Shown piece by piece: positions 1 through 64,000 of a stretch of 64,000 nucleotides of DNA. The position numbers and the translations under genes are program-made. The stretch lies in the UHGV virus genome UHGV-1519562; one strand, 5' to 3'. Under the pieces are notes generated by a model. The model was given only the letters and a program-made list of their open reading frames with translations. It did not search any database and was not told where the DNA came from. The DNA comes from a virus. Positions within the stretch are counted from its first letter, which is position 1, and every line of letters starts with the position of its first letter.

Positions 1-14
1 TTACCTCGCGCCCG
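1..14 (+). repeat. 3' end of a DGR variable repeat (IMH-like GC box); target gene is upstream of the window and probably stops within 29-50
   Basis: ttacctcgcgcccg at 1-14 is identical to the 3' end of the template repeat at 800-813; GC-rich box in AT-rich DNA; identity stops immediately after. Confidence 0.6.
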
Positions 15-59
15 CTTTCGTTATTGGATAACTGTAAAGTTACACAGTAAAGTTATATT

Positions 60-85
60 GGCATTGGCCCTTTTGGGCCAATGCC
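60..85 (+). promoter_or_regulatory. perfect hairpin (11-bp stem, 4-nt loop) downstream of the VR; DGR homing-enhancer-like, may also terminate
   Basis: ggcattggccc tttt gggccaatgcc, about 45 nt after the VR/TR homology ends. Confidence 0.55.
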
Positions 86-147
86 ATAGTATAAAAATGC
101 TTTCACCTTTTTTGGGAAAAATTTTTCTAAAAAAAAATTTTTTTCTT

Positions 148-176
148 TTGACTTTTTAAAAATTTTCTGATATAAT
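148..176 (+). promoter_or_regulatory. sigma70-type promoter for the avd-like gene
   Basis: TTGACT (148-153), 17-nt spacer, TATAAT (171-176); AAGGAGG then TTG start at 211. Confidence 0.6.
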
Positions 177-210
177 ATTACTTGTACGTTATTTAAAGGA
201 GGTTTTTAAT

Positions 211-675
211 TTGTCAGTAAGAAAAAAAGATAGGCATCAATCTAAAAATGATTATTTAAATGATGCAAGAAAGTTAGTTCATCAAGTATTGATTTTAGTT
301 CGTCCATATCAAGAATTAGATGATGGTTCTCATATAAAACCAGGCATTCTTGGTAATCCATACTATTATTCAGCCTTTGGCGCAGATATTTTAAAATGTG
401 CTAAAAATGCACATGGATATGCTTTCTCTGCTAGTTTAATCAATCTAAAAAATAAAAAAACTTTAGTTGAAAGAGCGGATTACTTTAATAAATCAATAAG
501 ATATTGTGATTCAATTTTAAGGCAATTAGATTTATGTATTTATGAATATGGGTTAAATAATAAAAAGAAAAATAAATCTTTCAAATATGTTGCTAAACTT
601 ACTTACAAATTAAAACAAAATCTTCTTGATAGAATAAATAGAGATAATCTAATTTATTCTCAGCGATACAAATAA
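211..675 (+). CDS. avd: DGR accessory variability determinant (Avd)-like small basic protein
   Basis: 154 aa, Lys/Arg-rich; sits between VR end and TR, the canonical avd position; call is positional, TTG start. Confidence 0.45.
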   Translation: MSVRKKDRHQSKNDYLNDARKLVHQVLILVRPYQELDDGSHIKPGILGNPYYYSAFGADILKCAKNAHGYAFSASLINLKNKKTLVERADYFNKSIRYCDSILRQLDLCIYEYGLNNKKKNKSFKYVAKLTYKLKQNLLDRINRDNLIYSQRYK

Positions 676-699
676 TTTTTTATTCGGTTAAATTCTAAA

Positions 700-813
700 A
701 ATATCGCGGGTCTCGCTACTACAACTCGAACAACACGAACAATGTGTGCAATGTCAACTCTGATGGTAATGCGAACAATACCAACTACAACAACAACAAT
801 TACCTCGCGCCCG
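700..813 (+). repeat. DGR template repeat (TR); 5' boundary approximate
   Basis: Adenine-rich with repeated AAC/AAT triplets (caactacaacaacaacaat), ending in the GC box shared with the VR end at 1-14; directly upstream of the RT. Confidence 0.65.
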
Positions 814-1100
814 ATTAGATGAGAACTCTAACTGTCTCTGGTGATGGAGCCGCAGGCGACATCGGCTGAGACGACTAAGTGTTACCCCAGAAAATTATAA
901 CCTATGTTATAACTCATCTATTTTTGGTATTTTCTGGATGCATTGGTTTTAAAACCAAGAAGGAGAGGAAATATTAAACAAAAGACTTAGATTATAATAG
1001 ATAGCTTTCATTTAAGGAGAATTTAACCTTTTATCTATACAGATAATTAATTAAGATTGCGGATGTGCGTGTCAGAGCACACAATCTAGCACCGCATGAT
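814..1100 (+). ncRNA. DGR spacer RNA region between TR and RT (structured, GC-rich stems)
   Basis: Nested stems gtctc/gagac and agccg/cggct at about 845-883 and a stem near 1059-1097; no ORF; position matches the DGR RNA that primes cDNA synthesis. Confidence 0.35.
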
Positions 1101-1120
1101 AAAAAAAAGGAGAATTTTTT

Positions 1121-2353
1121 ATAGAAGAAAATCTTTTCCAGCGTTTTTGTAATTTTGACGCTTTTTATGATTCTTCTTATTCTATTTGCCGAAACGTAAG
1201 ATGGAAAGATAGTACAGTTAATTTTGAAGAAAATAGATTAAATAACATCTTAACGCTTAAAGAACAATTAGAAAATGACAGTTATGAACAATTAGTTTTT
1301 AACAGTTTTAGTATAATTGAGCGAGGCAAACCTAGAGATATAAGAGCGTGCCATATTTATGACAGATTGGCACAAAATACATTATGTTCGCAAGTTCTTA
1401 TTCCAGAACTAACTCCAAAATTTATTTATGATAATTGTGCTACATTAAAAGGAAAAGGAATTGATTTTGCTTTGTTAGAAGTGCGTAAACATTTACAAGC
1501 AGCGCACAGGACATACGGCTTAGGAAAACCTTTTTATGGTTTAAGAATTGATATTCAAAAATTTTTTGACTCAATAGACCATAATTCTTTAAAACAAATG
1601 GCAAAACATTATATTAAAGAAAAACGAGTATTTAAATTAATTGATTATATTATTGATACCTTTTGTTTTTCAGTCACAAAAGATACAGTTCCTATTCCTA
1701 ATAAACAATACTATATCATCAAAAAACAAAAATATAAGATAATTTATCCTAAACAATTTTATAAAAATTGTACTTATTATGAATTTAATCATAAAAGTTT
1801 AGGTTTAGGTAGCCAAGCATCTCAATTATTAGCTTTATTGGCATTAAATGGAATTGACCATTATGCAAAAGAGCATTTGCATTTAAAATATTATGGACGT
1901 TATATGGACGATATTTATATTTTGCATAATGATAAAGAGTATTTAAAAGAATGTCTTAATAAAATTGAAAATGAATTAAATAAAATACATTTAAAATGTA
2001 ACAAAAGAAAAACTAAAATAATTAAAATTAGCCCAATAAAACTAGATAAAAATAATTATCCTCATAAAAGACGTTCGGATAAACATAATCCATTTAAATA
2101 TTTAAAATGGGATTTTTATTTAACCAATACTAATAAAATTATTCAAACTCCATTTAAAAAGAAAATAAAACGACAATATAGAAAAATGAGAAAAATGCAC
2201 CAGCTTTGGCTACAAGGTAAAATAACTGATATAGAAATTCAAGAATCTTATCGAGGTTTTAGAGAACATATAAATAAAGGTACTACTTTTTATATTATAC
2301 AAAATCTTGATAATTATTTCCATTCATTATTTAAAGGAGTTGAAATATTATAA
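1121..2353 (+). CDS. DGR reverse transcriptase
   Basis: RT motifs: IERGKPRDI, QKFFDSIDH, LGLGSQASQ (DGR-type SQ motif), YGRYMDDIYI (YxDD). RT-like sequence begins about 1121 but there is no in-frame ATG/GTG/TTG before TTG 1367; start uncertain (AUA at 1121 is 8 nt after AAGGAG). Confidence 0.85.
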   Translation: MEENLFQRFCNFDAFYDSSYSICRNVRWKDSTVNFEENRLNNILTLKEQLENDSYEQLVFNSFSIIERGKPRDIRACHIYDRLAQNTLCSQVLIPELTPKFIYDNCATLKGKGIDFALLEVRKHLQAAHRTYGLGKPFYGLRIDIQKFFDSIDHNSLKQMAKHYIKEKRVFKLIDYIIDTFCFSVTKDTVPIPNKQYYIIKKQKYKIIYPKQFYKNCTYYEFNHKSLGLGSQASQLLALLALNGIDHYAKEHLHLKYYGRYMDDIYILHNDKEYLKECLNKIENELNKIHLKCNKRKTKIIKISPIKLDKNNYPHKRRSDKHNPFKYLKWDFYLTNTNKIIQTPFKKKIKRQYRKMRKMHQLWLQGKITDIEIQESYRGFREHINKGTTFYIIQNLDNYFHSLFKGVEIL

Positions 2354-3012
2354 TGTATTTATTAATCAATAGAGAAAATATAGTAGTCGATATCCTTGCG
2401 GAAATCCGCTACATCAAATTACAATCCAACCCAAGTATTGTAATTGCTTGCTCGGAAGGTGAAGCTACAGGGGTAATAGGCTCAGATTGCAATAGCCATT
2501 TTATTTTGGCTAATTCAGATATGACAGGTTCTATTGATGCAGTAAGAATTTTATCTTTTGATGATAATATTCCAGAAGATTATGAACCTAATTTTTATAA
2601 ATATGATAATGAAAAAAATGAATTAACATATTGCTATTCTTTAGAAGAATACCAAAAAATGAAACAAGAGGAAAACAAAAAAGCTTTCGCTAATTTTCTT
2701 GCTAATCATCCTTTAACTTGGATTGATGGAAAGCAATATGGTGTTACAGAAGAAGATCAGGCAGAAATTAGCCTAAATATGAATCAGTATTCTATGGCAG
2801 TTCAGGCTGGAGCAGAGAATCCTAGATTAGAATGGCATGCTCGCCAGGAAGAATGTACATCTTGGACAGTTGAAAATTTGACTGCTTTAACTTTAGCTAT
2901 TTCTGATTTTGTTTATCCTTATTATAGAAAAATGCAACAATATAAAACACAAATTTATACTGCTAAAGATTATAAAAAAATTAAAGCCATAGAATTAAAA
3001 TATGAAAATTAA
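2353..3012 (+). CDS. hypothetical protein, translationally coupled to the RT (ATAATG overlap)
   Basis: 219 aa ORF with start overlapping the RT stop; no recognised motif. Confidence 0.4.
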   Translation: MYLLINRENIVVDILAEIRYIKLQSNPSIVIACSEGEATGVIGSDCNSHFILANSDMTGSIDAVRILSFDDNIPEDYEPNFYKYDNEKNELTYCYSLEEYQKMKQEENKKAFANFLANHPLTWIDGKQYGVTEEDQAEISLNMNQYSMAVQAGAENPRLEWHARQEECTSWTVENLTALTLAISDFVYPYYRKMQQYKTQIYTAKDYKKIKAIELKYEN

Positions 3013-3439
3013 TTCTTTTTTTAAAAATTCTATATTATTTTTGATTGGCGGAAGTATTTACTGGTTAATTGAATTTGTTTACAAAACATATATACATTCA
3101 GGAAATACTCATTGGTCAATGTTTATCTTGGGCGGTTTATCTTTTTTAATTTTAGGTAGTTTAAATGAAAATATTCCTTGGAATTGGTCTTTATTGACTC
3201 AAGGATTAATTGGAACCGCAATTATAACAAGTTTAGAATTTTTATTTGGATATATTTTAAACATTCAATTACAACTTAATATTTGGGATTATTCACATTT
3301 ACCTTTTAATTATAAAGGACAAATATGTTTACCCTTTAGTTGTCTTTGGTTTATTCTAGGTCTAATAGGAATTATTTTAGATGATTTTCTTAGATGGAAA
3401 ATCTTTGATGAAGAAAAACCTTATTATCATATTATATAA
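3002..3439 (+). CDS. small integral membrane protein
   Basis: 145 aa with 3-4 hydrophobic helices; followed by a bidirectional terminator. Confidence 0.45.
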   Translation: MKINSFFKNSILFLIGGSIYWLIEFVYKTYIHSGNTHWSMFILGGLSFLILGSLNENIPWNWSLLTQGLIGTAIITSLEFLFGYILNIQLQLNIWDYSHLPFNYKGQICLPFSCLWFILGLIGIILDDFLRWKIFDEEKPYYHII

Positions 3440-3450
3440 AATAAAAAAAT

Positions 3451-3487
3451 GGGTAAGAGCATTTAGCTCTTACCCATTTTATTTTTT
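3451..3487. terminator. bidirectional intrinsic terminator between convergent genes
   Basis: gggtaagagc attt agctcttaccc hairpin flanked by A-run and T-run. Confidence 0.6.
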
Positions 3488-3489
3488 TA

Positions 3490-4092
3490 TTAACAATTAT
3501 CCACGATAATAATACCTATACTATCAGTAGGTTTTTCTTTTATCTCAAAAGTAACTCCAAAGCCAGGAGTAGCAGTAGCCTTTTCAATTTTAGAATATTC
3601 TTCTAAATTGCTGGTATAAGTAATAATTGGCGGAACCGTACCGTCAGCACCGCACTTCAAAGTTTCAATTAAATAAGACATTTTATAAACTTCTCCATCT
3701 AATGTCCAAGCTCCTACAGATAATGTAGCAGGATAGGCTTTAGAAGTGACCTTATCAGTAGCAGTTTTAATATTATCACTTACTTCTGTTTTACTATAAA
3801 CATCTAAATTGGTTCTTGCTTCAGCCGCAGTTTTACCACCAGTGCCACCATGCTCTATATCAATAATATCAGAATTTAAAACCAATTCTTCTGGATCAAT
3901 TTCTATTTCAACTGTTCCAGCCGCATTAAATTTCCGAAGTTTTTCTGCATATCCCGCATTTAATTTATGTCTGGCATTATTAAAATCGACATACATACAA
4001 TCATTCTCTTCTAGGATATAAGCATAAGACTCCTTTACTGCGACTTGATTCATCTCAGCTTCTGTTCCATAAAAAACTTTAAATAAAGCCAT
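3490..4092 (-). CDS. distal tail or fibre-associated protein
   Basis: 200 aa, last gene of the late operon, own RBS after an upstream hairpin. Confidence 0.35.
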   Translation of the reverse strand: MALFKVFYGTEAEMNQVAVKESYAYILEENDCMYVDFNNARHKLNAGYAEKLRKFNAAGTVEIEIDPEELVLNSDIIDIEHGGTGGKTAAEARTNLDVYSKTEVSDNIKTATDKVTSKAYPATLSVGAWTLDGEVYKMSYLIETLKCGADGTVPPIITYTSNLEEYSKIEKATATPGFGVTFEIKEKPTDSIGIIIVDNC

Positions 4093-4119
4093 AATTTTCC
4101 TCCTTATATAAAAACATAA

Positions 4120-4146
4120 GGGGAAGAATAAAATCTTCCCCTTAGA
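4120..4146 (-). terminator. hairpin plus U-tract between tail-fibre gene and last late gene
   Basis: aaggggaagattttattcttcccctt on the minus strand then tgttttta and RBS. Confidence 0.45.
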
Positions 4147-4163
4147 AAAGAATATCTTATTCT

Positions 4164-6353
4164 TTAGTTTAATAAATCTGAAATTCTACCCCATGTATTA
4201 ATACTATTAATTTGGGTAATAATTTCTTCTATTTTTGTATCCAAAGTTTTAGCATTATATGTTTCTTTATCTTTATCTACTGGACTGGAATTAATTCTAT
4301 TGCCGACAGTAGTAATTAAATTATCTATTACTTTAGCAGTGTAAGTACCTTTTGTTTTATCAGCAGGTTCATCACTGATTAAAGCTGCAACTTCATTTAT
4401 TTTTGTTTGTAATGCTTCATTTTTCTCATTAATAGCTTTTGCGGTATAGGTTTTTCGCTCTAAATCCGCAGCCAAAATTTCATTAACAATTAAGTTATTA
4501 ATATAATTAGCCGTATATGTTTTATTAGTGCTATTATCTATATCATACTTATCTTGTAATAAGCCGGCTACACCACCAGTTAATTGCGCTCTTCCCCAAG
4601 CATTATTTGTATAATAATACCAATATGCGGTATCACCATTTTCAACAGAAGAATAAGTCACTTGTAAAATTTCATCTGAACTTATACCATTAGGATAATA
4701 AGCTTTTAATTTATTTCCAATATTTTCAAGTGTATCAACACCATCTGCTTCAGTAAAAGTATATGAATTTTTAATATTAAGAGCTTTACCAACTGGGCCT
4801 TCTATGTTTTTATTAGTTTTAGTCCAAGCTGTACCATTAAATAAATATATATTACCTCTAAAATCATCTGTCATATCATCAATAGAATAAAGGTAATAGT
4901 CTCCATTTTGAGCGCCTTCAATAATAGTATTTAACTTATTATCATTCACTTCATCGCCTACAAACCAACGTGCGCCGCTAGGTAGTATAAATTTAAAATT
5001 AATAGTATCAGTACCGACAATACTTTTTTCTACTGTTCCTTCATCTGCGGAACCAACATCTTCATAAGTAGAAGTAATGTTTGGAATTGTTGGAAAAATA
5101 AACTTATGAATAGGGCCAGTTTTTTCAATAGGGTCTTTATAACTAGACTCAACAGTAACGTCTACTCTTTCTCCTGATTCAGTAAATGGATCTTTTATAT
5201 CAGTTTGTACTTCAGGAGTTTTACCAGCCAAACAAGCACAATAAACAAAAGTAGTAGAAGTTTCAGTAATCTGACTAATATAATAAATAAAACCAGTATC
5301 TTTATTTATATAATAATCTCCTACTTTCGCATTAGGAACAATAGTACCTAAAGAATAAGTTATATCTTTTGATTGTCCTAATAAATCTCCATAAAAAAAT
5401 TCTGTTGATTCTGGCAAATTAAAAGTAAACTGCGGATTATCGGGATCAGCAGAGATTTCAACTGTTGGTAATTCCGCAGGAGCTAAATGATTAGTAATAA
5501 CATCAGTGCGAAATTTCTGTGAGCGTGGAATTTTTAAATGAATTGTTACTATATGGTCATTATCATAAGTCAAAGAACATTCAGGTGTTTGACCTGGTTC
5601 TAAAGTACTAAAATCAATAGGAGCAAAATCATAACCTTTAGGCAACCACATATTCAATTTTTTTGTTTGTTTATCTTCATCCAAAGTAATCGTTGCTCTT
5701 GGCTCAGAATCCGCAGAAATATATTCAATATTTCCAATTTCAAATTCCCACATTTCTGGCAAAGTAAAAGTAATAATAGGATGATTAATATCATCCTCAT
5801 TATAATTCAATGTAGGAACAACAGTTTCGCCAGGTTTCTTAGTAATTAAATCTGCCATAACCATTACTTGGCTTTGCGGTAAACTAAATAAAACTGAAGG
5901 AAAGTCTGTGTCATTATTATCTACATCTACTGTTGGCTCTTGATCTGCATTAAGAACAGTAGATGGCAAAATAATTTTAATTCTAGGAGTTTCACCAGTT
6001 AAAGAAGTAATTAATTTATAACCAAGACCATAATTTTTGTCTGACAAATATAAAATTTCTATTCCTCTAATTGGTTCTTCTCCCGCATGTTCTTCTTCAG
6101 TAAAAATTTTTTGCCAAAGAGTAGAGTTATAAGCTCTTTTATATTTTGCGGTATCTACATCTTTATTAGCATCATAAATTGCTCGTTGTTCAGGAGTTCC
6201 ACCAGGTAGGCCATAAGAAATCATTACAATTTCTCCAACTCCAATAGGAGATTGCCATCTTTTGTCTAAATCGGCTACCATAGCAACTTTATTTTTAAAT
6301 ATTTGTTTTATCTCAAAGTTTTTTCCTTGCTGTCCACCATAAAAACTAAACAA
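4164..6353 (-). CDS. tail fibre / receptor-binding protein with C-terminal triple repeat
   Basis: 729 aa; three 25-30 aa repeats (KTYTAKAINE.., KGTYTAKVIDN.., KETYNAKTLDTK..) at the C-terminus; position in tail module. Confidence 0.5.
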   Translation of the reverse strand: MFSFYGGQQGKNFEIKQIFKNKVAMVADLDKRWQSPIGVGEIVMISYGLPGGTPEQRAIYDANKDVDTAKYKRAYNSTLWQKIFTEEEHAGEEPIRGIEILYLSDKNYGLGYKLITSLTGETPRIKIILPSTVLNADQEPTVDVDNNDTDFPSVLFSLPQSQVMVMADLITKKPGETVVPTLNYNEDDINHPIITFTLPEMWEFEIGNIEYISADSEPRATITLDEDKQTKKLNMWLPKGYDFAPIDFSTLEPGQTPECSLTYDNDHIVTIHLKIPRSQKFRTDVITNHLAPAELPTVEISADPDNPQFTFNLPESTEFFYGDLLGQSKDITYSLGTIVPNAKVGDYYINKDTGFIYYISQITETSTTFVYCACLAGKTPEVQTDIKDPFTESGERVDVTVESSYKDPIEKTGPIHKFIFPTIPNITSTYEDVGSADEGTVEKSIVGTDTINFKFILPSGARWFVGDEVNDNKLNTIIEGAQNGDYYLYSIDDMTDDFRGNIYLFNGTAWTKTNKNIEGPVGKALNIKNSYTFTEADGVDTLENIGNKLKAYYPNGISSDEILQVTYSSVENGDTAYWYYYTNNAWGRAQLTGGVAGLLQDKYDIDNSTNKTYTANYINNLIVNEILAADLERKTYTAKAINEKNEALQTKINEVAALISDEPADKTKGTYTAKVIDNLITTVGNRINSSPVDKDKETYNAKTLDTKIEEIITQINSINTWGRISDLLN

Positions 6354-6366
6354 TTATAGCACCTCC

Positions 6367-6975
6367 TTAATAAATAAAATCTATAATTACATTATATAAA
6401 TCTTTATATGGATTTTCTGCGTCAAGTTTATATACACCATTAATACCAGTATTATATTGCGCTAACGCCACACGATAAGCTTCATCATACACAGCTTGAA
6501 TCTGATTATATTCAGCCCAGTAAGCATTATTATGTTCAGGATATTTTTTTTCAAGCTCTGCCATAGAAACTTTTCTAGCTGTTTCAGCAGCTTCTAACTT
6601 TTTCTTACCGTCTGAAAGATTTTTTTCTGTTGTTTCAGTATCTAATATGTAATTTTTAGGGCGAAGAAAATATAATCCAGTAATAGCAATATCTTCATCC
6701 AACTCATAAACTCCCGTGCGGCCTATCATAATATTTTTATTAGTATTCATTACTAATTTAGTACCAGGAGGAGCCTGTATTCCTACTTTAGAAAATTGTT
6801 TACTTGCATAAATTTCTACCAGATTACGAGTAAAAATATCTATTTTATTAGTTTCATAATCTGGATCAGTAGCAGAAGTAATAGTTTGAGTAGTATTGCC
6901 ATTAGCTGTAGAAATATATCCGCCACTAGAATTATAATCTTCTAAATTATAAATTATCTGACCAACATTCGCCAT
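6367..6975 (-). CDS. tail / baseplate protein
   Basis: 202 aa, tightly packed in tail module. Confidence 0.4.
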   Translation of the reverse strand: MANVGQIIYNLEDYNSSGGYISTANGNTTQTITSATDPDYETNKIDIFTRNLVEIYASKQFSKVGIQAPPGTKLVMNTNKNIMIGRTGVYELDEDIAITGLYFLRPKNYILDTETTEKNLSDGKKKLEAAETARKVSMAELEKKYPEHNNAYWAEYNQIQAVYDEAYRVALAQYNTGINGVYKLDAENPYKDLYNVIIDFIY

Positions 6976-6990
6976 TTAATTTATTCCTCC

Positions 6991-8886
6991 TTATACTCTA
7001 GTTAGCACTTCTGTAGCTGTAATTGACATTGTGCCTGAATAAGTTAAAGGTAAAGTAATTTGAGAAATTGCATAATTTCCTATAATATTACTTTCCATAT
7101 CTTCTATATAAATAATATTATTTGGTTCTAAATAATACTTAGGTATTCCTTGTATAGTAACTTGAGTATTATAACTTAAATTTTGATATAATAATTCTCG
7201 AATTTGATCAAAAGCACTAGAACCAGTAGAACTACTAGCAAAAATAGATTTATAATTATCGGTAATTCTAAAATATTTTTGACCAATAGAATCATAATAT
7301 TTTCTTTTTTCTACATTTTCCCATTGCTCTTGGGTCATAAAAATAACATCAGGAACTTCTGTATTATATATACAAGTTACTTCAGAACTATTAATAACTT
7401 TTGTGCGACGTCCAATCATATTGACTGAGTATTTGCCGATTGCAGCACCAGTGTCTATAAAATCTAGCCAATAATTTAAATTTCTAGGGTCAGAATAAAC
7501 TTTTGGATTCCAATTATCTGTTGCTTTCCAATCTGCATTCTCAGGGTCATATAAATTGCGCCATTCAGCTAATAATTCCATATCATAATTACTATTTGTT
7601 AAATTATTTAAGGAAGCAATTAAAGCTTGTCTATATAATTCTTCTCGCCATTCTTTACAAGGACTAGCTACTAATTTACCATTAACAGGAGGATTATTTG
7701 TATAAGTAAATTCATATCTTAATAAAACTTCATTCTCATAAATACCCCACATATATTGTAAACAATAATTAAGAATTGGCTTAGCATCAATAGCTAAATG
7801 ATAATGAATATCTATTTCTGCACCATCTGTTGTTTTTCTTTTTCCCCATACAATAAAATCATTTTTAATTTCATCATATTTTGGAGCAATAGCAAGAGAA
7901 GTAATATTATCTAAATCAGTTAAACTATAAGCATATTTTGTGTTTGAATAATTCTGCACATAATCTTCAATATTTAAATCTAACAGCGGACTTCCAGTAT
8001 TTAAATAATTTTTCTTTTCTTGAAAAATAAAACGTCCATCTATATCATAAAAAAATTCAAAATTACCTAAAGTATCGCAAATCTTATTTAATAAAGTAAC
8101 TACACTATCGCCAGCTTTTAAAATCAATTCTCCAGGATAAGTGAAATCTGTTTCTTTATATCCAATATCTTGTCCATTTATAAACATATAAGGATAAGTA
8201 TCTCCAGGAGTATAACTTAAACTAGAATAATTATTACTTAAATATATAGGTTGTTCTCCAATATATTTTACTAAAAGTTTTGCGGTTTCCTCTAAATCTG
8301 TAATAAAAATATTGTTTATTGGCTCTTCTCCCCAATGATTAACTGCTTCTTGAATAATTTGGTAAATAGTAGGGTAATTAACTACTGCTTCTGTTTTATC
8401 CTTATTATACACATATGATTCATGGAAAGTAACAGAAGCAGGTAGCATTCCACCTACACTACCATCTAACATTACCATTTTGTCTTTACCAGAAATACTG
8501 ATAGTCCAACCACCAGTTGCTCTAGTAATACTAGCAGTAGAAACCAAAAAAACTCCACAAGGAAACCAAATAATTTCTCCATATTTTTGATATTCTCTTA
8601 AAGGATTATTATATCCAATTAAAATTTTAATTTTTTTATTTAAAGAAATATCATTATCTAAATTTGTTAAATCATTATTATTTAAATTAGCTAACATAGT
8701 TAAGCTAATAGTTCTTCTAATTGCGGAAGAACCATTAATTGACAATGAACCGGCAGTAATATTACCTTGAATTTCTTTAATAGGTTTTTCATCAAAAGAA
8801 AGAAGAATAAGTTTTGCATATTGAACGCGAACTCGCAATTTATCTAACTTGTTTAAAAAATCATAGTCTTTAAGATATTCAAACAT
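6991..8886 (-). CDS. baseplate / tail protein
   Basis: 631 aa, tail module. Confidence 0.45.
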   Translation of the reverse strand: MFEYLKDYDFLNKLDKLRVRVQYAKLILLSFDEKPIKEIQGNITAGSLSINGSSAIRRTISLTMLANLNNNDLTNLDNDISLNKKIKILIGYNNPLREYQKYGEIIWFPCGVFLVSTASITRATGGWTISISGKDKMVMLDGSVGGMLPASVTFHESYVYNKDKTEAVVNYPTIYQIIQEAVNHWGEEPINNIFITDLEETAKLLVKYIGEQPIYLSNNYSSLSYTPGDTYPYMFINGQDIGYKETDFTYPGELILKAGDSVVTLLNKICDTLGNFEFFYDIDGRFIFQEKKNYLNTGSPLLDLNIEDYVQNYSNTKYAYSLTDLDNITSLAIAPKYDEIKNDFIVWGKRKTTDGAEIDIHYHLAIDAKPILNYCLQYMWGIYENEVLLRYEFTYTNNPPVNGKLVASPCKEWREELYRQALIASLNNLTNSNYDMELLAEWRNLYDPENADWKATDNWNPKVYSDPRNLNYWLDFIDTGAAIGKYSVNMIGRRTKVINSSEVTCIYNTEVPDVIFMTQEQWENVEKRKYYDSIGQKYFRITDNYKSIFASSSTGSSAFDQIRELLYQNLSYNTQVTIQGIPKYYLEPNNIIYIEDMESNIIGNYAISQITLPLTYSGTMSITATEVLTRV

Positions 8887-8900
8887 ATTCTTCCTCCTCC

Positions 8901-11639
8901 TTATCCACCAACGTTTTTAGTAGTTTGCATTGTAGCGCATTTATAATTTATAATTGCATAAGTAGGTTTTTCAAAGCGAATACCTTTTATTAAAGTATCA
9001 GAAGGATTCAAAACATATTTTTCAGTTGCACCAATTGTGATTTGATTAGTTGAACCATCATTATTATCAAGTAATAATACACTACCTTGGTCTGCTTCAA
9101 TTTCCACAGACAATATATCAGTAAAATTATAAAAAATAGTTCCATTATCCCAAGTATCAGTATCTTTATCATAATTAGAAAAACCATTTTCTATATCATA
9201 AATTTCTTCTATTTGAAATCTACTTTTTTCTTTAACAATATCAAAAATATTTTCAGATTTAAATAAATCAAAATTAATATTATTATAGTCCCCATTTATA
9301 TCAGAAATTTGATATTGCTTTATATCATTATATCTAAAGTTATAACTCAATAAAGTTTTATCAGTAGAAGTAAAAATTCCAGCTAATTGACCCCATACCA
9401 AAGAAGTTTCAATAGCTTGAACTGTTTTAGAAATATCTTCCACTTGTGTAACTTTACAAGTATAATTTATAATAATAGGGCCACTATATTTTAAATAGAT
9501 ATTAGATAAATTATCAAAAACATTTTGTAAAACAAAAACTTTATTCTTGCCTAAAGAAAAATCTTTACCATTAATAACTAATGTAATTAAAGGATAAGTT
9601 TGTTCAGTAGTTATAAAATTAATTAACTTATTATATTCAGCAATTTTTTCATCAACTTCTTTTGTTGATAATCCCTGATGTGCTAAATCTGCGCGTTCCG
9701 CATTTAATTCTCTTAATTCAGCTTCAAAAGTTAATACAGGATATTGTTCTACCCAAATTGAAGTTAAATTATTAAATTTATATCTATAACCACCGCCAAC
9801 ATTATATTCAACTTGTTCTTTTATTTTTTCTAAAAGATTTTCTTTAGTATTGTTATTTATAATACTTGTGGGTCTATCAGTATTTAAGTTATTATTTAAA
9901 CTTAAAGTTCCAATATACATTCCACTTAATTGACCAAATAAATCTACAGTTTCTTCAGCAGAAAATTCTTCAAAATTACCTATATTAATAATATTTAAAT
10001 TATTTAAGTTACTTAAATTAAAGTCTGCAACTTCATAAGCAGTAGCAGAAAATTTGTAAATCATTCTGCTCAATGTTTTTTCAGGACTTAAAGAAATATT
10101 CATTAAATTTATAATAATATTTCCTTCTGTCGCAGATTTATATAATTTACTACTTCCATCATTTAAAAATTCTTCTACTTTATCTCTAAAAATTTTTTCA
10201 ATAAAAATATTACTATGTGTTAAATTAGTATCTATTTTTCTTTCAATAGTAGTATCTTCAATATTATCAAAAGGAATAATCAACTTATTTTTATAATAAT
10301 ACCCATCTCTTTTAAGTTCAAAGAAAGTATTATCATCATCCATGTGAAAAGAAATTAATCCTGAAACAGGAAATTCTGCATAATAAGCATGACCATTGCG
10401 GAAAATGGTAGGATATTTAGAACCTAATGTATCACTCTTTGACTCTAAGACACTATGTTTAAAACTAGATAACTCAAAGTTATATTCTAATTTTAATTGA
10501 ACTCCATCTTTATATAAATAACTATGCTCAAAATTAATTCCTCTGGCAGGCTTATCAATTTCAAATAAAGGAGAAGTCCGCAATCTTGCACTATTTTCTT
10601 GTTGAAAAGCATATTTATATTTAATGCCATTTTCAATAGTATAATCAGTATAAATTAATTCATTGACAAAAGTATGATTAGAATATAAGAAATAACTTAA
10701 ATCTTCCCATATCGTATAATTACTTTTTTCAGAAGTTCTAATTAATACATAATTACCACTTAAAGGAGAATCAGAATTTATATATATCTTTAAACAAGCA
10801 TTTTCTATACATGAAATATCTGAATCATCAACATTAAGGGTTACTCCAACTAATTGACTTAAATATGTCTCTCTTGCCTGAAAATTATATCGTGCAGAAC
10901 TAATCTCATAGCCATTTATTGAAATAATTTGATAAATAACACTATAATCTTGTCCATTTTCTAAAACAGTAGAAAAACGATGTGAATCTGTATTATCTGC
11001 GGAAGCATTATGTTGCAACCAACCACTATCTTCAATTTTATCACCATGCGAATTATATAAAATAAATTTATATTTATCTACTGATTCTCTATTACTTGTA
11101 ACAAAATTGCAAGCTCCTATAATCAGTGGCGTTAAAGAAGTTTCAAGATTTTTTGCTGATTGAACGCTTTCTTTCACAGAAGTAGCATTTTTTATTTCAA
11201 TTACTGGTTCATTAATAGCCTTTATTGCCATAACTGTTGACCATTCAGAAAATGCACTTTTTTCTATTTGCTGTTTTTTCCAATTAGCAAAATCTGATAT
11301 GGAGTTATAAAGTGTATTTATTCCAAAACGCAATTGTACCTTATATAATTCTCCAGCACTCCACCCAGATTCTAAATCTTGTAAATTTATAGAAATAGTA
11401 TATTGTGAGCCTTTTTGACCAATTTCATCTTTCGATTTATAAATAATTCCATCTGGATAAATAGAAGTATTTACTATTGTTCTGTTATTAGTTTGTTTTA
11501 CTAATCTAATTTGAATATGTTTTATACTACTTAAAGACATCAAATCAGGTAATGTAAAATAAATAATATAGTCAGAAACATCATAAGTAAAAGCAGGCTG
11601 CGAACTATTTATCAATGGAGGAAAAATACCAGTTGCCAA
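8901..11639 (-). CDS. large tail / baseplate protein
   Basis: 912 aa, tail module. Confidence 0.45.
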   Translation of the reverse strand: MATGIFPPLINSSQPAFTYDVSDYIIYFTLPDLMSLSSIKHIQIRLVKQTNNRTIVNTSIYPDGIIYKSKDEIGQKGSQYTISINLQDLESGWSAGELYKVQLRFGINTLYNSISDFANWKKQQIEKSAFSEWSTVMAIKAINEPVIEIKNATSVKESVQSAKNLETSLTPLIIGACNFVTSNRESVDKYKFILYNSHGDKIEDSGWLQHNASADNTDSHRFSTVLENGQDYSVIYQIISINGYEISSARYNFQARETYLSQLVGVTLNVDDSDISCIENACLKIYINSDSPLSGNYVLIRTSEKSNYTIWEDLSYFLYSNHTFVNELIYTDYTIENGIKYKYAFQQENSARLRTSPLFEIDKPARGINFEHSYLYKDGVQLKLEYNFELSSFKHSVLESKSDTLGSKYPTIFRNGHAYYAEFPVSGLISFHMDDDNTFFELKRDGYYYKNKLIIPFDNIEDTTIERKIDTNLTHSNIFIEKIFRDKVEEFLNDGSSKLYKSATEGNIIINLMNISLSPEKTLSRMIYKFSATAYEVADFNLSNLNNLNIINIGNFEEFSAEETVDLFGQLSGMYIGTLSLNNNLNTDRPTSIINNNTKENLLEKIKEQVEYNVGGGYRYKFNNLTSIWVEQYPVLTFEAELRELNAERADLAHQGLSTKEVDEKIAEYNKLINFITTEQTYPLITLVINGKDFSLGKNKVFVLQNVFDNLSNIYLKYSGPIIINYTCKVTQVEDISKTVQAIETSLVWGQLAGIFTSTDKTLLSYNFRYNDIKQYQISDINGDYNNINFDLFKSENIFDIVKEKSRFQIEEIYDIENGFSNYDKDTDTWDNGTIFYNFTDILSVEIEADQGSVLLLDNNDGSTNQITIGATEKYVLNPSDTLIKGIRFEKPTYAIINYKCATMQTTKNVGG

Positions 11640-11734
11640 AAAATCACACTCCTTTATCTCATTTATCTATTTATTTTAATTTTTTAATTTAAAATATGAA
11701 CTATCCTTGTCCAATAAAAAGAAAAAGAGGACGA

Positions 11735-12094
11735 TTAATCGTCCTCTTTAATAATTGGCATTAACTTCCTTACAACATCAATAGGTAAATTGATATATGA
11801 TATATCCTTTAATCTAACCATATATAAATCAAGCTCTTCTTTTATCATACCTAATTCTCTAAGCTTTTGATTTACTTCATTCATTTTATTAGTTGGTATA
11901 ATATCATTTTCATCTACATAAACTTTAAATAAATTTCTTCTAGCTTCTTCAATAGCCATATACAAAGGTTCTAACTTTTGCATATTTCTAACTAATTGAT
12001 AAGCTAAAGTAACTGGTAAAGAAATTTCATTTTTTTCTTTTAATTCATATAATGCTTCATATAAACCATAAATTTCATCATTTAATAATGTCAT
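11735..12094 (-). CDS. hypothetical small protein within tail module
   Basis: 119 aa, helical; palindromic hairpin at its 3' end (11721-11746). Confidence 0.4.
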   Translation of the reverse strand: MTLLNDEIYGLYEALYELKEKNEISLPVTLAYQLVRNMQKLEPLYMAIEEARRNLFKVYVDENDIIPTNKMNEVNQKLRELGMIKEELDLYMVRLKDISYINLPIDVVRKLMPIIKEDD

Positions 12095-12112
12095 TTTATT
12101 ATCTCCTTTTTC

Positions 12113-15100
12113 TCACGAAAATTTAGCAAAAACTTTAATACTATCATCTATTATACTACCTGCTAAAAGTTTTGTGTAAGCTCCACTACTATTATAATAA
12201 TAACCACTTGATGTAGAAAGACTACCCTTAAAACTACCGCTCATAGTTCCACTCACTGTTATTGTACCAGTCTCTTTACCCACTGGTTGAATTTTATTAG
12301 TCTGTATAGTTGGAGTTGAAATATAACCATTTCCAGACAAACTTAATTTTTGATTAGCAGAAATTGTTACATCTTTTGTAATTGTTGTAGGCTTTTTAAT
12401 AGACATTCCATCATCTTTTAAAACTAACCAAGAACTTCTAATATACAATTGGTCAGCATCTGTCTCTGCACCCAGTCTAATAATTCTATTTTCAACAATA
12501 AATTTTTTATCTAAATTATTAATATTAGAACTATTTCCACAATAAAAACCTTTTCTCGCCATTATATTACCATGCATCCAAATACTACCTTTTCCTGCGG
12601 CTATTGCTATATTTCCTTTAGCCTCAAGACGAGCACCAGTAAGACTATATATACCTATGTTATATGTAGTATCTTTACTGGTAGTACTTCCGTAGACAAG
12701 ACCCATATATCCAATATAATCCCCTATTTGTCCTTCAGCTTGTGGATCACTAAAAATTTGTACTGTATTAGTTTTAATCTGGCCGCCTTTTTGTAATTCA
12801 GTAAATTTAATACCTGTTATTTCAGATACACTCATATTACCTTCATCATCATAAGTAATACTTTGAAATTTTCCTTCAGCACTTCCGTATAAATTAGTAG
12901 AATTAATCTGCCAACCACCAATATCTCCACCACTTGCATACAATTTTTGAGTATAAATTTGTCCACTACTATTTAAAGTAGTACCTGTCCAAGTTGGTAC
13001 TCCTCCTGCCTCAGAAGGCTGATCTACTGAAGCACCAGGACTTTTTAAACTTTGCCCAGTAATTTTCCAACCAGCAATTTCTCCATCAGTGTTAGCAACT
13101 AAATTTCTACAAGTAATTGAACCTCCTCTTAATCCAGTTGAATCAATAGTAAAATCAGCTATCTTGCCACTTTTAGTTGCCGTTAAAGTGGTTGCTTCAA
13201 CATTACCTTTTATTTTAACATTATTGGCATACATATAACCATTATAAGTTACATAAAAAGCAGATTCACCTTTTGAATCATTAATATTAATAGCTTTTGT
13301 ACTACCAGTCATCCGCATATCAGATAAAGTTAATTTCATACTATTTGCGCCATTTTCTGTTAGACCGCCATAAATATCTGCTTTTGTTCCATCAATATTA
13401 ATTCTTCCACTAGTAGAAGCACCAAAAAATGCAGAACCATCTTGCATTAAACCAAAAGTAGTAATACCATTTTGATAACCGTATAAACCAATTTTTTTCT
13501 GTCCGCTATCTTTACCCATAACAACGCCGGTAAATTGATTTTGTTCATTTTTGGTACCCGCGCCAACTTGCGGAGCAAAAACATATTGGCCTTTGTTATC
13601 TATATCTAACTGTGTTCCATCCCAGCCATTAATAGCTTCATTACCGTATGTATCAAGATACATAACAATAGAATGTAATAAATATCTAGTATTATATTGC
13701 GGGTCGGGGCATTTTAAAATACCAATACTACTATTATTTTTAGCAGAATCTCTTTCAAAAATAAAATTAGAAGAAGGTACTAAATATCTATCTATAATTT
13801 CAGATTCCTTTTGCTGTTTATCTTCAATTACTAAAATATCTTTATTCAATGATTCTACTAATTTAGTTTGGTCTATTTCATCAAAAGTGTATTTCAGAGC
13901 GTTACTATAAAAAGAAGGATTTAAACCAGAAGAATTATATTTAATATAAGAAGGAATTTCATTTATGTCAACTCTATTATATTCAAAACCATTAACTGCA
14001 ACATCAATAGGATAAATAGAATAAAGATAAACAGTAGAATCTCCTGCTTTTTCTCTAACAGTTATTTTAATTTTTATATAAAATTCATATTTATCAGAAG
14101 TAGAATAAAAATCTATAACTGGATCACTACTGCCGGAAATACTAATATATTCATCATCAGTCTCTGCTTCAGGCAATTTTATATTTGTTCCAGACCATTC
14201 ATATTTAATAGTATATTTATTACCATTTAAATTATTAATTAATTCTCCATCTTTATAAACATAAACCCTTAATTTTAAAGTATTCCATCCTCTTTTTCTA
14301 ACTTCTAAAATTTGTTTTATCTTTTCTTCATTAGAAAGAGTATTATCATTTCTAATTCTTTCTTGTTCATCTAAAAGTTCTTTAGTTAAAGGATTAAAAA
14401 CTAAAGGTTGTAAACCACTTAATTTAATACCATTATCATCACAAGGACGAATAGCTGCGATATAAGTAGTACCATTAGTACCTTGATCACCATCTTTAAC
14501 AAAAAGAATTTCTTTATTAAAAATATATTCCTTTTGGTCTAAAGTGGTAACTTTAATTTGAATGGTATTATTGTTAAAATTTATTTTATACTTCTGTTTA
14601 ATAGTATAATGTAAAATATTATATTTGTCAACCCAGAGATTTTCTATCATCGAATCAATAGGATTAACTCTTTCACCTGTTGTTAATAAACTTCCATCTG
14701 GACTATACCATGTCATATCATAAGAAGTGCCGACTCCATCTTTCCAGGCAAATTGGCACTCAATGGTACGCTCTTTTTCAGAATCTTCAATAGTTATATC
14801 ACCATTAGAATCATATCTAAAAGAATCTTCTCCAATATACTTTATACTTAAATCTTCTTGTGATTCAGTATTAGTAATTGTATATTCTTCAGTAGCAATA
14901 ATATTTTTTCTATCTTTATCATAAATACTACAATAAAAAGTTACCGCAGAATATAAAAGATATTGCTTAACTTCTATCTCAGATTTTTGCTTACCATTGG
15001 GTACTTCTTGATAACTTCCATCAGGTAAAGATAAATACCAATCACCAACTAATTTATCTTCATCTCTATTATTTTTAATATGTAAATCAATAGTATCTCC

Positions 15101-16432
15101 AACAGTTAATTGCTCTAACCAACAATTATAATCAGTATTATAATTGCTAATAATTATCTCTTCCGACATTACAACATTATCAGAATAAATCACCATTAAT
15201 TTTAATACTTTTTTATATATTACATCTTCATCTTTTAAAACAAGAGTATCAAAATTTGCGGAAATTGGTCGCCATCCAAAACCGGCATTTTTATCATAGG
15301 CTTCATCACCTATCATCACAGAATAATCTCTTTCATACCAATAACAGGTACTATTCTTTTTTGTTAAAACTGAATTGCCATTGTAAATTAATTGTCCTTG
15401 TAAAGTAATTTCATCTATTTGGTCTGTAAACATTTGACCATTAGGTGTTTTAATTCTTAAATAATATAGATTATCTATTAAATTTTTTACTTCTACATAC
15501 TGCACTTGAATATTTTTAACAAAAATATTCGGTGATTTATCATTTATTTTTTCTATTCTATTCTCTTGATTTACAATTATTTTTTCATTATTATCATTTA
15601 AATAATAATATTCATTAGTTTCATTATCATGTATTAATTCTTTGCCTGTTGCTTTATCTAAATAAATATATTCACCATTAGATAAATATTTATCGTATTG
15701 AAATCCTTCTTCAAATAACTTAATACTTTTTAAACCAGTTAAAAATTTTGTTTGTATTTTTACTGTAACTGATTGTGTGCTATAAGTATTAAAAGAATAA
15801 GGGCTACCATTAAAATTTGAAACATCAAGTCTATAAAAAACATCTTCTCCATTAGATGAAAATGCCAATTCTAAGCCATAATTTCCCTCAGAATGAATAT
15901 CACTAAAGAGTGTTAAAAAATCGGCCTGAATTTTAATATATTCATATTTATTAGCATATTGTAAAAAAGGAATATCGGAAAAATTACTTGCAGTTTCTCT
16001 GTTGAAAATCTCTGTAATAGACAATTTATCATCTTTGGGTGCTCCTGCAACTACCCCATATTCTTTTATTTTATCATAATTATAAAAAACATCAAAAGTA
16101 GGCCCAACAGGAGAAACAGAATTTTCTAGCTCATTTAAATTATTTTCAGTTAAAGACTTATCAGTAACTTTATTTTCAATTAATTTTTTATTAGAAAAAT
16201 CTCCTTCTGGAATTTTTATGTAAATATTATCTCCAATTCTATAAGTAGTTTTTAAATCATTACTAAAAGCAGAAAATATATTACCATTATATTTAACTTT
16301 ATATTCACCAGTATTTAAATTAACTAAAGATTCAACAGTGCCTTGAACTGTTATATCATATTTTAATTCGGATAATCTTTTTTGCGCTAAAATATCAGCC
16401 GCTTGAAGAATTTGCTCTGATATATTATTCAT
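12113..16432 (-). CDS. large tail tip protein (Dit/Tal-like by position)
   Basis: 1,439 aa, directly downstream of the tape measure gene; Gly/Ser/Thr-rich C-terminal region. Confidence 0.5.
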   Translation of the reverse strand: MNNISEQILQAADILAQKRLSELKYDITVQGTVESLVNLNTGEYKVKYNGNIFSAFSNDLKTTYRIGDNIYIKIPEGDFSNKKLIENKVTDKSLTENNLNELENSVSPVGPTFDVFYNYDKIKEYGVVAGAPKDDKLSITEIFNRETASNFSDIPFLQYANKYEYIKIQADFLTLFSDIHSEGNYGLELAFSSNGEDVFYRLDVSNFNGSPYSFNTYSTQSVTVKIQTKFLTGLKSIKLFEEGFQYDKYLSNGEYIYLDKATGKELIHDNETNEYYYLNDNNEKIIVNQENRIEKINDKSPNIFVKNIQVQYVEVKNLIDNLYYLRIKTPNGQMFTDQIDEITLQGQLIYNGNSVLTKKNSTCYWYERDYSVMIGDEAYDKNAGFGWRPISANFDTLVLKDEDVIYKKVLKLMVIYSDNVVMSEEIIISNYNTDYNCWLEQLTVGDTIDLHIKNNRDEDKLVGDWYLSLPDGSYQEVPNGKQKSEIEVKQYLLYSAVTFYCSIYDKDRKNIIATEEYTITNTESQEDLSIKYIGEDSFRYDSNGDITIEDSEKERTIECQFAWKDGVGTSYDMTWYSPDGSLLTTGERVNPIDSMIENLWVDKYNILHYTIKQKYKINFNNNTIQIKVTTLDQKEYIFNKEILFVKDGDQGTNGTTYIAAIRPCDDNGIKLSGLQPLVFNPLTKELLDEQERIRNDNTLSNEEKIKQILEVRKRGWNTLKLRVYVYKDGELINNLNGNKYTIKYEWSGTNIKLPEAETDDEYISISGSSDPVIDFYSTSDKYEFYIKIKITVREKAGDSTVYLYSIYPIDVAVNGFEYNRVDINEIPSYIKYNSSGLNPSFYSNALKYTFDEIDQTKLVESLNKDILVIEDKQQKESEIIDRYLVPSSNFIFERDSAKNNSSIGILKCPDPQYNTRYLLHSIVMYLDTYGNEAINGWDGTQLDIDNKGQYVFAPQVGAGTKNEQNQFTGVVMGKDSGQKKIGLYGYQNGITTFGLMQDGSAFFGASTSGRINIDGTKADIYGGLTENGANSMKLTLSDMRMTGSTKAININDSKGESAFYVTYNGYMYANNVKIKGNVEATTLTATKSGKIADFTIDSTGLRGGSITCRNLVANTDGEIAGWKITGQSLKSPGASVDQPSEAGGVPTWTGTTLNSSGQIYTQKLYASGGDIGGWQINSTNLYGSAEGKFQSITYDDEGNMSVSEITGIKFTELQKGGQIKTNTVQIFSDPQAEGQIGDYIGYMGLVYGSTTSKDTTYNIGIYSLTGARLEAKGNIAIAAGKGSIWMHGNIMARKGFYCGNSSNINNLDKKFIVENRIIRLGAETDADQLYIRSSWLVLKDDGMSIKKPTTITKDVTISANQKLSLSGNGYISTPTIQTNKIQPVGKETGTITVSGTMSGSFKGSLSTSSGYYYNSSGAYTKLLAGSIIDDSIKVFAKFS

Positions 16433-16454
16433 TATAAACTCCTTTCTCTCAAAA

Positions 16455-16482
16455 AAATAAAGAGGAGAAAAATTCTCCCCTT
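16455..16482 (-). terminator. hairpin plus U-tract after the tape measure gene
   Basis: Minus strand: ggggagaa tttt tctcctc then tttatttttttgag and RBS; same module as at 32277. Confidence 0.4.
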
Positions 16483-16486
16483 TAAA

Positions 16487-19400
16487 TTATTTTCTAATAC
16501 TAGCATATTGAGCCGCATCATTAACAATATTATTAAGAGCTGCTTCGATTTCTGCTGCACTGGATACACCAGGGAAATCAGCTTGAATATGCACTATCTG
16601 TTCAACTATTTGTCCATCACTAGAAATAGTAGTAGAACTAGCCATACGAGCATTTAATAAATTTTGCCCTGCCATTATATTATTATCCAAAATTCTTTCT
16701 ATTTGTTTAAACAAATTAGGCCCTAATGTTCTAACTGCGGAAACAGCGGAAAGAATATTTTCAGTATCCTCTTGGTTCAAAACTAATTCTTTCTCATGTA
16801 AAAATGCTAATTTGCCATCTTCATTATCAAAAGAACCAGTATATCCTCCTGTTGCGTAACCTATTGTATGACTTTTAACAAAGTCCTCATATTTTCCGGT
16901 TCCGCCATTATCTTTTAGCCATTTCTGAAACTCTGGATCATTTTGCTTATTATAATAATCTTCATTAGAATAAATATACTGTTTACCTTGTTCAAAATTT
17001 TCTCCAAGAATTTTCAAATATCTTTGATATTCTAAACTCTTAAATATTTCATCTCCAACTTGTCCACCTTGGCTTAAATAATCATTCATAACAGAAGAAT
17101 AGTCAATATTAGAATTATACCCTTTCATATCACCAACAGAAGCAGCAACTGTTCTAGTAGTTACAAAATTAGACATTTCATACAAAGTATCTAATGCTTG
17201 ACGTACACATGCTGCATAATTAGACCATTGCTCTGAAGCTTGGCGGACTTCTTCAATTTTCTTCCAAACAGCATCCGCGGCTTGAGTACCCGCAGTAGTT
17301 AAATCTTGAGTAGATTTAGTAGTATCATCAATAATTTGTCTTAAAGTGTCTACATTTGAGCCAGTAGTCTCAGTAACTTCTTCCATAGTGCCATTATAAT
17401 TATCAGCAGCATTTTCCATTTCATCAAGAGCAGTTTCAAAATATGCAGTAAAGTTAGAAGTACCCATTTCCATAATCTTCATTACATCATTATAAGTATT
17501 TCCATATTCTGTAATTATTTCTCCGCCTGCGTCAGTCATATCTTCTAAAGATACTTGATACTCTTGCTGAATATAAAGGATTTTATCATTCGCATTTCTA
17601 CGAATTTCTGCAATCTTTTCTCCACGTTCTTCTTCAGTTAAACTTTCATCTTCATAAACATCTTTAATTTGGTCTAAAGTATCTTGTTTTAATTGCAGAA
17701 TTTCATCCATCATATTTTTAACTTGGTCTTTTGCTATATTATAATAATTATTTGCTGCATCTTCATACTTTTGAGTAGCTTCATCAATTTTAGACTGATC
17801 AGCTGTAAATTGATAATCCCAGTTGCCGGATTCATTGCGGACTAACCGCACTGAATTTTTAGCATTTTGAGCTTCATCCAAGGCATTTTGAGCAAGAGTC
17901 ATTTGATATTTTGCTTCTAAAATATCCAAATCATATTTAGATAATTTATTACCTTCACGTCTTACTTCAATTTCTTTTTGTAATGTTTTTAATCTATTCT
18001 TAGAAGCTTCATTAGTTTCTTCATCTATTGCTTTTTGAAGTTGTCTATTCCATTTACTTACTTCATATGTTTCATTAACTTTATCTAAATATCTTTCTTC
18101 TTTACTAATTAAATTATCATATTTTTGCTGCAATAATTCTAAACCCATTCCGCCACTAATAGCTTGCTCAAAATCATAAGCAGCTTTCTCAATAGCATTA
18201 GTATAATACTCTCTTGCAGTTTCCATGGCTTCTTTAGCTGCATCTAACATAGCTTCTTGAGATTCATTAAATTGTTTTAATAAAGCATCACGATTATTTT
18301 TAAGAGTATCATAAGCTGCATCTTCTTCAGTAACTCCAGCCAAAGCTTTTTCTGCTTCTGCTAATTGTTCCGCAGCTTTTTCCATCCATTGCTTTTGCAA
18401 TTTGGCAGTAGATGTAGCTGTTTCCAATCTTCCTTGAACAGTTTTCTGTAAAAGTTCAAAATTCTTACCAGTTTTATAAGTTATTCCTTGTAAATCTAAT
18501 AATTCTTTTACTGAATCTAATACAGTACCATTATGGTCTAATTGATCAGTAAATTGTGCAAATCTGTCAGCTGCCGCATCAATAACATCAGTTAAATACT
18601 CTCTAAGATTTTCTAACCAATCTTTTAAATCAGAAACAGTATCGGCAATATTGCCATGTAAATCTTCTAAAGAATCTATAACACTTTCAAAATCAGCACT
18701 ATCTTCAGATTCAGACATAAGATTAAATATCTGATTCATATGCTCTTCTAAGTCTTTAGCTTTAGCTAAATTGTCTTGCATACCAAAGAAATCAATTTGT
18801 CCAGGTTTTTTACCCCAATTAACAGCATCGCCAAAAGCTTCAACAACATTTTTACCTATTTCTCTATTAGTATCTTTAAAATCTTTAATCTTTAATTTAA
18901 CTTCTATAACAGCATTAATACTACTTAATTTTTCATCAAATTTCTTTCTAGCATCTTCAGCAATATTTTCTAAAAGTTCAACTCTTTGCTTTTGATCATT
19001 TTCATATTGTTCTAAGATTTCTTTTCTTAAATCAAGTGTTTTCTTTGCGGCATCAAGAGTATCTTTAAAAGATTCCTGCGCGGTTTTAGAACCTAAAGCA
19101 TTATATTTTCTTACTACTTTATTATATTCTTCTATTGCCCATTTTTCTAAATCTTCATAATTTAATAGAGCTTTACTATCAGAATCTATATTTAATTTAA
19201 CACCAGAAAAATTCTTTTGTAAATCAGTTAAATCTTCACTTAAATATTTTTCAGCTTCTTTTAATTTTTCTTTATATAATTCTTGTTCTTTGTTAATTGC
19301 TTCAATTTTTTCTTTATACTTTTCTAATTTTTTAACACCAAAAGCTCTATCTTTAGCAGTATCAATTTTATCTAATAATTGGCTTTGCTCTTCTAATCTA

Positions 19401-22400
19401 TTGTTAATATCGTGGTATCTATCATCAAAAATTTCTTCATCTTCAATTTCAGGAGAATCATCTGAGCCGGAGCCGCCACCTCCGCCTTTTCCTTTTCCTC
19501 CCTTTCCTTTACCACCTTTGCCTTTTCCTCCTCCTCCACCAGAAGGACGATTGTTATCAGTAGAAATACCATGAGGGTTAAGAGTTCTACCGCCAGTTCC
19601 TCCTCCTGAAGGGGCAAAAGCTTTTAAACCTTGAGACAATACAGATTGTTTACCATATTCTTCTAATGCAGAACCGAAAGCAGAAAGGTTTTCTAAAAAC
19701 CCTGGTGTCTCACCTTTACTAGCAGCACCAGTATCTTTTGAACGAATATGATTTGATTTACCGGGGCCATTAACTTTTTTCGCGCTTGCCGAACCAGTGG
19801 TGCTAAACATGGGCGAACCACCAGAACCAGAACCCGTTAAATCAATATGAGCAGAAGGCATGTCCCATTCAAAAGGAATTTTTCCTCCTGTTGTAAGTAA
19901 AGCGCCAATTTTATCGGCTAATCCCCCACCTAAACCAATACCACCAGGATTATCAACAACACCAGTCGCTTGAATAGTATAACTAAAACTACTAATAGCA
20001 CTTGCCAAAGATTGTAATAACTGTCCACCAATTTGACATAAAGTACCAATACTAACCTGACTCTGAGCTGCTAGACCATTAATTGCAGAAGAAGCTACTG
20101 CTGTATTTCCTTGCATAGCACTAGCTAATTGACTTTGAGAAGTAATTAAACTAGAATCAAAACCAGCATTTTCAGCTTCCATGTGGGTCATAATCGCACT
20201 AAAAGCTTCAGCATTTGTATCTTTTAAAGACCAAATATCGGCAGCCATAGTATCGCACATATTTTTAAATTTAGTTGTTGTTGTATCAAAATTATCAGGT
20301 AATTCAAGCCAATTCTTATCATTTAAATAATTTTTAAAATAATCATAATAAGAAGTAATATCATCTATTGCTTTTTTAAATCCTTCAGCTTGATCAACTT
20401 GCTTTTCCCAAGTATTTAAATTTTGAACTTTTTTCTGGGCATCTTTATAATCTTGTGTAGCTTTAGTTGCATCATCAATATTATCAGTAACAACTTTATA
20501 ACCATCTGCTGTTTTAGTGATATATTTATTAGATTTAGCAGTGATATTCATTAAAGCTTTAGTACCTTTAACTGCACCAGCATAATATTCCTGCATATTA
20601 GTGCCGCCAGCTTCAACTTCACTAATTAAATCTTTAAAACCATCAGCCAAAGCAGTAGTAGAGGAAATCATAGTTTTTGCATAATCAGATTCTTTAAGAC
20701 CATCTATACCATCACTTAGTTTTGCAAAATTATCTCCAGTTTTACTAACTCTTTGATTTATTGCATCAAAATATTCACTCGCACTAATTTTTCCCTCTTG
20801 GAACGCTTGAGCCTGTCTTCTAAGTGCTTCAGTATTTTTATCAAAATCTTCTCCACTATCTGCACGTTCTTGATCAGACCAATTTTTACTACTTTCAATT
20901 AAACTACTATAAAGATCAACATACTGCTGAGCATAATCTCTATCAACTTTACCTTTGTTTTGCATAGATTCAATAGCTTGGTCTAATGCCAATTTCTCAG
21001 CTTTTTCCATTTCAGTAAAGTCGGTTAAAGATTGAGTAGTTAAAACATACTCATCTCCAACCTTTTTAATATATTGAGCATATTCACTATTAGCTTTAAT
21101 TAGCTCATAGGTTTGATCCATAGTAAGATAGCCCTGTTCTTTATAAGACATCAAAGCTTTTTCTAATGGTTCTTCATTAGTATTTAAATTGTCTATTTTA
21201 GCTTTTGCTGCGTCTAATTCAGAAGTATCTACCTTAACTTTAAGGTCTGTATTTTTAGCATTTTCAACAGCTTCCATTAATTCTCTAAAAGAACCAATGT
21301 TTTCTAAATCCAAGGTAAGAATAATATCCCAATCTTCAGCAGTTAATTTATTTAATTGCTCTTCAGTTCCACCTATTTCAGATTTAATGGTTTCTCTAGC
21401 TTGAGACATTCTTTCTGCAATTTGATTAAATAAATCATCAACAGAAATTCCCGCAGCTTCAATAGCAGAACGCATTTCATCTGTTAGAGCTAATCCAGCG
21501 CCTTTAATATCTCCAGAAGATAAAGCCCTAAAAATCTTATCTCTTACTTCATCAAAAGATTCATCATCTAATACCGGACGGATAACCATTTCATAATACT
21601 GATTATCAGTAGGATATATTAATTTTCTTAATTCTGCTAATTTGTCCTGCATATCTGCAATCATTGATGGATCGGCCACAATTGCACCAGAATCAACAGC
21701 GCCTAAATAATTAGCATAGTCTTGTTCTAATTCAGCTAAATCTTCTCCTACTTCAGAAGTCATTTGTGCGGTAGCTTCTGCTATTTGTTGCGTCCAATTC
21801 TGATATTGGTCTAATGCTTTTGCTTGTTGGTCAGAATTTAAACTATTATACCATTTATCTAAATCTTCTTGTGTTTTGAAATTAGAGGTATCAGCACCAG
21901 TTTTACCTTTTGGTTCTACTTTATAGGTCTTGTCATATTTTTTGTCAAAATTATCCGCAATAGCATAAGCCATTTCTGCTTGTTTAGCTTTAACTATACG
22001 CTCTCTTAAAGTAGCTTGTCTCTCTAAAGAAGCTTCTTGCTGTTTTAAATTAGCTAACTCATCTTGCTCAACAAGAGATAAAGAATCTTTAGATTCTAAT
22101 TCTTCTATCTTCTGTCTGGTTTGCTCTAAAGAACTATTTAACTCATCTAATTTGCTCTTTTGGTCAGAATAATTTTGAGTAGCATCTGTAATAGCTTGAC
22201 TAGCCTCTTTTTGAGTTACGACTAAAGCATCAACTATTTTTACAGCAGCTACAATTCCAGCCGCAAAAAGTGCCAAAACACCAATGGTTATGCCCATAGC
22301 TGCTGCTAAACTACCTTCAGAAACAGTAAGCAATTTTGTAATTGCAACATTAGCTATTTTTGCGGCTATATTTCCTTCTTCAGCCGCAGTATTTAATTTT

Positions 22401-25081
22401 GTAATAAAAGTAAGAGCTGCTACTGAAGTATTTACACCAGTATAAACTGAAACAAGAGCACCCATTGACTTTGACAAAGCCATGAAAAGACTACTGCCAC
22501 TCATCAAAATCATACCCAAATTAGTCATAATTTGAATGAAAGCTTCTCCCGCAGTAATATTTCCTTCCATAGATTCTTTGAAAACTTTACCCATATTACT
22601 AACCGCGGAAAGAGTCATTCCAAAATTTATAAGATGATTAGACATGCTTACAACAGTTTTTGCCCAACCCGATTCACTTTGAATACTACCAGTCTGCAAA
22701 CTATTCATAAATTTTTTTATTTGTTCATTAATTAATCTTGTATACTCCGCGGCACTATGTTCTTCAGCGGCTAATCTTCTTATCGAATTAATAAATTGAT
22801 CAATAGCTTCAGGAGAATAACTTAATTCCATTAAAGCTTGCTTTAAAAGTTGCATCCCTTTAGAAGCTTCTATTGACTGAGTACCTAAATTATTCAAAAA
22901 TTCTTGTAGTTTAGGAGTAGACCAATTTTGCATTTCTGTTTTCCACAAGCCGGTTTTTTGAATTAACTCTTGTAAAACAGCAGCACTTTCTTTTTGATCT
23001 ATATTTAAATTACTATAAGCTCGTCTTATTACCTCTATAGAACTAGCTTGAGATGCTAACTTTTGCATACTCGCTGTAACTTTTTCTGTAGTTCTTGTTA
23101 TGTCATCTTTTTCATCAAACAAAAAGACAGAATTAAGATTCTTTAATGGCCCATTAACCATATTGGTATTAAACTGTAAAATCTTCTGTCTAAATCTTTC
23201 TTCCCAACCAGGTTTTGGCTCTATATCTAACAATATAGTTGTTTTAAATTCTTCAGCTTCGCCCAACAAAGCAGTTTGCTTTTGAGCAGAAGTCATAATC
23301 TGTTGACGCAAAGCATCAATAACACCTACTCGCTGATTAACTTGCGACATTTGACTTTGGTCATAATTCTTAGTATATTTATTAATCATACCTTGCAACT
23401 GAACTTTTTCTCGCATTAAAGAAATTTCAGTTTCTAAAGCACGATTACCACCAATTATAATATCAAGATTTTCAGCTTCAGTTACAGTCTGTTCTTGTAA
23501 ACCTCTTGTTAATTTTCCTTGAAGTCCAGTCATGATCTGAATATTAGTAACAAAATTTTGTAAACCATTTATTAATTTACCACTATAAACAGAAGTAAGA
23601 ACAGAACCAACAACTAAAGCAATACCTTTTAATCCACCTAAAGCATTAACAACTTGTGCTATTCCGCTTAAAAATGGAGTTAAAACATCATCAATAGCAA
23701 CAATGCTCTCAGGATTCAAAATGCTATCATAAATATCTTCCGCCGCAGCTTTAACTCTTTTTCCTGCGGCTTCCCAAGATTCTGCATAAATATCAGCTTG
23801 TTTATTCAATTCACCTTCAGAATTTTGAGCAATCTTCAAATTATCTTCAAAGAGATCCCAGTTATCCATGAAAGAAACTAGCTGATTATATTGATGAACA
23901 CCAGCTACTGTTTGTGCTAATGCTACTTGCTGATCTTTTGCTAAAGTATCCCATTTTGCGCCCATATCCTCTAAGATTGAATCCATATTACGCAATTCAC
24001 CATTAGAGTCTTTAATTGAAATACCGACTTTGCTTAAAGCTTCCGAATACTTATTTAAATCAGTACCATCTTCAAGAGTTTCCCCTAAATTTAAACCCTG
24101 AATACGAGCAAAGATAGTTTTTAAAGCAGTACCAACAACATCTTCGCTTTGACGAGTTGTGGCAGTAATTGTTGCCAAAGCAGAAGCAGCATAATCAAAA
24201 CTCAATCCAATCGTATCAGCGATTGATGCAAACTTTTCTAAGCCACCTGCAATCTCATCCGAACTAGAAGCAGTAGCAGCACCTAGTGCCACCATCGCAT
24301 CAGCATAATGCTCTAATGATTGTGAACCATCATAGAAGTTATTCCAAACCGCAGTTAATTGGTTAGAAACTACTTGAGCACTTTCATTTGCGGCATTAGC
24401 CATTTTAATAGTAATATCAGTTCTATCAAGAACTTCTTTATCATTTAAACCTTGCTGATAATATATTAATGCTGCATCCGTATAATCTGTTGTTGTTGTA
24501 CTTAAATTTTTTGCAGCACTATTAGCTTGAACTGCAAAATCAGCCATTTGTTCAGCTGATTGTCCAGTAACAATTCTGATAGAATTTAAAGATTTATCTA
24601 AAGCTTTAGAATATTCAACACAAGTATTTAGAGCTCCCATAAATCCATGTAACGCACTTGAAGTTAATTGCCAACGAGCAGTATTTTTCATTGTTGTCCA
24701 CAATTCATCTAATACCTTATTAGTACGTCTCATCGGTAATTCCGCAGAAGTAACTGCTTGCGCAACTTTCATAAAAGCTTGCTGACCAGTAGGGCCTAAC
24801 TGAGATAATTGCTTAGCATAATCACTAATGGTCATCTTACTATTAGCTAAATTTCTATTAAAAGTTACTAAATCTAATTTTCCTGTTTCTTGATTAGTAG
24901 CAGTTTTTAAATTATTAGCTAATTCTAATGCAGATTTAGATGCTTCCCGCATACCCTGAGTCATTTGAGTAGTTGAAGAAGTACCCAATTTTTGTAAAGC
25001 TTTTACAGCATCATTTAAAGACGCTTTTAATTGTGAAGTATCACCAGTAAAGCCTACTTCATAATTAAGTCTTTTAGCCAT
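16487..25081 (-). CDS. tape measure protein
   Basis: 2,864 aa, coiled-coil-rich, internal Gly/Lys linker (GGGGGKGKGGKGKGGKGKGGGGGSGS), hydrophobic segments; canonical position after major tail protein. Confidence 0.8.
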   Translation of the reverse strand: MAKRLNYEVGFTGDTSQLKASLNDAVKALQKLGTSSTTQMTQGMREASKSALELANNLKTATNQETGKLDLVTFNRNLANSKMTISDYAKQLSQLGPTGQQAFMKVAQAVTSAELPMRRTNKVLDELWTTMKNTARWQLTSSALHGFMGALNTCVEYSKALDKSLNSIRIVTGQSAEQMADFAVQANSAAKNLSTTTTDYTDAALIYYQQGLNDKEVLDRTDITIKMANAANESAQVVSNQLTAVWNNFYDGSQSLEHYADAMVALGAATASSSDEIAGGLEKFASIADTIGLSFDYAASALATITATTRQSEDVVGTALKTIFARIQGLNLGETLEDGTDLNKYSEALSKVGISIKDSNGELRNMDSILEDMGAKWDTLAKDQQVALAQTVAGVHQYNQLVSFMDNWDLFEDNLKIAQNSEGELNKQADIYAESWEAAGKRVKAAAEDIYDSILNPESIVAIDDVLTPFLSGIAQVVNALGGLKGIALVVGSVLTSVYSGKLINGLQNFVTNIQIMTGLQGKLTRGLQEQTVTEAENLDIIIGGNRALETEISLMREKVQLQGMINKYTKNYDQSQMSQVNQRVGVIDALRQQIMTSAQKQTALLGEAEEFKTTILLDIEPKPGWEERFRQKILQFNTNMVNGPLKNLNSVFLFDEKDDITRTTEKVTASMQKLASQASSIEVIRRAYSNLNIDQKESAAVLQELIQKTGLWKTEMQNWSTPKLQEFLNNLGTQSIEASKGMQLLKQALMELSYSPEAIDQFINSIRRLAAEEHSAAEYTRLINEQIKKFMNSLQTGSIQSESGWAKTVVSMSNHLINFGMTLSAVSNMGKVFKESMEGNITAGEAFIQIMTNLGMILMSGSSLFMALSKSMGALVSVYTGVNTSVAALTFITKLNTAAEEGNIAAKIANVAITKLLTVSEGSLAAAMGITIGVLALFAAGIVAAVKIVDALVVTQKEASQAITDATQNYSDQKSKLDELNSSLEQTRQKIEELESKDSLSLVEQDELANLKQQEASLERQATLRERIVKAKQAEMAYAIADNFDKKYDKTYKVEPKGKTGADTSNFKTQEDLDKWYNSLNSDQQAKALDQYQNWTQQIAEATAQMTSEVGEDLAELEQDYANYLGAVDSGAIVADPSMIADMQDKLAELRKLIYPTDNQYYEMVIRPVLDDESFDEVRDKIFRALSSGDIKGAGLALTDEMRSAIEAAGISVDDLFNQIAERMSQARETIKSEIGGTEEQLNKLTAEDWDIILTLDLENIGSFRELMEAVENAKNTDLKVKVDTSELDAAKAKIDNLNTNEEPLEKALMSYKEQGYLTMDQTYELIKANSEYAQYIKKVGDEYVLTTQSLTDFTEMEKAEKLALDQAIESMQNKGKVDRDYAQQYVDLYSSLIESSKNWSDQERADSGEDFDKNTEALRRQAQAFQEGKISASEYFDAINQRVSKTGDNFAKLSDGIDGLKESDYAKTMISSTTALADGFKDLISEVEAGGTNMQEYYAGAVKGTKALMNITAKSNKYITKTADGYKVVTDNIDDATKATQDYKDAQKKVQNLNTWEKQVDQAEGFKKAIDDITSYYDYFKNYLNDKNWLELPDNFDTTTTKFKNMCDTMAADIWSLKDTNAEAFSAIMTHMEAENAGFDSSLITSQSQLASAMQGNTAVASSAINGLAAQSQVSIGTLCQIGGQLLQSLASAISSFSYTIQATGVVDNPGGIGLGGGLADKIGALLTTGGKIPFEWDMPSAHIDLTGSGSGGSPMFSTTGSASAKKVNGPGKSNHIRSKDTGAASKGETPGFLENLSAFGSALEEYGKQSVLSQGLKAFAPSGGGTGGRTLNPHGISTDNNRPSGGGGGKGKGGKGKGGKGKGGGGGSGSDDSPEIEDEEIFDDRYHDINNRLEEQSQLLDKIDTAKDRAFGVKKLEKYKEKIEAINKEQELYKEKLKEAEKYLSEDLTDLQKNFSGVKLNIDSDSKALLNYEDLEKWAIEEYNKVVRKYNALGSKTAQESFKDTLDAAKKTLDLRKEILEQYENDQKQRVELLENIAEDARKKFDEKLSSINAVIEVKLKIKDFKDTNREIGKNVVEAFGDAVNWGKKPGQIDFFGMQDNLAKAKDLEEHMNQIFNLMSESEDSADFESVIDSLEDLHGNIADTVSDLKDWLENLREYLTDVIDAAADRFAQFTDQLDHNGTVLDSVKELLDLQGITYKTGKNFELLQKTVQGRLETATSTAKLQKQWMEKAAEQLAEAEKALAGVTEEDAAYDTLKNNRDALLKQFNESQEAMLDAAKEAMETAREYYTNAIEKAAYDFEQAISGGMGLELLQQKYDNLISKEERYLDKVNETYEVSKWNRQLQKAIDEETNEASKNRLKTLQKEIEVRREGNKLSKYDLDILEAKYQMTLAQNALDEAQNAKNSVRLVRNESGNWDYQFTADQSKIDEATQKYEDAANNYYNIAKDQVKNMMDEILQLKQDTLDQIKDVYEDESLTEEERGEKIAEIRRNANDKILYIQQEYQVSLEDMTDAGGEIITEYGNTYNDVMKIMEMGTSNFTAYFETALDEMENAADNYNGTMEEVTETTGSNVDTLRQIIDDTTKSTQDLTTAGTQAADAVWKKIEEVRQASEQWSNYAACVRQALDTLYEMSNFVTTRTVAASVGDMKGYNSNIDYSSVMNDYLSQGGQVGDEIFKSLEYQRYLKILGENFEQGKQYIYSNEDYYNKQNDPEFQKWLKDNGGTGKYEDFVKSHTIGYATGGYTGSFDNEDGKLAFLHEKELVLNQEDTENILSAVSAVRTLGPNLFKQIERILDNNIMAGQNLLNARMASSTTISSDGQIVEQIVHIQADFPGVSSAAEIEAALNNIVNDAAQYASIRK

Positions 25082-25114
25082 AATTAATCTCCTTTCACTC
25101 TTTGTGCATATAAA

Positions 25115-25142
25115 AAATTAAAGCTCTGAGAAATTTCTCAGA
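25115..25142 (-). terminator. perfect hairpin directly upstream of the tape measure gene (attenuator?)
   Basis: aaagctctgag aaattt ctcagagcttt flanked by A/T runs; followed on the minus strand by AAAGGAG and the tape measure start. Confidence 0.45.
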
Positions 25143-25199
25143 GCTTTAAAAAAATTCTCTATAAAATTTTAATATTTATTAGAAATATATTATCTTAAT

Positions 25200-25748
25200 T
25201 TAGCCAACAATATTCTTAATTTCAGAAAGAGTCTCTAAACCTTCACCATTCTTAATTTTCTCTAAAATTTCAGTAAACTGTTCATCCATGCCACCTGCAT
25301 TATCAGAAATCATATTCAACATTCCGGCAAAAGAATTATTAAATCTTGCAATATCAGCAATAGTTTTACTAACGGCATTAGTTAAAAAGTTAAACTCAGA
25401 TTCAGGAATAGCACTCATAATTCTAGTAAAAACTCCATTACTTTCTAATACATCATAAATTTTAGCAGCATTTTCAATTTGCTTGTCAGTAAAAGTAATT
25501 CCTGCATAATACTTAGCAATAGCAAGAGCAAAATAAGTTTCAATTCTAATCTCACTAAAACAACCAGTCTTTTCATCAATCGCGTTTTCCGCGACAAAAG
25601 TAATCAAAGCAGCCTTCTGCTCAATTGGCAAATATTGACGCACTTCTACTTTAAGTTCCTCATCAAGTTCTAGATTAAGATAAATAGTTGCATATTCATC
25701 TTTCATCTTCATTTTCATATTTAATTTACTAAAAGTAACTTTAGACAT
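25200..25748 (-). CDS. tail assembly chaperone-like protein
   Basis: 182 aa acidic helical protein immediately upstream of the tape measure gene. Confidence 0.4.
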   Translation of the reverse strand: MSKVTFSKLNMKMKMKDEYATIYLNLELDEELKVEVRQYLPIEQKAALITFVAENAIDEKTGCFSEIRIETYFALAIAKYYAGITFTDKQIENAAKIYDVLESNGVFTRIMSAIPESEFNFLTNAVSKTIADIARFNNSFAGMLNMISDNAGGMDEQFTEILEKIKNGEGLETLSEIKNIVG

Positions 25749-25812
25749 TTTTAAATCTCCTTTTTATCATTTCTACTTTTATTATACTATTTATTTAATA
25801 AAAAAGCAAATT

Positions 25813-27219
25813 TTAAATAGGTATTCCATTCACCGCTGTTAAATATTTTCTTAAATTAGAACTAACATATCTACCACTAATATGACCTTGCATTGCAATA
25901 CTATTAATTTGATTATAAGCTCTTTTTACACGAACAGCTTTATTTGCTTTATTTGTTATATCTTTTTGACCAACCCAACTGTTATCAACAGCACTTTTAG
26001 TCAAAGAAATACTAAATAAATCACCACTACTTAAAGAACCATATAAATTTCCTTCTCTAACTGCATTTTTAGCATCATTAACTATATCAGCTAATATAGT
26101 TAATACTGGATATGCTCTAAAATTATATACTAATACTCTTTGTGCTTCAGCCGTATTAAAACCAATTAAAAAGTTTTCTGCAAATTTAGCGATTAAATCT
26201 TGTCGAATAATTCTAAAGTTAGTATCCAATGCTCCTGATTCTTGTCCGGCGCTAAAAGCTAAAGTGTTATATATTTGATAATCAATTGAGTTTCCACCAC
26301 CATACAATTGATGTAAAGCTGGAATTAAAAAAGAATTTTTTCCAGAATAACTTGTTAAAGACAAACCATCCGCTGTTCTATAAGTCTTTACAGTAGCAAA
26401 AGTTTCTACATCAAAAGTATCATAAAGTTCAACACCTTGGCTACCTTGTGAACCGCCCATATTATAAGAAAAATATGAATTTCCTAAACTAATATCTGCG
26501 GATTTAGATTGAATTTCTTTAAATTCTCCACTAAAACTTACTCTAATATTTTGTGATTGAGTACCAAGTAATAAATCTTTTACTTCTGTGTCACTTTTTG
26601 CTTCAGCATATGTTCCTATTAAGGCCGCTAAAGCTTCTGAAGGTTTAGTCAAAATTGAATTTAAAGTATTTCGATAATTTTCTCCATTCATAGCAGCTTC
26701 AATGACTTTCATAAAAGCTTGAACATTAATTAATTCATTTATAGAAATATCAGAATAAATTTGTTGAGGATTATCTTTTAACATTTCATATAAAGCAACA
26801 GCATCTTTATTTTGGTGAAAAACAGCTATTATTTGAGCTAATGATTTTATTGCCCCATCTTTGTCTCCTGATTTTAAGGCTGCAACATATCCATCAACTC
26901 CCATATTATATCCACCAATATTTCCTCCCAATTTGCTTGCAGCTTTATTATATTCTTCAACAATTTTATTTTCTATTTGTTTTTCCATTTTTTCAAATTT
27001 TGCTAATTCCATACCTTCTATAAAAGCTTTCTTTTTAGCATCTGTTTGTTGACTGGAGAGTTGTGCTTTCATCATATTTAAATATCTTGTTTTAATAGCT
27101 GCCATTTTATTTGTTGTTTGAGCATAAGGAGTTAAAGTTCCTCCTATATAATGTTCAGGTTTACTATGAATATTAGGATAGCTAGTTCCATCATATTCAA
27201 AAACAAAATCACTACTCAT
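25813..27219 (-). CDS. hypothetical structural protein
   Basis: 468 aa between major tail protein and chaperone-like gene. Confidence 0.4.
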   Translation of the reverse strand: MSSDFVFEYDGTSYPNIHSKPEHYIGGTLTPYAQTTNKMAAIKTRYLNMMKAQLSSQQTDAKKKAFIEGMELAKFEKMEKQIENKIVEEYNKAASKLGGNIGGYNMGVDGYVAALKSGDKDGAIKSLAQIIAVFHQNKDAVALYEMLKDNPQQIYSDISINELINVQAFMKVIEAAMNGENYRNTLNSILTKPSEALAALIGTYAEAKSDTEVKDLLLGTQSQNIRVSFSGEFKEIQSKSADISLGNSYFSYNMGGSQGSQGVELYDTFDVETFATVKTYRTADGLSLTSYSGKNSFLIPALHQLYGGGNSIDYQIYNTLAFSAGQESGALDTNFRIIRQDLIAKFAENFLIGFNTAEAQRVLVYNFRAYPVLTILADIVNDAKNAVREGNLYGSLSSGDLFSISLTKSAVDNSWVGQKDITNKANKAVRVKRAYNQINSIAMQGHISGRYVSSNLRKYLTAVNGIPI

Positions 27220-27237
27220 ATTTTCTCCTTAAAACAA

Positions 27238-27265
27238 AAAATAGGGAAGAGTAAAACTCTTCCCT
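27238..27265 (-). terminator. hairpin plus U-tract after the major tail protein region
   Basis: Minus strand: tagggaagagt ttta ctcttcccta then ttttttgtttt and RBS. Confidence 0.45.
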
Positions 27266-27272
27266 ATTTTTA

Positions 27273-27661
27273 TTAATCAGTTAATTTAGAACCATCAATA
27301 ATATATTTAGTATCATTAATAGTAACTTCCGCAGTAGAACCAATCTTAATTAACAAAGCGTAATCAGAATCAGTTCCATCATATTCCTTAGTCTTGGTAT
27401 AAACGCCACCAACTTCAGTGATATTAACATCACCTTTATTATAATAATATTTTAAAGCTTCATTCTTTTGAATAATAGTAGCACCATTTTTAGGAATAAT
27501 ATTATTTAATCTAACAAGCACATACTTATTTAAAGTATCTTCTGTTGCTATATCCCCAAATAGCCCTTGATATTCTGCGGGAATATCAGTTTTATCTACA
27601 GTGCCAACTAAAGAATAGGTATTCCCTAGTTGACTAATTTTAATATTACTATTTGGGGTAA
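27273..27661 (-). CDS. -1 frame extension of the major tail protein (beta-rich, Ig-like candidate), probably made by frameshifting at the major tail protein stop
   Basis: This frame is open from the base after the major tail protein stop to 27273 with no start codon for 46 codons; junction GCU UUU UAA lets P-site tRNA-Phe slip -1 on U5. Confidence 0.5.
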
Positions 27662-28603
27662 TTAAAAAGCCGCCTTACAATTCTCGCGGTAAGCGGTATC
27701 TTCACCAGTGCTATCTTCAATTACCTGAATAGCAGCAAGAACCTTTTTAGTAGGATCAAACTTAGTGTATCCAGGGAAAGCGTCCATAGTAAAGGTAAAG
27801 GTAGAAGGATCGCCAGAGCTTGCCATAGAGAAAGTAAAGTTAGACTGAATCTTACCATTAGGAATGATGAACTCAGCAGGCATGTCAACACCATCGGACT
27901 CTCTACGGAATAAAGTAGAACCTTCTAGGTAATAACTACCAGCAAATTCATCAGGAGTAATCTCAATCATCTTAGCATTGCCGATCTTCTTAGCATAATA
28001 GTCAACAAGAACAACAGAACCTTCAGCTAATTTCTCAACACCTTCAGCATCAGCGTAACAAACAATAGTAGTTTTCTTCTTAGTGTCATCATAAGTCATA
28101 GAAGCAGGGACACAAGGCTCAACTTTAACTTCACCGGCGTCATCAAGAGCCATGCAGAAAACATCTGCTTCCTTATGGAAATCATAATTTGTTCCTGACT
28201 TGTCCCCTTCTTGCGCACGTCCGCCATTCCAGCAAATTTTACCATCAACAGCAAATTTGCCTTCAGCATCAACCTGCACTTGAGAAGTAGTATGAACATA
28301 AATAGGGGCTTCCGCAGAAGCATCCATCAAACCAGCACCGGAAAGAATTGCAAAACTTTCAGGGGAAAGCAATGCATCTTCCATTGTAAATGTAAGAGTC
28401 TTCTCACCTTCCCAGGCAATTAATCTAGAGTTACCACGTCCGCCTTGAGCATAAACTGTGGTAGCTTGACCTTCTAGGCTAGAAGTCTTTAAAGTATCAA
28501 AATAAAGAACAGGCTCATTCTTATAAAAAGTACGAGCACCTAGAGTTTGCTTTGCTTTAGCACGCAACACAACATCACAGATCTCGCGTACACCAAATCT
28601 CAT
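27662..28603 (-). CDS. major tail protein
   Basis: 313 aa, elevated GC and C/T-ending codons (highly expressed); upstream of chaperone and tape measure genes. Confidence 0.6.
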   Translation of the reverse strand: MRFGVREICDVVLRAKAKQTLGARTFYKNEPVLYFDTLKTSSLEGQATTVYAQGGRGNSRLIAWEGEKTLTFTMEDALLSPESFAILSGAGLMDASAEAPIYVHTTSQVQVDAEGKFAVDGKICWNGGRAQEGDKSGTNYDFHKEADVFCMALDDAGEVKVEPCVPASMTYDDTKKKTTIVCYADAEGVEKLAEGSVVLVDYYAKKIGNAKMIEITPDEFAGSYYLEGSTLFRRESDGVDMPAEFIIPNGKIQSNFTFSMASSGDPSTFTFTMDAFPGYTKFDPTKKVLAAIQVIEDSTGEDTAYRENCKAAF

Positions 28604-28624
28604 GTTTAATTTCCTCCTTATAAA

Positions 28625-29359
28625 TTAATGAATGTTTTTCATCCAATTTTCCGCATCTTGTTTGGGGTCTCCACCTGCAAGCTTAACCCGCAAATTTAAA
28701 TCCCATTCAATAAACAGATTATATCTTTCAACTAAATCAAATAGTTGATATATTGTTAAAGCCAGACAACTTTCTAAAGACATAGAGGAAATCCCTATCG
28801 TTAAAATAGAAACGTATCTGCTTAACACGCTTTCTTGATTTTTTCCCTTTAATTCTGCAACTCTTTTTCTGCCTTTCATTAATTTATCGGCAATTTTTTT
28901 TGCAGCTTCATTTGCAGGATTATAAACAACATTATCTCCCTGAAAAATACTACTTATACAAAACATTTGTTTTAATATTTCTTGTAAAAAAACATAATTA
29001 TTATCATCTATTAAAATAGTTTGTTTTGTTTGCAAATTATTAAGAATAATGCTCTTTGGAGTAATTATTGGTTTAAATCCTGGAAACAAAAGAGAAAGTA
29101 AAGTTATTAAAGCTATTTTTTTCTCAGCGTCTTCTGATTGTTCAATAACTTTCATCAATACTTGAAAATTTGTTAAACTCTGTAAAAGACTTTCGTCCTC
29201 TAATAGAGCTTCTTTATTTAAACATAAATAATGAATTGCCATAAAAAAATTTTGTTCACCCATCCTCGCAATTTCTTTTAATTGCGGTTGATGAATAATC
29301 GCTTGCAGTTCAGGTATAGGAATATCTACACCTGCCATTAATGCTAATTTAATATCCAT
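28625..29359 (-). CDS. neck / tail-completion protein (positional)
   Basis: 244 aa between capsid and tail genes. Confidence 0.35.
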   Translation of the reverse strand: MDIKLALMAGVDIPIPELQAIIHQPQLKEIARMGEQNFFMAIHYLCLNKEALLEDESLLQSLTNFQVLMKVIEQSEDAEKKIALITLLSLLFPGFKPIITPKSIILNNLQTKQTILIDDNNYVFLQEILKQMFCISSIFQGDNVVYNPANEAAKKIADKLMKGRKRVAELKGKNQESVLSRYVSILTIGISSMSLESCLALTIYQLFDLVERYNLFIEWDLNLRVKLAGGDPKQDAENWMKNIH

Positions 29360-29360
29360 A

Positions 29361-29897
29361 TTAACTTAAAGGATTAACCTTATCTTCATTACCTCTAACG
29401 GCCCAATATCTTAAATTAATTCCTGCAAATTCATTATCTATGAGAATTTGTTCTGCACTAAGAAACTGTAATTCTCCAATTCCTGTTAAATGTTGTCCAT
29501 CTAAAATAGAATCTAACTCCCCAGCTATGCGATAAGGTCTTAACTCAAAATCTCCTAAATCCCATGAATCATAATGGCAAATAATTTTAATATCTATCAT
29601 ATGATTTCTATAATAAGGATTAGTATCATTTGGAACAAAATCATCATAACTAATTCTTAAATAAGTAGCTTTATCTGGAAAAACAGTAATCTTAGGTATA
29701 TTAGATATTTGTTTATTTTCAAATAATTCTTTTATTTGTTGACTATTTAAATCAGGTTTATCTTTCCAATCTTTAGAAGTATAATAAATTAATTTTAAAA
29801 TATTTTTATTGGTTAAAATTTTATTTATAATCAAAGCTGTATCTTTGGCCATACCTAAAAAACTAGACTTTGGAAATTCATATAAATTTTTTTTCAT
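29361..29897 (-). CDS. neck / head-tail joining protein (positional)
   Basis: 178 aa. Confidence 0.35.
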   Translation of the reverse strand: MKKNLYEFPKSSFLGMAKDTALIINKILTNKNILKLIYYTSKDWKDKPDLNSQQIKELFENKQISNIPKITVFPDKATYLRISYDDFVPNDTNPYYRNHMIDIKIICHYDSWDLGDFELRPYRIAGELDSILDGQHLTGIGELQFLSAEQILIDNEFAGINLRYWAVRGNEDKVNPLS

Positions 29898-29916
29898 TCC
29901 TTTTTCTCCTTTAGCT

Positions 29917-30882
29917 TTAGAATAATGATTCTACCACTATTGTTTTTGTTTCTACAATATGGTCTTTATACCATTCTAAAGTAAATTGTCCACTAACCGA
30001 TTTTTGCCAAATCACTTTAACCCGCAAATCATCAATAGGAATCAAACAAACTGGATAATTTTCAACAACTTTCCATTTTCCTCCCACATCTGGAGCTTCA
30101 TATATTTCAGCAATATTAGGTTTAATAAAAGTTTCTCCCTTTATAATTGTATCAGGAGACGGATCAACAGGCTCTATAACTAAACCATTTTTAATTTCTT
30201 CTATTTTATCATCTGTTTCTTTATTAATATAATATTCTTCAGCATTAACTTCAATAATATTCTTCATTGAAATCGAATCTGGGGCTTGTACTTGCCAGCA
30301 TTTTCCAGCAAATAAAAATTCTGAATATCTATCAAAAGCAAATAAAGTTTGTTCATTTTTAGGTAATAAAATATTTAAACTTAAATTTGGTTTATCAACT
30401 CGAACTTGTCCTTTTTGAATAGACTCAATTTGTGTTTCTACGGGGCCTCTAATCGCCGCCCAAGTAGAACAAATATTTCCTTTTTCATCCTTAAATTTTA
30501 TTTTATGGCGACAAAGCCTAATTTCACCTCTAAAATAAGCGTCCTCTGTTAAGGCTCTTAAATAAATAATCCAATTAGTATCAGTGCCAACCCACTTAAA
30601 AATATCTCCTAAATCATAATTATATTTATAATCAATAGAAAGAACTTTATCATCATAGTCTTGTTTTAATTTATCAGGATTAATCAAAGCTCTATATTGC
30701 GGTTGAATCTCTTCTAATTCAAAGCAATCTGTATATTTTTGAACTAATTCTACATTACAACCTTGATAAGAATATAATAAACTTTTTAAGAAAGCTCTAT
30801 ACTTATCATTTATCATTCTGTCCTCTTGCTTTAACCCACCAAAATATTCAAGACGTTTGTGCATTAATTCTAAATTATTCAT
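29917..30882 (-). CDS. head-tail connector region protein (positional)
   Basis: 321 aa. Confidence 0.35.
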   Translation of the reverse strand: MNNLELMHKRLEYFGGLKQEDRMINDKYRAFLKSLLYSYQGCNVELVQKYTDCFELEEIQPQYRALINPDKLKQDYDDKVLSIDYKYNYDLGDIFKWVGTDTNWIIYLRALTEDAYFRGEIRLCRHKIKFKDEKGNICSTWAAIRGPVETQIESIQKGQVRVDKPNLSLNILLPKNEQTLFAFDRYSEFLFAGKCWQVQAPDSISMKNIIEVNAEEYYINKETDDKIEEIKNGLVIEPVDPSPDTIIKGETFIKPNIAEIYEAPDVGGKWKVVENYPVCLIPIDDLRVKVIWQKSVSGQFTLEWYKDHIVETKTIVVESLF

Positions 30883-31180
30883 AAGGCATTAACCTCACTA
30901 ATAAATCTATACAACGAAAAACTGTTTTTCTATATATCATAAAATCATCACAAACTTCAGATTTTAATCCTTCAAGTTTAGATAATAAAACTAAAAAATC
31001 AATTTGATTTTGATATATTTCATTTAATCCACTAATTTCTTCTATCATTACTGATAAATGTGTATCCCAAGGTTCATTATTTTCTCTCATTGGAATTAAT
31101 TTCCATAATTGATTAACCAATCTATGAGTGTCTGCTTTAATCACTTTTTTATCAAACTCAAAATTATATTTATTAATCAT
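30875..31180 (-). CDS. head-tail adaptor-like small protein (positional)
   Basis: 101 aa, overlapping start/stop with neighbours. Confidence 0.35.
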   Translation of the reverse strand: MINKYNFEFDKKVIKADTHRLVNQLWKLIPMRENNEPWDTHLSVMIEEISGLNEIYQNQIDFLVLLSKLEGLKSEVCDDFMIYRKTVFRCIDLLVRLMPYE

Positions 31181-31667
31181 TAAAGGTACTTATCTCCGCA
31201 AGAGTAGACCAATTAGATTTAATTGATCCCTTAGAATCAATAATTTTTCTACGTTTATATAAACGTTGCATGTGGCGATCCTGTCTTTCGCCTTCTTGTT
31301 TAAGTTTGATAAGTTTATCTAAATGATTAGCTTGACTGGTCATTTTAAAATCAGAACCTGAAAATTTTTGCCTAGTATTTTCAATAGAAGCTACTTGTCT
31401 TTGAAGCCAAGTATTATACATTAAAATAGCGAGGATATTTATTTCCTCGCTAGTTAAATGACAATTATAAGAATCTTCATTGTAATCATATAAAGGAAAA
31501 CGTGGAAATTCAAAACCAGGAATAGCGTCAATTAAAATATTTTTTACATCTTTTTCAGTATCCTCTTTTGTCCATTCCACATACATATCATCAGTAATTT
31601 TGCCAAAAAATCTATCATAAATTTCTTTAAAAGTAGTATTTGGCCCAGTGATAGGATAATCTGACAT
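31173..31667 (-). CDS. head completion / connector protein (positional)
   Basis: 164 aa. Confidence 0.35.
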   Translation of the reverse strand: MSDYPITGPNTTFKEIYDRFFGKITDDMYVEWTKEDTEKDVKNILIDAIPGFEFPRFPLYDYNEDSYNCHLTSEEINILAILMYNTWLQRQVASIENTRQKFSGSDFKMTSQANHLDKLIKLKQEGERQDRHMQRLYKRRKIIDSKGSIKSNWSTLAEISTFND

Positions 31668-31687
31668 AATAATGTCCTCCTTTATAT

Positions 31688-32245
31688 TTACTCGTCTTTC
31701 TTTACAATCTTTTTATAAGTAGGATTAGAGCGACGCTTAGTTGTCTCTATCTGCTGACCAGGAACGACAGTCTTTCCATCTTCTGTTTCAACAGAAGCAT
31801 TAATAATCGCTTTGTCAACATCAAATTTTAACTGTTCTTTTAAAGCTTCTCTTTTATCCGCAGCATTAAGAGGAACCTCAACTGCGTACTTCTTGATTAA
31901 ACTAATGATTCCTTCAGGAGCAAAATCAAGAGCATCCTTGAACTCATTAAGAGAGCAAGAGTTAATCCACTTAGGAATATCGCTTTCCTTTAACCAATAT
32001 TCAGGTTGTTCTTTAATATTTAAAGCACTTTCTAAAGCTTCTGCATTTTGAACAAATAAATAATTATAAATTAATTCTCTACCTCCAGGTTGCTGTGCTA
32101 AAGCAAGAAGCTCACCATAAGGAATTTTTTTAGTTTCTTTGCGGTTAAACTCTCTGCTTACATGCATGTCTGGAACAGAATAAATCACAATACCATTACT
32201 ACGATTTGTTACCTGTAAAATAGTATCTTTATTAAAATTTTCCAT
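31688..32245 (-). CDS. hypothetical head-associated protein
   Basis: 185 aa, first gene after the capsid-gene terminator. Confidence 0.35.
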   Translation of the reverse strand: MENFNKDTILQVTNRSNGIVIYSVPDMHVSREFNRKETKKIPYGELLALAQQPGGRELIYNYLFVQNAEALESALNIKEQPEYWLKESDIPKWINSCSLNEFKDALDFAPEGIISLIKKYAVEVPLNAADKREALKEQLKFDVDKAIINASVETEDGKTVVPGQQIETTKRRSNPTYKKIVKKDE

Positions 32246-32276
32246 TATAAATTCTCCTTTTTCTCAAAAAAATAAA

Positions 32277-32304
32277 GGGAAGAAGGGAAAATCCCCTTCT
32301 CCCC
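32277..32304 (-). terminator. hairpin plus U-tract after the capsid gene
   Basis: Minus strand: gggagaagggg atttt ccccttcttccc then tttatttttttgagaaaaaggag ATG. Confidence 0.45.
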
Positions 32305-32336
32305 TATTATTATTATATCTTATTTTTCAGAAATAA

Positions 32337-33374
32337 TCAAGGTAGATCAACCTTATTATCAAGTTTACCAGCAAGAGTGGTATCAACATAGGAGCAAATG
32401 TTATTAGTCAACATAACACCCACGCCAACCTTACGATAAACCTGGATATCACGAGACCAATCTTCATTCTCGCGCTCACGAACATGAGTAACACCCTCAA
32501 AAGCAATCTTGACAGGACGGCTATCTGCACCTGCAGGAATCACCCAAGCATAACCAGGATCAATGACCTTACGGCTATTGGTTTCATCCTCAAAAGACTG
32601 AGGAAGAACAATAACTTGGCAACCCTTGTAATTACCAAGATAACCTTGGCTCCACATCTCATCACGCATATTATCAGAAACCCAACCAGTAGCAGGGATC
32701 ATTTTAACGGCGAACTCATAAGTACAATAAATAGTAGGCTTACCATAAGCAGAAGCAGTCTGAATCAAATGATCCATACCAACCTCATTAAAACCATTAG
32801 TCTGAACAGTATTGGCTTGAGGCAACTGAGAAATAGAACCCATTAGAGCTGCGGCAATCTCACGATAAATCAGCTCATCCATACCTTCCATAATAATATT
32901 GGTTAGCTCTGCAAAATCAGCACGACCATCTAAAAATTCCTCAAAACCGATCTGAGCAGCTCCGCCGATAGCACTTGTCTGAACTTCAAAGCTCTCTTGG
33001 CCAAGCTTAAAGACTTCATACACGCCAGCTAGACCAACACGAGTGACGAACTGCTTAGCTCTCATGGTACCCATCTTACGAGTAAAGACAGGACGATCGC
33101 CCTGTTTAAAAGTCTTAGACTCAGCAAATTGACCATAGCGCTCTAAAACACGAACAGGAAGAACTTCATTCATAGTCTCTTCTAATAAAGAGAAAATTAA
33201 ATTCTTATTTTCACGATATAAAGAATAAGTACCAGCAAGAGCATTTAGCTCATCACGCAAAGTATTATTCATTTCTTCATAAGTCATAGAAACTTTTTGA
33301 AAACTATAAGTCTTTGAAGGCTCACTCTTAGCAACAGCCTTCATTAAAGCTAAAAGATCATTCTTCTGTAACAT
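32337..33374 (-). CDS. major capsid protein
   Basis: 345 aa, highest GC and codon bias of the late operon; follows portal/scaffold genes and is followed by a terminator. Confidence 0.65.
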   Translation of the reverse strand: MLQKNDLLALMKAVAKSEPSKTYSFQKVSMTYEEMNNTLRDELNALAGTYSLYRENKNLIFSLLEETMNEVLPVRVLERYGQFAESKTFKQGDRPVFTRKMGTMRAKQFVTRVGLAGVYEVFKLGQESFEVQTSAIGGAAQIGFEEFLDGRADFAELTNIIMEGMDELIYREIAAALMGSISQLPQANTVQTNGFNEVGMDHLIQTASAYGKPTIYCTYEFAVKMIPATGWVSDNMRDEMWSQGYLGNYKGCQVIVLPQSFEDETNSRKVIDPGYAWVIPAGADSRPVKIAFEGVTHVRERENEDWSRDIQVYRKVGVGVMLTNNICSYVDTTLAGKLDNKVDLP

Positions 33375-33392
33375 TTACACTTTCTCCTTTCA

Positions 33393-34055
33393 TCAAGCAA
33401 TACGCTGTAATTTAACTGCGGGCTGATTATCAGCTAAAGTATAAACCTTAACAACAATCCACTTCATATCGCCAGCACCGGCAGAAGCAGCAGAAGCCTT
33501 ATTCAAAAAGCCCTTCTCGTTAGGAGCTAATTCATCGCCCTCTCGTAGGCTAGTTTCATCAACACCATTGGTAGTATAAATATCGCCGACATTAGTCTTG
33601 ATGACACGAGGAACCATAGTAGTGCCATCAGCCATATTCTGAGGATAACTTAACTTAGGAATATCCCAAGTAAAGCCCTCGCTGGAACCCTCACGGAAAG
33701 CAGCCTTACTATAATCCATCACATGTTCTAAATCAGAATTACTCTGACCAACAGGACTATAAACACGAGCATTATAATTCTGCTTAATCATAGCAAAATC
33801 TTCATAAGTCTCACGGTCTCTGTAAGTCTTAACTTCATTAAAGACCATCATCCACTCGCCCTTACCAGTGAAATTAACTTCTTTATTCACATAGTCATAC
33901 TTCACAAACTGGCCATTTTCCAAAACTTCAATATCACTCTTAGCGGGAAGCTGTGCGTAAATCTGACCAGTGCGCTGAGCAGATAAATGGTTAGGCTCAA
34001 CCTGGCTATAACCACGCTTAACAAACTGAGCACCGCTTAATCTTTTAATTGCCAT
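33393..34055 (-). CDS. capsid-associated protein (decoration or second capsid component?)
   Basis: 220 aa, GC-rich codon usage, between scaffold-like gene and capsid gene. Confidence 0.35.
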   Translation of the reverse strand: MAIKRLSGAQFVKRGYSQVEPNHLSAQRTGQIYAQLPAKSDIEVLENGQFVKYDYVNKEVNFTGKGEWMMVFNEVKTYRDRETYEDFAMIKQNYNARVYSPVGQSNSDLEHVMDYSKAAFREGSSEGFTWDIPKLSYPQNMADGTTMVPRVIKTNVGDIYTTNGVDETSLREGDELAPNEKGFLNKASAASAGAGDMKWIVVKVYTLADNQPAVKLQRIA

Positions 34056-34072
34056 TTGTTATATCCTCCTTA

Positions 34073-35371
34073 TTACATTCCTTTTACAGCTTTCACCCAA
34101 TCAGGTAAAGCATTAGTACCTTCCTGCTTAGCAATATTATTTAAATTAAAGCTAGTAGGAGCAGAATCATCTTTTTTAGAAGCATTATCAGGATCTAAAT
34201 CAAAATTAACTTTCTTGCGGAAAGCAATAACAGATAACTTAGATTCAATATCTTCTAAACTATATTTATCAATATTTTCAGAAACATCTTTCTTATCTTC
34301 GTCAGAAAGCATAAAGAATTTACTAATAATATCTTCCTTACTCTTTCTGTCAGCTTTAAGCTTAAAATCTCTTAAAGGCTCAATTTCAGCAGTTAAATCC
34401 TCATTTGTTTTCTTTAAAACTGCAAAATCTGTAGCAAGATTATCATATTTAGCTTTTAGCTCAATATATTCTGTAATTTCAGATAAGTTATATTCCTTCT
34501 TCTTCTTATCCTCATTTTCATCCTTATTTTCTTGCTCAGAATTGTCCTCAGACTTTTGATTTTTCTTAGAATCATCAGGTTCATTAGTAGTTTTATTCTG
34601 ATCCTGGTTCTTCTCAGGCTCTTCATTCTCTTTATTTTTAGCATAAGAGTTATCAGGTTCAACAATCTGATTCTCAGGCTCATTATTTAAATTCTTGTTC
34701 TCAGCCATTTGATTTGCCAGACCTCCTTTTATATTATCAAGTAATGTATATATATTTTGTCGTAATTGCGTAATTTGACCTAAAGCAAACTCTGACATTA
34801 TTTGAGCGCCTTCAAAACAAGGTTCAAAATTTTCACCTAAAATACAGAGTTTATCAATTACCGCTTCATTGATAATAAAGAATCTCTCATTAAAATTGTT
34901 ACTTCCTGTCCAAGAACCTTGAACTTTTCCTAATTCCATAGATTGATTATTACCTTTCTCTATAATTCTTTGACTTTCTGGATAAATACCTGTCCAAATT
35001 TGTCCTTCAGTCATTAAATATTCTCTAATTACTCCATCAGCATCTTGAAATTTTTGAAACCAAACCTTAGCTTGTGAGTCAATATAACCATAAGGCTTAG
35101 TCATATCAATTAAAGCAAAAGTACCATTATCATTAATTTGAATATCTCGATTATGCTCTTCAAAATCCTGAGAGTCAAAATTATAATATCCAACAATAGG
35201 CGAACCAGGTAATTTACTACCCATTTTCCAAGCTACTTCTTTAGATATGCTAGTATGATTGCGGTTATCGCCCACATATAATACTTTTATTTGACAATAA
35301 GAAACATTAGGATTATCTTCTCGAATATTAATAAGCTCGACTGAATTTTCTATTGGTATACTTGTATACAT
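34073..35371 (-). CDS. scaffolding protein (N-terminal globular domain plus acidic coiled-coil C-terminus)
   Basis: 432 aa; C-terminal half very acidic and Lys/Glu-rich; directly downstream of portal gene. Confidence 0.45.
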   Translation of the reverse strand: MYTSIPIENSVELINIREDNPNVSYCQIKVLYVGDNRNHTSISKEVAWKMGSKLPGSPIVGYYNFDSQDFEEHNRDIQINDNGTFALIDMTKPYGYIDSQAKVWFQKFQDADGVIREYLMTEGQIWTGIYPESQRIIEKGNNQSMELGKVQGSWTGSNNFNERFFIINEAVIDKLCILGENFEPCFEGAQIMSEFALGQITQLRQNIYTLLDNIKGGLANQMAENKNLNNEPENQIVEPDNSYAKNKENEEPEKNQDQNKTTNEPDDSKKNQKSEDNSEQENKDENEDKKKKEYNLSEITEYIELKAKYDNLATDFAVLKKTNEDLTAEIEPLRDFKLKADRKSKEDIISKFFMLSDEDKKDVSENIDKYSLEDIESKLSVIAFRKKVNFDLDPDNASKKDDSAPTSFNLNNIAKQEGTNALPDWVKAVKGM

Positions 35372-35386
35372 ATTATTTTTTCCTCC

Positions 35387-37015
35387 TTAATTCATAGCTG
35401 CTCTATTGGCTATTGTTTTATCACTTTTCTGTTCATCTGCTTTTTCAGGTCTGCCAGCTCCAGTTTCTTGCTGTTGTTGTATTTTAGCCTGAGCATTATT
35501 ATTATTATTATCTTTATTATTATTATTAAGGTTTTTACTACTCATAGTAGAACTCATCATAGGAGGAATCATAATATCAGAAAGCTTCAATATATCATTC
35601 TCAAACTGAATAGAAGCTAAAATACTTGATTGAGAATGCCCCAAAGCAATTTGCGGTAACATTTTTGAATAACCAATTTGAGTTTGTTCTTTATACATTT
35701 TAGACAAATCTTTATAATTATAAATAGTTGTCTCTAAAATACAAACTTTAAAATTATAAGAATTTTTATTAAACTTTTTAATAATTCTATTTAAAAGATT
35801 TTGATATTGATAAATCAAATCTCTCATTACTGCTTCATCATTAGCTATTGATTTTTCCAAAGATAAATTACCATCTGTATTAAATAGATTTTGAGAAACA
35901 CCCAAATTATTATAAACAGTACGTTCAACTTTTTCTAAATCATCAGTTTTAGTTGTACTATTAGAATCTTGCATATCTGCAACATCAATATCAGCAAAAG
36001 TAGTAAGAACATCCACTCCCACTGCCCGACGAAGCATCGCAACCGCATTATTATGTATATCTTTTGCTTCATCAACGTCAAAAATTAAATCACCATTTTT
36101 ATCTAATGGTAATTTTTGAATAACAATTTTTAATAATTGCTGCATAGTTTTTTTTCTATCTAATTCTTGCGCCTGATCTAAATCTATAATTGAAGGAATT
36201 GCTCCTACCAACATAGGAAAATCATTATCGCCTAAATTAAATTTTACAGTACAATCTGGGTCTAACATTGCCCAACCCATTGAATCTCCAGGATAGTCAC
36301 CTTTAAGTCTATTTTCTTCATAATCTACATAAGCTTTTTGAATTTCTTTAGGAAACATTTTTAAAACTTTTATTCTATATTGCGGATCAGTAAAATAAAC
36401 ATTAAAAAAACTCATATGTAATTCAACAACAGGATCAATACCTCTATTAAATCTACTGCGGCAATACTTTGCGGGCAACTGTTGTATACTAAATTTATCA
36501 TTAAATTCTAAAATATAACCATAGTAAGAACCACATTTAATTACTTCTAATGCAATATTTCCAAAAAGACGTTTAATATCAGAATTATCTAAATAATCCA
36601 AAGCTTTCATAAAATCATTTAATACTTTTTTTGATTCTTTAGCTCGATTATTATTAACAAAAGAAGTAGTAACAAACCAATCATATTTATACAATAGAGC
36701 TAAATATTTACACATTCTTTGATAAATACCACTAGCCTCATAAAAGTATTTAGAAACTTCTCTTAAAGTTTCGTAATCATGTTTATCAATAGCATTAAGA
36801 ATAAAAGCCTTATCGCCATAATTGCGGTTTACTTTTCTATAAATACCTAAATTCATTACCGCATCATCTAAAGTTTTTAAGCCTACTCGAATTTTTGAAA
36901 AATCTTCTGGTACGCTATCTTTTCCAAATTGAGCTTCATATTCTGATTTAGTAATAGGATTTCCATGTAGCATATTAAAACCTTTATTTTTAATTTCTAC
37001 TTGTCTATCTCGCAT
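35387..37015 (-). CDS. portal protein
   Basis: 542 aa, downstream of terminase, Asn/Gln-rich acidic C-terminus. Confidence 0.6.
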   Translation of the reverse strand: MRDRQVEIKNKGFNMLHGNPITKSEYEAQFGKDSVPEDFSKIRVGLKTLDDAVMNLGIYRKVNRNYGDKAFILNAIDKHDYETLREVSKYFYEASGIYQRMCKYLALLYKYDWFVTTSFVNNNRAKESKKVLNDFMKALDYLDNSDIKRLFGNIALEVIKCGSYYGYILEFNDKFSIQQLPAKYCRSRFNRGIDPVVELHMSFFNVYFTDPQYRIKVLKMFPKEIQKAYVDYEENRLKGDYPGDSMGWAMLDPDCTVKFNLGDNDFPMLVGAIPSIIDLDQAQELDRKKTMQQLLKIVIQKLPLDKNGDLIFDVDEAKDIHNNAVAMLRRAVGVDVLTTFADIDVADMQDSNSTTKTDDLEKVERTVYNNLGVSQNLFNTDGNLSLEKSIANDEAVMRDLIYQYQNLLNRIIKKFNKNSYNFKVCILETTIYNYKDLSKMYKEQTQIGYSKMLPQIALGHSQSSILASIQFENDILKLSDIMIPPMMSSTMSSKNLNNNNKDNNNNNAQAKIQQQQETGAGRPEKADEQKSDKTIANRAAMN

Positions 37016-37033
37016 TTAATAATTCACCTCCTA

Positions 37034-37390
37034 TTAATATCCAGCTTTTTTCATAATATAATCATAACTGATTAAATTTTCTTCGGTATAGGGAATTTCT
37101 ATCAAATTTATATTTTTTAATGCACAAAATCTACGTTTTTGTTTATCATTATAATTCTGTTGATGTAATCCTCTACTACCACCAAATTTACTAACTGGCA
37201 TATAATGCTGTTTTCCTTGATATTCAATTAAAAAATCCAAATTATCATCATCATCAAAAACAGCAAAATCAAATCTAAGAGGTCTTCCATTTGAACTTGC
37301 TAAACCAGGAAACTCATATTCTTCTTTAAAATTAAGATTATTATTTCTTAAAATTTCTTCAATTTTAATTTCTGCTCTTGAAGCCCTCAT
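37034..37390 (-). CDS. small restriction-endonuclease-fold (DUF559/Vsr-like) protein, possible free-standing homing endonuclease
   Basis: 118 aa; RFDFAV ... FLIEYQGKQH resembles the D...ExK nuclease core; inserted between terL and portal. Confidence 0.4.
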   Translation of the reverse strand: MRASRAEIKIEEILRNNNLNFKEEYEFPGLASSNGRPLRFDFAVFDDDDNLDFLIEYQGKQHYMPVSKFGGSRGLHQQNYNDKQKRRFCALKNINLIEIPYTEENLISYDYIMKKAGY

Positions 37391-37434
37391 TGTTTCACCA
37401 CCTTTTAAATTTATGAACTAAGAGTTTTTTACTC

Positions 37435-38892
37435 TTAGTTCATAAACATCAAATCTGCTACCTTAAAATGTTTGCGTTTACGTCTATTATCTTCCTCTTG
37501 TTTAATGTAGTATAAACCATATTCTAAAGAAGATACTTTATCTTTTCTAATTTTTCTATTTACTTGTTTGAGAATAATATTAACACCTTCGTTTTCTTCT
37601 CGAAGGTTAGTTAGCTCTTCTTTAAGTATGGAAGTTAGACTAAATGGAATAACATATTTTGACCTTTCTTGTGGAGTCATACCTTGGCCCAATTTAGTTT
37701 CCATTAATTTCATCATTGCTTCACGTTCATCAAGTAAAAATTTTACTTTACCAGCATTTAACTGTGTTTGCAAATTAGCATGAGCTTCAGTATTAATTGT
37801 AGCATTTGCTTTAATTAAATACATTGCTTCATCTTCTGTATCATCAGTTCTAAATTTTTTATAATAATTTTCTTCATCATTATAAACACCAAAAGGTGGA
37901 TAATATTCACCTGTTTTATCATCTTCTTGAACTTTTATCATATAATCAATAAGCCCAATACCCAAACCATTCGCATCTATCACCAAGCGTTTTGCTTTAT
38001 ATTTATAATATAATTTTTTCAACATAATAGCTTGATTTTCAAAATGTTCATCTTCCATAGTTACTATATTAACTAATGATTTAATGGATGGGCCTTGTGG
38101 TTGCGGGATAACCTTTAAAATGCAGGCAACTGTATCGCAACCTTTACGTCCAACGTCCACAGAAACTACATAATAAGAAGAAGCAGACGATCTTCCAGAA
38201 TATTCATATTCTGGCTTTTGAATTTTTCTATTTCTATCAAAAACTTCACTATTAAAGAAAGCATCTTCGACTGTTCCACTCCAGATCGACTCATACTCTC
38301 GACCAAAAGAAGCTTCATTAAAAGTAGGGTCACGTTTCAAATTAATTAAGAAATCAGAATCTAATAATCCAACTAATACAGGTATACGCCAAGAACCACC
38401 CATAACAATGCTTTGTCCTGGATCAACTACCATACGAACTAATAAAGTAATAAGTTTTTCGTAGGGAAATGTATTCTTCCAACCTGCCGTTGTAACGTAT
38501 ATCTGTGACTTATTTAAAGATTCTTCAGGGTGGACAGAACCATCCATGCATCTACGTGAAACGTTCATTGTAGGGATTATCACTTCATTTAATATAGTTC
38601 CATCTACACCAACGCATTCCTCAACTAGTCCACCATGCCTACGTTTACCACGTGAACTTTCTTTAGCCGCTACAATATCAAAATAACTACCACTTTTAAA
38701 TTTATATATACAATAATCTTTACTAATTTGAGTTTGTCCTCTTCCCCAATCAATTTCTTTTTTAAAGGCTGGTACAAGTTTGCATATTTCTTCTACCTTT
38801 TCTTTCACAATTGTAGCTGCCTGCTCTTTACCGCCAGAAGTAACAAACAATTTTGCACCAGGATAAAGTACACAACGACACATCAAAACCAA
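37435..38892 (-). CDS. terL: terminase large subunit, exon 2 (rest of ATPase plus nuclease domain)
   Basis: 485 aa ORF that begins inside the ATPase domain (no Walker A); true exon start is probably about 38900-38910, after an intron ending in G. Confidence 0.7.
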   Translation of the reverse strand: MVLMCRCVLYPGAKLFVTSGGKEQAATIVKEKVEEICKLVPAFKKEIDWGRGQTQISKDYCIYKFKSGSYFDIVAAKESSRGKRRHGGLVEECVGVDGTILNEVIIPTMNVSRRCMDGSVHPEESLNKSQIYVTTAGWKNTFPYEKLITLLVRMVVDPGQSIVMGGSWRIPVLVGLLDSDFLINLKRDPTFNEASFGREYESIWSGTVEDAFFNSEVFDRNRKIQKPEYEYSGRSSASSYYVVSVDVGRKGCDTVACILKVIPQPQGPSIKSLVNIVTMEDEHFENQAIMLKKLYYKYKAKRLVIDANGLGIGLIDYMIKVQEDDKTGEYYPPFGVYNDEENYYKKFRTDDTEDEAMYLIKANATINTEAHANLQTQLNAGKVKFLLDEREAMMKLMETKLGQGMTPQERSKYVIPFSLTSILKEELTNLREENEGVNIILKQVNRKIRKDKVSSLEYGLYYIKQEEDNRRKRKHFKVADLMFMN

Positions 38893-40095
38893 AATTGAAA
38901 GGAAAGATTTACTGTCTTTTTATTCATATAAATTCGCAAAATTTATATCGTTTCATCGTAAAACTGCTTATAGTTTCCTATAAGAATAGACTATATCACA
39001 TTTTATTATAAAAATAAAATCTTCTCTTTTCGATTTAAAGGATTTTCACCTACTCCATATGCTTGAGCCCTACTCCTATTACTTCTATTTTTATTCCTCG
39101 GAAGCTTATTTCAGGATAGTCGTTAAAGATTTATAAATTTTAAGCATAATGAAAAATAAAATTACCAGTTGTTTTTAATTTTCCTTTACAGCATTTTATA
39201 ATACTGCTACTATCTAATCCAAGCTGTCTACCTGCTTCACGACTAGAAGGATAAGTAGCAATAAAATTATTATCTAAATCATATTGTGAAACTGGTTTAA
39301 TATTAGAATTTAATTTTTGTTCATAATAAGCTTTTTGAACATTATCACTTATTGAAATTTTTCTTAAATTATTTAAACAATTATTATGTTTATTGCCATC
39401 TATATGATCTATCACAAAATTTTTATCAATATTTATCTCATTATTAAAAGAACAAAATACCAATTTATGAACTAACCAATCAGAAGTTTCTCCATTTTTA
39501 CTTAATCTTACTTTATGATAGCCAGAAGTTTCAGAAGGTGATAAAATATTATTATTTGTAATATTCCATACTCTTCCATAATTAGATACTTTATAATTAG
39601 AATTATTTATAGTTTCAATCCATATTTCTCCTTCTAAATCTCCATTATATTTTTGTATTTTTTTATTTTTAGAATTTTTTTTAATTGTACTATGAAAATG
39701 TTCCATATTTTCACTATAAGAAACCCATTCTAAATTATCTACGTTATTATTAAGTTTATTTCCATCCTTATGATTAACAACAGGTAAATTATCAAAATTA
39801 TCAATAAAATATTCAGCTACTAACCTATGAGCATAAAACATTTTTTTTGTATTTTCTTTAGATAATCTATAATATTTATAACCATTTTTACCAATAGAAC
39901 CATCTAACATTTTCTTTGTTTTTATATTAAAAACATCTCCATTATCATAAATATAATAATTATCATAATTTTTAATTTTTTTTCTCATTATACTTCTCCT
40001 TTATATTTACTCTGGATTTTCATGTCCATAATTATGAATTTAGAATTCCCACAATTAGAGAAGTTTGTCCAAAATTTTCCACAAACTAAGAAAAT
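38893..40095 (-). mobile_element. group I intron interrupting terL at the Walker A region, carrying an HNH homing endonuclease ORF; boundaries approximate
   Basis: terL split into two ORFs flanking a free-standing HNH gene; R-like (cgACTATcc, plus 39115-39124) and S-like (gATATAGTC, plus 38990-38998) P7 core elements downstream of the endonuclease ORF. Confidence 0.6.
39140..39988 (-). CDS. HNH homing endonuclease (NUMOD4 / HNH_3 / C-terminal helix-turn-helix)
   Basis: 282 aa; duplicated YKVSNYGRVWN-type modules, VNHKDGNKLNNNVDNLEWV and IDHIDGNKHNNCLNNLR HNH motifs; own RBS. Confidence 0.85.
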   Translation of the reverse strand: MRKKIKNYDNYYIYDNGDVFNIKTKKMLDGSIGKNGYKYYRLSKENTKKMFYAHRLVAEYFIDNFDNLPVVNHKDGNKLNNNVDNLEWVSYSENMEHFHSTIKKNSKNKKIQKYNGDLEGEIWIETINNSNYKVSNYGRVWNITNNNILSPSETSGYHKVRLSKNGETSDWLVHKLVFCSFNNEINIDKNFVIDHIDGNKHNNCLNNLRKISISDNVQKAYYEQKLNSNIKPVSQYDLDNNFIATYPSSREAGRQLGLDSSSIIKCCKGKLKTTGNFIFHYA

Positions 40096-40377
40096 TTATT
40101 GGCGCCAACTCGACGCTCGAGGAAAGGTCATGTATACATATTTGTAACGCATCGCAGCCCTAAGGAAGACACGCTGATAGTAGTAAAATTCTAGCTGTTT
40201 TTTACGAGAACTATCTCCTCCGTCCTGTAAAAAATCCACAAATAAATCTGGATATTCTCGCCAAAAAGAAACATATTGACGAGCAACAGGCAAGATAGCT
40301 CTTATTCTCTCTTCTGAAATACCTATTTTCTTTCTATTATTAGATAATTCTAATAATTGTTGTAATGCCATTATCAT
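40096..40377 (-). CDS. terL: terminase large subunit, exon 1 (N-terminus up to Walker A)
   Basis: 93 aa ending ...YYYQRVFLRAAMRYKYVYMTFPRASS.., the typical terL N-terminus just before the P-loop; ORF stop lies inside the intron. Confidence 0.6.
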   Translation of the reverse strand: MIMALQQLLELSNNRKKIGISEERIRAILPVARQYVSFWREYPDLFVDFLQDGGDSSRKKQLEFYYYQRVFLRAAMRYKYVYMTFPRASSWRQ

Positions 40378-41678
40378 TCTCCTCTCTCAAGAGAAGCATA
40401 GAAAGCATCATCCTCTTCTTGCTGTTTTTGTTCCATTTTCTTAAATTCTAAATAATCTTCATCTTTAATAGGTTCAGCTTCATCTTTGAATAATTGTTTT
40501 TCAAAAGTTTCTTCTGAATCTACTTCATCTGTATTTGCTAATGCTTCTCTTTCTTTATCTCTTTGAATTTCTTTCATAGAAGCTTCAATCATATTACCCA
40601 AATTAGTTTCTTCCAAAACTAAACGTCTTGTATAATTTTGAATATCTTCTAATGTTCTATCAACTTTATCTTTTGGCTGATCTACATAATACTTAGGAAT
40701 AAAACCATCTTTTTCACAAATACTAACTAACTCACCGATTGAATCAATAAATTCTCCATCTGCTTCTTTATTCTGAGCAGCAGTAAAACGACCACTCTTC
40801 ATAAGTGAATCATATACTTTAGATATTTTTTGAAATCCTTCAACATCATTAACATCAATAAGTTGATTAGCTTTCAAAGATGCTTTGCAAATCATAATAA
40901 GAGTATCTTTATGACCAGCACTTTGAATATCATAAGAAGCCATCATATCTTCATACAACTGTTCCATTTTAATCCATTCTTCTGGTCGATAACCTCTACC
41001 CCATTTTAATCGCAAATAAGTTTTATCTTCCTCAGTAAGTTTATCAGAAAAGTCATCTTCTTCTTCAGGAAAATCAGAAGAAGAAACATCAGTACCTTTA
41101 GAATCTAAAATTCGTGTAAGATCCGGTTTATCTGGTCGATGATCTACTTTAAGTTCTTTTTCAATCTCTTCTCCTGATAAACCCGCAGCTTGCATTATTT
41201 TAATTTTTTCTTGCCGATTTTCTTCTTGAAGTTTTTCTGTATCTTTCCAATGACAATTTTTCCATTGCTTCATCCTCATTTTAGAAAGATAACGCCCAAG
41301 AATAGTAGTACCTGTAAGTTTTTTAGGGTCTGCACTATATTTTTCTAATACTTTATTCCATTCATCTTCAACATATGGTACATCAATTTCTTCTAAAATC
41401 CACTTGAAAGTTTCTGGATCCCAGTTATCTACATGCATGGTGAGACATTTTTTGCACTGTCTCATCACACCGCCATTAGGATATTTTTCAAGATTTTTAG
41501 ACAAATAAAATTGATTAACTGACATAGTGCGACCACATTTTTCGCAATAAGCTGTTTCTCCCGCCATAATTTTAACCTCTTTTCTTGTTTCTACAACATT
41601 TACATATACTGTACCAACCATCTTTACTTGTTTTATTTTTTGAAAAGAAATCATTATGAGCTGGTTTAAGTTGACCAC
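40374..41678 (-). CDS. zinc-ribbon protein upstream of terL (terminase small subunit candidate by position); likely true start is ATG near 41566
   Basis: CEKCGRT...CKKC zinc ribbon, acidic C-terminus; start overlaps terL exon 1. Confidence 0.35.
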   Translation of the reverse strand: MVNLNQLIMISFQKIKQVKMVGTVYVNVVETRKEVKIMAGETAYCEKCGRTMSVNQFYLSKNLEKYPNGGVMRQCKKCLTMHVDNWDPETFKWILEEIDVPYVEDEWNKVLEKYSADPKKLTGTTILGRYLSKMRMKQWKNCHWKDTEKLQEENRQEKIKIMQAAGLSGEEIEKELKVDHRPDKPDLTRILDSKGTDVSSSDFPEEEDDFSDKLTEEDKTYLRLKWGRGYRPEEWIKMEQLYEDMMASYDIQSAGHKDTLIMICKASLKANQLIDVNDVEGFQKISKVYDSLMKSGRFTAAQNKEADGEFIDSIGELVSICEKDGFIPKYYVDQPKDKVDRTLEDIQNYTRRLVLEETNLGNMIEASMKEIQRDKEREALANTDEVDSEETFEKQLFKDEAEPIKDEDYLEFKKMEQKQQEEDDAFYASLERGE

Positions 41679-42618
41679 ACTTTGAACATTTTTTCAAAGG
41701 TTTATTTAAAAGTTTATATTGCCAAAAAATAAAATCTTCTTTGGCAGCTTGCGCTATTAGCTTAGGAATTTTATTCCGCCATAAACTAGAAATATATTCT
41801 AAGCTATGTTTAATGCCAAATTCTGTTTGTAATAATTGCTGAATTTCAATGTTTTGCTTTCCATCAATTTTATATTCGACTAATCTTTCATACAAGGGAA
41901 AATTAGCTAAAGCTAACTCACTAATTTCATCAAAAGACTGAATTAAGTACCAAGTATCTCCTTCAAAATTATCATAACTATCTTGCTTTAATCGTGAATA
42001 GTTACATAAAATTGCAGAACATATTTCAGGGTTCATTAATGAAACTCCACTAATATGTACTTCTCCATTTTCATCAATAGTAGAATTATCCTCTAGTTTA
42101 ATAAAACCACTTAATGAACGAGTTAATTTATTAAAAATAATTGGACGTTGATATGCTTGTTTTATTATATATTGGTCTTTCCGCATATCTATTAAAGCCT
42201 TTTTCATAATATACGCATTTCTACCTGAAGTGCGTTTAAGGACGGCATCCCAATCATTAATTGTATTTCTTAATTGTTGCAAATAAGGTATATTTTCTAA
42301 ATCTTTTTTAGTAATTGAAATTTTAGGTTGAAAAATTGTATTTTTATTTTCAGAAATTAAATTATAAATGCCGTCTTCACCATTTTCTAACTGGCTGACA
42401 AGACCCTCAAAAGAAGTTTCACGTTTATTAACTGTAGTTAAACGATTTTCTGTTAAAATTTTCTTTTCTTTTTTCTCTTGTTTTTCCATACAAAGAATTA
42501 GATAATCCGCGAGCACTTCTAAATAAGAAGAATTTAGATCAGGGTTTTCTGCGATTATTTTTTCAACTAATTCTTTACGCTCTTCAGGAGATTCTAATGT
42601 ATAATCTAATTTAATCAT
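41572..42618 (-). CDS. first gene of the late operon, C-terminal zinc-ribbon protein
   Basis: 348 aa; CSKCGQL...CKCC at the C-terminus; preceded by RBS and the late promoter. Confidence 0.35.
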   Translation of the reverse strand: MIKLDYTLESPEERKELVEKIIAENPDLNSSYLEVLADYLILCMEKQEKKEKKILTENRLTTVNKRETSFEGLVSQLENGEDGIYNLISENKNTIFQPKISITKKDLENIPYLQQLRNTINDWDAVLKRTSGRNAYIMKKALIDMRKDQYIIKQAYQRPIIFNKLTRSLSGFIKLEDNSTIDENGEVHISGVSLMNPEICSAILCNYSRLKQDSYDNFEGDTWYLIQSFDEISELALANFPLYERLVEYKIDGKQNIEIQQLLQTEFGIKHSLEYISSLWRNKIPKLIAQAAKEDFIFWQYKLLNKPLKKCSKCGQLKPAHNDFFSKNKTSKDGWYSICKCCRNKKRG

Positions 42619-42652
42619 ATTATAATAATCATCTCCTTTATCTTATACTATT

Positions 42653-42682
42653 ATTATACTACATCGCAACTACAAAAGTCAA
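42653..42682 (-). promoter_or_regulatory. late-operon promoter (minus strand)
   Basis: Minus strand TTGACT, 18 nt, TATAAT, then AAAGGAG and ATG of 41572..42618. Confidence 0.5.
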
Positions 42683-42726
42683 AAAATTTTTAGATATATT
42701 AATTAAAAATGAAAAAAAATTTTAAT

Positions 42727-42749
42727 AAAACTCGCCAAAGGCGAGTTTT
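42727..42749. terminator. hairpin between the divergent late and early promoters
   Basis: aaaactcgcc aaa ggcgagtttt with T/A runs on both sides. Confidence 0.4.
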
Positions 42750-42765
42750 ATTAAAAGTAATTATT

Positions 42766-42794
42766 TTGACAAAACAGAAAAATAATGTTATAAT
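42766..42794 (+). promoter_or_regulatory. early-operon promoter
   Basis: TTGACA, 17 nt, TATAAT; AAAGGAG and ATG at 42844. Confidence 0.55.
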
Positions 42795-42843
42795 AATTTT
42801 AAAGATTAAAGAAAATAACTTTTTAACAAAAGGAGAATTAACA

Positions 42844-43191
42844 ATGACTTATCAGGGTTTTGTCAAAGAAGATTTTCCGCAAGGAACGCATTTTTACTAT
42901 GGAATTGATATAGTAGAAATTATTTATAGAAAAACAAAAGATCAAAGAAATAAAATAATTGACTATTGGGATTTATCTAAAATTACTTCATTCGAGCCTT
43001 TTGCTGTTCATATGCGACAAGCGGATGATTCAGAATTCCGCAAACCTAATAAATTAATTAATGTGATAGGAAAACCTTTAATGGTTTTAGTTATTTATCC
43101 AGATAATTCTATAAATTATTTTTATCCAGAAGAAATTGAAAGTTCTTCTTTTGAAGAAGAGAATGAGGAGGATTTTGAAGATTATGAGTAA
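42844..43191 (+). CDS. hypothetical acidic protein
   Basis: 115 aa from the ATG after promoter and RBS (track ORF 42709 starts too early); acidic C-terminus. Confidence 0.5.
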   Translation: MTYQGFVKEDFPQGTHFYYGIDIVEIIYRKTKDQRNKIIDYWDLSKITSFEPFAVHMRQADDSEFRKPNKLINVIGKPLMVLVIYPDNSINYFYPEEIESSSFEEENEEDFEDYE

Positions 43192-43735
43192 ACCTATTCC
43201 AACTTATCGCAATATTTTTCTAAGCGAAGATATTAAAGCAGAATCAGTTAAAAATATTATTGAGACAATTATGAAAATTAATTATGATGATGATTGTAAA
43301 GAAAAAGATTATAAAGACTGGAAGAGAGAACCTATTAAACTCTTTATCAACTGTTTTGGCGGTAGTGTTTATGATGGACTTAGCTTAGTAGATGTCATTA
43401 AGCAGAGTAAAACCCCAGTACATACTATTTCTATTGGTTCTAGTATGAGTATGGGTTTTTGGATTTATCTTGCAGGCCATAAGAGATATGTGGGTGAACA
43501 TTCAACTTTAATGTTCCATGATATTGCTTCGTGGATTTGGGATAAAACTGCGGGCATTAAGCAAGAGTTAGATGAAACACTAAGATTACAAAAAATTATT
43601 TGTAAAGAAATTACTTCTACTTCTGCTATTGAGCAAGAGACATTAGATGATTATATTAATAGAAAAGCTGAATGGTATATTCCTGCGGATAAAGCCATTG
43701 AGTTAGGCTTGGCTAACGGTTATTATAAAAATTAA
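43184..43735 (+). CDS. ClpP-like serine protease (S14 family)
   Basis: FINCFGGSVYDG, catalytic Ser in GSSMSMGF, His in LMFHDIAS, C-terminal Asp region; RBS GAGGAGG. Confidence 0.75.
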   Translation: MSKPIPTYRNIFLSEDIKAESVKNIIETIMKINYDDDCKEKDYKDWKREPIKLFINCFGGSVYDGLSLVDVIKQSKTPVHTISIGSSMSMGFWIYLAGHKRYVGEHSTLMFHDIASWIWDKTAGIKQELDETLRLQKIICKEITSTSAIEQETLDDYINRKAEWYIPADKAIELGLANGYYKN

Positions 43736-43748
43736 AGGAGAGAAATAA

Positions 43749-44321
43749 ATGAAAAGAAAGTTTCGACGATGCGGCCTCATTGCCGCGAGTATTTTTTGTA
43801 TTTTAACTATGTGCAGTTTCACTACTGCTGAAAAAGCAGCGCAATTAGATAAAGCACACAATATCGCAGAAACCGCACGTTCTATGGGATTGCCAGAAAG
43901 CGACCCCATTATAACAAGAGCCAAAGAAATTTGGTGGGAAGTATATAACACTAAAACTTATTCTGATGAAGATTTGCGGATTCTTGCCACTGTTATTCAT
44001 TATGAAGCCGGCAATTGCCCGGATCGCCATCAGCAATTAGTGGCGCAAGTAGTTTTGAATAGAGTTGCAGATTCCAGATTCCCCAATACTGTTAAGGCTG
44101 TTGTTATGCAGCCTCGGCAGTATGCCGCATGGTACGTAACTGCAAGACCGCAAATTTCGCAAAGATGTTATGATAATGCTAGATTGGCGCTTGAAGGCAA
44201 AGTTAATTGCCCCAAAAATGTAATTTATCAAGCGCAATTTCGCCAAGGAAAAGGAACTTATGAGGTGAGTAAAGTTGACACAGGTTGGTGGAAGTCTACC
44301 ACGTACTTTTGTTATGGATGA
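43749..44321 (+). CDS. SleB/CwlJ-like cell-wall hydrolase with N-terminal signal/anchor (lysis enzyme candidate)
   Basis: N-terminal hydrophobic segment with Cys; Hydrolase_2-like core ILATVIHYEAGN...QQLVAQVVLNRV...FPNTVKAVVMQPRQYAAW. Confidence 0.75.
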   Translation: MKRKFRRCGLIAASIFCILTMCSFTTAEKAAQLDKAHNIAETARSMGLPESDPIITRAKEIWWEVYNTKTYSDEDLRILATVIHYEAGNCPDRHQQLVAQVVLNRVADSRFPNTVKAVVMQPRQYAAWYVTARPQISQRCYDNARLALEGKVNCPKNVIYQAQFRQGKGTYEVSKVDTGWWKSTTYFCYG

Positions 44322-44357
44322 AGCAAAGAAAGCTAGTCAATTACATTTATTAATGAC

Positions 44358-44809
44358 TTAGCTGTATTGTGGTGGAAAAATTAAAAGTCTTAAAGAATGG
44401 GAAGAAATTGTTAAGGAAAATAGTGCTAAAATAAGTATGTACTATAATAAAAATATTCAGCAAGAAAAATTAAGATTGATTAATGAAAGAATCAAAAAAC
44501 ACAATAAATCTATTTATGATTCTAAGGGAAGATTATTAAATATGACGATTAATAATATACTAAATTTTGCAAATATCTGATGAAGCTAGAGATGAATTAA
44601 TTACTATGCTTATTTTAAATGATAAAACTAAATTTAATACTACTCCTAATTAGGGCCAAGTGATAATATCATACAGAAAAATTTAAAATTATTATTACAA
44701 GGAAAAATGCCTTCTGCTAAAACTCAATTAGAAGGAGTTACAATAGCTTCATATGGATATAATAATGATAGACTGGCTGGAATTCTTTGTTTGAAGGATA
44801 GACTATGAA
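44358..44809 (+). pseudogene. decayed or frameshifted ORF: three protein-like fragments in different frames
   Basis: Fragments of about 73, 24 and 50 codons separated by frame changes and stops; no consensus promoter/leader. Confidence 0.3.
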
Positions 44810-45092
44810 AATTATTTATAGATTAGAAGATTCCGCAGGCAATGGGCCATTCTTTTATAGAAATGGCCAAAATAGAATTTTTCCTGATTTATTTTTTGAA
44901 GAAGATAGAGGATTACATGGTTTTATTAATAAAAATAGATTTAAAGAACCAAGTTATATAGAATTTTATAAGAGTTCTGATTTTTATTTATATAAAATAA
45001 AAATATCAAAAAGTTTGTATGAAAATAAATATGGAGAAATTTTATTTAATGAAAATGATATAATAAGCAAAAGGAGAATTAGAAAATGGTAA
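44805..45092 (+). CDS. hypothetical protein
   Basis: 95 aa ORF, AT-rich. Confidence 0.45.
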   Translation: MKIIYRLEDSAGNGPFFYRNGQNRIFPDLFFEEDRGLHGFINKNRFKEPSYIEFYKSSDFYLYKIKISKSLYENKYGEILFNENDIISKRRIRKW

Positions 45093-45502
45093 TATGTGGT
45101 TTTCCAGGAATAGGAAAAACTTTTACAGTTCAAAATTGGATTTATTCAAATATAAAAATTTATGATTCAGATAGTTCAAATTTTTCATGGATTGATAAAA
45201 ATGACCACTCCAAAGATTTTCCCACAAATTATATCGAGTATATTAAATCAATAGGTAATGAAAATAGCGTTGTTTTAACAAGTTCGCATAAAGAAGTGCG
45301 GGATGCCCTTAAAGCCGCAGGAATTAACTACTATGTTGTGTACCCCAATTTGGAAAGTTTTGGCAAAGATTTTTATTTAGATAGAATCTGCGGAAGGGAA
45401 AACGGCATTTATCCTGGAGACATTCGTTTTAAAGTAAATGATTGTTTTTGTAAAAGAGATAATGTAATTTGGATAGAAAGGGGGAGTTTTGATGAGGGAT
45501 AA
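45086..45502 (+). CDS. small P-loop NTPase (nucleotide-kinase-like)
   Basis: N-terminal Walker A GFPGIGKT, then hydrophobic strand with DSD. Confidence 0.5.
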   Translation: MVICGFPGIGKTFTVQNWIYSNIKIYDSDSSNFSWIDKNDHSKDFPTNYIEYIKSIGNENSVVLTSSHKEVRDALKAAGINYYVVYPNLESFGKDFYLDRICGRENGIYPGDIRFKVNDCFCKRDNVIWIERGSFDEG

Positions 45503-45848
45503 TAAATATTTTAAAAATCTTAAAGAAATTCCTTTTCCCTATGCGGAAAAAACTTATGCAGGACTAGACCAAAGAGATTGTTTTAATTTGGATACTTCTT
45601 TAATTGCTTGGCTTTATGAACATTTACAAGCTTATTATGATGAGGCCAATGTTAGTATTGATTTAATGGAGCATAAATATAATATTAATGGTGAAGAACT
45701 GAATGAGAAAGAGTGTATTTTTAGAATGATTGAAGATTGTAAAATTATTCTTGACACTTGGGAATATGAAAATTTTGCTGAAAGGAACGCAGCAAAAAAT
45801 GATTTATTTGATGTTTTGAAGGAATGTATTTGGAGTTTATGGTATTGA
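45489..45848 (+). CDS. hypothetical protein
   Basis: 119 aa ORF overlapping the previous stop. Confidence 0.45.
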   Translation: MMRDNKYFKNLKEIPFPYAEKTYAGLDQRDCFNLDTSLIAWLYEHLQAYYDEANVSIDLMEHKYNINGEELNEKECIFRMIEDCKIILDTWEYENFAERNAAKNDLFDVLKECIWSLWY

Positions 45849-46279
45849 TTTTAAATTTCTGCGAAATTTAAAATCAAAAAGAAAATTCGTTTTTTAAATT
45901 TAAAATTGACTTAACTCGTTGTTCAAATTTAAAAATGGTTTAGAGAGGGAAATGTCCAGGCCAAATGGTTTTTAATAACAAATATAATTTTTTTCCCGAA
46001 AACTACCCCGGAGTACGCCAAACCATTAAACTATCTTTCATTGGTAAATATCCATTGACCCCACAAAGGCCCCATCAAACAGCATCTTTTGTAAACAACC
46101 ATTCATTAATCAAAAGAGAAATGGTCTTGTCAATAGGCAAATTAAACAAAATTATTTTTCAGCAAAACGCATAAAGAAGAACTCTTAATTTCTTTTTCTT
46201 TTGTTTAATGCGTCAATAGACAAAAGACTATCTCAATGGTATAATAAATACAGAAATTAAGGAAAGGGGTCAATGACCT

Positions 46280-46627
46280 ATGAAAAAGTTCTTCTCTATC
46301 ATCGCTGTTCTGGCAATCGCTATCTCTGCTCTCACTACTTCTGCTTGCGCTCTCAACACTCCTGCTGAAAATGCCAGATACTGCGCAACAAACAGCATCC
46401 ACTATGGTATGAATACTGTTCGTCTGGTTCGCGCCACTGTTACTGCAACTCATGATGATGGATGTGTGACATTGAAAGACATGCGTGATGGCAACCTGTA
46501 CGCCATTGATGATGATGGCCTTGTGAAAGGTGAGGACGTTCTCATTGCTATTGACGACAATGCTACACCAGGTTTTGTCTATGATGACATGATTCTTGGC
46601 TTCTGGAATGGTTCTGCTCTTAAATGA
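46280..46627 (+). CDS. secreted / lipoprotein-like small protein
   Basis: Signal peptide MKKFFSIIAVLAIAISALTTSACA; GC-rich codon usage; consensus promoter/leader upstream; terminator downstream. Confidence 0.6.
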   Translation: MKKFFSIIAVLAIAISALTTSACALNTPAENARYCATNSIHYGMNTVRLVRATVTATHDDGCVTLKDMRDGNLYAIDDDGLVKGEDVLIAIDDNATPGFVYDDMILGFWNGSALK

Positions 46628-46648
46628 GCAGAACCATTTTCTTTTTTT
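46607..46648 (+). terminator. intrinsic terminator
   Basis: atggttctgctc / gagcagaaccat hairpin then T-run. Confidence 0.55.
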
Positions 46649-46733
46649 ATTTTATAAATAAATAAATGAAAAAGGTATTGACATTCTGGTTGAAGTATGG
46701 TATACTATAAATAACAAAAGGAGGAAAGATCAA

Positions 46734-46937
46734 ATGAAAAAGACTTTTGAGTTCTATGCTTGCTCACCTGTTAAGACATGGCGGAACAACTACCAGGGAG
46801 AAAGTTGGCAGTGGGCTAAAGTTCAATGGTTTCGCTTCCCTTCTGGTCTGCGCAAGTGTTTAGTCTTTCCTGATGGTCAGGCAATCAAGATTGAACTTTG
46901 TAAGGTTAAAAACAAAAGAGAGGTTAAGAAAGTATGA
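46734..46937 (+). CDS. hypothetical protein
   Basis: 67 aa; promoter TTGACA-17-TGGTATACT at 46678-46706, RBS AAAGGAGG. Confidence 0.55.
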   Translation: MKKTFEFYACSPVKTWRNNYQGESWQWAKVQWFRFPSGLRKCLVFPDGQAIKIELCKVKNKREVKKV

Positions 46938-47164
46938 AAGAGTTGTACATGATGTATAATAAACGCTATGCAACAGGTATAAGTTTTTATACAAATTATG
47001 AAACTGCTTTGTTAGCAAGATACATTGCTTGTATAAAGATATCTAAACATGAAAAAGACAATGTAATGACAGAGTTTAGCACAAAAGAAGTAAGACAAAA
47101 ATATTGTAAAGATTGGTTTAACATTCTTAATATTAAACAGTTGATGTTGGTAGGAAGGAGATGA
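46934..47164 (+). CDS. hypothetical protein
   Basis: 76 aa, start overlaps previous stop (ATGA). Confidence 0.45.
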   Translation: MKELYMMYNKRYATGISFYTNYETALLARYIACIKISKHEKDNVMTEFSTKEVRQKYCKDWFNILNIKQLMLVGRR

Positions 47165-47390
47165 AAAACTTCATCTCTTTCCTTTTGTTTAACATACTTG
47201 TTATAAACGAATGTCTTCGTTTTACAAGGCAACTTTCCGAATCAGTATACCACAAAGTCTGCTCAAAATCAATAGTCAAAATAGCTAAATTTAGAGGGAG
47301 AATTGGGATCCCGAATTGTGCAGTATGCCTATTGACCTATTGCGGCAAGTGTGTTATTATATAATTACAAAAGGAAAGGGGATAAAACAA

Positions 47391-47576
47391 ATGAAGAACA
47401 TCAAGAAGATCATTGGTGTCAAGATGGACAAAGCTAACAAGGCGATCCTTGACAAGTGGAAGGAATGGATCAAAGAAGAGGGCCGCGATGAAACCAGTAA
47501 GAATGACTTCGCTAACTATTACGCCAACTCTTATGAAGAGTATCAGCAGATTTGGGAAGTGGTTGAATGTTTGTAA
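47391..47576 (+). CDS. hypothetical protein
   Basis: 61 aa from ATG 47391 after promoter and AAAGGAAAGGGG leader. Confidence 0.5.
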   Translation: MKNIKKIIGVKMDKANKAILDKWKEWIKEEGRDETSKNDFANYYANSYEEYQQIWEVVECL

Positions 47577-47642
47577 AAAAGTCTTGACAAGAAGCTCAGT
47601 CTGTGGTATAATAAGACCATAACAAAAGAAAGGATGATTTTT

Positions 47643-48008
47643 ATGTTGAAAAAGACAGTCTACTTCTGTGAGTATTGCAGTGAGGTTTTTGAGGACTATG
47701 ACAGCTGCAACTTGCACGAGATGGAAGAAATGGCGAAGCGTTGTGAGGATAGCTTCAAGCTGTATGATAAGCTCGGCGAAGTCAAGCTCAACCTTAAGCT
47801 AATCCTGCACCTATTATTGCTATCTTGTGCGATGGTAATAAAGAAGCCGTTGAATTGCTCAAGCGCTATTTCATTAGCTTCGACCATAAAGCCCCTTCTC
47901 TTGCTCCGGGAGAAGAAGCCCTCTTGGTGCTCAATGAACGCACTGGTAACTGGTGCAATATTGATGAAGCCATTCAACAGCTTCAAGATTTGTTCTAAAC
48001 AGCAATGA
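47643..48008 (+). CDS. hypothetical zinc-finger-like protein, possibly frameshifted near 47795 (downstream part looks better in another frame ending 47997)
   Basis: N-terminal CEYC...C..H; promoter TTGACA-17-TGGTATAAT at 47584-47612; alternative frame 47798-47997 is open and protein-like. Confidence 0.4.
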   Translation: MLKKTVYFCEYCSEVFEDYDSCNLHEMEEMAKRCEDSFKLYDKLGEVKLNLKLILHLLLLSCAMVIKKPLNCSSAISLASTIKPLLLLREKKPSWCSMNALVTGAILMKPFNSFKICSKQQ

Positions 48009-48089
48009 AAAAGGAAAGTTTTGCGGCCTTCCTTTTTCTTTTATTTGTATTGTGTAAGTTTTTATTCTTAATTTGTGCATTTTTACCTA

Positions 48090-48123
48090 TTGACATCTTC
48101 CCAAAATTATGTTATTATATAAT
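48090..48123 (+). promoter_or_regulatory. about 45-bp promoter module (copy 1 of 2 near-identical copies; second at about 55852)
   Basis: ttacctattgacatcttcccaaaattatgttattatataatca versus ttacttattgacattttcccaaaattatgttattatataatca. Confidence 0.5.
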
Positions 48124-48149
48124 CAAGATAAAGAAAGGGGAAACAAAAG

Positions 48150-48482
48150 ATGATTAACAAGGAACTGTTCGACAGCCGGTACACCACAACCTACTATGAA
48201 AGCGCTTATGTGCTTCACGATGGAGACTTGACTCTCTACTATCCCAACTGCGGTTATGACCCTGAGAAAATCATGGTCTGGAAGATTACTGCTGAGGATT
48301 ACCGCTTTTATGGCAAAGGCGCTCTGAAAGAACTGCTGGAAGTTCTTTACAAGGAAGCTGCTCCTGAGTTGGTGGCTCTGGTTGATAGCAAACTCCGATT
48401 GGCAACTAACGACGAGGAATGTGCTACGCTTGTTAAGCACAAGTATCCCAACGACAAACAGCGCTACATTGACATGTGGTAA
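48150..48482 (+). CDS. hypothetical protein
   Basis: 110 aa, GC-rich codon usage, RBS AAAGGGGAAA. Confidence 0.55.
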   Translation: MINKELFDSRYTTTYYESAYVLHDGDLTLYYPNCGYDPEKIMVWKITAEDYRFYGKGALKELLEVLYKEAAPELVALVDSKLRLATNDEECATLVKHKYPNDKQRYIDMW

Positions 48483-48503
48483 AAAGTAAAGGAGCTGATT
48501 AGA

Positions 48504-48725
48504 ATGATAACAATCTTTCACAAAGCAGGTATTGCTTTCAGGGGAGAATATCTCCGGGAAGCTTGCAGGAAGAACTACGATTGGCTTACTTTAATGTATG
48601 CCGTTGAAGATTATAACCGCGCTGTGAAGCGTTACTACAAGTATGTTTCTCGTCACCACGCAGTTATCCTTAACAAATATCCTTCTGGCGATGTTATCGC
48701 TCTTGAAGAAGGAGTAATTCTATAA
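48504..48725 (+). CDS. hypothetical protein
   Basis: 73 aa, RBS AAAGGAG, terminator downstream. Confidence 0.5.
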   Translation: MITIFHKAGIAFRGEYLREACRKNYDWLTLMYAVEDYNRAVKRYYKYVSRHHAVILNKYPSGDVIALEEGVIL

Positions 48726-48750
48726 GGGCCGCAAGGCCCTTTTTCTTTTT
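48724..48750 (+). terminator. intrinsic terminator
   Basis: aagggcc gcaa ggccctt then T-run. Confidence 0.6.
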
Positions 48751-48854
48751 TGCTATATGCTTATATAGTGAAACTTCTAGGCTTCTAGCGAAAAAAAAAT
48801 AAATAAAAATTTTTTTGTTTAATTTACCTATTGACACCAAAGAAAAAGTATGGT

Positions 48855-48930
48855 ATAATAATTGCGGCGGCGCGCACACGACCATGGCTTTCCAATGCGC
48901 GCCGAAATTCTGTCAATACGCAAATTGCAC
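48855..48930 (+). repeat. GC-rich stem-loop intergenic element, copy B (directly downstream of a promoter)
   Basis: cggcgcgc ... gcgcgccg stem (48858-48894), then aaattctgtcaatacgcaaattgcacaa box. Confidence 0.5.
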
Positions 48931-49092
48931 AAAAATTTAGAGGAAAGTTTGGTGATTTTGCCCAGAAGTATTCATCCCGAAATGGTATTTGTTTATAAAA
49001 AGTATAGCGGCAAAACATTATCAAAATTGATTATTGAATTTCTTAAAAAATTTTGTTATAATAATTACAGAAAACAAAAGGAGGTCAAAAGT

Positions 49093-49254
49093 ATGGCTGA
49101 ATACCGTGACTGGCTGGTAGTTTTCCCCAATGGTGGGCAGATACATTTTGATAACAAGGGTATCGCAATGCAGAACGCAACCCGCAAGAAAGGCTTTGTC
49201 TATGAGTGTCATCTGGAAGAGAATGGGAATGAAACTCTCATTCATATCTTTTGA
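49093..49254 (+). CDS. hypothetical small protein
   Basis: 53 aa from ATG 49093 after promoter and AAAAGGAGG; the longer track ORF from 48862 runs over promoter and repeat. Confidence 0.5.
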   Translation: MAEYRDWLVVFPNGGQIHFDNKGIAMQNATRKKGFVYECHLEENGNETLIHIF

Positions 49255-49269
49255 TAGGAGGTATTGCGT

Positions 49270-49449
49270 ATGAAGCAGACTTATTCTATCTATCATGCAG
49301 GCGATGAAGAAATTATCGGGCCTTTTGATTCCTTTTCATTGGCAGAGGATTTCTTTCATAGGTTAGCTCAGTATGCTACTACAATGTATTACTTGGTAGA
49401 TGATTCTACTGGTGAAATTCTTCTTGATATTGAAGAAATTAAGGCTTGA
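49270..49449 (+). CDS. hypothetical small protein
   Basis: 59 aa from ATG 49270, RBS TAGGAGG. Confidence 0.5.
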   Translation: MKQTYSIYHAGDEEIIGPFDSFSLAEDFFHRLAQYATTMYYLVDDSTGEILLDIEEIKA

Positions 49450-49507
49450 CATTTGGGCCTTACCGTGGTATAATTACCATAGAAACAAAGGAAAGAGGTT
49501 GATACTT

Positions 49508-49963
49508 ATGACTGACAAAATGTTGGCTTTTGATATGGACGGCACTATTGCTGACCTGTATGGGGTTAATGGTTGGCTGTCTAAGCTGCGGAAGGAAGAT
49601 GCAAGCCCTTACCTGGAAGCTAAACCCATGTGGGATGTGGATAAGCTCAACGAGCTTATCAATAAACTAAAGCAGGCTGGTTGGGAGATTGCAATCATCA
49701 CTTGGCTTTCTAAAGAAAGCAGCCCTGAGTATGCAAAGACTGTGCGAGAAGCTAAAAAGGCTTGGCTCTTGAAATGGGGTTTCCCCTATGACCACTTTCA
49801 TGGTCTAAAGTATGGAGCCACTAAAGCGGATGCTGTTCGTAGAAAAGCATCTAAGGCAATTCTTATTGATGATAATAAGAAAGTTCGTGACAGTTGGCAT
49901 TTAGGAGAAACTGTTAATCCTGAAACTTGTAACATCATTGATTTTTTGGCTTCCCTGCTTTAA
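49508..49963 (+). CDS. HAD-superfamily 5'(3')-deoxyribonucleotidase-like hydrolase
   Basis: Motif I AFDMDGTIADL (DxDGT) and motif IV ILIDDN; promoter and AAAGAGG leader upstream. Confidence 0.65.
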   Translation: MTDKMLAFDMDGTIADLYGVNGWLSKLRKEDASPYLEAKPMWDVDKLNELINKLKQAGWEIAIITWLSKESSPEYAKTVREAKKAWLLKWGFPYDHFHGLKYGATKADAVRRKASKAILIDDNKKVRDSWHLGETVNPETCNIIDFLASLL

Positions 49964-50045
49964 GCAGGGAGTCAAAAAAGTTCTTGACAAATGAGAAAAA
50001 ATCTGGTATAATGAGTACAGAAATTAAGAAAGAGGTAGATGCAAC

Positions 50046-50741
50046 ATGAGTATTGACAAGCGCAGACATTACGTTCTGCTTCTGGACACTGAGACAGCAA
50101 ACACCATCACTGACCAAAAAGGCCGATTAGACATGACCTCAGTTCTTGTCTATGATTGCGGGTGGTGTGTTATGGACACAAGAGGAAATATCTATAAGGA
50201 ACAATCCTTTGTTAATCGAGATATTTTCTTTGATGAAAGTGAGCTTATGAAATCCGCCTACTACGCGGAAAAGATTCCCCAGTATCTGGAAGATATTCGA
50301 CAGGGCATCCGACAAGTAGCTAACACTTACCAGATTCGACAGACTATGCTTGCAGACATGGCAGAATATGGTATTACAGAAGTAGTTGCCCACAATGCAA
50401 GATTCGACCTGAACGCATTGAATTTACTTCAACGCTGGACTACCAAAAGTAAATACCGCTATTGGTTCCCCTATGGTACCGATTTTTGGGATACTCTCAA
50501 AATGGCAAGAGATGTTATTCTAAAGATGCCTACCTATAAAAGGTTCTGTGAACAACACGGTTTTTTAACCAAAACTGGTAAACTCTCAGCAACAGCAGAA
50601 AATCTGTATAGATTCATCACCAAAGACCCTACTTTTCAGGAAGAACATAAAGGTCTTGACGATGTGCGGATTGAGCGGGAGATTATGATTTACTGCTATC
50701 GGCAAAAGAAGAAAATGCGGAAAAAACTTTTTGAAAATTAA
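50046..50741 (+). CDS. DEDDh (DnaQ-like) 3'-5' exonuclease
   Basis: Exo I LLLDTETA, Exo II VAHNARFDL, Exo III HKGLDDVRIERE; promoter at 49984-50012. Confidence 0.7.
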   Translation: MSIDKRRHYVLLLDTETANTITDQKGRLDMTSVLVYDCGWCVMDTRGNIYKEQSFVNRDIFFDESELMKSAYYAEKIPQYLEDIRQGIRQVANTYQIRQTMLADMAEYGITEVVAHNARFDLNALNLLQRWTTKSKYRYWFPYGTDFWDTLKMARDVILKMPTYKRFCEQHGFLTKTGKLSATAENLYRFITKDPTFQEEHKGLDDVRIEREIMIYCYRQKKKMRKKLFEN

Positions 50742-50749
50742 AAAACCGC

Positions 50750-50778
50750 TTGACAAAACAAAAGGAAAATGATATAAT
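50750..50778 (+). promoter_or_regulatory. promoter with about 85-nt structured leader
   Basis: TTGACA-17-GATATAAT; leader has a hairpin (gaggg...ccctc) and the motif tagggtagcgacctaccgcacagaaagg. Confidence 0.5.
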
Positions 50779-50862
50779 ATAAGAGAAGTGAGGGAAAGAA
50801 AACCCTCTCCACTTCCTTAACAATTAGGGTAGCGACCTACCGCACAGAAAGGAATTGATATT

Positions 50863-51219
50863 ATGACTAACGAGAAGAAGATTACTAACAAGGGCGCCCT
50901 TCAGTATGTTCTGGACAACTGCGAGATTCCTGCCGACGTTCGTGCCAAGATTGAGATTCTGCTCCATCAGCAAGAGAACAAGAGCCGTGGTAGTGGTAAG
51001 CCTACTGCAACTCAGACTGAGAACGCACGTCTGATTGAAGTGATTGCCGACACTCTGCCCAAGGGCGAGGCTTTCACCATCTCCGACATTACCAAGACCA
51101 TTCCTGAGCTGAACGGCTTTACCCCTCAGAAGGTTGGCCCCATGCTCAAGAAGCTGGTTGAAACTGGCCGAGCCACCCGTGACACTAACAAGGGCAAGGC
51201 ATATTATACTATGGTGTGA
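50863..51219 (+). CDS. hypothetical protein, paralog family 1 (copy 1)
   Basis: 118 aa; shares TQTEN..LIE and IPEL.GFTPQKVGPM motifs with 54200..54616; GC-rich codon usage. Confidence 0.6.
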   Translation: MTNEKKITNKGALQYVLDNCEIPADVRAKIEILLHQQENKSRGSGKPTATQTENARLIEVIADTLPKGEAFTISDITKTIPELNGFTPQKVGPMLKKLVETGRATRDTNKGKAYYTMV

Positions 51220-51229
51220 TAATTGAATA

Positions 51230-51258
51230 AAGAGGGGCATTAAGCCCCTCTTTATTTT
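51230..51258 (+). terminator. intrinsic terminator
   Basis: aaagaggggc atta agcccctcttt then T-rich. Confidence 0.5.
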
Positions 51259-51278
51259 CTCAAAAAGGATGGTGTTTA

Positions 51279-51641
51279 ATGATAGATGAAGCTAGGGTTA
51301 AACATCTTCAAAAGGTGTTAGACCTTGATAGAAAACAAGCTTTAGCGGTTATTGCCGATGATGAAGCAATAGATAAAGGTGCAGACCTTTTCCCACTTAC
51401 TGATGAACAAAAGAAAGTAGAAAAGAAAATGCGGTTATCCGGCAAAGAGAAAGGCAAGTACACTATGAATGCTCCCCGACAGCGCAAGGTTGACAATGAC
51501 AAACATCGCTTGATTGAGATTATTGCGGAATCTCTTGAACAGCTTGAAATTGAAACTACCATCAATAACCCAGAGCGAGAAATTGAGATAGTTTTTAATG
51601 AAAGACGTTTCAAAATTACATTAAGCGCTCCTAGAAAATAA
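51279..51641 (+). CDS. hypothetical protein, paralog family 2 (copy 1)
   Basis: 120 aa; C-terminal NPEREIEIVFNERRFKITL matches NPERQIAFSVDNNAFELTL of 54647..55030. Confidence 0.6.
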   Translation: MIDEARVKHLQKVLDLDRKQALAVIADDEAIDKGADLFPLTDEQKKVEKKMRLSGKEKGKYTMNAPRQRKVDNDKHRLIEIIAESLEQLEIETTINNPEREIEIVFNERRFKITLSAPRK

Positions 51642-51645
51642 TAAC

Positions 51646-51683
51646 AAAACCGGCTTATTTTTTATAAGCCGGTTTTGTTTTTT
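51646..51683 (+). terminator. intrinsic terminator
   Basis: aaaaccggcttat / ataagccggtttt then T-run. Confidence 0.6.
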
Positions 51684-51699
51684 GTCTAATACTTCTTAA

Positions 51700-51800
51700 T
51701 GACAAATGTTTGGCGGCCCGCGCATGGTCAAGCGCTGCCGCATTTCAATTATACCAGGTAATCCGACTTTTGTCAATGGGCAAACCGCACAATTATTTAA
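51700..51800 (+). repeat. GC-rich stem-loop intergenic element, copy C
   Basis: tttggcggcccgcgc atggtcaa gcgctgccgc, then aattatacc and ttttgtcaatgggcaaaccgcacaa box; promoter follows. Confidence 0.5.
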
Positions 51801-51894
51801 CCTTTTGTTTTCCCAAAATTGGTGATTCTACCTATTGATTTTTTTATTAAAATTTTATATAATATAATTGTTCCAAGGGAAAGGAGAAACAAAA

Positions 51895-52089
51895 ATGAAG
51901 ATTAATTACAAATCTTTCAGCGTGGAAGTTTTTGGTGAGAACATTTGGGGCCAAACCTATCTGAACAGAGTGGGCTTTGATTCTGAGGAAGAAGCCGATA
52001 AGTTTATTGAGTCTCTGGAAGAGGAAGAAGGAGTTTATTCGGCAATTAAAATTGTAAATACAAGTTATAATTTCAGAAAAAACCCTTGA
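51895..52089 (+). CDS. hypothetical small protein
   Basis: 64 aa from ATG 51895 after TTGATT-17-TATAAT promoter and AAAGGAG. Confidence 0.5.
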   Translation: MKINYKSFSVEVFGENIWGQTYLNRVGFDSEEEADKFIESLEEEEGVYSAIKIVNTSYNFRKNP

Positions 52090-52146
52090 CAAACAAACCA
52101 AGACGTGTTATAATAAATACAGAAATTAAGAAAGAGGTTGACAATT

Positions 52147-52257
52147 ATGAATGAAAATAAGACTACTCCTTGGTATATCTATCAGCCGGGCAAATGGAGC
52201 TACTTCTTATTTCTAGTTCCCTTGATTCTTCTCATTCTTATCTTTATAAGTACCTAA
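52147..52257 (+). CDS. small hydrophobic peptide (single TM helix), below the ORF-track size cutoff
   Basis: 36 aa MNENKTTPWYIYQPGKWSYFLFLVPLILLILIFIST with consensus promoter/leader (aatacagaaattaagaaagaggttga). Confidence 0.45.
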   Translation: MNENKTTPWYIYQPGKWSYFLFLVPLILLILIFIST

Positions 52258-52292
52258 AAGATACTTATAAAAATCTGGATTGTCTTCAAAAA

Positions 52293-52312
52293 GGCTTGAC
52301 AAACGTCAAGCC
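52293..52312 (+). promoter_or_regulatory. palindromic operator overlapping -35 (GGCTTGACAAACGTCAAGCC)
   Basis: Perfect 20-bp palindrome containing the TTGACA box; second copy CTTGACATACGTCAAG at 52750-52765. Confidence 0.5.
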
Positions 52313-52348
52313 GAGTGGTATAATAATAACAGAAAGAGGTTGATATAA

Positions 52349-52492
52349 ATGATTTCTACTATTGCTCTGGCTTCCCTGGCTGCCATTATGATGGTGAAGG
52401 TGTTCGTTGCGGTTGAGCGTGAGGATTACCGCAAAATGTTTGTCAGCGGATTTGAGTTTGCTCTTCTGCTTCTGACTTTAGCTAATATTTAA
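52349..52492 (+). CDS. small membrane peptide
   Basis: 47 aa MISTIALASLAAIMMVKVFVAVER...FEFALLLLTLANI; RBS and promoter. Confidence 0.45.
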   Translation: MISTIALASLAAIMMVKVFVAVEREDYRKMFVSGFEFALLLLTLANI

Positions 52493-52505
52493 GGAGGTAA
52501 ATATA

Positions 52506-52754
52506 ATGAGAATTTATTCCATTAAACATCTGTTCGACAAAGAAGTTGCTGGTTTTTATCGAGAAATGAAAGAAAGCGTTGAAACAAAAGAAGAAGTAGA
52601 AAATGCTGTTTATCTGGTAACGGGTATGCAGGTTATGGCAAGTATTATTGCCGAAGGAAGTGATGAAGAGGTTCTTGCCATTGAACATGAAACTTGGGAT
52701 TATTGGGTTCCAAAGTTTAAGAAACTTCTGGAAAATCTTCCTGAAAAGGCTTGA
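52506..52754 (+). CDS. hypothetical protein
   Basis: 82 aa, RBS AAGGAGG. Confidence 0.5.
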   Translation: MRIYSIKHLFDKEVAGFYREMKESVETKEEVENAVYLVTGMQVMASIIAEGSDEEVLAIEHETWDYWVPKFKKLLENLPEKA

Positions 52755-52810
52755 CATACGTCAAGTTCTATGATATAATAAAGCCATAATAAAGAAAGGA
52801 AGTCGATACT

Positions 52811-53011
52811 ATGACTAAAGAGGAATTCTTAGACACTTTGCAGGAGGTCGGCTATGAATGGAGCAGAACGCTCAATGAGCACAAGTATGACTACTCGGAT
52901 TTCGAGTGGAAGATGCTTGGTTGGTTAGCTGGTGAATTGATTGACCATTTCGACCAAGCAATTGATTCAATTCGTGATGAACTTCAGGAGGAGGAGGAAG
53001 AGGAAGAATGA
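52811..53011 (+). CDS. hypothetical acidic protein (poly-Glu tail)
   Basis: 66 aa ending EEEEEEE; promoter with palindromic -35 at 52750. Confidence 0.5.
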   Translation: MTKEEFLDTLQEVGYEWSRTLNEHKYDYSDFEWKMLGWLAGELIDHFDQAIDSIRDELQEEEEEEE

Positions 53012-53256
53012 GAATGATAGAAAAGATTGAGAGATTCTTTCTTCTTGATGAAGAAGAAAGAACAATTCTCAAGAAAGCTGGAAGCATTTTGTATGACATG
53101 GGAGAAGCTATTGATAGCTCTGGAAGAGTTTCCTTATTCTATGCAAAATTTACTGAGCCGATTGAAAAAATCCGAAACTACGATGAAGGAAACTTTTATG
53201 ACCTTTCAGATTTATTGACTGTTCTTTCTAAAAAAGAAAGAATTGATATTGAATAA
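53008..53256 (+). CDS. hypothetical protein
   Basis: 82 aa, overlapping start. Confidence 0.45.
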   Translation: MRMIEKIERFFLLDEEERTILKKAGSILYDMGEAIDSSGRVSLFYAKFTEPIEKIRNYDEGNFYDLSDLLTVLSKKERIDIE

Positions 53257-53271
53257 AGAAAGGATAGATAC

Positions 53272-53430
53272 ATGGAAAAGTATTGTTTTGTAGTTATGAC
53301 TACTGACGAAGGTATTGATGCTCCAGAGATGGTTTATCTTAATAAAGAAGCGGCTATAAAAGCGGCTGAGGCTCTTCAAAACGAAAGAGAAGAAGATTGT
53401 TGGGTAGAAAAAGTACAGTTTATTAAATGA
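53272..53430 (+). CDS. hypothetical small protein
   Basis: 52 aa MEKYCFVVMTTDEG...; RBS AAAGGA; terminator downstream. Confidence 0.4.
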   Translation: MEKYCFVVMTTDEGIDAPEMVYLNKEAAIKAAEALQNEREEDCWVEKVQFIK

Positions 53431-53438
53431 TATTAAAA

Positions 53439-53464
53439 ATAAGGGCCTTTGGCCCTTATTTTTT
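53439..53464 (+). terminator. intrinsic terminator
   Basis: aataagggcc ttt ggcccttatt then T-run. Confidence 0.6.
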
Positions 53465-53520
53465 ACTTGACAGATTTTTCTTTCTATGTTATAATAACAA
53501 TAGAAAAGGAGTGAAGCAAA

Positions 53521-53724
53521 ATGACAGATTTTGCAAGAGCTGAAATTCTTCTTAAAGCTTTACAGGAAGCAGGAAGATATATGCGGAAATATTTACCCGC
53601 AGAAATGCCTCTGGGTGAAGATGCCGATATTACAAGATACTGTTTGATAAATGGTAATCAAGACCCAGAAGGCTCTAAGTTTGTAGAATACTTCATTCTT
53701 AAAGCATTTGACAGTTACAAGTAA
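53521..53724 (+). CDS. hypothetical protein
   Basis: 67 aa; promoter, leader and RBS AAAAGGAG. Confidence 0.5.
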   Translation: MTDFARAEILLKALQEAGRYMRKYLPAEMPLGEDADITRYCLINGNQDPEGSKFVEYFILKAFDSYK

Positions 53725-53747
53725 GGGCTAAAAGCCCTTACTTTTTT
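53721..53747 (+). terminator. intrinsic terminator
   Basis: gtaagggct aaa agcccttac then T-run. Confidence 0.6.
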
Positions 53748-53754
53748 ATTTTTA

Positions 53755-53880
53755 TATTTGTTATAAACAAAAGTCAAGTGATAGCAAAGTTTGGCGGCGC
53801 GTTGATGGCTGACATGCGCCGCAATTTAATTATACCCCAAGCCACGCCTTTTGTCAAGAGTTAAACTGCACAAAATCTAT
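53755..53880 (+). repeat. GC-rich stem-loop intergenic element, copy D
   Basis: ttgttataaacaaaagt..tttggcggcgcg ttgatggctgacat gcgccgc aatttaattatacc ..ttttgtcaag..gcacaa. Confidence 0.5.
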
Positions 53881-53940
53881 TTGAGGAAAATCCCGCTTTT
53901 TGTATAATTTGCCTATTGCAATTTGGGTGAAATCTGATAT

Positions 53941-54110
53941 AATAAATAATGTCAGGAGGGAGTAGCCCAAGAAATCCTAGGGCGGCCGACCTGTGAGAAA
54001 GTATAGGAAGTAAACGAAATACATCAAGTGGTAAGTCTTATATCATGTGGTAATTGTTATTGCCCAACATGCTCTGGAAGCCGTAAATCTTGTGAAAAGT
54101 TTGCGAAACC
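53941..54110 (+). ncRNA. promoter-proximal transcribed non-coding segment (leader or small RNA) with the conserved tagggcggccgacctgtgagaaag motif
   Basis: Between promoter about 53905-53940 and promoter 54113-54141; no ORF with start and RBS; holds a Cys-rich 48-codon frame without RBS. Confidence 0.3.
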
Positions 54111-54199
54111 TCTTGACAAACCCCAAGAAACGTGCTATAATAAGCATGTAATCAAGAGAAGGACAAACTCTTAAAAACCAGAAAGCGAGATAGGTGTTT

Positions 54200-54616
54200 A
54201 TGGAAAATACTAACAAGAGAATTACTAAGCGTGAGCGTTTCCAGTCTCTGATTGAGCTGGTGGAACTGTGCGAAGGCCGTGAAGACGAAGGCTTTGACTT
54301 TGAGGGTCTGACCGATTTCCTCTCCAACGAGATTCGCCTGCTGGAAGCTAAGAAGGGTTCCAATTCCCGCAAGCAGACTGTTCGCCAGACTGAGAATGAG
54401 CATTTTAAGGCTCTGATTGCTGAGCAGTTGACCGAAGAGGGCATGACCATTGCAATGCTCCGCAAGGCCATTCCTGAACTGGAAGATTTAACTCCCCAGC
54501 GTATTGCCCCTATGTGCAAGGCTCTTGTTTCTGAGGGCATTGCTTACAAGGATACCCACAAAGGTATTGCCCACTTTTACAAGGCGCAGGCCGTGGTAGA
54601 AGAGGAAGAGGGCTAA
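54200..54616 (+). CDS. hypothetical protein, paralog family 1 (copy 2)
   Basis: 139 aa from ATG 54200; paralog of 50863..51219; ends EEEEG with stop inside a hairpin. Confidence 0.6.
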   Translation: MENTNKRITKRERFQSLIELVELCEGREDEGFDFEGLTDFLSNEIRLLEAKKGSNSRKQTVRQTENEHFKALIAEQLTEEGMTIAMLRKAIPELEDLTPQRIAPMCKALVSEGIAYKDTHKGIAHFYKAQAVVEEEEG

Positions 54617-54646
54617 GGCCCTCTTCCCTAGAGGGGAGGTATATTT

Positions 54647-55030
54647 TTGGACAAAGCAAAAGAAGCAATCGCAAGAATCCAAGCCGGCATCAAGTGCAGT
54701 TATGAAAAAGCAGTAGAAATCTATAAGGCAGATTGCGAGGTTGATAAAGGCATCCCGCACGAATGGGATTTGACCGAGGAACAGCAAAAGGTAGCAAAGA
54801 AATACACCATTACCGGACAACACACCAAAAAGCATGACCGCAAGACCCCTATTAAAAGAGAAAGGAAGGAAAACCCCACTAAGGCAAATTTGATTGCGGA
54901 ACTTGCAGGTTTTCTTGAATCTTTGGGGATTTGTGACGTAAAAATTGCAAATCCTGAGCGACAGATTGCTTTTTCTGTTGATAATAACGCCTTTGAGCTG
55001 ACTTTAGTTCAGAAAAGGGCCAAAAAGTAA
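54647..55030 (+). CDS. hypothetical protein, paralog family 2 (copy 2)
   Basis: 127 aa; paralog of 51279..51641; RBS GAGGGGAGG. Confidence 0.6.
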   Translation: MDKAKEAIARIQAGIKCSYEKAVEIYKADCEVDKGIPHEWDLTEEQQKVAKKYTITGQHTKKHDRKTPIKRERKENPTKANLIAELAGFLESLGICDVKIANPERQIAFSVDNNAFELTLVQKRAKK

Positions 55031-55087
55031 AGTTTTTAGCCCTTTTCACTTAAAAAAGAGCTAATTTTGACGAAAAAGGTGATGTAA

Positions 55088-55432
55088 ATGCAACAAAAGA
55101 AAGAGTATTTGTATGTAGGCCACTATTTTGATATAGAGGGTAACTACATTCTTAAAATAGGTACTACTAATGATTTAGCCAGGAGACAGCAAGAGCATAC
55201 CAGAAATTATAAGCATTCACCTAAGTTTACTATGCCGAAATCCGCAAAGTTTGTCTATGATTGGTATCTGCCTTTGTCTAAATATTCGACTTTGCGGTAT
55301 GAGGATAAGAATCGTGCGGCATGGCAGGAATCTTCTATCGGTGAATTTGTCCGCAATGACAGATTTTGCTGTAAGCAAAAGCCCAAGAAAGTAAAGGTTA
55401 CTATCCGCAAAACCTATGAGATCGAGCTATAA
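55088..55432 (+). CDS. GIY-YIG / T5orf172-like domain protein
   Basis: YLYVGHYFDIEGNYILKIGTTNDLARRQQEH resembles the GIY-YIG/T5orf172 core. Confidence 0.45.
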   Translation: MQQKKEYLYVGHYFDIEGNYILKIGTTNDLARRQQEHTRNYKHSPKFTMPKSAKFVYDWYLPLSKYSTLRYEDKNRAAWQESSIGEFVRNDRFCCKQKPKKVKVTIRKTYEIEL

Positions 55433-55445
55433 GGAGGAAGAGAAC

Positions 55446-55667
55446 ATGATTGTTATTAAAAAGCAATGCGAGGTTCGCTTATCCCAAGAAGAAATTGATC
55501 GTCTTGAGCAAGCCTCTGACATTCTTAATCAAATTTGGGAGGTGATGTCTGCTAGTAGTTATATTGGCAAATACGAAACCATTGATACCGCAAAAGTGGG
55601 AGAAGCATCAGATATTTTGCAAAACTTAGCAGAGATCGGCGAAAATATCGTAATTGAAGATGCTTGA
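55446..55667 (+). CDS. hypothetical acidic protein
   Basis: 73 aa from ATG 55446, RBS AAGGAGG. Confidence 0.5.
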   Translation: MIVIKKQCEVRLSQEEIDRLEQASDILNQIWEVMSASSYIGKYETIDTAKVGEASDILQNLAEIGENIVIEDA

Positions 55668-55675
55668 TTATTAAA

Positions 55676-55706
55676 GGATAGTGGTTATTAACCACTATCC
55701 TTTTTT
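55676..55706 (+). terminator. intrinsic terminator
   Basis: ggatagtgg ttattaa ccactatcc then TTTTTT. Confidence 0.6.
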
Positions 55707-55719
55707 ATCCCTATACTTG

Positions 55720-55830
55720 TTATAAGCAAAAGTAAAGTAATAACAAAACTCGGCGGGCCGCGCTTGGTGGATGCGGCCCGAATTCGCGTCAATATACATT
55801 TTCCACAATTTTTCTGCTTTTGATTTGTAC
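55720..55830 (+). repeat. GC-rich stem-loop intergenic element, copy E
   Basis: cttgttataagcaaaagt..cggcgggccgcg cttggtggat gcggcccg aattcgcgtcaatatac..ccacaa; perfect 8-bp stem cgggccgc/gcggcccg. Confidence 0.5.
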
Positions 55831-55987
55831 AATTTTACTTATTGACATTTTCCCAAAATTATGTTATTATATAATCACAAAAGGAAAGGAGATTTAAAAA
55901 TTTCAAAAAAAAAATAAAAAAAGGTCTTGACAAACCAGGGCAAAGATGCTATAATGAATACAGAAATTAAGGAAAGAGGTTGATAGT

Positions 55988-56263
55988 ATGAATGAACGCA
56001 GAGACTTCATCGCAAAGAACTGGGGTGAGGATGTTCTTGAAGCTATTGATAGCTGTGAGCCGTTAAACATTACCTTTGGTCAGTTTTTGGACAAGTGCGT
56101 TGCTTGCGGTGGCAACTGGGACGGTATGCTTCTAACTGGCCTGAAGAAGTTGCGGCCTGAGATTTGGGAAGCCATTCCCCAAAATATGGGTCTTTATGCT
56201 TGGCAGTGCATCTGCAACACTTTAATTCTTGCTGGTGTAGTTATGGAAGAAGAAGAGGGCTAA
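55988..56263 (+). CDS. hypothetical Cys-containing protein
   Basis: 91 aa; ends EEEEG with stop inside hairpin gaagagggc taaaaa gccctcttc; promoter TTGACA-17-TATAAT at about 55929-55957. Confidence 0.55.
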   Translation: MNERRDFIAKNWGEDVLEAIDSCEPLNITFGQFLDKCVACGGNWDGMLLTGLKKLRPEIWEAIPQNMGLYAWQCICNTLILAGVVMEEEEG

Positions 56264-56296
56264 AAAGCCCTCTTCCATAGAGAAAGGAAGGTAGAA

Positions 56297-56578
56297 ATGG
56301 AAATTAGAAAACCTACGAACTGGTTGAATGCTAAAGGGATGCTTGACAAAACACTACAAGCAAGATCTACAGTAATCACTGAAGCCCTTGGGCGAATTAT
56401 GTTTAATCTTCTAAATGCCGCGGAAGAAGGAAAATTTGCTACTACTATTAATCTTCGAGAAGATACAAAAATTATTACTCAAATACTTGAGGAAGCAGGC
56501 TATAAGGTTCAATTTCTTAAACCAAATGGTGAATACTCACAATATATTGTTTGCTGGGAAAAGGAGGATGAAGAATAA
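56297..56578 (+). CDS. hypothetical protein
   Basis: 93 aa, RBS AAAGGAAGG. Confidence 0.5.
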   Translation: MEIRKPTNWLNAKGMLDKTLQARSTVITEALGRIMFNLLNAAEEGKFATTINLREDTKIITQILEEAGYKVQFLKPNGEYSQYIVCWEKEDEE

Positions 56579-56772
56579 TGATGAAAATCAAAATTGTTGA
56601 CCGCTATAATGGCGATTTCGCGAAGTTTGATTCTTTGCAGAAAGCCTATGACTACTTCATGGACTATGACAAAGAATGTGAGGGAGATTGGTGGCCATTG
56701 ATTACTATTGATGGAGCTTGGGTTCCTCTGGAAGAGTTCTTTGTGATGTGTAAAGAAAGGGGGTGTAAGTAA
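56578..56772 (+). CDS. hypothetical protein (tandem paralog A)
   Basis: 64 aa MMKIKIVDRYNGDFAKF... Confidence 0.5.
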   Translation: MMKIKIVDRYNGDFAKFDSLQKAYDYFMDYDKECEGDWWPLITIDGAWVPLEEFFVMCKERGCK

Positions 56773-56885
56773 TGATGAAAATCAAAATTACTGAACTGTA
56801 CAAAGATGATGTGGCGGAATTTAAGTTTCCGCCAGAAGCATGGGCTTATTTTTGCTATCGGGAAAAGGAATCTAAAGGAAAATGA
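56772..56885 (+). CDS. truncated tandem paralog B of the preceding gene
   Basis: 37 aa MMKIKITELYKDDVAEFKF...; DNA repeat taatgatgaaaatcaaaatt at both starts. Confidence 0.4.
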   Translation: MMKIKITELYKDDVAEFKFPPEAWAYFCYREKESKGK

Positions 56886-56963
56886 TTCCCATTGATATTC
56901 ATCAATAGAAAGATGATATCACCTGAAACGTTGCATAAAATGTGTAGAAAGGTGGGTATTTAA

Positions 56964-57431
56964 TTGTCTTTGCTCTTGTTATTCATTGGTCTTTCTATTG
57001 CCAATGTGGTTTTTTCGACAATCAAAAGCATTGTAACTATTAACGGCACACCATTTTCCGCAAGCATGATTTCTGCTCTGTACTATGGTTATTATAACAT
57101 AGTTCTTATTTACACAGTGGCGGATTTCCCTTTGTGGCAGAAGGTATTAGTTACCTTTGGCTGTAATCTGGTTGGCGTGTATGCGGTTAAGTGGGCGGAA
57201 GCAAAAGGAAGAAAAGAAAAGTTGTGGCGAATTGAGGTTACTGTCCCCGGTGAATTTACAAAACAACTTCACGAAAGACTAAACCCAATTCCGCACAACT
57301 ATATTGAAAATGTAGGTAAATATTCAATTTTTAATATTTACTGTGGTACACAAATGGAGAGTAGTCAAGTCAAGAAAATTTTGGTGGATTACAATGCCAA
57401 ATACTTTGTGACAGAAACTAAAGAACTCTGA
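56964..57431 (+). CDS. membrane protein (two to three N-terminal TM helices plus soluble domain)
   Basis: 155 aa, TTG start; strong terminator downstream. Confidence 0.5.
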   Translation: MSLLLLFIGLSIANVVFSTIKSIVTINGTPFSASMISALYYGYYNIVLIYTVADFPLWQKVLVTFGCNLVGVYAVKWAEAKGRKEKLWRIEVTVPGEFTKQLHERLNPIPHNYIENVGKYSIFNIYCGTQMESSQVKKILVDYNAKYFVTETKEL

Positions 57432-57459
57432 GAATACTCAGAGTTCTTTTTTGTTTTTT
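57421..57459 (+). terminator. intrinsic terminator
   Basis: aagaactctgag aata ctcagagttctt then T-run. Confidence 0.65.
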
Positions 57460-57511
57460 CTAAAAAATTATGTTATAATATATATAGAAATTAAGGAAAG
57501 GAGCTTTTCTA

Positions 57512-57628
57512 ATGACCTGTGAATTATTAAAGGCACTTGCGGTGATTATTGAATACTGTTTAAAGCAGGATAATTACAAAGTTTGTGTTATGCGTGATTT
57601 CTGTTCTAAGATGCCTTGTGAGTGGTAA
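57512..57628 (+). CDS. small Cys-rich peptide (38 aa), below the ORF-track cutoff
   Basis: MTCELLKALAVIIEYCLKQDNYKVCVMRDFCSKMPCEW with consensus TATAAT / leader / AAGGAAAGGAG upstream. Confidence 0.45.
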   Translation: MTCELLKALAVIIEYCLKQDNYKVCVMRDFCSKMPCEW

Positions 57629-57714
57629 ATTACTTTAAAGATTTTAGAGATAGAAAGGCCCATTTTAGGGTCGAAATTTCGCACGTCTAGGTCATCAAAA
57701 AAAAATATCTGGAT

Positions 57715-57915
57715 ATGTTGAAAACTGAATTTGCCAGAAAGCTGGACTCGACTGGTCGATTAGTTATTCCTTCTAAGCTAAGAGATTATCTAGGAATGGA
57801 AACCGGCCAGTTGTTTACTTTTTATGTTCAAAAAGAAGAAAATGGAGATGTGTATTTGTGTGTGAAGTGTCCTAGTAATAAAATAAAATTTACTTTTGGT
57901 GAAAATGCCGATTGA
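57715..57915 (+). CDS. AbrB/MazE (SpoVT-AbrB) family DNA-binding protein
   Basis: ARKLDSTGRLVIPSKLRDYLGMETGQ matches the AbrB N-domain signature; no obvious RBS. Confidence 0.6.
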   Translation: MLKTEFARKLDSTGRLVIPSKLRDYLGMETGQLFTFYVQKEENGDVYLCVKCPSNKIKFTFGENAD

Positions 57916-57940
57916 CATAAGGCTGGTTTTATGGTATACT
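57912..57940 (+). promoter_or_regulatory. consensus promoter driving a non-coding GC-rich region
   Basis: TTGACA, 17 nt, extended -10 TGGTATACT. Confidence 0.55.
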
Positions 57941-57946
57941 ATATAT

Positions 57947-58091
57947 AAGGAGTGGCGGGCTGTGGACAGTGGTCACAGCCCGAAATCCCCTTTCCACTAG
58001 CATATGGCGATTTTTCTAGACTTCTAGCGACCCTTCATATGGCCGGGGTTTTTCCCGAAAGTGGCTCACCCGCTCGGAAAAAATTTTTTTT
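57947..58091 (+). ncRNA. candidate structured small RNA (GC-rich, about 145 nt)
   Basis: Perfect stem gggctgtg/cacagccc (57957-57981), ccgggg and gcggg/cccgc pairing, ends in a hairpin plus A/T run; no ORF with usable RBS spacing; GC far above local background. Confidence 0.4.
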
Positions 58092-58148
58092 AATTTGTCA
58101 AGTCAAAGTCCGCATTTGACTTTTTAAAAATTTAAGGCATAAAAAAAA

Positions 58149-58199
58149 ATCAACTTGACTTTTCAAAAAACAAAAGAAAAAAATAAAAGTCAAGTTGAT
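58149..58199. repeat. inverted repeat atcaacttgactttt / aaaagtcaagttgat in a cluster of TTGAC/GTCAA motifs
   Basis: 15-bp perfect arms with a 21-nt spacer; additional gtcaagtc and tttgactt at 58097-58122. Confidence 0.5.
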
Positions 58200-58293
58200 T
58201 AATAATTAAAATTATTATATAATATTTATATAAACAAAAGGAAAAAGAAAAGAGAAGCACATATGCCCGCTCGGCTTGTTGAAAGTGGGAGTG

Positions 58294-58926
58294 TTATTTA
58301 CACTTCCATTTTTTAACTAAAACCGGTATATCATTATACTTTTCTTTAAATCTATTCATTGCGTTCTTGTAGAACTGCAGTTCGGTAGAGATATCTTCTC
58401 CTTGCGCTTGGCGGTAAAAAGCATTGGCTGCTTCTTCTTCACCAATCTTCTCTTCAGAGAGAATTGCGCGCCACTCAGTAACGATTGCTTCATCCATAAC
58501 CTCATAGGTTGAGTAAAAACACCAATACTGATTTCCATCGCTAATGCCAAATTTATTAAATGGCTCTTTGATGTATCTTTCAGTTACAGCTTTATAGGAT
58601 GTATGATTATATTTTTCATAACCAAAATCCGCAATAGCATCTCTAGCGATTTTACTCTTACTATTAGGTTTAAATTCAGTACCTAAAGCGGCAACAGTGA
58701 ATTTTTCGTAATCTTTTTTCTTTTGTTTAGTTTGGGCAGTTCTTAAAGAAGGGATTATATCGGGCATTTCACCTTTAATTTCATAAGTATATCTGCCTGT
58801 ACTGGACTTAGTTTCAGTTATATCCATATATTCTTGAAGATGAAGCATTAATTCATCATGTTTGTTAGCCCAAACATTATGTGAGATAGAATATCTTTTA
58901 TTAAGTTCTTTTCTAGTAATTATCAT
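58294..58926 (-). CDS. hypothetical protein on the opposite strand (regulator or replication-protein candidate)
   Basis: 210 aa with RBS AAGGAG; only minus-strand gene in the early region; flanked by about 0.4 and 0.65 kb of non-coding repeat-rich DNA. Confidence 0.55.
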   Translation of the reverse strand: MIITRKELNKRYSISHNVWANKHDELMLHLQEYMDITETKSSTGRYTYEIKGEMPDIIPSLRTAQTKQKKKDYEKFTVAALGTEFKPNSKSKIARDAIADFGYEKYNHTSYKAVTERYIKEPFNKFGISDGNQYWCFYSTYEVMDEAIVTEWRAILSEEKIGEEEAANAFYRQAQGEDISTELQFYKNAMNRFKEKYNDIPVLVKKWKCK

Positions 58927-59130
58927 TTTTGTTAAATCTCCTTAAATAAAATTTATAGAATTTTCATTCTACTACTAATATATAAATTTTAAATAAGAAA
59001 GATTTAACAGAAATGATCTAAAAAAATTGATCTACTTTTTGTGTATGTGGTTATATATATTGGTATACACAAAAAATAGATCAAAAATCTTGTACTCATT
59101 GATGAACAGTACATTAAAACTGAACTAAAA

Positions 59131-59182
59131 TTAGCTTCATTTTTATCCTACCACTTACACAAAAATGAAGCTAATTTTTTTT
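59131..59182 (+). terminator. long hairpin plus T8 tract
   Basis: ttagcttcattttt / aaaaatgaagctaa arms with 16-nt loop, then tttttttt. Confidence 0.45.
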
Positions 59183-59335
59183 AAATACTTGTCTACCAAA
59201 ATTTACTCTAGTATATATACACAGTAAATTTTCGTAGATAACTTTGCCTTCTCAGATAATAAGTACACAATATTTAATTAAAAAAATGAATTTCTATTAT
59301 TTATTTCACTTCACTACTCTACTTATAATAACGTA

Positions 59336-59400
59336 AATAAGTCATCCTTTGGATGACTTATTTACTAAGGAATAATAAATCGACCTTTGGTCGATTTATT
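59336..59400. promoter_or_regulatory. twin 27-bp perfect palindromes (operator-like)
   Basis: aataagtcatcc ttt ggatgacttatt and aataaatcgacc ttt ggtcgatttatt, 11 bp apart. Confidence 0.5.
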
Positions 59401-59578
59401 ATTCCATTAACTTTTCTCTCTCACTTTCAATTTTCCCTTCAGAAATTGTGAGTTCCATTCCCCAATTTTTTCCAAATGAAAATTCAAAATAACCACTCCC
59501 CTATATCCGCAATTGAAAATATTAAAAAATTATTATATAATATATATAGAAAAACAAAAGGAAAGGAATTAAAAATTT

Positions 59579-60115
59579 ATGTCTACTTATAAGATTAATG
59601 ATTGCTGTAACGCCTCTACTGCCGAGCTTAACTCCTCTTGTAACTGCAAGACTACTATGAAGTTTGAGGATTATATCATGGATGAGCTGCGCAAGGGCAA
59701 GTCTATGGATGAGATTATGAAGTATATCTCTGAGCGAGTCAATGCCGTGGAGTCTACTTTTAAGGCAGAGCAGAATAAGAAGAAGAGTTTTTGGTTGGTG
59801 AAGACTCCTGTTGAGGGTGATAGAGATTTCATTTTTGGTAATCTGCATGTAAAGATTAATGATGCTCTTGTTCATTTGAGTAATGGTAAGATTACTACTG
59901 AGGATTTTATTATTCTTTTTATTGAGGGTCTTTATCAGATTGCTCCTGCTATGCGCCCTATGCTTGATGAGATTAGTCTTGATGATGATAGTATTAGTCT
60001 TTTGACTGAAAGCATGGATAAGGTGAATAAGCTTTTCTCTGTTGCTAAGGCTTTTAGCAATGAGATTGATGATGACGCAGAAAGAATTAATAAGTTTTTG
60101 GATTCTCTACTGTAA
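59579..60115 (+). CDS. hypothetical protein with N-terminal Cys cluster
   Basis: 178 aa; DCCNASTAELNSSCNCK near the N-terminus; consensus promoter/leader; terminator downstream. Confidence 0.55.
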   Translation: MSTYKINDCCNASTAELNSSCNCKTTMKFEDYIMDELRKGKSMDEIMKYISERVNAVESTFKAEQNKKKSFWLVKTPVEGDRDFIFGNLHVKINDALVHLSNGKITTEDFIILFIEGLYQIAPAMRPMLDEISLDDDSISLLTESMDKVNKLFSVAKAFSNEIDDDAERINKFLDSLL

Positions 60116-60133
60116 AAGGGGATAACCCCTTTT
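60114..60133 (+). terminator. intrinsic terminator
   Basis: aaaagggg ataa cccctttt. Confidence 0.55.
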
Positions 60134-60236
60134 ACAGAGGTTGAAAATAAGCGAAAATTGAAGATTGGTGAATACATTAAGCGGGAATTAAAAAATTGCA
60201 TAGTGAGTTAGATGAGTGTTGCGCAGAGCACATCTC

Positions 60237-60390
60237 TATTTTTAATTATTTTATCTATATTTTATCTATATTTTAATTATTTTTAATAAAAAGCACATCT
60301 CTATTTTTAATTATTTTTAATTATTTTATCTCTATTTTTAATTATTTTAAGATATTTTAATTATTTTTAATAAAAAGCACATCTCTCTAA
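60237..60390. repeat. AT-rich tandem repeat array (iteron-like)
   Basis: Units starting gcacatctct at 60237, 60293 and 60376, filled with sub-repeats tttttaattatttt and ttatctatatttta. Confidence 0.6.
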
Positions 60391-60694
60391 TTCGTAAACC
60401 CCTTCCTTTAATCTTCTTTATTTCCATTGAAAAAATAACTTTTAAGGTGATTTTAAATGAATAAAATAGTAATTTTCCCCACTAAGCCATTGCAAAAAAT
60501 CTTTCGATGAAGAAAAACGTTATATCACGAACCAACCGAGAGAATAAACATAAATACACCAATCCCATTCTACTAATGCAATTAATTTCCATTCTAAATA
60601 ATTAATTCTTAAAGACTTCTCAAAATGAGAAGTCTTTATTTTTTTAAAAAAATATTATATAATATATATAGAAATTAAGAAAGGGTTGAAAAAT

Positions 60695-60889
60695 ATGCGG
60701 GATGCACTATTTGGCGCTTATGCAAAACATGAACAAGAGAAAAAAGAAATTATTCAAATGATGGTTGCGGATTTGCGGGAAGGTAATACTTATTTCTCCT
60801 ATGGGTTCGATGATGATTTTTCCGAAGAAGAAGTCACGGAAATGATTAAAACCGCAAAGTCTATTTATAATGAATGGAGATATAGATAA
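60695..60889 (+). CDS. hypothetical protein
   Basis: 64 aa from ATG 60695; consensus promoter/leader. Confidence 0.5.
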   Translation: MRDALFGAYAKHEQEKKEIIQMMVADLREGNTYFSYGFDDDFSEEEVTEMIKTAKSIYNEWRYR

Positions 60890-61173
60890 TGAATATTGAT
60901 GCCTATATTAACGAATACTTTGCCTATAATCCCAATGCAAGATATGTTCACCTAAATTTCCGCAATCACTACACAACCCTCGACCAAATTCGCCAAATCG
61001 CCAAAGAATACACTTACCACGGTTGGAGTTCTGTTATCGGCGAAACCTATAATTCTGCCTATACAGACCTTTGGATGTTTTGGAATAAAGCTCTTTATCA
61101 ACACTGCAAAGATTCTGCAAAACCTTTTAAGACTTGCGATCGCTACTATTATTATACGGAGGTAGATAATTAA
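60889..61173 (+). CDS. hypothetical protein
   Basis: 94 aa, overlapping start. Confidence 0.5.
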   Translation: MNIDAYINEYFAYNPNARYVHLNFRNHYTTLDQIRQIAKEYTYHGWSSVIGETYNSAYTDLWMFWNKALYQHCKDSAKPFKTCDRYYYYTEVDN

Positions 61174-61382
61174 TGATGTACTATACTGCTGAATGGGTTT
61201 TTGACGATAAAACGCAAACTGACACTGGCCTAATTTCCGCCAATAATATGCGGGAAGCCGGTGAATGGGCGCAAAGCTTCTACGGTGATGATCTTATTTC
61301 CATTTGCTTTACTCCACTTGAAGACCCTTTTATGTTTCCTGACAAAGCCACCGCAGAAACTATTTTAAATTCTCAAGTTTAA
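61173..61382 (+). CDS. hypothetical protein
   Basis: 69 aa, overlapping start. Confidence 0.45.
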   Translation: MMYYTAEWVFDDKTQTDTGLISANNMREAGEWAQSFYGDDLISICFTPLEDPFMFPDKATAETILNSQV

Positions 61383-61665
61383 AGGAGATTATAATGGATA
61401 AATGGTATAATATTAATAAATAATTGTTTTTACATAACAGAAAAAGAATTAATTACTAATTATATACATTGGAACTATCATTTTGGTTTTACCATAAATA
61501 TTAATAAGGAGAAAAATATATGAAGAAAATCTTAATTGGACTTGGGATTCACTTATTATTGAACCAATCGCAGTTTTCTGGATATCATATTTCTTTGGCT
61601 GGATTGCTTCTTTTGTAATTGGTAATTCTCTTTGCTACGCCCTAAATGCTGCTTTTACCAAAGAT

Positions 61666-61962
61666 ATGATTCCTCTAATTGCCGGAGCTATTGGTTGGAT
61701 TGCTTCTTATTTTGCAATTTTCATTGGAATCCATAATAAAAAGGACAAAGCTATTAAAACTACTTATGATAATAATAATATAACACAATCTTATTATCTT
61801 GTTTGCCGAAATGGTGATAATAAATATCAATTAGTAGCTATTCCTTGGAGTAGAATTGATAATAGAATTTTTGATTCAGAAGAAGAAGCTTTTAATTATC
61901 TTACGCAAGTACTAATACAGAGAAATTGGGAAACCAATATCTTGGCGAGAACTAGAAGATAA
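61666..61962 (+). CDS. small membrane protein
   Basis: 98 aa with N-terminal TM helix; 61585-61615 is a degenerate duplicate of its 5' end. Confidence 0.45.
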   Translation: MIPLIAGAIGWIASYFAIFIGIHNKKDKAIKTTYDNNNITQSYYLVCRNGDNKYQLVAIPWSRIDNRIFDSEEEAFNYLTQVLIQRNWETNILARTRR

Positions 61963-62006
61963 TCAATAATCGAATATTATATTAGTAAAATTGAAGGAGA
62001 ATAATA

Positions 62007-62177
62007 ATGATTTATTGCGCTTATGATACAATTAATCCTACTCTTGATTTCAAAACAAAAGAAGAAGTACATCATTGCCGAAAATGGGGTACCTATTTCT
62101 GTAATAAGTGCGCTTCTAGGTATGACGGCGATCGCGTTAAAACCTGTTCCAAGAAAGGAAAATTAAATGACTGCTGA
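62007..62177 (+). CDS. small Cys-rich (zinc-ribbon-like) protein, below the ORF-track cutoff
   Basis: 56 aa with Cys/His pattern C..HHC...C..C...C; RBS GAAGGAG. Confidence 0.4.
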   Translation: MIYCAYDTINPTLDFKTKEEVHHCRKWGTYFCNKCASRYDGDRVKTCSKKGKLNDC

Positions 62178-62349
62178 TAATGGTATTTTTTATTGGAATG
62201 CTAATGTTCCATTTTCTGTAAATAAAAAGAAATTTTTGAGATTTATCGTAGAGAATGTAGAGGAAATTGAAAATTATCCCGATGTTTATGACAACTTATA
62301 TTTTAATTCAAGAAGGCAAAAGTCATCGTTGAACCAAATACACATTTAA
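62167..62349 (+). CDS. hypothetical small protein
   Basis: 60 aa ORF. Confidence 0.4.
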   Translation: MTADNGIFYWNANVPFSVNKKKFLRFIVENVEEIENYPDVYDNLYFNSRRQKSSLNQIHI

Positions 62350-62548
62350 TCGCCAAAGATAAAGATGGACATTTTTATACAAGGAGAACTGAGAAACATG
62401 AGGGCTATTATTAATTATTTTCATTCTCTATTCTGCAAGCATGATTTTGAATTAATCTTGCCGATTCCGCAAAAGCTATTATATAAAAATTTATAAATGT
62501 AAAAAGTGCGGCTATGAGAAAAAATATAAATGTATTTAAGGAGATATA

Positions 62549-62893
62549 ATGTGTAATTTATTTATTGTTGCTCTTGTTGGTATTATTAGACTGGTTTTAA
62601 TAGATAAAACTATCGTATATATAGATTTTTGTTATATTTCCATAGCTGGTTTTTTAATTGCTTTTCTTTTTATGCTCATTGGTTTTTTGCAAATTTTAGA
62701 ATATAATTGTTTTTATGCAGATAATTATGAACCTGCAAGAATTACTATTGCGGAAAATTATAAAACAGTTGAAAATTTAAATGAAATTAATGACAATTTA
62801 ATTCGTTTCAAATCTATAAAAACCGCGTGGGGAAATTGGTCACCAGTTCCAGATTCGGTCTTTGAACTAAAACTCTTAAAAAATAATAAATAA
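62549..62893 (+). CDS. membrane protein (two TM helices)
   Basis: 114 aa, RBS AAGGAG. Confidence 0.5.
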   Translation: MCNLFIVALVGIIRLVLIDKTIVYIDFCYISIAGFLIAFLFMLIGFLQILEYNCFYADNYEPARITIAENYKTVENLNEINDNLIRFKSIKTAWGNWSPVPDSVFELKLLKNNK

Positions 62894-63034
62894 TTTATAA
62901 GACTTAATGAGAAATCATTAAGTCTTTTTTATACTCAAAACCGCAATGCTCCAAAATCTTTTAATCAAAATTGAAAAAATAAAAAAAATATATTATAATA
63001 TATATAGAAAATAAGAAAGGAAGTTGAATTTTAT

Positions 63035-63754
63035 ATGATTCCTGGTCTTTATGCAAACTATCAAAAACAATGGGGTCAAAACACCATTTGGATTATTTCT
63101 GACCTTCACTTTGGCGATAAAGAATTGCGGAAAGGTATTGCTAAACGTCCTTCTGACGAACAGCTTTTAAAGAATATTAATTCTTGCGTTGGCAAGAAAG
63201 ATACTCTTATTGTTCTAGGTGATGTAGGCGACTTATCTTACGTCCGCAAACTTAAAGGTTATAAAGTTCTTATTAAAGGAAATCATGATGTAGGTTCTTC
63301 CCTCTATCAAAGAGAAATTTTTTATAAGCGTTATCCGCAAGACTACATTTCTTATGAAGGTGTAAAAGCAGAAGTAAGAGAAAAATTCCCTGAATATTCT
63401 TTTTCTATTAATGAAGGTCTTGGTTTTTACAGTCCTTTTGAATGGTGGGAAGTAACTTTAGATAATAGACTTTTTGATGAAGTTTATGAAGGTGCATTAA
63501 TTATTGGCGAAAAGCTCATTCTTTCACATGAACCTATTGCTGATATTAATTGGGCGCTAAACCTGCATGGCCACAATCATTTTGGTATTCCGCATCCTGA
63601 TAAATATCATTATAACTTCAATGCAGATGTGATTAATTACAAACCCATTAATCTAAACAAATTTATGAAAGAAGGTTACTTATCCAAAATTCCTTCTATT
63701 CATAGACTTACTATTGATTCAGCTATTGAAAAAACAAAAAGAAAAAACAAATGA
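63035..63754 (+). CDS. calcineurin-like metallophosphoesterase (protein phosphatase / phosphodiesterase family)
   Basis: Motifs ISDLHFGD, LGDVGD, KGNHD, LHGHNH in canonical order. Confidence 0.75.
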   Translation: MIPGLYANYQKQWGQNTIWIISDLHFGDKELRKGIAKRPSDEQLLKNINSCVGKKDTLIVLGDVGDLSYVRKLKGYKVLIKGNHDVGSSLYQREIFYKRYPQDYISYEGVKAEVREKFPEYSFSINEGLGFYSPFEWWEVTLDNRLFDEVYEGALIIGEKLILSHEPIADINWALNLHGHNHFGIPHPDKYHYNFNADVINYKPINLNKFMKEGYLSKIPSIHRLTIDSAIEKTKRKNK

Positions 63755-63840
63755 TTACAAGATTTTATAATCAAAATTGAAAATTTAATAAAAATATATT
63801 ATAATATATATAGAAAGTTAAGGGAGGAAGAAATATTACT

Positions 63841-64000
63841 ATGAAAGAAAAGAAATGGTATATCGTAAATCAAAGTGCAGGTCGTGAAAGTAATCTATTC
63901 TATTTGATTAACGCGACTGAAAAAGAAGTGACAACCCTTCAATGTTTAATTGATAATGATGCCGATGAAAGTCCATATTGTTTGTACAGTGATTATCATT
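63841..64000 (+). CDS. hypothetical protein, 5' partial (continues beyond window)
   Basis: ATG 63841 after consensus promoter/leader; open to window end. Confidence 0.4.
   Translation, partial: MKEKKWYIVNQSAGRESNLFYLINATEKEVTTLQCLIDNDADESPYCLYSDYH

Follow-up and report, generated by a model that had tools for sequence, protein, structure and literature searches.

Intergenic GC hairpins of a gut phage appear to belong to a boundary cassette of promoters and terminators

Introduction

What are the GC-rich hairpins that recur between early genes of the virus genome UHGV-1519562, and what might they do? The window analysed here is a stretch of 64,000 nucleotides (64 kb) of this genome. An earlier note, made from the letters alone, had described four intergenic sites that share the motif ttgttataaRcaaaagt, a GC stem, the motif aattYaattatacc and a ttttgtcaaT..cacaa box. 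We analysed these sites in the window and in related phages.

Results

Four hairpins and their surroundings

A scan of the whole window found exactly three perfect all-GC hairpins with 7-bp stems in 64 kb (48868-48904, 53794-53822 and 55754-55780), and 300 block shuffles of the window gave a mean of 0.003 such hairpins and a maximum of 1. The fourth GC hairpin, at 51713-51741 (copy 2), has a stem of 5+4 bp with an internal loop. The four GC hairpins exist and are non-random. Their folding energies range from -16 to -20 kcal/mol on either strand, and their loops measure 8-21 nt compared with 11 nt in the canonical form. Such GC-rich palindromes are conspicuous against the AT-rich genome.

The shared module stood only in part. 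All four sites have the ttttgtcaa...cacaa box, in degenerate form at copy 4. The other parts are restricted: ttgttataaRcaaaagt is confined to copies 3 and 4 and a hairpin-less relic at 47198, and aattYaattatacc to copies 2 and 3, being absent from copies 1 and 4, which are shorter by ~26 nt. The partial copies noted near 46125 and 47195 do have promoter-like parts but no hairpin. The features of the window cassettes are listed below (T1, ordinary terminator; P+1 and P+2, first and second rightward promoter; P-, leftward promoter; H, hairpin).

48724..48741, plus strand: copy 1, ordinary terminator T1 of the upstream gene (terminator scan and sequence)
48831..48859, plus strand: copy 1, intact P+1, TTGACA-17-TATAAT with TG (12/12 match)
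48868..48904, no strand assigned: copy 1, hairpin, CGGCGCGC / 21-nt loop / GCGCGCCG, then AAATT (48905-48909)
48911..48932, minus strand: copy 1, leftward-promoter remnant, -35 TTGACA and upstream TTGTGCAA (minus-strand reading), without -10
49034..49062, plus strand: copy 1, P+2, for the gene at 49094-49254
51643..51679, no strand assigned: copy 2, ordinary T1, bidirectional (called on both strands)
51713..51741, no strand assigned: copy 2, hairpin, GCGGC..GCGC / ATGGTCAA / GCGC.GCCGC (5+4 bp, internal loop), then ATTTC
51748..51792, minus strand: copy 2, intact P- (12/12 with TG), -35 51776-51771, -10 51753-51748, upstream TTGTGCGG 51792-51785
51835..51863, plus strand: copy 2, P+2, for the gene at 51897-52089
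53719..53743, plus strand: copy 3, ordinary terminator T1
53758..53790, plus strand: copy 3, decayed P+1 (the ttgttataaacaaaagt of the earlier note), -35 changed from TTGACA to TAAACA (alignment to intact P+1 copies)
53794..53822, no strand assigned: copy 3, hairpin, GCGGCGC / 15-nt loop / GCGCCGC, then AATTT
53829..53873, minus strand: copy 3, intact P- (12/12), -35 53857-53852, -10 53834-53829, upstream TTGTGCAG
53916..53943, plus strand: copy 3, P+2, then a non-coding leader to ~54110
55677..55709, plus strand: copy 4, ordinary terminator T1
55717..55749, plus strand: copy 4, decayed P+1 (ttgttataagcaaaagt; alignment to intact P+1 copies)
55754..55780, no strand assigned: copy 4, hairpin of the canonical 27 nt, CGGGCCGC / 11-nt loop / GCGGCCCG, then AATTC
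55787..55808, minus strand: copy 4, leftward-promoter remnant, -35 TTGACG and upstream TTGTGGAA, without -10
55842..55870, plus strand: copy 4, P+2 (11/12)
47195..47290, no strand assigned: relic copy that has lost its hairpin, P+1 and leftward promoter both decayed
46125..46152, minus strand: relic, leftward -35 and upstream box only, without hairpin

The conserved boxes are promoter parts

The boxes flanking the hairpins had been taken for new motifs. To judge from their sequence, ttttgtcaaT..cacaa and aattYaattatacc are instead the -35, the upstream TTGTGCA element and the -10 of a leftward promoter of the phage's own class, seen from the wrong strand: in reverse complement, the box reads as the plus-strand promoter class TTGTGCA..CCTATTGACA. 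The region 42.5-62 kb contains 14 perfect 12/12 promoters, and exactly 2 of them lie on the minus strand, at copies 2 and 3. By the same kind of comparison, ttgttataaRcaaaagt is a decayed rightward promoter, and the decayed P+1 of copies 3 and 4 and of the relic at 47195 can be aligned to intact P+1 copies. TTGYRCAA boxes flank the cassette promoters. P+1 is intact at copy 1 only, P- at copies 2 and 3 only, and copy 4 has lost both.

This changes how the hairpins are placed relative to promoters. Copy 1 does lie just downstream of P+1, as had been noted, but since the boxes form a leftward promoter, the hairpins of copies 2 and 3, besides lying upstream of a plus-strand promoter, sit immediately downstream of a minus-strand one that had been missed. 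All transcription start sites given here are predictions from spacing rules. At copy 1 the -10 of P+1 lies 8 nt ahead of the stem and the predicted start is at ~48866, 2 nt before the stem; the predicted starts of P- are the G at 51741 in copy 2 and the G at 53822 in copy 3, each being the first stem base.

A canonical cassette in related phages

Lack of conservation in related phages had been named beforehand as an outcome that would speak against the element. It is kept in ~80 related gut phage contigs of 80-200 kb, and 79 related loci were found. These are large siphovirus-type phages of gut Firmicutes, with Clostridia as probable hosts. The four window sites appear to be complete or partly decayed copies of a boundary cassette specific to this family. 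Its parts follow the order T1, P+1 (sigma-A-type), hairpin H, ARTTT, P- (same class), TTGCACAA box, P+2 and genes, and it recurs about every 2 kb, separating early-gene modules of ~2 kb. H invariably follows an ordinary T1 and precedes P+2. The canonical H has 27 nt, with 8 GC pairs and an 11-nt loop, and lies within the conserved flanks TTYGG-H-ARTTT; 121 of the 181 hairpins with promoter context have exactly this length.

The geometry around H is tight. The distance from the -10 to the stem is 2-4 nt for P+1 (91/107) and 7-8 nt for P- (62/67), and the -10 elements of the two facing promoters are 32-39 bp apart. Among 256 strong minus-strand promoters in the related loci, 80 have such a hairpin at the P- offset. 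Both promoters are present in 21 distinct copies in relatives (for example L001 14462-14575 and L047 6620-6720), and both are lacking, by the criteria used here, from 56 of 128 distinct copies. The part of the cassette that stays constant is H: it is kept perfectly paired, its orientation with respect to the early genes is fixed, and it remains conserved where both promoters decay. The same layout occurs in the distant relative phAss-1 and a more loosely similar one in Enterococcus phage H1, where leftward promoters are directly followed by small GC hairpins. H itself is limited to one phage lineage. No Rfam family matched the window at the gathering score, and 46000-56500 gave only weak, terminator-driven matches far under it, in keeping with the view that the family is distinct.

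The hairpins had been held not to be plain terminators, as they lack a U-tract. U-tracts are indeed weak in the window copies, with just 2-3 U 3' of the stem (AAATT, ATTTC, AATTT and AATTC in copies 1-4). Across the family the consensus is A-R-T-T-T-(T/C), and the first 9 nt contain 4.2 T on average, against 6 T in the short form seen in relatives; the first two bases are A-R, not U, in ~90% of copies, and ARTTT is kept in every class of copies. Short-form copies (H-AGTTTTTTG, that is, stem-AGUUUUUUG) look like good intrinsic terminators by sequence, and the window stems, with 7-8 all-GC pairs, have the stem-loop stability of an intrinsic terminator.

Stem pairing and sequence conservation

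The earlier note had argued that stems that differ between copies yet stay complementary point to selection on pairing, and the covariation analysis bears this out. In an alignment of 79 distinct related hairpins, pairing holds in 97.8% of cells, 121 cells are compensatory and both-side changes occur at 6 of the 8 stem pairs; none of 500 shuffles reached the observed pairing and covariation. When sites were picked without use of the 3' arm, 63 of 84 (75%) were still perfectly complementary. Matches lie on the gene strand in 84 cases versus 3 on the opposite strand. Four stem pairs are conserved in sequence, as is CG at loop positions 4-5 (~90%), which is more than a plain terminator needs; loop positions 8-9 are also CG in ~70%. 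Wobble pairs are nearly absent from the stems.

Module exchange at the cassettes

Recombination breakpoints do fall at the elements in related genomes. In the 95%-identical phage L001 the cassette 51785-53815, bounded by copies 2 and 3, is replaced, with one junction in the box of copy 2 and the other in or near the hairpin of copy 3. A homology breakpoint lies within 30 nt of 33% of hairpins versus 18% of ordinary promoters, an enrichment at H of less than two-fold. The proposal of a recombination linker therefore fits insofar as mosaic junctions occur at the elements; the two swap junctions differ in position relative to the hairpins, however, which argues against a precise site-specific function. 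As with the promoter-early stem-loops (PeSLs), recombination here seems to follow from the presence of a conserved, repeated sequence.

Discussion

The anatomy of the cassette is clear; its function we only infer. The most likely role of H, to which we give a probability of roughly 40%, is that of a transcription insulator or back-up terminator that is bypassed by P+1 and caps the leftward transcript. H would stop or insulate rightward RNA polymerases that get past T1. Because the -10 of P+1 lies only 2-4 nt from H, the start would fall inside the stem; P+1 transcripts would begin within the 5' arm, be unable to form H and pass through. As P- sits 7-8 nt from H, its transcript would begin exactly with a complete, blunt 5' hairpin and might then be released at once or continue for ~100 nt as far as T1, which is often bidirectional. 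In cassettes with both promoters intact, the face-to-face footprints would overlap, so that only one polymerase at a time could occupy the unit, adding interference or insulation. As a conserved repeat, the cassette could also serve as a crossover point for module exchange. The position of H after T1 and before P+2, the retention of ARTTT in every class, the terminator-like short form and the P+1 spacing count for an insulator. Against it count the 11-nt loop, which is long for an intrinsic terminator, the A-R spacer, the few U, the sequence conservation of four stem pairs and of the loop CG, and the 56 of 128 copies in which neither promoter is recognised; moreover, as T1 always precedes H, little rightward RNA should reach it. 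The insulator model offers no strong reason for P- to exist. Between copies, the leftward RNA has no conserved single-stranded sequence.

A serious rival, which we nonetheless regard as doubtful, is that a specific factor of the phage or the host recognises H and that the promoters became arranged around it secondarily. The site could be an RNA hairpin for a regulator (nut/boxB-like, or a processing or stability protein) or a single-stranded DNA hairpin used in nicking, priming or recombination. The fixed 27-nt size, the invariant four stem pairs, loop CGs and flanks GG and ARTTT, the strict strand orientation (84 versus 3) and the confinement to one phage lineage would all suit such a site, and the near-absence of wobble pairs fits a need for a very exact helix. 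H also outlasts the decay of both promoters, and T1 shields it from upstream transcription. However, the tight spacing of promoter and stem on both sides points to transcription initiation as part of the function, a nut-like role is unlikely for P+1 with its predicted start inside the stem, and the lack of a fixed position of the swap junctions relative to H speaks against site-specific recombination. Except for one T5orf172-domain protein, the early proteins gave no informative Pfam/PHROG matches, and no candidate partner for H emerged. If H, through its invariant stem pairs, loop CG and GG/ARUUU flanks, were a factor docking site and the face-to-face consensus promoters mutually exclusive, the cassette might form a repeated transcriptional gate heading each ~2-kb early module. 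The initial region of one promoter would be GC-rich and that of the other AT-rich, and early expression could be set, or host polymerase sequestered, by the gate working as a switch or as a trap for RNA polymerase. We consider this quite unlikely; if true, no phage is known to have a regulatory device of this kind.

It is also unlikely that H serves mainly to protect transcripts as a hairpin at their 5' end. In that case the unit would be a small leftward RNA gene, running from P- through the 5' hairpin and ~100 nt to a bidirectional T1, as well as a cap-like 5' stabiliser that keeps P+1 mRNAs from 5'-end-dependent decay by RNase J/RppH. The predicted P- start at the first stem base in copies 2 and 3, the family-wide 7-8 nt spacing, the hairpin at that offset in 80 of 256 strong minus-strand promoters, the predicted P+1 start 2 nt before the stem in copy 1, the bidirectional T1 of copy 2 and the leftward promoters with small GC hairpins in Enterococcus phage H1 agree with this. 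Yet copies that lack any promoter conserve H equally well, the hairpin would be truncated rather than preserved by the usual P+1 spacing of 2-4 nt, the body of the leftward RNA varies between copies and so has no obvious target, and the plus-strand ARTTT is left unexplained. That the elements are mainly recombination linkers or selfish GC palindromes, comparable to PeSL shuffling or mitochondrial GC clusters, with an incidental role in transcription, we hold to be very unlikely. The replacement of 51785-53815 in the 95%-identical L001, the breakpoint frequencies (33% at H versus 18% at ordinary promoters, within 30 nt) and the way GC-rich palindromes stand out in an AT-rich genome would be expected, but the enrichment is less than two-fold and the junctions are not site-specific. 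Stems differ within one genome, so there was no recent transposition, and compensatory changes, fixed orientation and fixed promoter geometry are unexplained by recombination alone.

Hairpins are tied to early promoters in phage N4 as well, where DNA hairpins with a 5-7 bp stem and a 3-nt loop replace the -35/-10 and are read by the virion RNA polymerase. The 8-bp stem, the 11-nt loop and the flanking consensus -35/-10 do not fit a hairpin promoter of this type, and the window showed no gene for a giant RNA polymerase. Integron attC and REP-like hairpins are imperfect, with extrahelical bases, and have a cognate integrase or RAYT; we rejected a single-stranded DNA hairpin of this kind, given stems that are perfect in 75% of unbiased matches and swap junctions that are not fixed, and no recombinase was found among the ORFs scanned, which covered part of the genome. 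Compared with a lambda-type nut site, a complete hairpin would be transcribed from P+1 of copy 1, while most P+1 starts are predicted to lie inside the stem. Stabilising 5'-terminal hairpins are known from the ompA, aprE and ermC leaders of bacterial mRNAs. They resemble P- of copies 2 and 3 and P+1 of copy 1, whose predicted starts leave little or no 5' overhang before a stable hairpin, but here the hairpin is kept even without a promoter and is truncated by the common P+1 spacing. With intrinsic or bidirectional terminators, H shares the intergenic position and a GC-rich stem, which in short-form copies of relatives runs into a U-rich stretch; it differs in its 11-nt loop (typically 3-8 nt), the conserved A-R spacer, the mere 3 U of many copies, the conservation of stem and loop positions in sequence, and its place as always the second hairpin, after a normal terminator.

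Face-to-face promoters are known from phages P2 and 186 (pR/pL and Pe/Pc), where they form single repressor-governed lysis/lysogeny switches with starts 35-62 bp apart. The cassette resembles these in its pair of convergent promoters, near enough for polymerases to hinder or exclude one another, and 21 distinct copies in relatives carry both promoters, with overlapping predicted footprints; in the window at most one partner survives per copy. P2 and 186 have no central hairpin, whereas here the unit recurs every ~2 kb with a GC hairpin between promoters of which one is often decayed. T4-type phages have composite promoter/terminator cassettes of which we regard the present one as a variant; in them, the PeSL consists of a stem-loop (polyG/polyC terminator), an AT-rich region and then a single promoter (PMC2839356, PMC4122927). 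Both are small intergenic units that combine a consensus sigma-70-type early promoter with a stable GC stem-loop. They cluster among small ORFan early genes, recur many times in each genome and lie at junctions where close relatives differ by insertion, deletion or replacement. The present cassette belongs to a Firmicutes siphovirus lineage unrelated to T4-type phages. It differs in its order (promoter, hairpin, opposing promoter, second promoter), with the hairpin inside or after the initial transcribed region of a promoter and faced by a leftward one, and in its fixed 27-nt hairpin with conserved loop and flank bases, always preceded by an ordinary terminator.

The early region of the phage

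The phage from which the window derives is large and of the siphovirus type; its minus-strand genes include:

16487-25081, minus strand, tape-measure protein of 2864 aa
35387-37015, minus strand, portal

The GC content is approximately 29% over the genome and 38-40% at 46-58 kb, where small plus-strand genes form a block dense in consensus sigma-70/sigma-A promoters. Elsewhere in the window the GC content is 28-31%; this early block (46000-58000) is a sharply delimited island of composition, and the island coincides with the region of consensus promoters. The closest relatives in databases are phAss-1, an uncultured gut phage, and three Enterococcus phages of ∼140 kb (EF1, H1, and VRE9). Clostridia (Eubacteriales) have been predicted as hosts of the phAss-1 group in a paper that makes no mention of promoters or hairpins (PMC10607447). 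When searched against cultured phages, an 8-kb region had no close nucleotide relative, and a 151-nt cassette of the canonical type described below matched phAss-1 only.

Several other features of the window were observed. A 328-aa ORF (1367-2353, plus strand) matches phage reverse transcriptases (phrog_1423, E 1e-58) and adjoins tail-fibre-sized genes on the opposite strand; from this position it may be part of a diversity-generating retroelement, and no template/variable repeat pair was found in the first 12 kb. A dense array of short AT-rich repeats (TTTTAATTATTTT, TATCTATATTTTA) at 60240-60386 may function as an origin or as an array of protein-binding sites. ARAGORN found no tRNA or tmRNA genes.

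GC hairpins and the promoters around them

The earlier note had proposed a family of intergenic stem-loops with conserved boxes at four sites, here called copies 1-4. Scanning the 64 kb for perfect all-GC hairpins of 7 bp identified only copy 1 (48868-48904), copy 3 (53794-53822), and copy 4 (55754-55780), against a mean of 0.003 sites in block shuffles, and copy 2 (51713-51741) has a stem of 5 + 4 bp with an internal loop; the earlier observation is confirmed. The predicted energies are -16 to -20 kcal/mol on either strand, and the U run is short. Folding of the whole element was unremarkable (z -1.5 to +1.0), with no structure beyond the hairpin, and Rfam gave no match at the gathering score and only weak terminator-like matches. 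The shared flanks exist but are not uniform, as 'ttgttataaRcaaaagt' is restricted to copies 3 and 4 and 'aattYaattatacc' to copies 2 and 3, with copies 1 and 4 shorter by about 26 nt. Likewise, the partial copies noted at 46125 and 47195 are present but lack the hairpin.

The boxes had been taken for motifs in their own right and are in fact elements of overlooked promoters on the opposite strand. Copies 2 and 3 each carry a perfect (12/12) TTGACA-17-TATAAT on the minus strand, and these are the only minus-strand sites among the 14 perfect promoters at 42.5-62 kb. Reverse-complemented, the box part 'gcaaa..cacaa' gives the upstream portion of a promoter class of the phage itself, TTGTGCA-N-CCTATTGACA, found at:

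48073-48118, plus strand, promoter of this class
48823-48859, plus strand, promoter of this class
55811-55870, plus strand, promoter of this class

The outermost base of the stem lies 7 nt past the leftward -10 in copy 2 (G at 51741) and copy 3 (G at 53822), so that a leftward transcript would open with a hairpin blunt at its 5' end. In copies 1 and 4 the leftward -35 and the upstream box have been retained and the -10 has been lost. Every column of the 'ttgttataaRcaaaagt' module can be aligned with intact rightward promoters (TTGACA to TAAACA or TAAGCA, GATAAAAT to GCAAAGTT), which identifies it as a decayed promoter; copy 1 has this promoter in intact form, with a predicted start 2 nt ahead of the stem.

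TTGYRCAA boxes are also located at about -45 of every promoter of the phage class and may be a putative operator for some regulator. Examples are:

48925-48932, window, TTGYRCAA box
48073-48080, window, TTGYRCAA box
around 8800-8850, related locus L034, TTGYRCAA boxes

These boxes, TTGCACAA and TTGTGCAA, also form inverted pairs in the interval from the leftward promoter to a second rightward promoter, P+2, with ∼15-25 bp between the members of a pair. The P+2 of copy 3 is followed by a 170-nt non-coding stretch (53944-54110) opening with 'ATAATGTCAGGAGG', an opening that recurs after P+2 in relatives (locus L047, about 9060-9170 and 11605-11720); it may serve as a conserved leader or encode a leaderless mini-ORF or small RNA. 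Seven sites at 57455-63827, outside the GC-richer early block, carry another type of promoter-like sequence, 'AAAATTATnTTATAATATATATAGAAA', which lacks a -35 and hints at a separate temporal class or at a polymerase modified by the phage.

Among the neighboring plus-strand genes is a duplicated two-gene module (50863-51641 and 54194-55030), with paralogues of 118/140 aa (45% identity, E 9e-19) and 120/127 aa (32% identity, E 3e-14). Its proteins have no Pfam matches, the first member looks by eye like a winged-helix DNA binder, and the proteins are candidates for regulating the early promoters. A 114-aa protein with a T5orf172 (GIY-YIG-like) domain (22.4 bits, cut-off 20) is encoded two genes upstream of copy 4 (55088-55432, plus strand), and a similar-looking gene has the same relative position in L047 (8252-8566).

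A stereotyped unit in related phages

We gathered relatives using the neighboring 231-aa exonuclease as an anchor, resulting in 79 loci from IMG/VR, mostly on contigs of 80-200 kb. Across these loci the element is conserved as a unit with the order ordinary terminator (T1), first rightward promoter (P+1), GG, 27-nt hairpin (8-bp stem, 11-nt loop), ARTTT, leftward promoter (P-), TTGCACAA box, the weaker P+2, and genes. A short form retains only the -35 of P-, giving hairpin-AGTTTTTTGTCAA. Units follow each other at a median of 2.2 kb. Hairpin length is exactly 27 nt in 121 of 181 hairpins with promoter context, and the distance from -10 to stem is 2-4 nt for P+1 (91/107) and 7-8 nt for P- (62/67), in agreement with a separate, independent scan. 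Both promoters are present in 21 of 128 distinct copies, P+1 alone is found in 35 and P- alone in 16, and the other 56 have neither; the ARTTT flank is kept in all these classes, and T1 precedes the hairpin essentially always.

Pairing supports the selection on structure that had been suggested from the window copies. In 79 distinct hairpins 97.8% of cells are paired, six of the eight stem pairs vary on both sides, and there are 121 compensatory cells, a level of pairing approached by none of 500 shuffles and by no slid register. These hairpins had been preselected for a paired GC core, and the test was therefore repeated without using the 3' arm, with selection limited to the pattern of the 5' arm, the CG in the loop, and the 3' flank. 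The gene strand gave 84 distinct matches; in 63 of them the 3' arm is fully complementary, and 11 others form 7/8 pairs. On the opposite strand there were three matches, none complementary. Four stem pairs hardly vary (1, 3, 6, and 7, as C:G, G:C, C:G, and G:C), pairs 2, 4, 5, and 8 covary, and loop positions 4-5 are CG in ∼90% of copies. Wobble pairs are nearly absent, and mismatches, as a clue to the selected strand, are very few (GT/TG 6, CA 2, other 5).

The family is distinct, as had been thought. The degenerate pattern CSGSSCGYNNNCGNNNNNNRCGSSCSGARTTT matched 96 stretches in IMG/VR, of which almost all belong to these phages. Searched in 298 Gb of genomes from bacteria and archaea, the pattern gave only scattered matches in GC-rich taxa and matches in 140-190 kb phage-like contigs within Clostridia-type MAGs. 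We attribute the former to chance and the latter to binning of phage-like contigs, and rejected a host-chromosomal (REP-like) origin. The phage phAss-1, with an early region of 50% GC, likewise has promoters face to face, but its hairpin is smaller and the spacing reversed. A looser form of the element is present in Enterococcus phages H1, EF1, and VRE9; H1 has two leftward promoters directly followed by small GC hairpins within its rightward early block. An 800-bp non-coding gap in H1 (locus L080, 17800-18600), with many copies of TTGTGAAAT and ATAAAATAACA and a leftward promoter with GC hairpin, looks like an iteron-type origin or regulatory hub.

Exchange of gene cassettes

The elements also lie at recombination junctions, as the earlier note had anticipated. 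The window and locus L001 are ∼95% identical, and 51785-53815 is exchanged for an unrelated 2.8-kb cassette, with one junction in the leftward promoter of copy 2 and the other in or near the hairpin of copy 3. The replacing cassette (L001 11739-14529) has different genes, one with an AbrB/SpoVT-like N-terminus by eye, and shows whole-module exchange between hairpins. Over all loci, a homology breakpoint lies within 30 nt of 33% of the hairpins compared with 18% of ordinary promoters, and junctions have no fixed position relative to the hairpin. We rejected site-specific (integron-like) exchange, given the junctions ∼43 nt past one hairpin and inside or near the other. The pattern resembles homologous exchange between copies of a conserved repeat, which is also what has been described for the promoter-early stem-loop (PeSL) cassettes of T4-type phages (PMC2839356, PMC4122927).

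Possible functions of the hairpin

The anatomy of the cassette is observed and its function is what we infer. We favor, with a probability of roughly 40%, a role of the hairpin while transcription is under way, as an insulator or a back-up stop that meets rightward polymerases escaping T1. In this reading the placement of P+1 and P- has a purpose: transcripts from P+1 would begin within the 5' arm, and the hairpin could not form; the P- transcript would open with a complete hairpin and would be released instantly or stop at T1, which is often bidirectional. Where both promoters are intact their -10 elements are only 32-39 bp apart, and hence two polymerases must exclude each other or collide. 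A plain terminator is argued against by the 11-nt loop, the conserved A-R preceding the U run, the shortness of that run in the window copies, the sequence-conserved bases in stem and loop, and the T1 already ahead of every hairpin. The same points keep alive recognition of the hairpin by a factor, as RNA or single-stranded DNA, which we consider less probable but a serious rival. It is somewhat less probable that the hairpin is a 5'-stabilizer or the unit a small leftward RNA, which the P- geometry would fit, but the hairpin is conserved even where no promoter remains and the usual P+1 spacing does not fit. A purely recombinational or selfish hairpin is improbable, as orientation, geometry, and compensatory changes would be left unexplained.

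We also rejected a trans-acting leftward sRNA with a conserved seed, as in copies 2 and 3 the bodies of the leftward transcripts have little in common apart from remnants of promoters, and N4-like hairpin promoters, whose geometry does not fit. For T5-like nick sites, no nick consensus was found in the literature searched. Pfam and PHROG gave nothing informative on a partner protein, and presence/absence profiling was dropped since nearly all relatives have the hairpin.

Significance and relation to known cassettes

The element is conserved in ∼80 large uncultured gut phage genomes of 29% to 50% GC, whose hosts are probably Clostridia, and hence marks a core feature of their early-transcription organization. 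TTYGG, the 27-nt GC hairpin, ARTTT, and promoters at fixed offsets provide a compact signature for the early region and its module boundaries, and the element helps account for the sites of cassette exchange. Should the hairpin turn out to bind a factor or to belong to a promoter switch, the phages would be using a new mechanism to control their early genes. The natural overlapping design of promoter, terminator, and antisense promoter could be reusable in Gram-positive synthetic biology.

Overall, the element is best described as a variant of the composite promoter/terminator boundary cassettes of T4-type phages, from which it differs by its face-to-face promoter pair, its highly constrained 27-nt hairpin, and its confinement to one lineage of large gut phages.

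Follow-up and report, generated by a model that had tools for sequence, protein, structure and literature searches.

A GC-rich stretch in a gut phage genome is the best-conserved copy of a repeated hairpin and promoter cassette of the early genes

The 64,000-nt stretch of DNA analysed here (the window, from virus genome UHGV-1519562) carries an AbrB/MazE-like ORF (57715-57915) whose stop codon is overlapped by promoter P1. Downstream of P1 lie a GC-rich segment and an A/T run, followed by an opposite-strand gene of 210 aa and then by a gene for a helical protein, referred to below as the linked gene (Table 1). The segment had been predicted from its sequence to be a structured RNA driven by a near-consensus promoter, and the individual features on which that prediction was built are readily found. 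The promoter is present as described, with an extended -10 element in addition. Both arms of the perfect 8-bp stem, GGGCTGTG (57957) and CACAGCCC (57974), occur once each in the 64 kb, and with one more C-G pair beside it the stem reaches 9 bp (57956-57964 with 57974-57982). With 55.8% GC against 31.6% for the whole window, positions 57954-58073 form its second most GC-rich 120-nt stretch (99.9th percentile), and the A/T run consists of A6 (58078-83) and T8 (58084-91).

Table 1. Features of the GC-rich stretch, its surroundings and its paralogous copies in the window.
Feature	Position	Strand	Description	Evidence
Copy E	48831-48996	+	Perfect TTGACA-17-TG-n-TATAAT promoter 4 nt upstream of an H1-type hairpin	
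Copy C	51707-51832	+	Perfect minus-strand promoter (51776 to 51748) stops 6 nt short of the hairpin	
Copy D	53788-53873	+	Perfect minus-strand promoter (53857 to 53829) directed into the hairpin	
Copy B	55747-55872	+	H1-type hairpin; TTTTCCCAAAA box within the spacer of TTGACA-17-TATTAT	32.8 bits, E 6e-8
Promoter P1	57912-57940	+	TTGACA (57912-57917), 17-nt spacer, TG-n-TATACT (57932-57940)	11/12 plus extended -10
AAGGAG	57947-57952	+	At the predicted transcript 5' end	
Hairpin H1	57956-57982	+	CGGGCUGUG / CACAGCCCG, 9 bp with 9-nt loop	Folds, covariation
Conserved linear part	57983-58035	+	GAAAU, variable stretch, first CATATG (58001-58006), T-rich tract, CTAGCGAC	Alignment of homologues
Second CATATG block and box	58036-58060	+	CATATGGCC, six variable bases, TTTTCCCGAAA	About 50 homologues
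Weak hairpin and A/T run	58057-58091	+	AGUGG/CCGCU, then A6T8	Folds
Candidate terminator hairpin	58100-58125	+	AAGTCAAA/TTTGACTT, then T5	Fold; better terminator candidate
Terminator of the 210-aa gene	58141-58199	-	15-bp inverted repeat, then U9	Fold z = -3.4
Orphan promoter cassette	58195-58312	+	TTGATT-17-TATAAT (58195-58223), third CATATG, CCCGCTCGG, GAAAGTGG	Family D2
210-aa antisense gene	58294-58926	-	Inserted between the element and its cognate gene	
Linked gene	59579-60115	+	Helical protein, 178 aa in the window and 120-180 aa overall	One family downstream of the element in every clade

P1 belongs to a family of promoter-RBS cassettes repeated in the window (repeat families D4/D6, with further members at 57469, 59531 and 60653), and comparison with the relative L004 shows both hexamers unchanged and four substitutions in the spacer. 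The AAGGAG that follows looks like the leftover ribosome-binding site of such a cassette minus its gene, no start codon at usable spacing opening a conserved frame there, and it may serve as a polypurine 5' element. At the other end of the segment no strong terminator hairpin precedes the A/T run, and the weak hairpin found in its place is altered in L004 and L006 by substitutions and a 15-nt insertion. Judged by folding, a P1 transcript would most likely end at the hairpin at 58100-58125, giving a predicted RNA of about 180 nt. The terminator scan leaves this hairpin uncalled because it demands at least three G-C pairs and the stem has two, and one arm is deleted in L004. Within the weak-hairpin interval (58057-58091) GTGGCT (58061-58066) occupies the position at which other clades carry a TTGACA or TTGACT -35 hexamer. 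Two motifs had been reported to recur in swapped order around the inverted repeats, and the recurrence itself is real, CCCGCTCGG being found in the window only at 58069 and 58266 and GAAAGTGG on the plus strand only at 58057 and 58281. The two GAAAGTGG sites differ in context, the first overlapping a promoter-associated box and the second being an arm of a plus-strand terminator hairpin (58281-58312, 14 bp, z = -2.7) that overlaps the stop codon of the 210-aa gene.

About 50 homologues with the same order of blocks were found in metagenomic and viral contigs as long as 193 kb. Among them CATATGGCC and TTYCCCGAAA are invariant, which the search pattern partly imposes; no variation is seen either in the first ATATG or in the TT of the T-tract, both of which lie outside the search patterns, and copies fetched via the linked gene retain TTTTCCCGAAA with variation in GGCC. 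The region has three CATATG(G/C)C sites (58001, 58036 and 58260), and other clades add further CATATG and CCGATCGG palindromes, the spacing past the first CATATG pair ranging from 31 to 224 nt.

Hairpin H1 is the sole part of the element with covariation support, and the signal is strong. The 66 distinct 29-nt hairpins of this type are constant in size and varied in sequence; 83% of their cells are paired compared with 63% in shuffles, the covariation score is 0.484 against 0.153 when shuffled (a value reached by none of 500 shuffles), and nine out of ten pairs show changes on both sides. The RNAalifold consensus holds only H1 and a 6-bp pair formed by the invariant palindromes, with a total of -7.4 kcal/mol, and the overall fold is unexceptional (z = -1.5 over 151 nt, -2.0 over 189 nt). 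Folding with covariation against homologues, one of the checks proposed with the original prediction, thus upholds H1 and yields no other covarying helix, while the 'further complementary blocks' prove to be invariant CATATG palindromes or are not conserved. What stands of the structured RNA is a conserved, non-coding, promoter-fed segment with one covarying helix; a multi-helix fold finds no place in the consensus. Nor did the Rfam-style search, also proposed, assign it to a family: Rfam 15 gave no match at gathering score for the window or eight related loci, the matches at E<=10 being chance-level and below 19 bits, and a tRNA/tmRNA search found none. Per-sequence folds gave a helix enclosing the TTTTCCCGAAAG stretch no consistent partner. 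Read by eye from clade to clade, the aligned sequences did not sustain a pseudoknot joining the H1 loop to the variable linker, a GAAA tetraloop and receptor in UAUGG...CCCGAAAG, or a K-turn; in the same alignments a sigma-54 promoter would lack the conserved G of the -12 GC, and the half-sites of a CodY box lie one base too far apart. What follows H1 is GAAAU or GAAUUU rather than a U-tract, which makes it no obvious terminator, and it is also passed over by the terminator scan. Since its strand asymmetry is only moderate, with 48 copies in which the plus strand folds better against 24 for the minus strand, H1 may also have a role as a DNA cruciform or in single-stranded DNA.

The expectation that the segment contains no ORF is borne out by the lack of any conserved frame in the region. 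That the region encodes a small protein, either through a 55-codon GTG frame or through a micro-ORF starting at a conserved ATG (MAxxFPE...), is scarcely credible, even though the GTG frame is open in the window and the six variable bases are constant in length and free of in-frame stops in the sampled copies. The GTG frame overlaps its own AAGGAG, no ribosome-binding site stands at usable spacing, and the frame from the conserved ATG stops in relatives after anything from 8 to 39 codons, depending on the clade, with gaps between clades that are not multiples of three. These broken frames lead us to reject a coding reading, to which the lack of a protein-family match and the covariation of the hairpin, which is not a coding pattern, can be added.

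The element appears to be confined to a phage lineage that probably infects gut Firmicutes. Searches of 50,697 isolated-phage records gave nothing or chance matches at the DNA level, with the window region or the consensus of another clade as query, and no match to the protein of the linked gene. Across 185,579 bacterial genomes the conserved core has eight matches, six of them unrelated chance hits and two lying in small phage-like MAG contigs, both of which carry the whole element. Chance matches of the 17-mer scan in coding or iteron-region sequence (L015/16/18/21/22 and L019) were set aside. An attachment site, which had been suggested for the locus, is unlikely because the core is essentially absent from bacterial genomes. 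The locus may have the priming or processing function suggested alongside it, for which the analysis yielded no specific support.

The GC-rich stretch is not solitary. The window holds at least five further copies between other early genes at 45.9-55.9 kb, and related loci hold one to six each. These secondary copies are weaker, every one of them lies upstream of the primary copy, and 58 share its strand against 3 on the opposite one, the latter being matches to the reverse complement of H1 itself. The stretch is the best-conserved copy of a repeated regulatory cassette, combining a hairpin and a promoter, among the early genes of these gut phages. Canonical terminators stand upstream of copies C and D and, as read from the sequence, of copy B, and gene-less orphan promoter cassettes are found at 55842 and 58195.

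The layout of a promoter firing into the hairpin, which the original prediction had described for this one locus, recurs across the family. Among 40 distinct primary copies, 21 have a promoter that abuts or fires into the hairpin at fixed distances, the end of the -10 hexamer lying 2 nt from H1 in 13 and 15-16 nt in 8; in secondary copies the gap is 2-4 nt for plus-strand and 6 nt for minus-strand promoters (19/54). Overall the distance is 2-6 nt in 40 copies; in another 8, among them the window copy, it is 15-16 nt. The window contains 13 perfect (12/12) promoters in 12.5 kb, and the only two on the minus strand both abut H1-type hairpins. Consensus sigma-A promoters placed directly against H1 on either strand would put the predicted start sites at, or a few bases before, the hairpin. 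Secondary copies commonly have a promoter of at least 10/12 within about 230 nt downstream (41 out of 53), which is lacking in 37 of the 40 primary copies. Relative to promoters of at least 10/12 the TTTCCCGAAA box is offset by -11 in 21 copies, +11 in 9 and +33 in 13, classes that include related subfamilies so that the counts are not independent events; in paralogous copies it thus lies within the promoter spacer or 22 or 44 nt further upstream. Positions at these steps suggest that a factor binds along a single face of the DNA helix.

This multiplicity bears on the possibility that the locus encodes a small RNA of about 145-180 nt that stands alone and acts in trans, pairing with phage or host mRNAs through a conserved single-stranded stretch. 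A strong promoter of its own, conserved and apparently unpaired sequence, the lack of an ORF and the lack of a same-strand gene downstream in the window that could count as its gene would all fit. We nonetheless consider it improbable, as the element is part of a multi-copy, promoter-associated family; in other clades it forms a leader upstream of the gene rather than a separate unit and runs on into promoters and gene, the terminator is weak and not conserved with none called after the element, and no convincing complementary target was found in the window. Of the attributes of an independent small RNA gene, its own promoter is present, and a conserved terminator and independence of the neighbouring gene are absent.

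The association with one gene is strict. Loci fetched independently through the protein alone carry the primary element upstream of the linked gene family in 14/14 cases; the full protein alignment held no stretch conserved enough for this retrieval, and a three-sequence alignment worked. Profile searches of the protein against Pfam, PHROGs and the PDB were uninformative, giving no family and no solved relative, and its AlphaFold model is poor (pLDDT 52). Only in the window clade does the 210-aa gene intervene between element and linked gene. Elsewhere in the early region gene order between elements varies across clades; p155, p38 and AbrB, for example, are ordered differently in the window and in L017, with elements between them. 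The constant gene linkage and the membership of a multi-copy intergenic family argue that this is not an independent gene, and the element is more likely a transcript leader/promoter module than a free-standing, elaborately folded small RNA.

Gene linkage is also what would be expected if the region were a cluster of DNA operators, in which a phage repressor or activator, perhaps the linked product regulating itself, binds the CATATG palindromes and the TTTCCCGAAA box and the transcript is without function; early promoters would then be switched, or elongation from P1 blocked in the manner of a stoperator. The phasing of box and promoter in 22-bp steps, the three CATATG(G/C)C sites here with further palindromes in other clades, and the single orientation common to all copies point in the same direction. 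We regard this as rather unlikely: it leaves the pairing of H1, kept despite sequence change, unexplained, the linked protein has no detectable DNA-binding fold, and the spacing of the CATATG sites past the first pair is variable.

The same linkage can be read at the RNA level. A promoter-proximal RNA of the nut/put/TAR type, whose 5' hairpin and linear sequence are read by a phage protein, possibly that of the linked gene, to alter early elongation or termination, would account for a hairpin at or near the predicted transcript start in many copies and for the conservation of pairing rather than sequence. Many terminators follow early genes, so control of read-through would be meaningful. It is an unlikely explanation all the same, given that a second conserved helix or boxA-like element is not established, many copies lack the upstream promoter, the box behaves like a DNA promoter element in the paralogues, a single reader specific for sequence could hardly cope with the variability of the hairpins in loop and stem, and the linked protein has no recognisable RNA-binding domain.

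Replication is sometimes primed by transcription, as in ColE1, T7, T4 and the lactococcal phage c2, and P1 transcription through the GC-rich segment into the AT-rich repeats (58078-58260) could in principle prime or activate DNA synthesis. The succession of a promoter, a GC-rich structured segment and a stretch of about 25% GC with inverted GTCAA repeats is suggestive of an origin, as are the iteron-like repeats after the linked gene (60227-60386) and repeat-rich DNA at that place in other clades. Such an origin is very unlikely here, the element family being multi-copy and the AT-rich block specific to the window clade, where most of it consists of the 210-aa gene's terminator and the orphan promoter cassette; no replication genes or domains are found nearby in the window or in L023 and L025. 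An origin of this type calls for one site per genome that adjoins replication functions and combines iterons with an AT-rich region for unwinding, a picture that the locus does not give.

We therefore give about even weight to the reading of the region as the 'master' copy of an early-region regulatory cassette of some 125 nt with two working parts, H1 on the one hand and the linear part with its box on the other. In RNA, H1 would form a stem-loop at the 5' end of the transcript that shields or insulates early transcripts, and where it is reached by transcription from upstream it may serve as an attenuator. The box of the linear part, TTTTCCCGAAA, would be a DNA-level promoter element in the paralogous copies, at which a putative factor sits beside RNA polymerase. 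The window copy appears to have departed from this arrangement in three respects: a gene-less promoter-RBS cassette (57912-57952) would now fire into H1; the cassette's own downstream promoter seems to have decayed, with GTGGCT in place of TTGACA; and the opposite-strand 210-aa gene has apparently been inserted ahead of the cognate gene. With these three changes the predicted product here is an orphan non-coding leader RNA of about 145-180 nt. Against the cassette reading, no strong promoter adjoins H1 in about half of the copies, the 2-nt gap would place the start within the 5' arm and shorten the helix, and a role as stabiliser and promoter leaves the very high conservation of the CATATG blocks in primary copies unexplained.

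A bolder proposal, which we hold to be unlikely as it stands, is that three things, namely the hairpin set exactly at transcript starts of both strands, the TTTCCCGAAA box phased in 22-bp steps and the strictly linked helical protein, make up a system for controlling early genes that has not been described before and would belong to a large uncultivated family of gut phages. Either the box or the nascent leader would be read, by the linked protein or by a host factor, and a whole battery of consensus promoters would be switched in this way. These phages of 100-190 kb are common in gut metagenomes and their early regions consist almost wholly of genes without assigned function. The cassette offers a handle on the transcription of these regions, as well as a marker that delimits the shuffled early-gene array, in which the master copy always comes last. 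Its transcript-start hairpin and promoter box are compact, testable parts for work in Firmicutes, and a hairpin at the start that functions in both orientations, if it does so, would be an unusual and portable design for stable transcripts.

Several known systems share elements of this design. Lambda nut and HK022 put are antitermination RNAs which, like the cassette, place a hairpin-bearing RNA element near an early promoter; the hairpins of the cassette are however larger and variable in sequence, many copies occur per genome, and no second conserved helix or boxA was found. Stoperators and operator arrays of temperate phages, such as those of mycobacteriophage L5 (cluster A) and the C1 operators of P1, resemble it in having a short asymmetric box that is repeated many times in one orientation to transcription and overlaps or flanks promoters. 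In the gut phages, by contrast, no repressor was identified for the box, prophage copies are almost lacking (the two small MAG contigs in 185,579 genomes), and the discrete 22-bp steps are more like those of a site for a factor contacting RNA polymerase.

For H1 itself the closest parallel lies in the 5'-terminal stem-loops and polypurine elements that are established mRNA stabilisers, among which one review lists ompA and papA of Escherichia coli and the aprE leader and SP82 polypurine element of Bacillus subtilis (PMC3997798). The cassette likewise has a stable hairpin that coincides with the start predicted from promoter geometry or lies a few bases from it, conserves pairing rather than sequence and, in the window copy, presents AAGGAG as a polypurine element at the predicted 5' end; it differs in that half of the copies have no adjacent strong promoter and that the 90 nt conserved downstream of the hairpin have no counterpart.

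As a whole the cassette would best be described, by analogy, as a composite early-region element of the PeSL kind, with a hairpin for the 5' end of the transcript and a promoter box. PeSLs, cassettes of T4-type phages whose name stands for promoter-early stem-loop (Arbiol et al., 2010, PMC2839356; Comeau et al., 2014, PMC4122927), combine a GC stem-loop with AT-rich sequence and a sigma-70 early promoter in units that recur among ORFans (PMC2839356). The gut-phage cassette and the PeSLs are alike composites in which a GC-rich stem-loop is joined by AT-rich sequence and an early promoter of consensus sigma-70 type, both occur in many copies among small genes without assigned function, and in both the gene content between copies varies among relatives and orphan cassettes are found. 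The early promoter within the repeat, the adjacent GC-rich stem-loop and the many intergenic copies are all present in the gut phages. The likeness is one of ingredients, with no sequence relationship expected and hosts that are probably Firmicutes rather than Proteobacteria, and recombination at cassette sites is, for the gut phages, suggested by synteny only. In contrast to PeSLs the cassette has a hairpin without a U-tract, its promoters are often directed into the hairpin at fixed distances, it has an additional conserved box phased with the promoter, and one of its copies is far better conserved than the others and is tied to a specific gene.

We read the region, with about an even chance of being right, as a composite regulatory cassette. 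In this window its product would be a non-coding leader RNA, some 145-180 nt long and driven by a promoter cassette that lacks a gene, with a predicted 3' end near the A/T run or at a hairpin plus T5 (58100-58125). Every feature given for the region in the original prediction was found to be present: the near-consensus promoter P1 scores 11/12 and carries an extended -10, the GC content of 57954-58073 is 55.8% against 31.6% and ranks second among the 120-nt stretches of the window (the other inspected GC-rich peaks, at ~51.1 and 54.2-54.7 kb, lie within or next to coding genes), both arms of the perfect stem occur once in the window, and the two short motifs said to recur in swapped order do so, in a scan of the window, solely at the places named. 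The further claim of a structured RNA stands for the hairpin H1, whose pairing is strongly supported, whereas the thermodynamic folding signal for the region as a whole is modest (z = -1.5 to -2.0); Rfam and tRNA searches gave no match. The proposed lack of an ORF is borne out, the frame through the conserved ATG being broken between clades (it runs for 8 to 39 codons before a stop), with between-clade gaps of 1-5 nt and no protein family match. A small protein, with frame lengths that vary by clade, is effectively excluded, as is an attachment site.

Coordinates of the element, its neighbours and other features of the window
Feature	Position	Strand	Remark
P1, promoter of the element	57912-57940	+	TTGACA-17-TG-n-TATACT
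H1, 9-bp GC hairpin	57956-57982		
AbrB/MazE-like 66-aa ORF	57715-57915	+	left neighbour of element
210-aa ORF	58294-58926	-	right neighbour of element; no assigned function
Orphan promoter cassette	58195-58312	+	TTGATT-17-TATAAT; predicted RNA ~85 nt
Linked gene	59579-60115	+	
Secondary copies (five)	45981, 48861, 51707, 53788, 55747		
Copy C, perfect promoter	51776 to 51748	-	TTGACA-17-TG-n-TATAAT; ends 6 nt from hairpin
Bidirectional terminator	51679 to 51643		~60 nt beyond copy C promoter, minus-strand sense
Copy D, perfect promoter	53829-53857	-	aimed at H1-type hairpin 53795-53823
GC-rich paralogous genes	50863-51219, 54201-54616		GC ~50-57%
58-nt palindrome	59027-59084		in intergenic 58927-59578
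Perfect 18-nt inverted repeat	59127-59144 / 59161-59178		in intergenic 58927-59578
Back-to-back terminators	59333-59405		in intergenic 58927-59578

Close relatives, 88-97% identical over the region, are too alike for covariation analysis. A 17-mer scan of viral contigs recovered a distant version on contigs of 96-145 kb, in which the P1-like promoter and the 3' block are the same, the H1 sequence is different and two CATATG sites lie 35 nt apart. A degenerate pattern extends the family further: viral, metagenome and genome collections yielded about 50 true members (41 distinct 140-nt sequences), among them contigs as long as 193 kb and a pair of small MAG contigs, one from Eubacteriales and the other from Christensenellaceae. 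Across 22 aligned representatives the block order is fixed, part of the invariance being forced by the search pattern itself, and runs from H1 to GAAUUUCC, a variable stretch that often holds CCGATCGG, CCAUAUGSAAAAUUUUUG, ..CUAGCG.., UCAUAUGGCC, six variable bases and UUUUCCCGAAAG. In copies retrieved via the neighbouring protein, the second CATATG block shows variation in its GGCC, and the hairpin, the first CATATG block and the box, the short conserved 3' motif, are retained.

H1 is very well supported as a conserved paired structure. Primary and secondary copies together supply 66 distinct 29-nt versions. Pairing is found in 83% of H1 cells (63% in shuffles), covariation scores 0.484 (0.153 in shuffles, with not one of 500 attaining the observed value, and 0.07-0.16 in slid controls), and nine of ten pairs show changes on both sides. 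The better-folding strand is plus in 48 and minus in 24, so that the plus strand is favoured, only moderately. In RNAalifold (total -7.4 kcal/mol) nothing is supported beyond H1 and the pairing between the two CATATG palindromes, whose invariance makes them uninformative on structure either way, and no consistent helix was found around the 3' block.

Weaker matches to a covariance model built on the primary copies reveal secondary copies, five in the window and one to six in many related loci. As counts that take in related sequences and are not independent events, 58 share the strand of the primary copy and three, each a reverse complement of H1 itself, are opposite. All lie upstream of the primary copy, none being found downstream even where 7-12 kb of sequence extend beyond it, and each occupies the gap between the terminator of one gene and the promoter-RBS-gene unit that comes next. 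As a reading of the element, a primed replication origin seems very improbable. With a promoter cut-off of at least 10/12, the box TTTCCCGAAA takes discrete positions in the secondary copies: within the -35/-10 spacer in 21 of 53 (TTGACA-n-TTTCCCGAAA-nn-TG-n-TATAMT), 10-12 nt ahead of the -35 hexamer in nine and 33 nt ahead in 13. These discrete positions argue that the 3' motif of the original prediction is primarily a promoter element, and steps of 22 bp are what a predicted factor bound to one face of the DNA would give. That the element as a whole is a DNA operator cluster is unlikely. No such downstream promoter accompanies 37 of the 40 primary copies; the window has GTGGCT where other clades have TTGACA/TTGACT.

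Consensus promoters are also aimed at H1 with fixed gaps, the second of two regularities, after the placing of the box, that hint at a function. On the plus strand this holds for 21 of 40 primary copies, with 2 nt (13 copies) or 15-16 nt (eight, among them the window's own element) from the -10 end to the hairpin, and for eight secondary copies with a 2-4 nt gap; in 19 of 54 secondary copies a minus-strand promoter approaches from the other side with a 6 nt gap. The only two minus-strand promoters among 13 perfect ones are those abutting the hairpins of copies C and D. With start sites deduced from promoter geometry, the simplest common denominator would be transcripts that open directly with a hairpin, on either strand. 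A nut/put/TAR-like RNA is an unlikely alternative. Around copy C, 51640-51776 (minus strand) has the arrangement of a predicted small RNA of ~100 nt, hairpin at the 5' end and terminator at the 3' end, and no clear minus-strand terminator lies beyond the promoter and hairpin of copy D. For the element itself, a trans-acting small RNA is doubtful.

Phage structural genes occupy the minus strand of the window from 3.5 to 42.6 kb, and a long series of small plus-strand genes follows from 42.7 kb on. One of the structural genes encodes a large terminase that shares 47% identity with its counterparts in Enterococcus phages (~135-140 kb) and 46% with that of Geobacillus phage E3, and 50,697 deposited phage records hold no DNA-level relative. 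The 12.5 kb between 42500 and 55000 are exceptionally dense in perfect consensus promoters: 13 match at 12/12, the majority of them carrying an extended -10, and there are 67 promoter-like sites (40.5 +/- 6 expected) and 23 terminator-like sites (8.8 expected); the stretch looks like a host-takeover-style early region built of single-gene transcription units. Two paralogous genes there, with GC far above the rest of the phage, each follow a perfect promoter and a structured leader and share the C-terminal motif ...IPEL..TPQ...P....LV..G.... At 53916-54110, a promoter (TTGCAA-16-TG-a-TATAAT) precedes ~150 nt of GC-rich non-coding DNA (GGAGGGAGTAGCCC...GGGCGGCCGACC), possibly a further leader or small RNA, and the next perfect promoter is at 54113. 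The 66-aa protein left of the element is AbrB/MazE/MraZ-like (PHROG 'antitoxin'), has no partner toxin gene and ends with a stop codon that overlaps the P1 -35 hexamer; an element copy also follows its 44% identical homologue in L017.

Downstream of the element there is, in every clade, a gene of one and the same protein family (helical, 120-180 aa, GxSxxEI-like motif at the N-terminus), and in 14 of 14 loci fetched through this linked protein alone, counting those with sufficient flanking DNA, the element is found 580-700 nt upstream. For the linked protein no family and no solved relative were found, and its structural model is poor. In the window's clade the 210-aa gene stands between the two on the opposite strand, having been inserted there together with a terminator of its own and an orphan promoter cassette. 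Of the swapped motifs, GAAAGTGG overlaps the box end at its first site (58057) and at its second (58281) forms the 5' arm of a terminator hairpin of 14 bp on the plus strand, which overlaps the 210-aa gene's stop codon. This second site belongs to a third CATATG-containing stretch that directly follows the core in other clades; in the window an AT-rich block, which contains the minus-strand terminator and the orphan cassette, intervenes. The predicted RNA of this cassette would be antisense to the 210-aa gene at its 3' end and would stop at the 14-bp hairpin; this RNA also contains a 17-codon ORF (MPARLVESGSVIYTSIF) with a poor ribosome-binding site. The ~650 bp upstream of the 210-aa gene contain several inverted repeats and terminators (Table). 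Just past the linked gene, at 60220-60400, AGCACATCTCT occurs three times (60227, 60292, 60376) within tandem AT-rich repeats (TTTTAATTATTTT...), possible iterons, an origin or a binding array; in L046 and L076 the homologous gene is also followed by repeat-rich DNA, of another sequence. In L023, ~600 nt of non-coding DNA (2910-3540) follow the primary element, and the palindrome CCGATCGG, of which CCGCTCGG may be the window's counterpart, occurs four times across both (2832, 3031, 3113, 3448). Many metagenomic contigs start or stop no more than a few hundred bases from the primary element (e.g. L041, L073, L017, L033, L044, L061, L070), which suggests an assembly break point from repeats, strain variation or a physical end.

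The composite-cassette reading draws on likenesses to described systems. In E. coli and B. subtilis, 5'-terminal stem-loops and polypurine elements are known to stabilise mRNA (work referenced in PMC3997798); the window has AAGGAG at the predicted 5' end, with H1 3 nt later. The closest described system, by analogy, is PeSL of T4-type phages, a repeated GC stem-loop with an AT-rich stretch and a sigma-70 early promoter, situated among ORFans and shown in those phages to work as promoter and as terminator and to mediate the shuffling of genes (PMC2839356, PMC4122927). The present family has the same ingredients and signs of shuffling, namely orphan cassettes at 55842 and 58195, a gene order between elements that varies among clades, and the inserted 210-aa gene. 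Unlike PeSL, however, its promoters are aimed at the hairpin, which has no U-tract, and it carries a phased box and one gene-linked master copy.

Follow-up and report, generated by a model that had tools for sequence, protein, structure and literature searches.

The non-coding direct repeats at positions 60227–60386 form an array whose best-conserved property is the helical phasing of its T-tracts, i.e. predicted curved DNA. The window, the whole stretch of 64,000 nucleotides that was analyzed, comprises positions 1–64000 of a 130,331-bp metagenomic siphovirus contig of an uncultured gut phage (sample, JGI metagenome 3300045988). Phased A/T-tract DNA is a known means of bending DNA at promoters and origins, and the array is a new instance of an already known kind, phased A/T-tract bent DNA with VNTR-like behavior. 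Because its place and bend are kept while its copy number changes between identical genomes, the array is likelier to be a control or architectural element than a proven origin, and we favor, with a probability of roughly 0.4, a control region of curved DNA that precedes the next operon, an operon decayed in this genome.

Repeat organization and helical phasing of the array

The boxes of the array are in one orientation. The box AGCACATCTCT is found in exact form at 60227, 60292, and 60376 only in the 64-kb window, with spacings of 65 and 84 nt; when up to one mismatch is allowed there are four matches in the 64 kb, three of them inside the array, compared with 0.99 expected. Unit 1 (60227–60291, + strand) is made up of the box and 54 nt of phased T-tracts; in unit 2 (60292–60375, + strand, 84 nt), the box and its phased T-tracts are joined by a partial box, ATCTCT, lying internally at 60328. 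The terminal box AGCACATCTCT (60376–60386, + strand) is the fixed right border of the array. Written as an oligonucleotide, the box form is AAAAGCACTTCTCTATTTT. The shorter motif TTTTAATTATTTT is present in six exact copies within 130 bp (60240–60367), and its 14 matches in the window at up to one mismatch (4.9 expected) are a number reached by no shuffle. Within the array TTTTTAATTATTTT occurs four times and TTATCTATATTTTA twice, and TCTCTATTTT is absent from the rest of the window on both strands, making it unique to the array locus. The nested periods resolved by TRF are 65 nt, with a score of 200, 31 nt, and 10 nt, the last in 13 copies. The three boxes and sub-repeats described in an earlier, sequence-only reading are thus real by TRF, a tandem-repeat analysis such as that reading had itself proposed as a check, and by the exact and one-mismatch counts. 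Its unit starts of 60237, 60293, and 60376 were right for the second only, being off by 9 and by 1 for the others, as GCACATCTCT starts at 60228, 60293, and 60377.

The composition of the array is extreme. AT content reaches 90% over 150 bp, the maximum of the 64-kb window, in line with the AT-richness that had been claimed, and the + strand of the whole array contains 87 T, 53 A, 16 C, and 4 G, the top strand switching from purine-rich to pyrimidine-rich at 60226. No open reading frame longer than 36 aa is present in the array, and a tRNA scan of it found none. Candidate small open reading frames of 24–26 aa inside the array were rejected, the relatives' sequences, read by eye, being out of frame or without a start codon. 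CRISPR arrays consist of repeats of 23–47 nt with unique spacers of similar length between them. Here the material between the boxes is itself repetitive AT-rich sequence, so a CRISPR array was rejected, and the sequence-only reading had come to the same view from the lack of unique spacers.

The array contains 12 T-tracts positioned 9–11 nt apart, corresponding to one helical turn, so that several tracts of at least four bases recur at the 10–11-bp distance that defines phased A/T-tract DNA. The tract starts are phased at 10.5–10.7 bp with a Rayleigh statistic of 8.6–9.1, the highest value of all 160-bp windows on both strands of the 64 kb (runner-up 4.7), and the phasing value of the array was reached in 0 of 5000 shuffles. 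This statistic is parameter-free, unlike the curvature values, which come from our own wedge-model script and depend on its parameters. By that prediction, a check the earlier reading had also suggested, the array is intrinsically curved and ranks second for curvature among the 150-bp stretches of the window (top 0.2%). The most curved 150 bp by the wedge model lie at 54977–55138, where phased A-tracts come after a terminator and before an open reading frame starting at 55089; the homologous spot of a distant relative (L151, 2200–2300) has phased A5-tracts too.

Genomic setting of the array

Genes for a 2864-aa tape-measure protein, a portal, and a phage sigma factor are present in the window together with a split terminase-like gene, and its structural PHROG families are those of ~140-kb Enterococcus siphoviruses. 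The closest named phage, phAss-1, is distant (portal 40% identical), and unlike phAss-1 the window has no sign of stop-codon recoding. The terminase-like pieces (37435–38892 and 40374–41678) are separated by an HNH/NUMOD homing endonuclease reading frame (39140–39988), which suggests an intron or other insertion in the large terminase gene (37435–41678). At 1367–3012 a reverse-transcriptase reading frame (RVT_1, E = 3e-14) is directly followed by a DUF4376 reading frame and adjoined by tail genes, a layout that resembles a diversity-generating retroelement; no template/variable repeat pair of 50–60 nt or more was found within 1–16.5 kb. Approximately 400 nt of non-coding DNA (45850–46260) precede a block of small genes, and GC content jumps from 0.29 to 0.38–0.40 over 46000–58000 and drops back at 58 kb. 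Placing a genome end near 46 kb, by rough synteny with phAss-1, is speculative. A small early reading frame at 57715–57915 matches a PHROG annotated as the antitoxin of a toxin-antitoxin system (E = 4e-8).

The array is situated within a long block of small + strand early genes. Near-identical strong promoters are found on the + strand at 57470, 58214, 59532, 60654, 62990, and 63796, and this family, TTGAAA-17-TATAAT-ATATATAGAAA, with six copies compared with 0.08 expected, delimits the early transcription units. The unit upstream of the array begins with the family member at 59513–59541 (+ strand), which likewise continues ATATATAGAAA, and contains a 178-aa reading frame (59579–60115, + strand) that belongs to no Pfam or PHROG family and is the left neighbor of the array in all relatives. 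A structure search with this protein was precluded by the poor quality of its AlphaFold model (pLDDT 54). The reading frame runs into a perfect 12-bp hairpin, CTGTAAAAGGGG ATAA CCCCTTTTACAG (60110–60137, + strand), that has no separate T-run and was not called by the terminator scan. Its stem is kept by paired changes in the relatives (AAAAGGGG/CCCCTTTT versus AAGAGGGG/CCCCTCTT), and because a separate T-run is missing the hairpin is probably a weak terminator or an RNA end-stabilizer. Between hairpin and array lies a purine-rich spacer (60138–60215, + strand) of degenerate GAGAATTGAAGAT-like repeats, and the 89 nt from 60138 to 60226 contain 25 G and 6 C. In the related IMG/VR contig (L001), the sequence left of the array (6577–6645) holds three exact tandem copies of the 20-nt GATAAATGAGAATTGAAGAT, of which the window has a degenerate version, indicating that the left spacer is repeat-prone as well. 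The fixed left border is a conserved GC-rich near-palindrome, GTGTTGCGCAGAGCAC (60216–60231), which overlaps the first box; it reads GTGCTGCGCAGAGCAC in most relatives and has the general form GTG(C/T)TGCGCAGAGCAC.

To the right, the conserved non-coding flank (60387–60456, + strand) holds TAATTCGTAAACCCC, the 26-mer CTTTATTTCCATTGAAAAAATAACTT at 60416–60441, and the ribosome-binding site AAGGTGA at 60444–60450, and ends AAGGTGA-N6-ATG. TTGAAAAAATAA is common to the 26-mer and to the −35 regions of the early promoters, and a TTGAAA in an early-promoter-like context lies 40 nt downstream of the array, with no −10 element after it. A promoter search found none of canonical form beside the array on either strand, and no canonical −10 element is located between the array and the ribosome-binding site; minus-strand promoter matches inside the array are weak (9/12), as AT-rich DNA would give. 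Comparison with the sequences upstream of late genes revealed no motif in common with the array. Beyond the flank, a 17-codon stub and collinear fragments (60457–60609, + strand) are the decayed remnant of a 163-aa reading frame of the relatives, and the next reading frame of the relatives, of 136 aa, is wholly deleted. The decay spans 60445–60640, with several internal deletions between the fragments, and the ribosome-binding site and first 8 codons are intact; in the IMG/VR relative the remnant of the downstream gene differs and is longer. A strong intrinsic terminator (60610–60638, + strand; 13-bp stem, then T7) closes the unit, and the next early promoter core (60654–60674, + strand; TATAAT at 60658–60663) serves a 64-aa reading frame (60695–60889). 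The array had been described as lying between a terminator and the next promoter, which holds in that a hairpin is present on the left and the next consensus promoter follows ~250 nt downstream; however, the hairpin lacks a T-run and was not called as a terminator, and the gene remnant intervenes before the promoter.

This setting would also accommodate a role at the RNA level, in which the array is transcribed as a long U-rich leader or spacer that serves as a protein-binding site or governs how stable the downstream message is or how it is translated. Transcripts would reach it by reading through the weak hairpin or would start at its left border. Read-through from the 59513 promoter is plausible because the hairpin has no T-run, the T-tracts are on the sense strand, and a conserved leader and ribosome-binding site directly follow the array. 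However, folding of the sense-strand RNA is unremarkable (z = −1.4, mostly due to the 60110–60137 hairpin; antisense z = −2.45), Rfam gave no match for the array even at E = 0.1, the array sequence is unconserved apart from the box, and a 10.5-nt periodicity belongs to duplex DNA rather than RNA, making an RNA element very unlikely.

Conservation and turnover among relatives

The 178-aa protein has 25 homologue clusters, and relatives of this phage were seen in at least 10 independent metagenome assemblies. Complete arrays were recovered from eight distinct relatives, at the same position and with the same left and right borders, and the array is present down to ~70% identity of the neighboring protein. 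Borders, box, and phasing are shared by 8/8 distinct relatives. The box, AARAGCAC(T/A)TCTCTATTTT of ~19 nt (AARAGCACTTCTCTATTTT), is present in every relative in 2–5 copies and one orientation (L019 and L023 have two boxes only); its length ranges from ~14 to 19 nt and the spacing between boxes is irregular, at 19–106 nt. The phasing resultant is 0.70–0.98 in all eight relatives, reached by different architectures, namely units of 10/11 nt, 31-nt units of 19 + 12 nt, and steps of 21–24 nt, and 8/9 arrays rank within the top 1% of their locus for predicted curvature. The flanks are better conserved than coding DNA, the 26-mer being invariant in eight genomes, and beyond the right flank the relatives carry the 163-aa and 136-aa reading frames intact.

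The interiors of the arrays, by comparison, are unalignable even where the flanking proteins are 93–98% identical. A contig from another sample (L023, k119_93108) lacks exactly the 84-nt unit 2, yet matches the window at 100% identity over 7,268 bp left of the array and at 99.65% right of it, and in the IMG/VR relative two assembly ends overlap within the array and differ by one 31-nt unit, so that unit number is polymorphic in both, as in a VNTR or minisatellite. The sequence-only reading had proposed that an array absent or hypervariable in length among otherwise identical genomes with no replication phenotype would speak against it; the length is indeed hypervariable, between identical genomes (L023) and between the IMG/VR ends, so that half of this objection applies, a replication phenotype being beyond what sequence can reveal. 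Eight independent contig ends fall inside the array, and three long contigs (the window's own, L005, and L007) cross it unbroken. Assemblies break at the array because it is hypervariable.

A DNA search of 59400–61400 against 50,697 phage records gave no match, exact-pattern scans of IMG/VR with the box or the flank gave one related contig only, a search of IMG/VR with the phosphoesterase gene gave the same single contig, and a metagenome scan with the alignment of the 178-aa protein gave two further short loci. Scanning a genome collection for TCTCTATTTT-N18-48-TCTCTATTTT returned scattered chance matches in all phyla, and the scan yields no clue to the host because none of them had the family flanks. 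No outstanding phased array was found in four relatives more distant by the phosphoesterase gene or in Enterococcus phage VRE9_3, indicating that the phased array is not universal.

This turnover raises the question of whether the array is a neutral, self-perpetuating AT-rich minisatellite in a dispensable spacer, with slippage making and erasing units and the phasing a by-product of a ~10–11-nt sub-unit. As at bacterial and phage VNTR loci, unit number is polymorphic, between near-identical genomes and within one assembly, and the locus is an assembly breakpoint with its eight contig ends; the unalignable units, the decay of the neighboring genes, and the lack of such an array in more distant relatives are likewise consistent with neutrality. 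Unlike VNTR loci, however, the array retains its borders, box motif, and helical phasing across diverged relatives. All family members seen carry it between fixed borders and with the same box, and its phasing is kept by several unit architectures, which one slipped unit cannot explain. An unrelated, equally phased array also occurs once in phAss-1, where such sequence is unexpected from a composition of 44.5% GC. We therefore regard a neutral minisatellite as rather unlikely.

Possible functions of the array

The intergenic space containing the array is the sole possible promoter site for the downstream reading frames and is without the consensus promoter of the neighboring early units. Because that promoter, present at every neighboring early unit, is missing, the downstream unit appears to be differently controlled, as the arrangement suggests. 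In the favored model, the array would be a cis-acting DNA element rather than a gene, intrinsically curved and very easily melted, placed in a control region bounded on the left by the weak terminator hairpin and on the right by the ribosome-binding site of the next early/middle operon. The bend and the boxes would organize a nucleoprotein complex that sets transcription of the downstream unit, involving contacts of the RNA polymerase α-subunit or other upstream contacts and/or a putative phage or host DNA-binding protein. The array would evolve through slippage or through unequal recombination among its own repeats, so that unit number and sequence would turn over fast, and selection would retain borders, box, and helical phasing at 10.5 bp.

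In low-GC bacteria and their phages, phased A-tracts located upstream of promoters act in this manner, as at Alu156 of Bacillus phage SP82 and the plc promoter of Clostridium perfringens. The array resembles these cases in having runs of at least four T (or A) spaced ~10.5 bp apart over 100–200 bp, a predicted bend, and a non-coding position ahead of a transcription unit. In contrast to them, no recognizable canonical promoter adjoins the array in the window's family, and the array adds a specific repeated box and a hypervariable copy number. Several observations stand against a control region. A canonical −10 element between the array and the ribosome-binding site is absent on both strands, the polarity of the T-tracts is opposite to that in phAss-1, and unit 2 is lost in L023 without visible consequence. 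The array also persists, with freshly duplicated perfect copies, in two lineages with decayed downstream reading frames, which is unexpected if its sole job is to serve those reading frames.

A comparable array is present in phAss-1, which comes from the human gut and is predicted to infect Clostridia; the phAss-1 record begins at an end predicted by PhageTerm (PMC10607447). The opening of the record is located ~2 kb beyond the phAss-1 amidase gene. Eleven phased T5-tracts occupy record positions 123,965–124,085 (OQ749652; 32965–33085 of our locus L021), with Z = 11.3 compared with 4.8 for the runner-up, making the array the single outlier of a 136-kb genome of 44.5% GC; predicted curvature within its 45-kb locus also peaks there. 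An unannotated 1.4-kb gap within a small-gene block holds the array, which is not mentioned in the published description of the phage (PMC10607447). Directly downstream of it, ~12 nt from its end and on the minus strand, the strand of the neighboring genes, is TTGACT-17-TATAAT with a TG extension (11/12 match), so that the array occupies about −20 to −140 relative to a near-consensus promoter. This arrangement is that of a classical upstream curved activator. The two phages thus each carry one outstanding phased T-tract array per genome, in non-coding DNA of related long-tailed gut siphoviruses, and by rough synteny both arrays are ~12–14 kb (9–11%) inside the early region. The phAss-1 array nevertheless has no sequence similarity to that of the window, consists of its own units (GACGATTTTTA), lacks the TCTCT box, and has A-tracts rather than T-tracts on the sense strand, and no homology was detectable between the flanking proteins of the two arrays.

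The sequence-only reading had proposed a replication origin or a protein-binding array. A binding array is plausible given the recurrent, locus-unique box, but an origin specifically was unsupported. If the array were an origin, an initiator would bind at the boxes, and the 90%-AT phased region would serve as the DNA-unwinding element; in a variant, replication would be primed by transcription as in T4 ori(uvsY) or T7, a promoter-like conserved element being followed by the AT-rich unwinding stretch. The one-orientation direct repeats together with the most meltable DNA of the window (90% AT over 150 bp, as for an AT-rich unwinding element), the adjoining conserved near-palindrome, the switch from purines to pyrimidines on the top strand at 60226, and the conserved position across the family are all consistent with this role. 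Origins of the λ type combine direct repeats with an AT-rich unwinding element, and iteron origins have at least three repeats of ~17–22 bp in the same orientation at regular spacing, usually of about two helical turns. The oriL and oriR of SPP1 likewise consist of direct repeats together with an unwinding element that is AT-rich (PMC6316719). As in SPP1- and λ-type origins, boxes of the same orientation lie beside extremely AT-rich bent DNA in a single copy per 64 kb, but the array differs in having no initiator gene nearby, irregular spacing, as few as two boxes, a unit lost in an identical genome, and no skew signal. The bind locus of the pMV158 double-strand origin, in which three 11-bp direct repeats bound by the initiator have an intrinsic bend of ~50° (PMC1851628), offers a second parallel to the three exact 11-nt direct repeats, intrinsically bent DNA, and nearby GC-rich inverted repeat seen here. 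The pMV158 repeats, however, are contiguous, 84 bp from the nick-site hairpin, and beside repB, whereas those of the array are 65 and 84 nt apart, with no Rep or nickase gene and no rolling-circle features.

Further evidence weighs against an origin. No replication family (Pfam, PHROGs) was found among the 178-, 210-, 64-, and 94-aa reading frames or the relatives' 163- and 136-aa reading frames, although remote homologues could escape such searches, and no replication module is present in the 64 kb or, by precomputed Pfam matches, in the next 10 kb. A search for a DnaA-box cluster found none, and there is no GC-skew inflection at this array or at that of phAss-1, although phage skew is dominated by transcription. 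When compared with iteron origins, the array has neither regular spacing (19–106 nt, with copy number down to two) nor a cognate initiator gene, and the 84-nt unit is missing from the otherwise identical L023. Because a replication phenotype is unreadable from sequence, and given the AT-rich composition and the SPP1 and pMV158 precedents, the origin proposal is weakened only and not refuted, and we consider it doubtful.

A signal for DNA traffic, i.e. a packaging or terminase site, a genome end, or a T5-like pause site at DNA entry, could account for the eight contig ends within the array, and the rough synteny with phAss-1 that puts both arrays ~12–14 kb into the early region is in keeping with such a signal. 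Variable low-complexity repeats are, however, expected to break contigs anyway, and three long contigs run through the array. The terminase and portal genes (35.4–41.7 kb) are at least 19 kb away, whereas a pac or cos site would lie beside terminase genes or at mapped genome ends; such a signal is highly improbable. Quite improbable, too, is a dedicated bent-DNA module, maintained by selection once per genome in the clade and acting on the DNA molecule rather than on one promoter, whose sequence seems to have emerged separately in the window's family and in phAss-1. Such a module might be a transcription-primed replication start, or a T5-like stop or pause that delays entry of the rest of the genome until the first early genes are expressed.

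If the array is the favored curved-DNA control region, it would be the single control element in the early region that is clearly non-genic and constrained by selection, in an apparently widespread family of uncultured 130–140-kb gut phages. The array accounts for the assembly breaks of these phages at this position, its unit number could serve as a strain marker, and the 320-nt region could be used in origin or promoter assays if a host is found. Its sequence turns over within strains but helical phasing and a short box are retained, which would be a clean natural example of selection on DNA shape.
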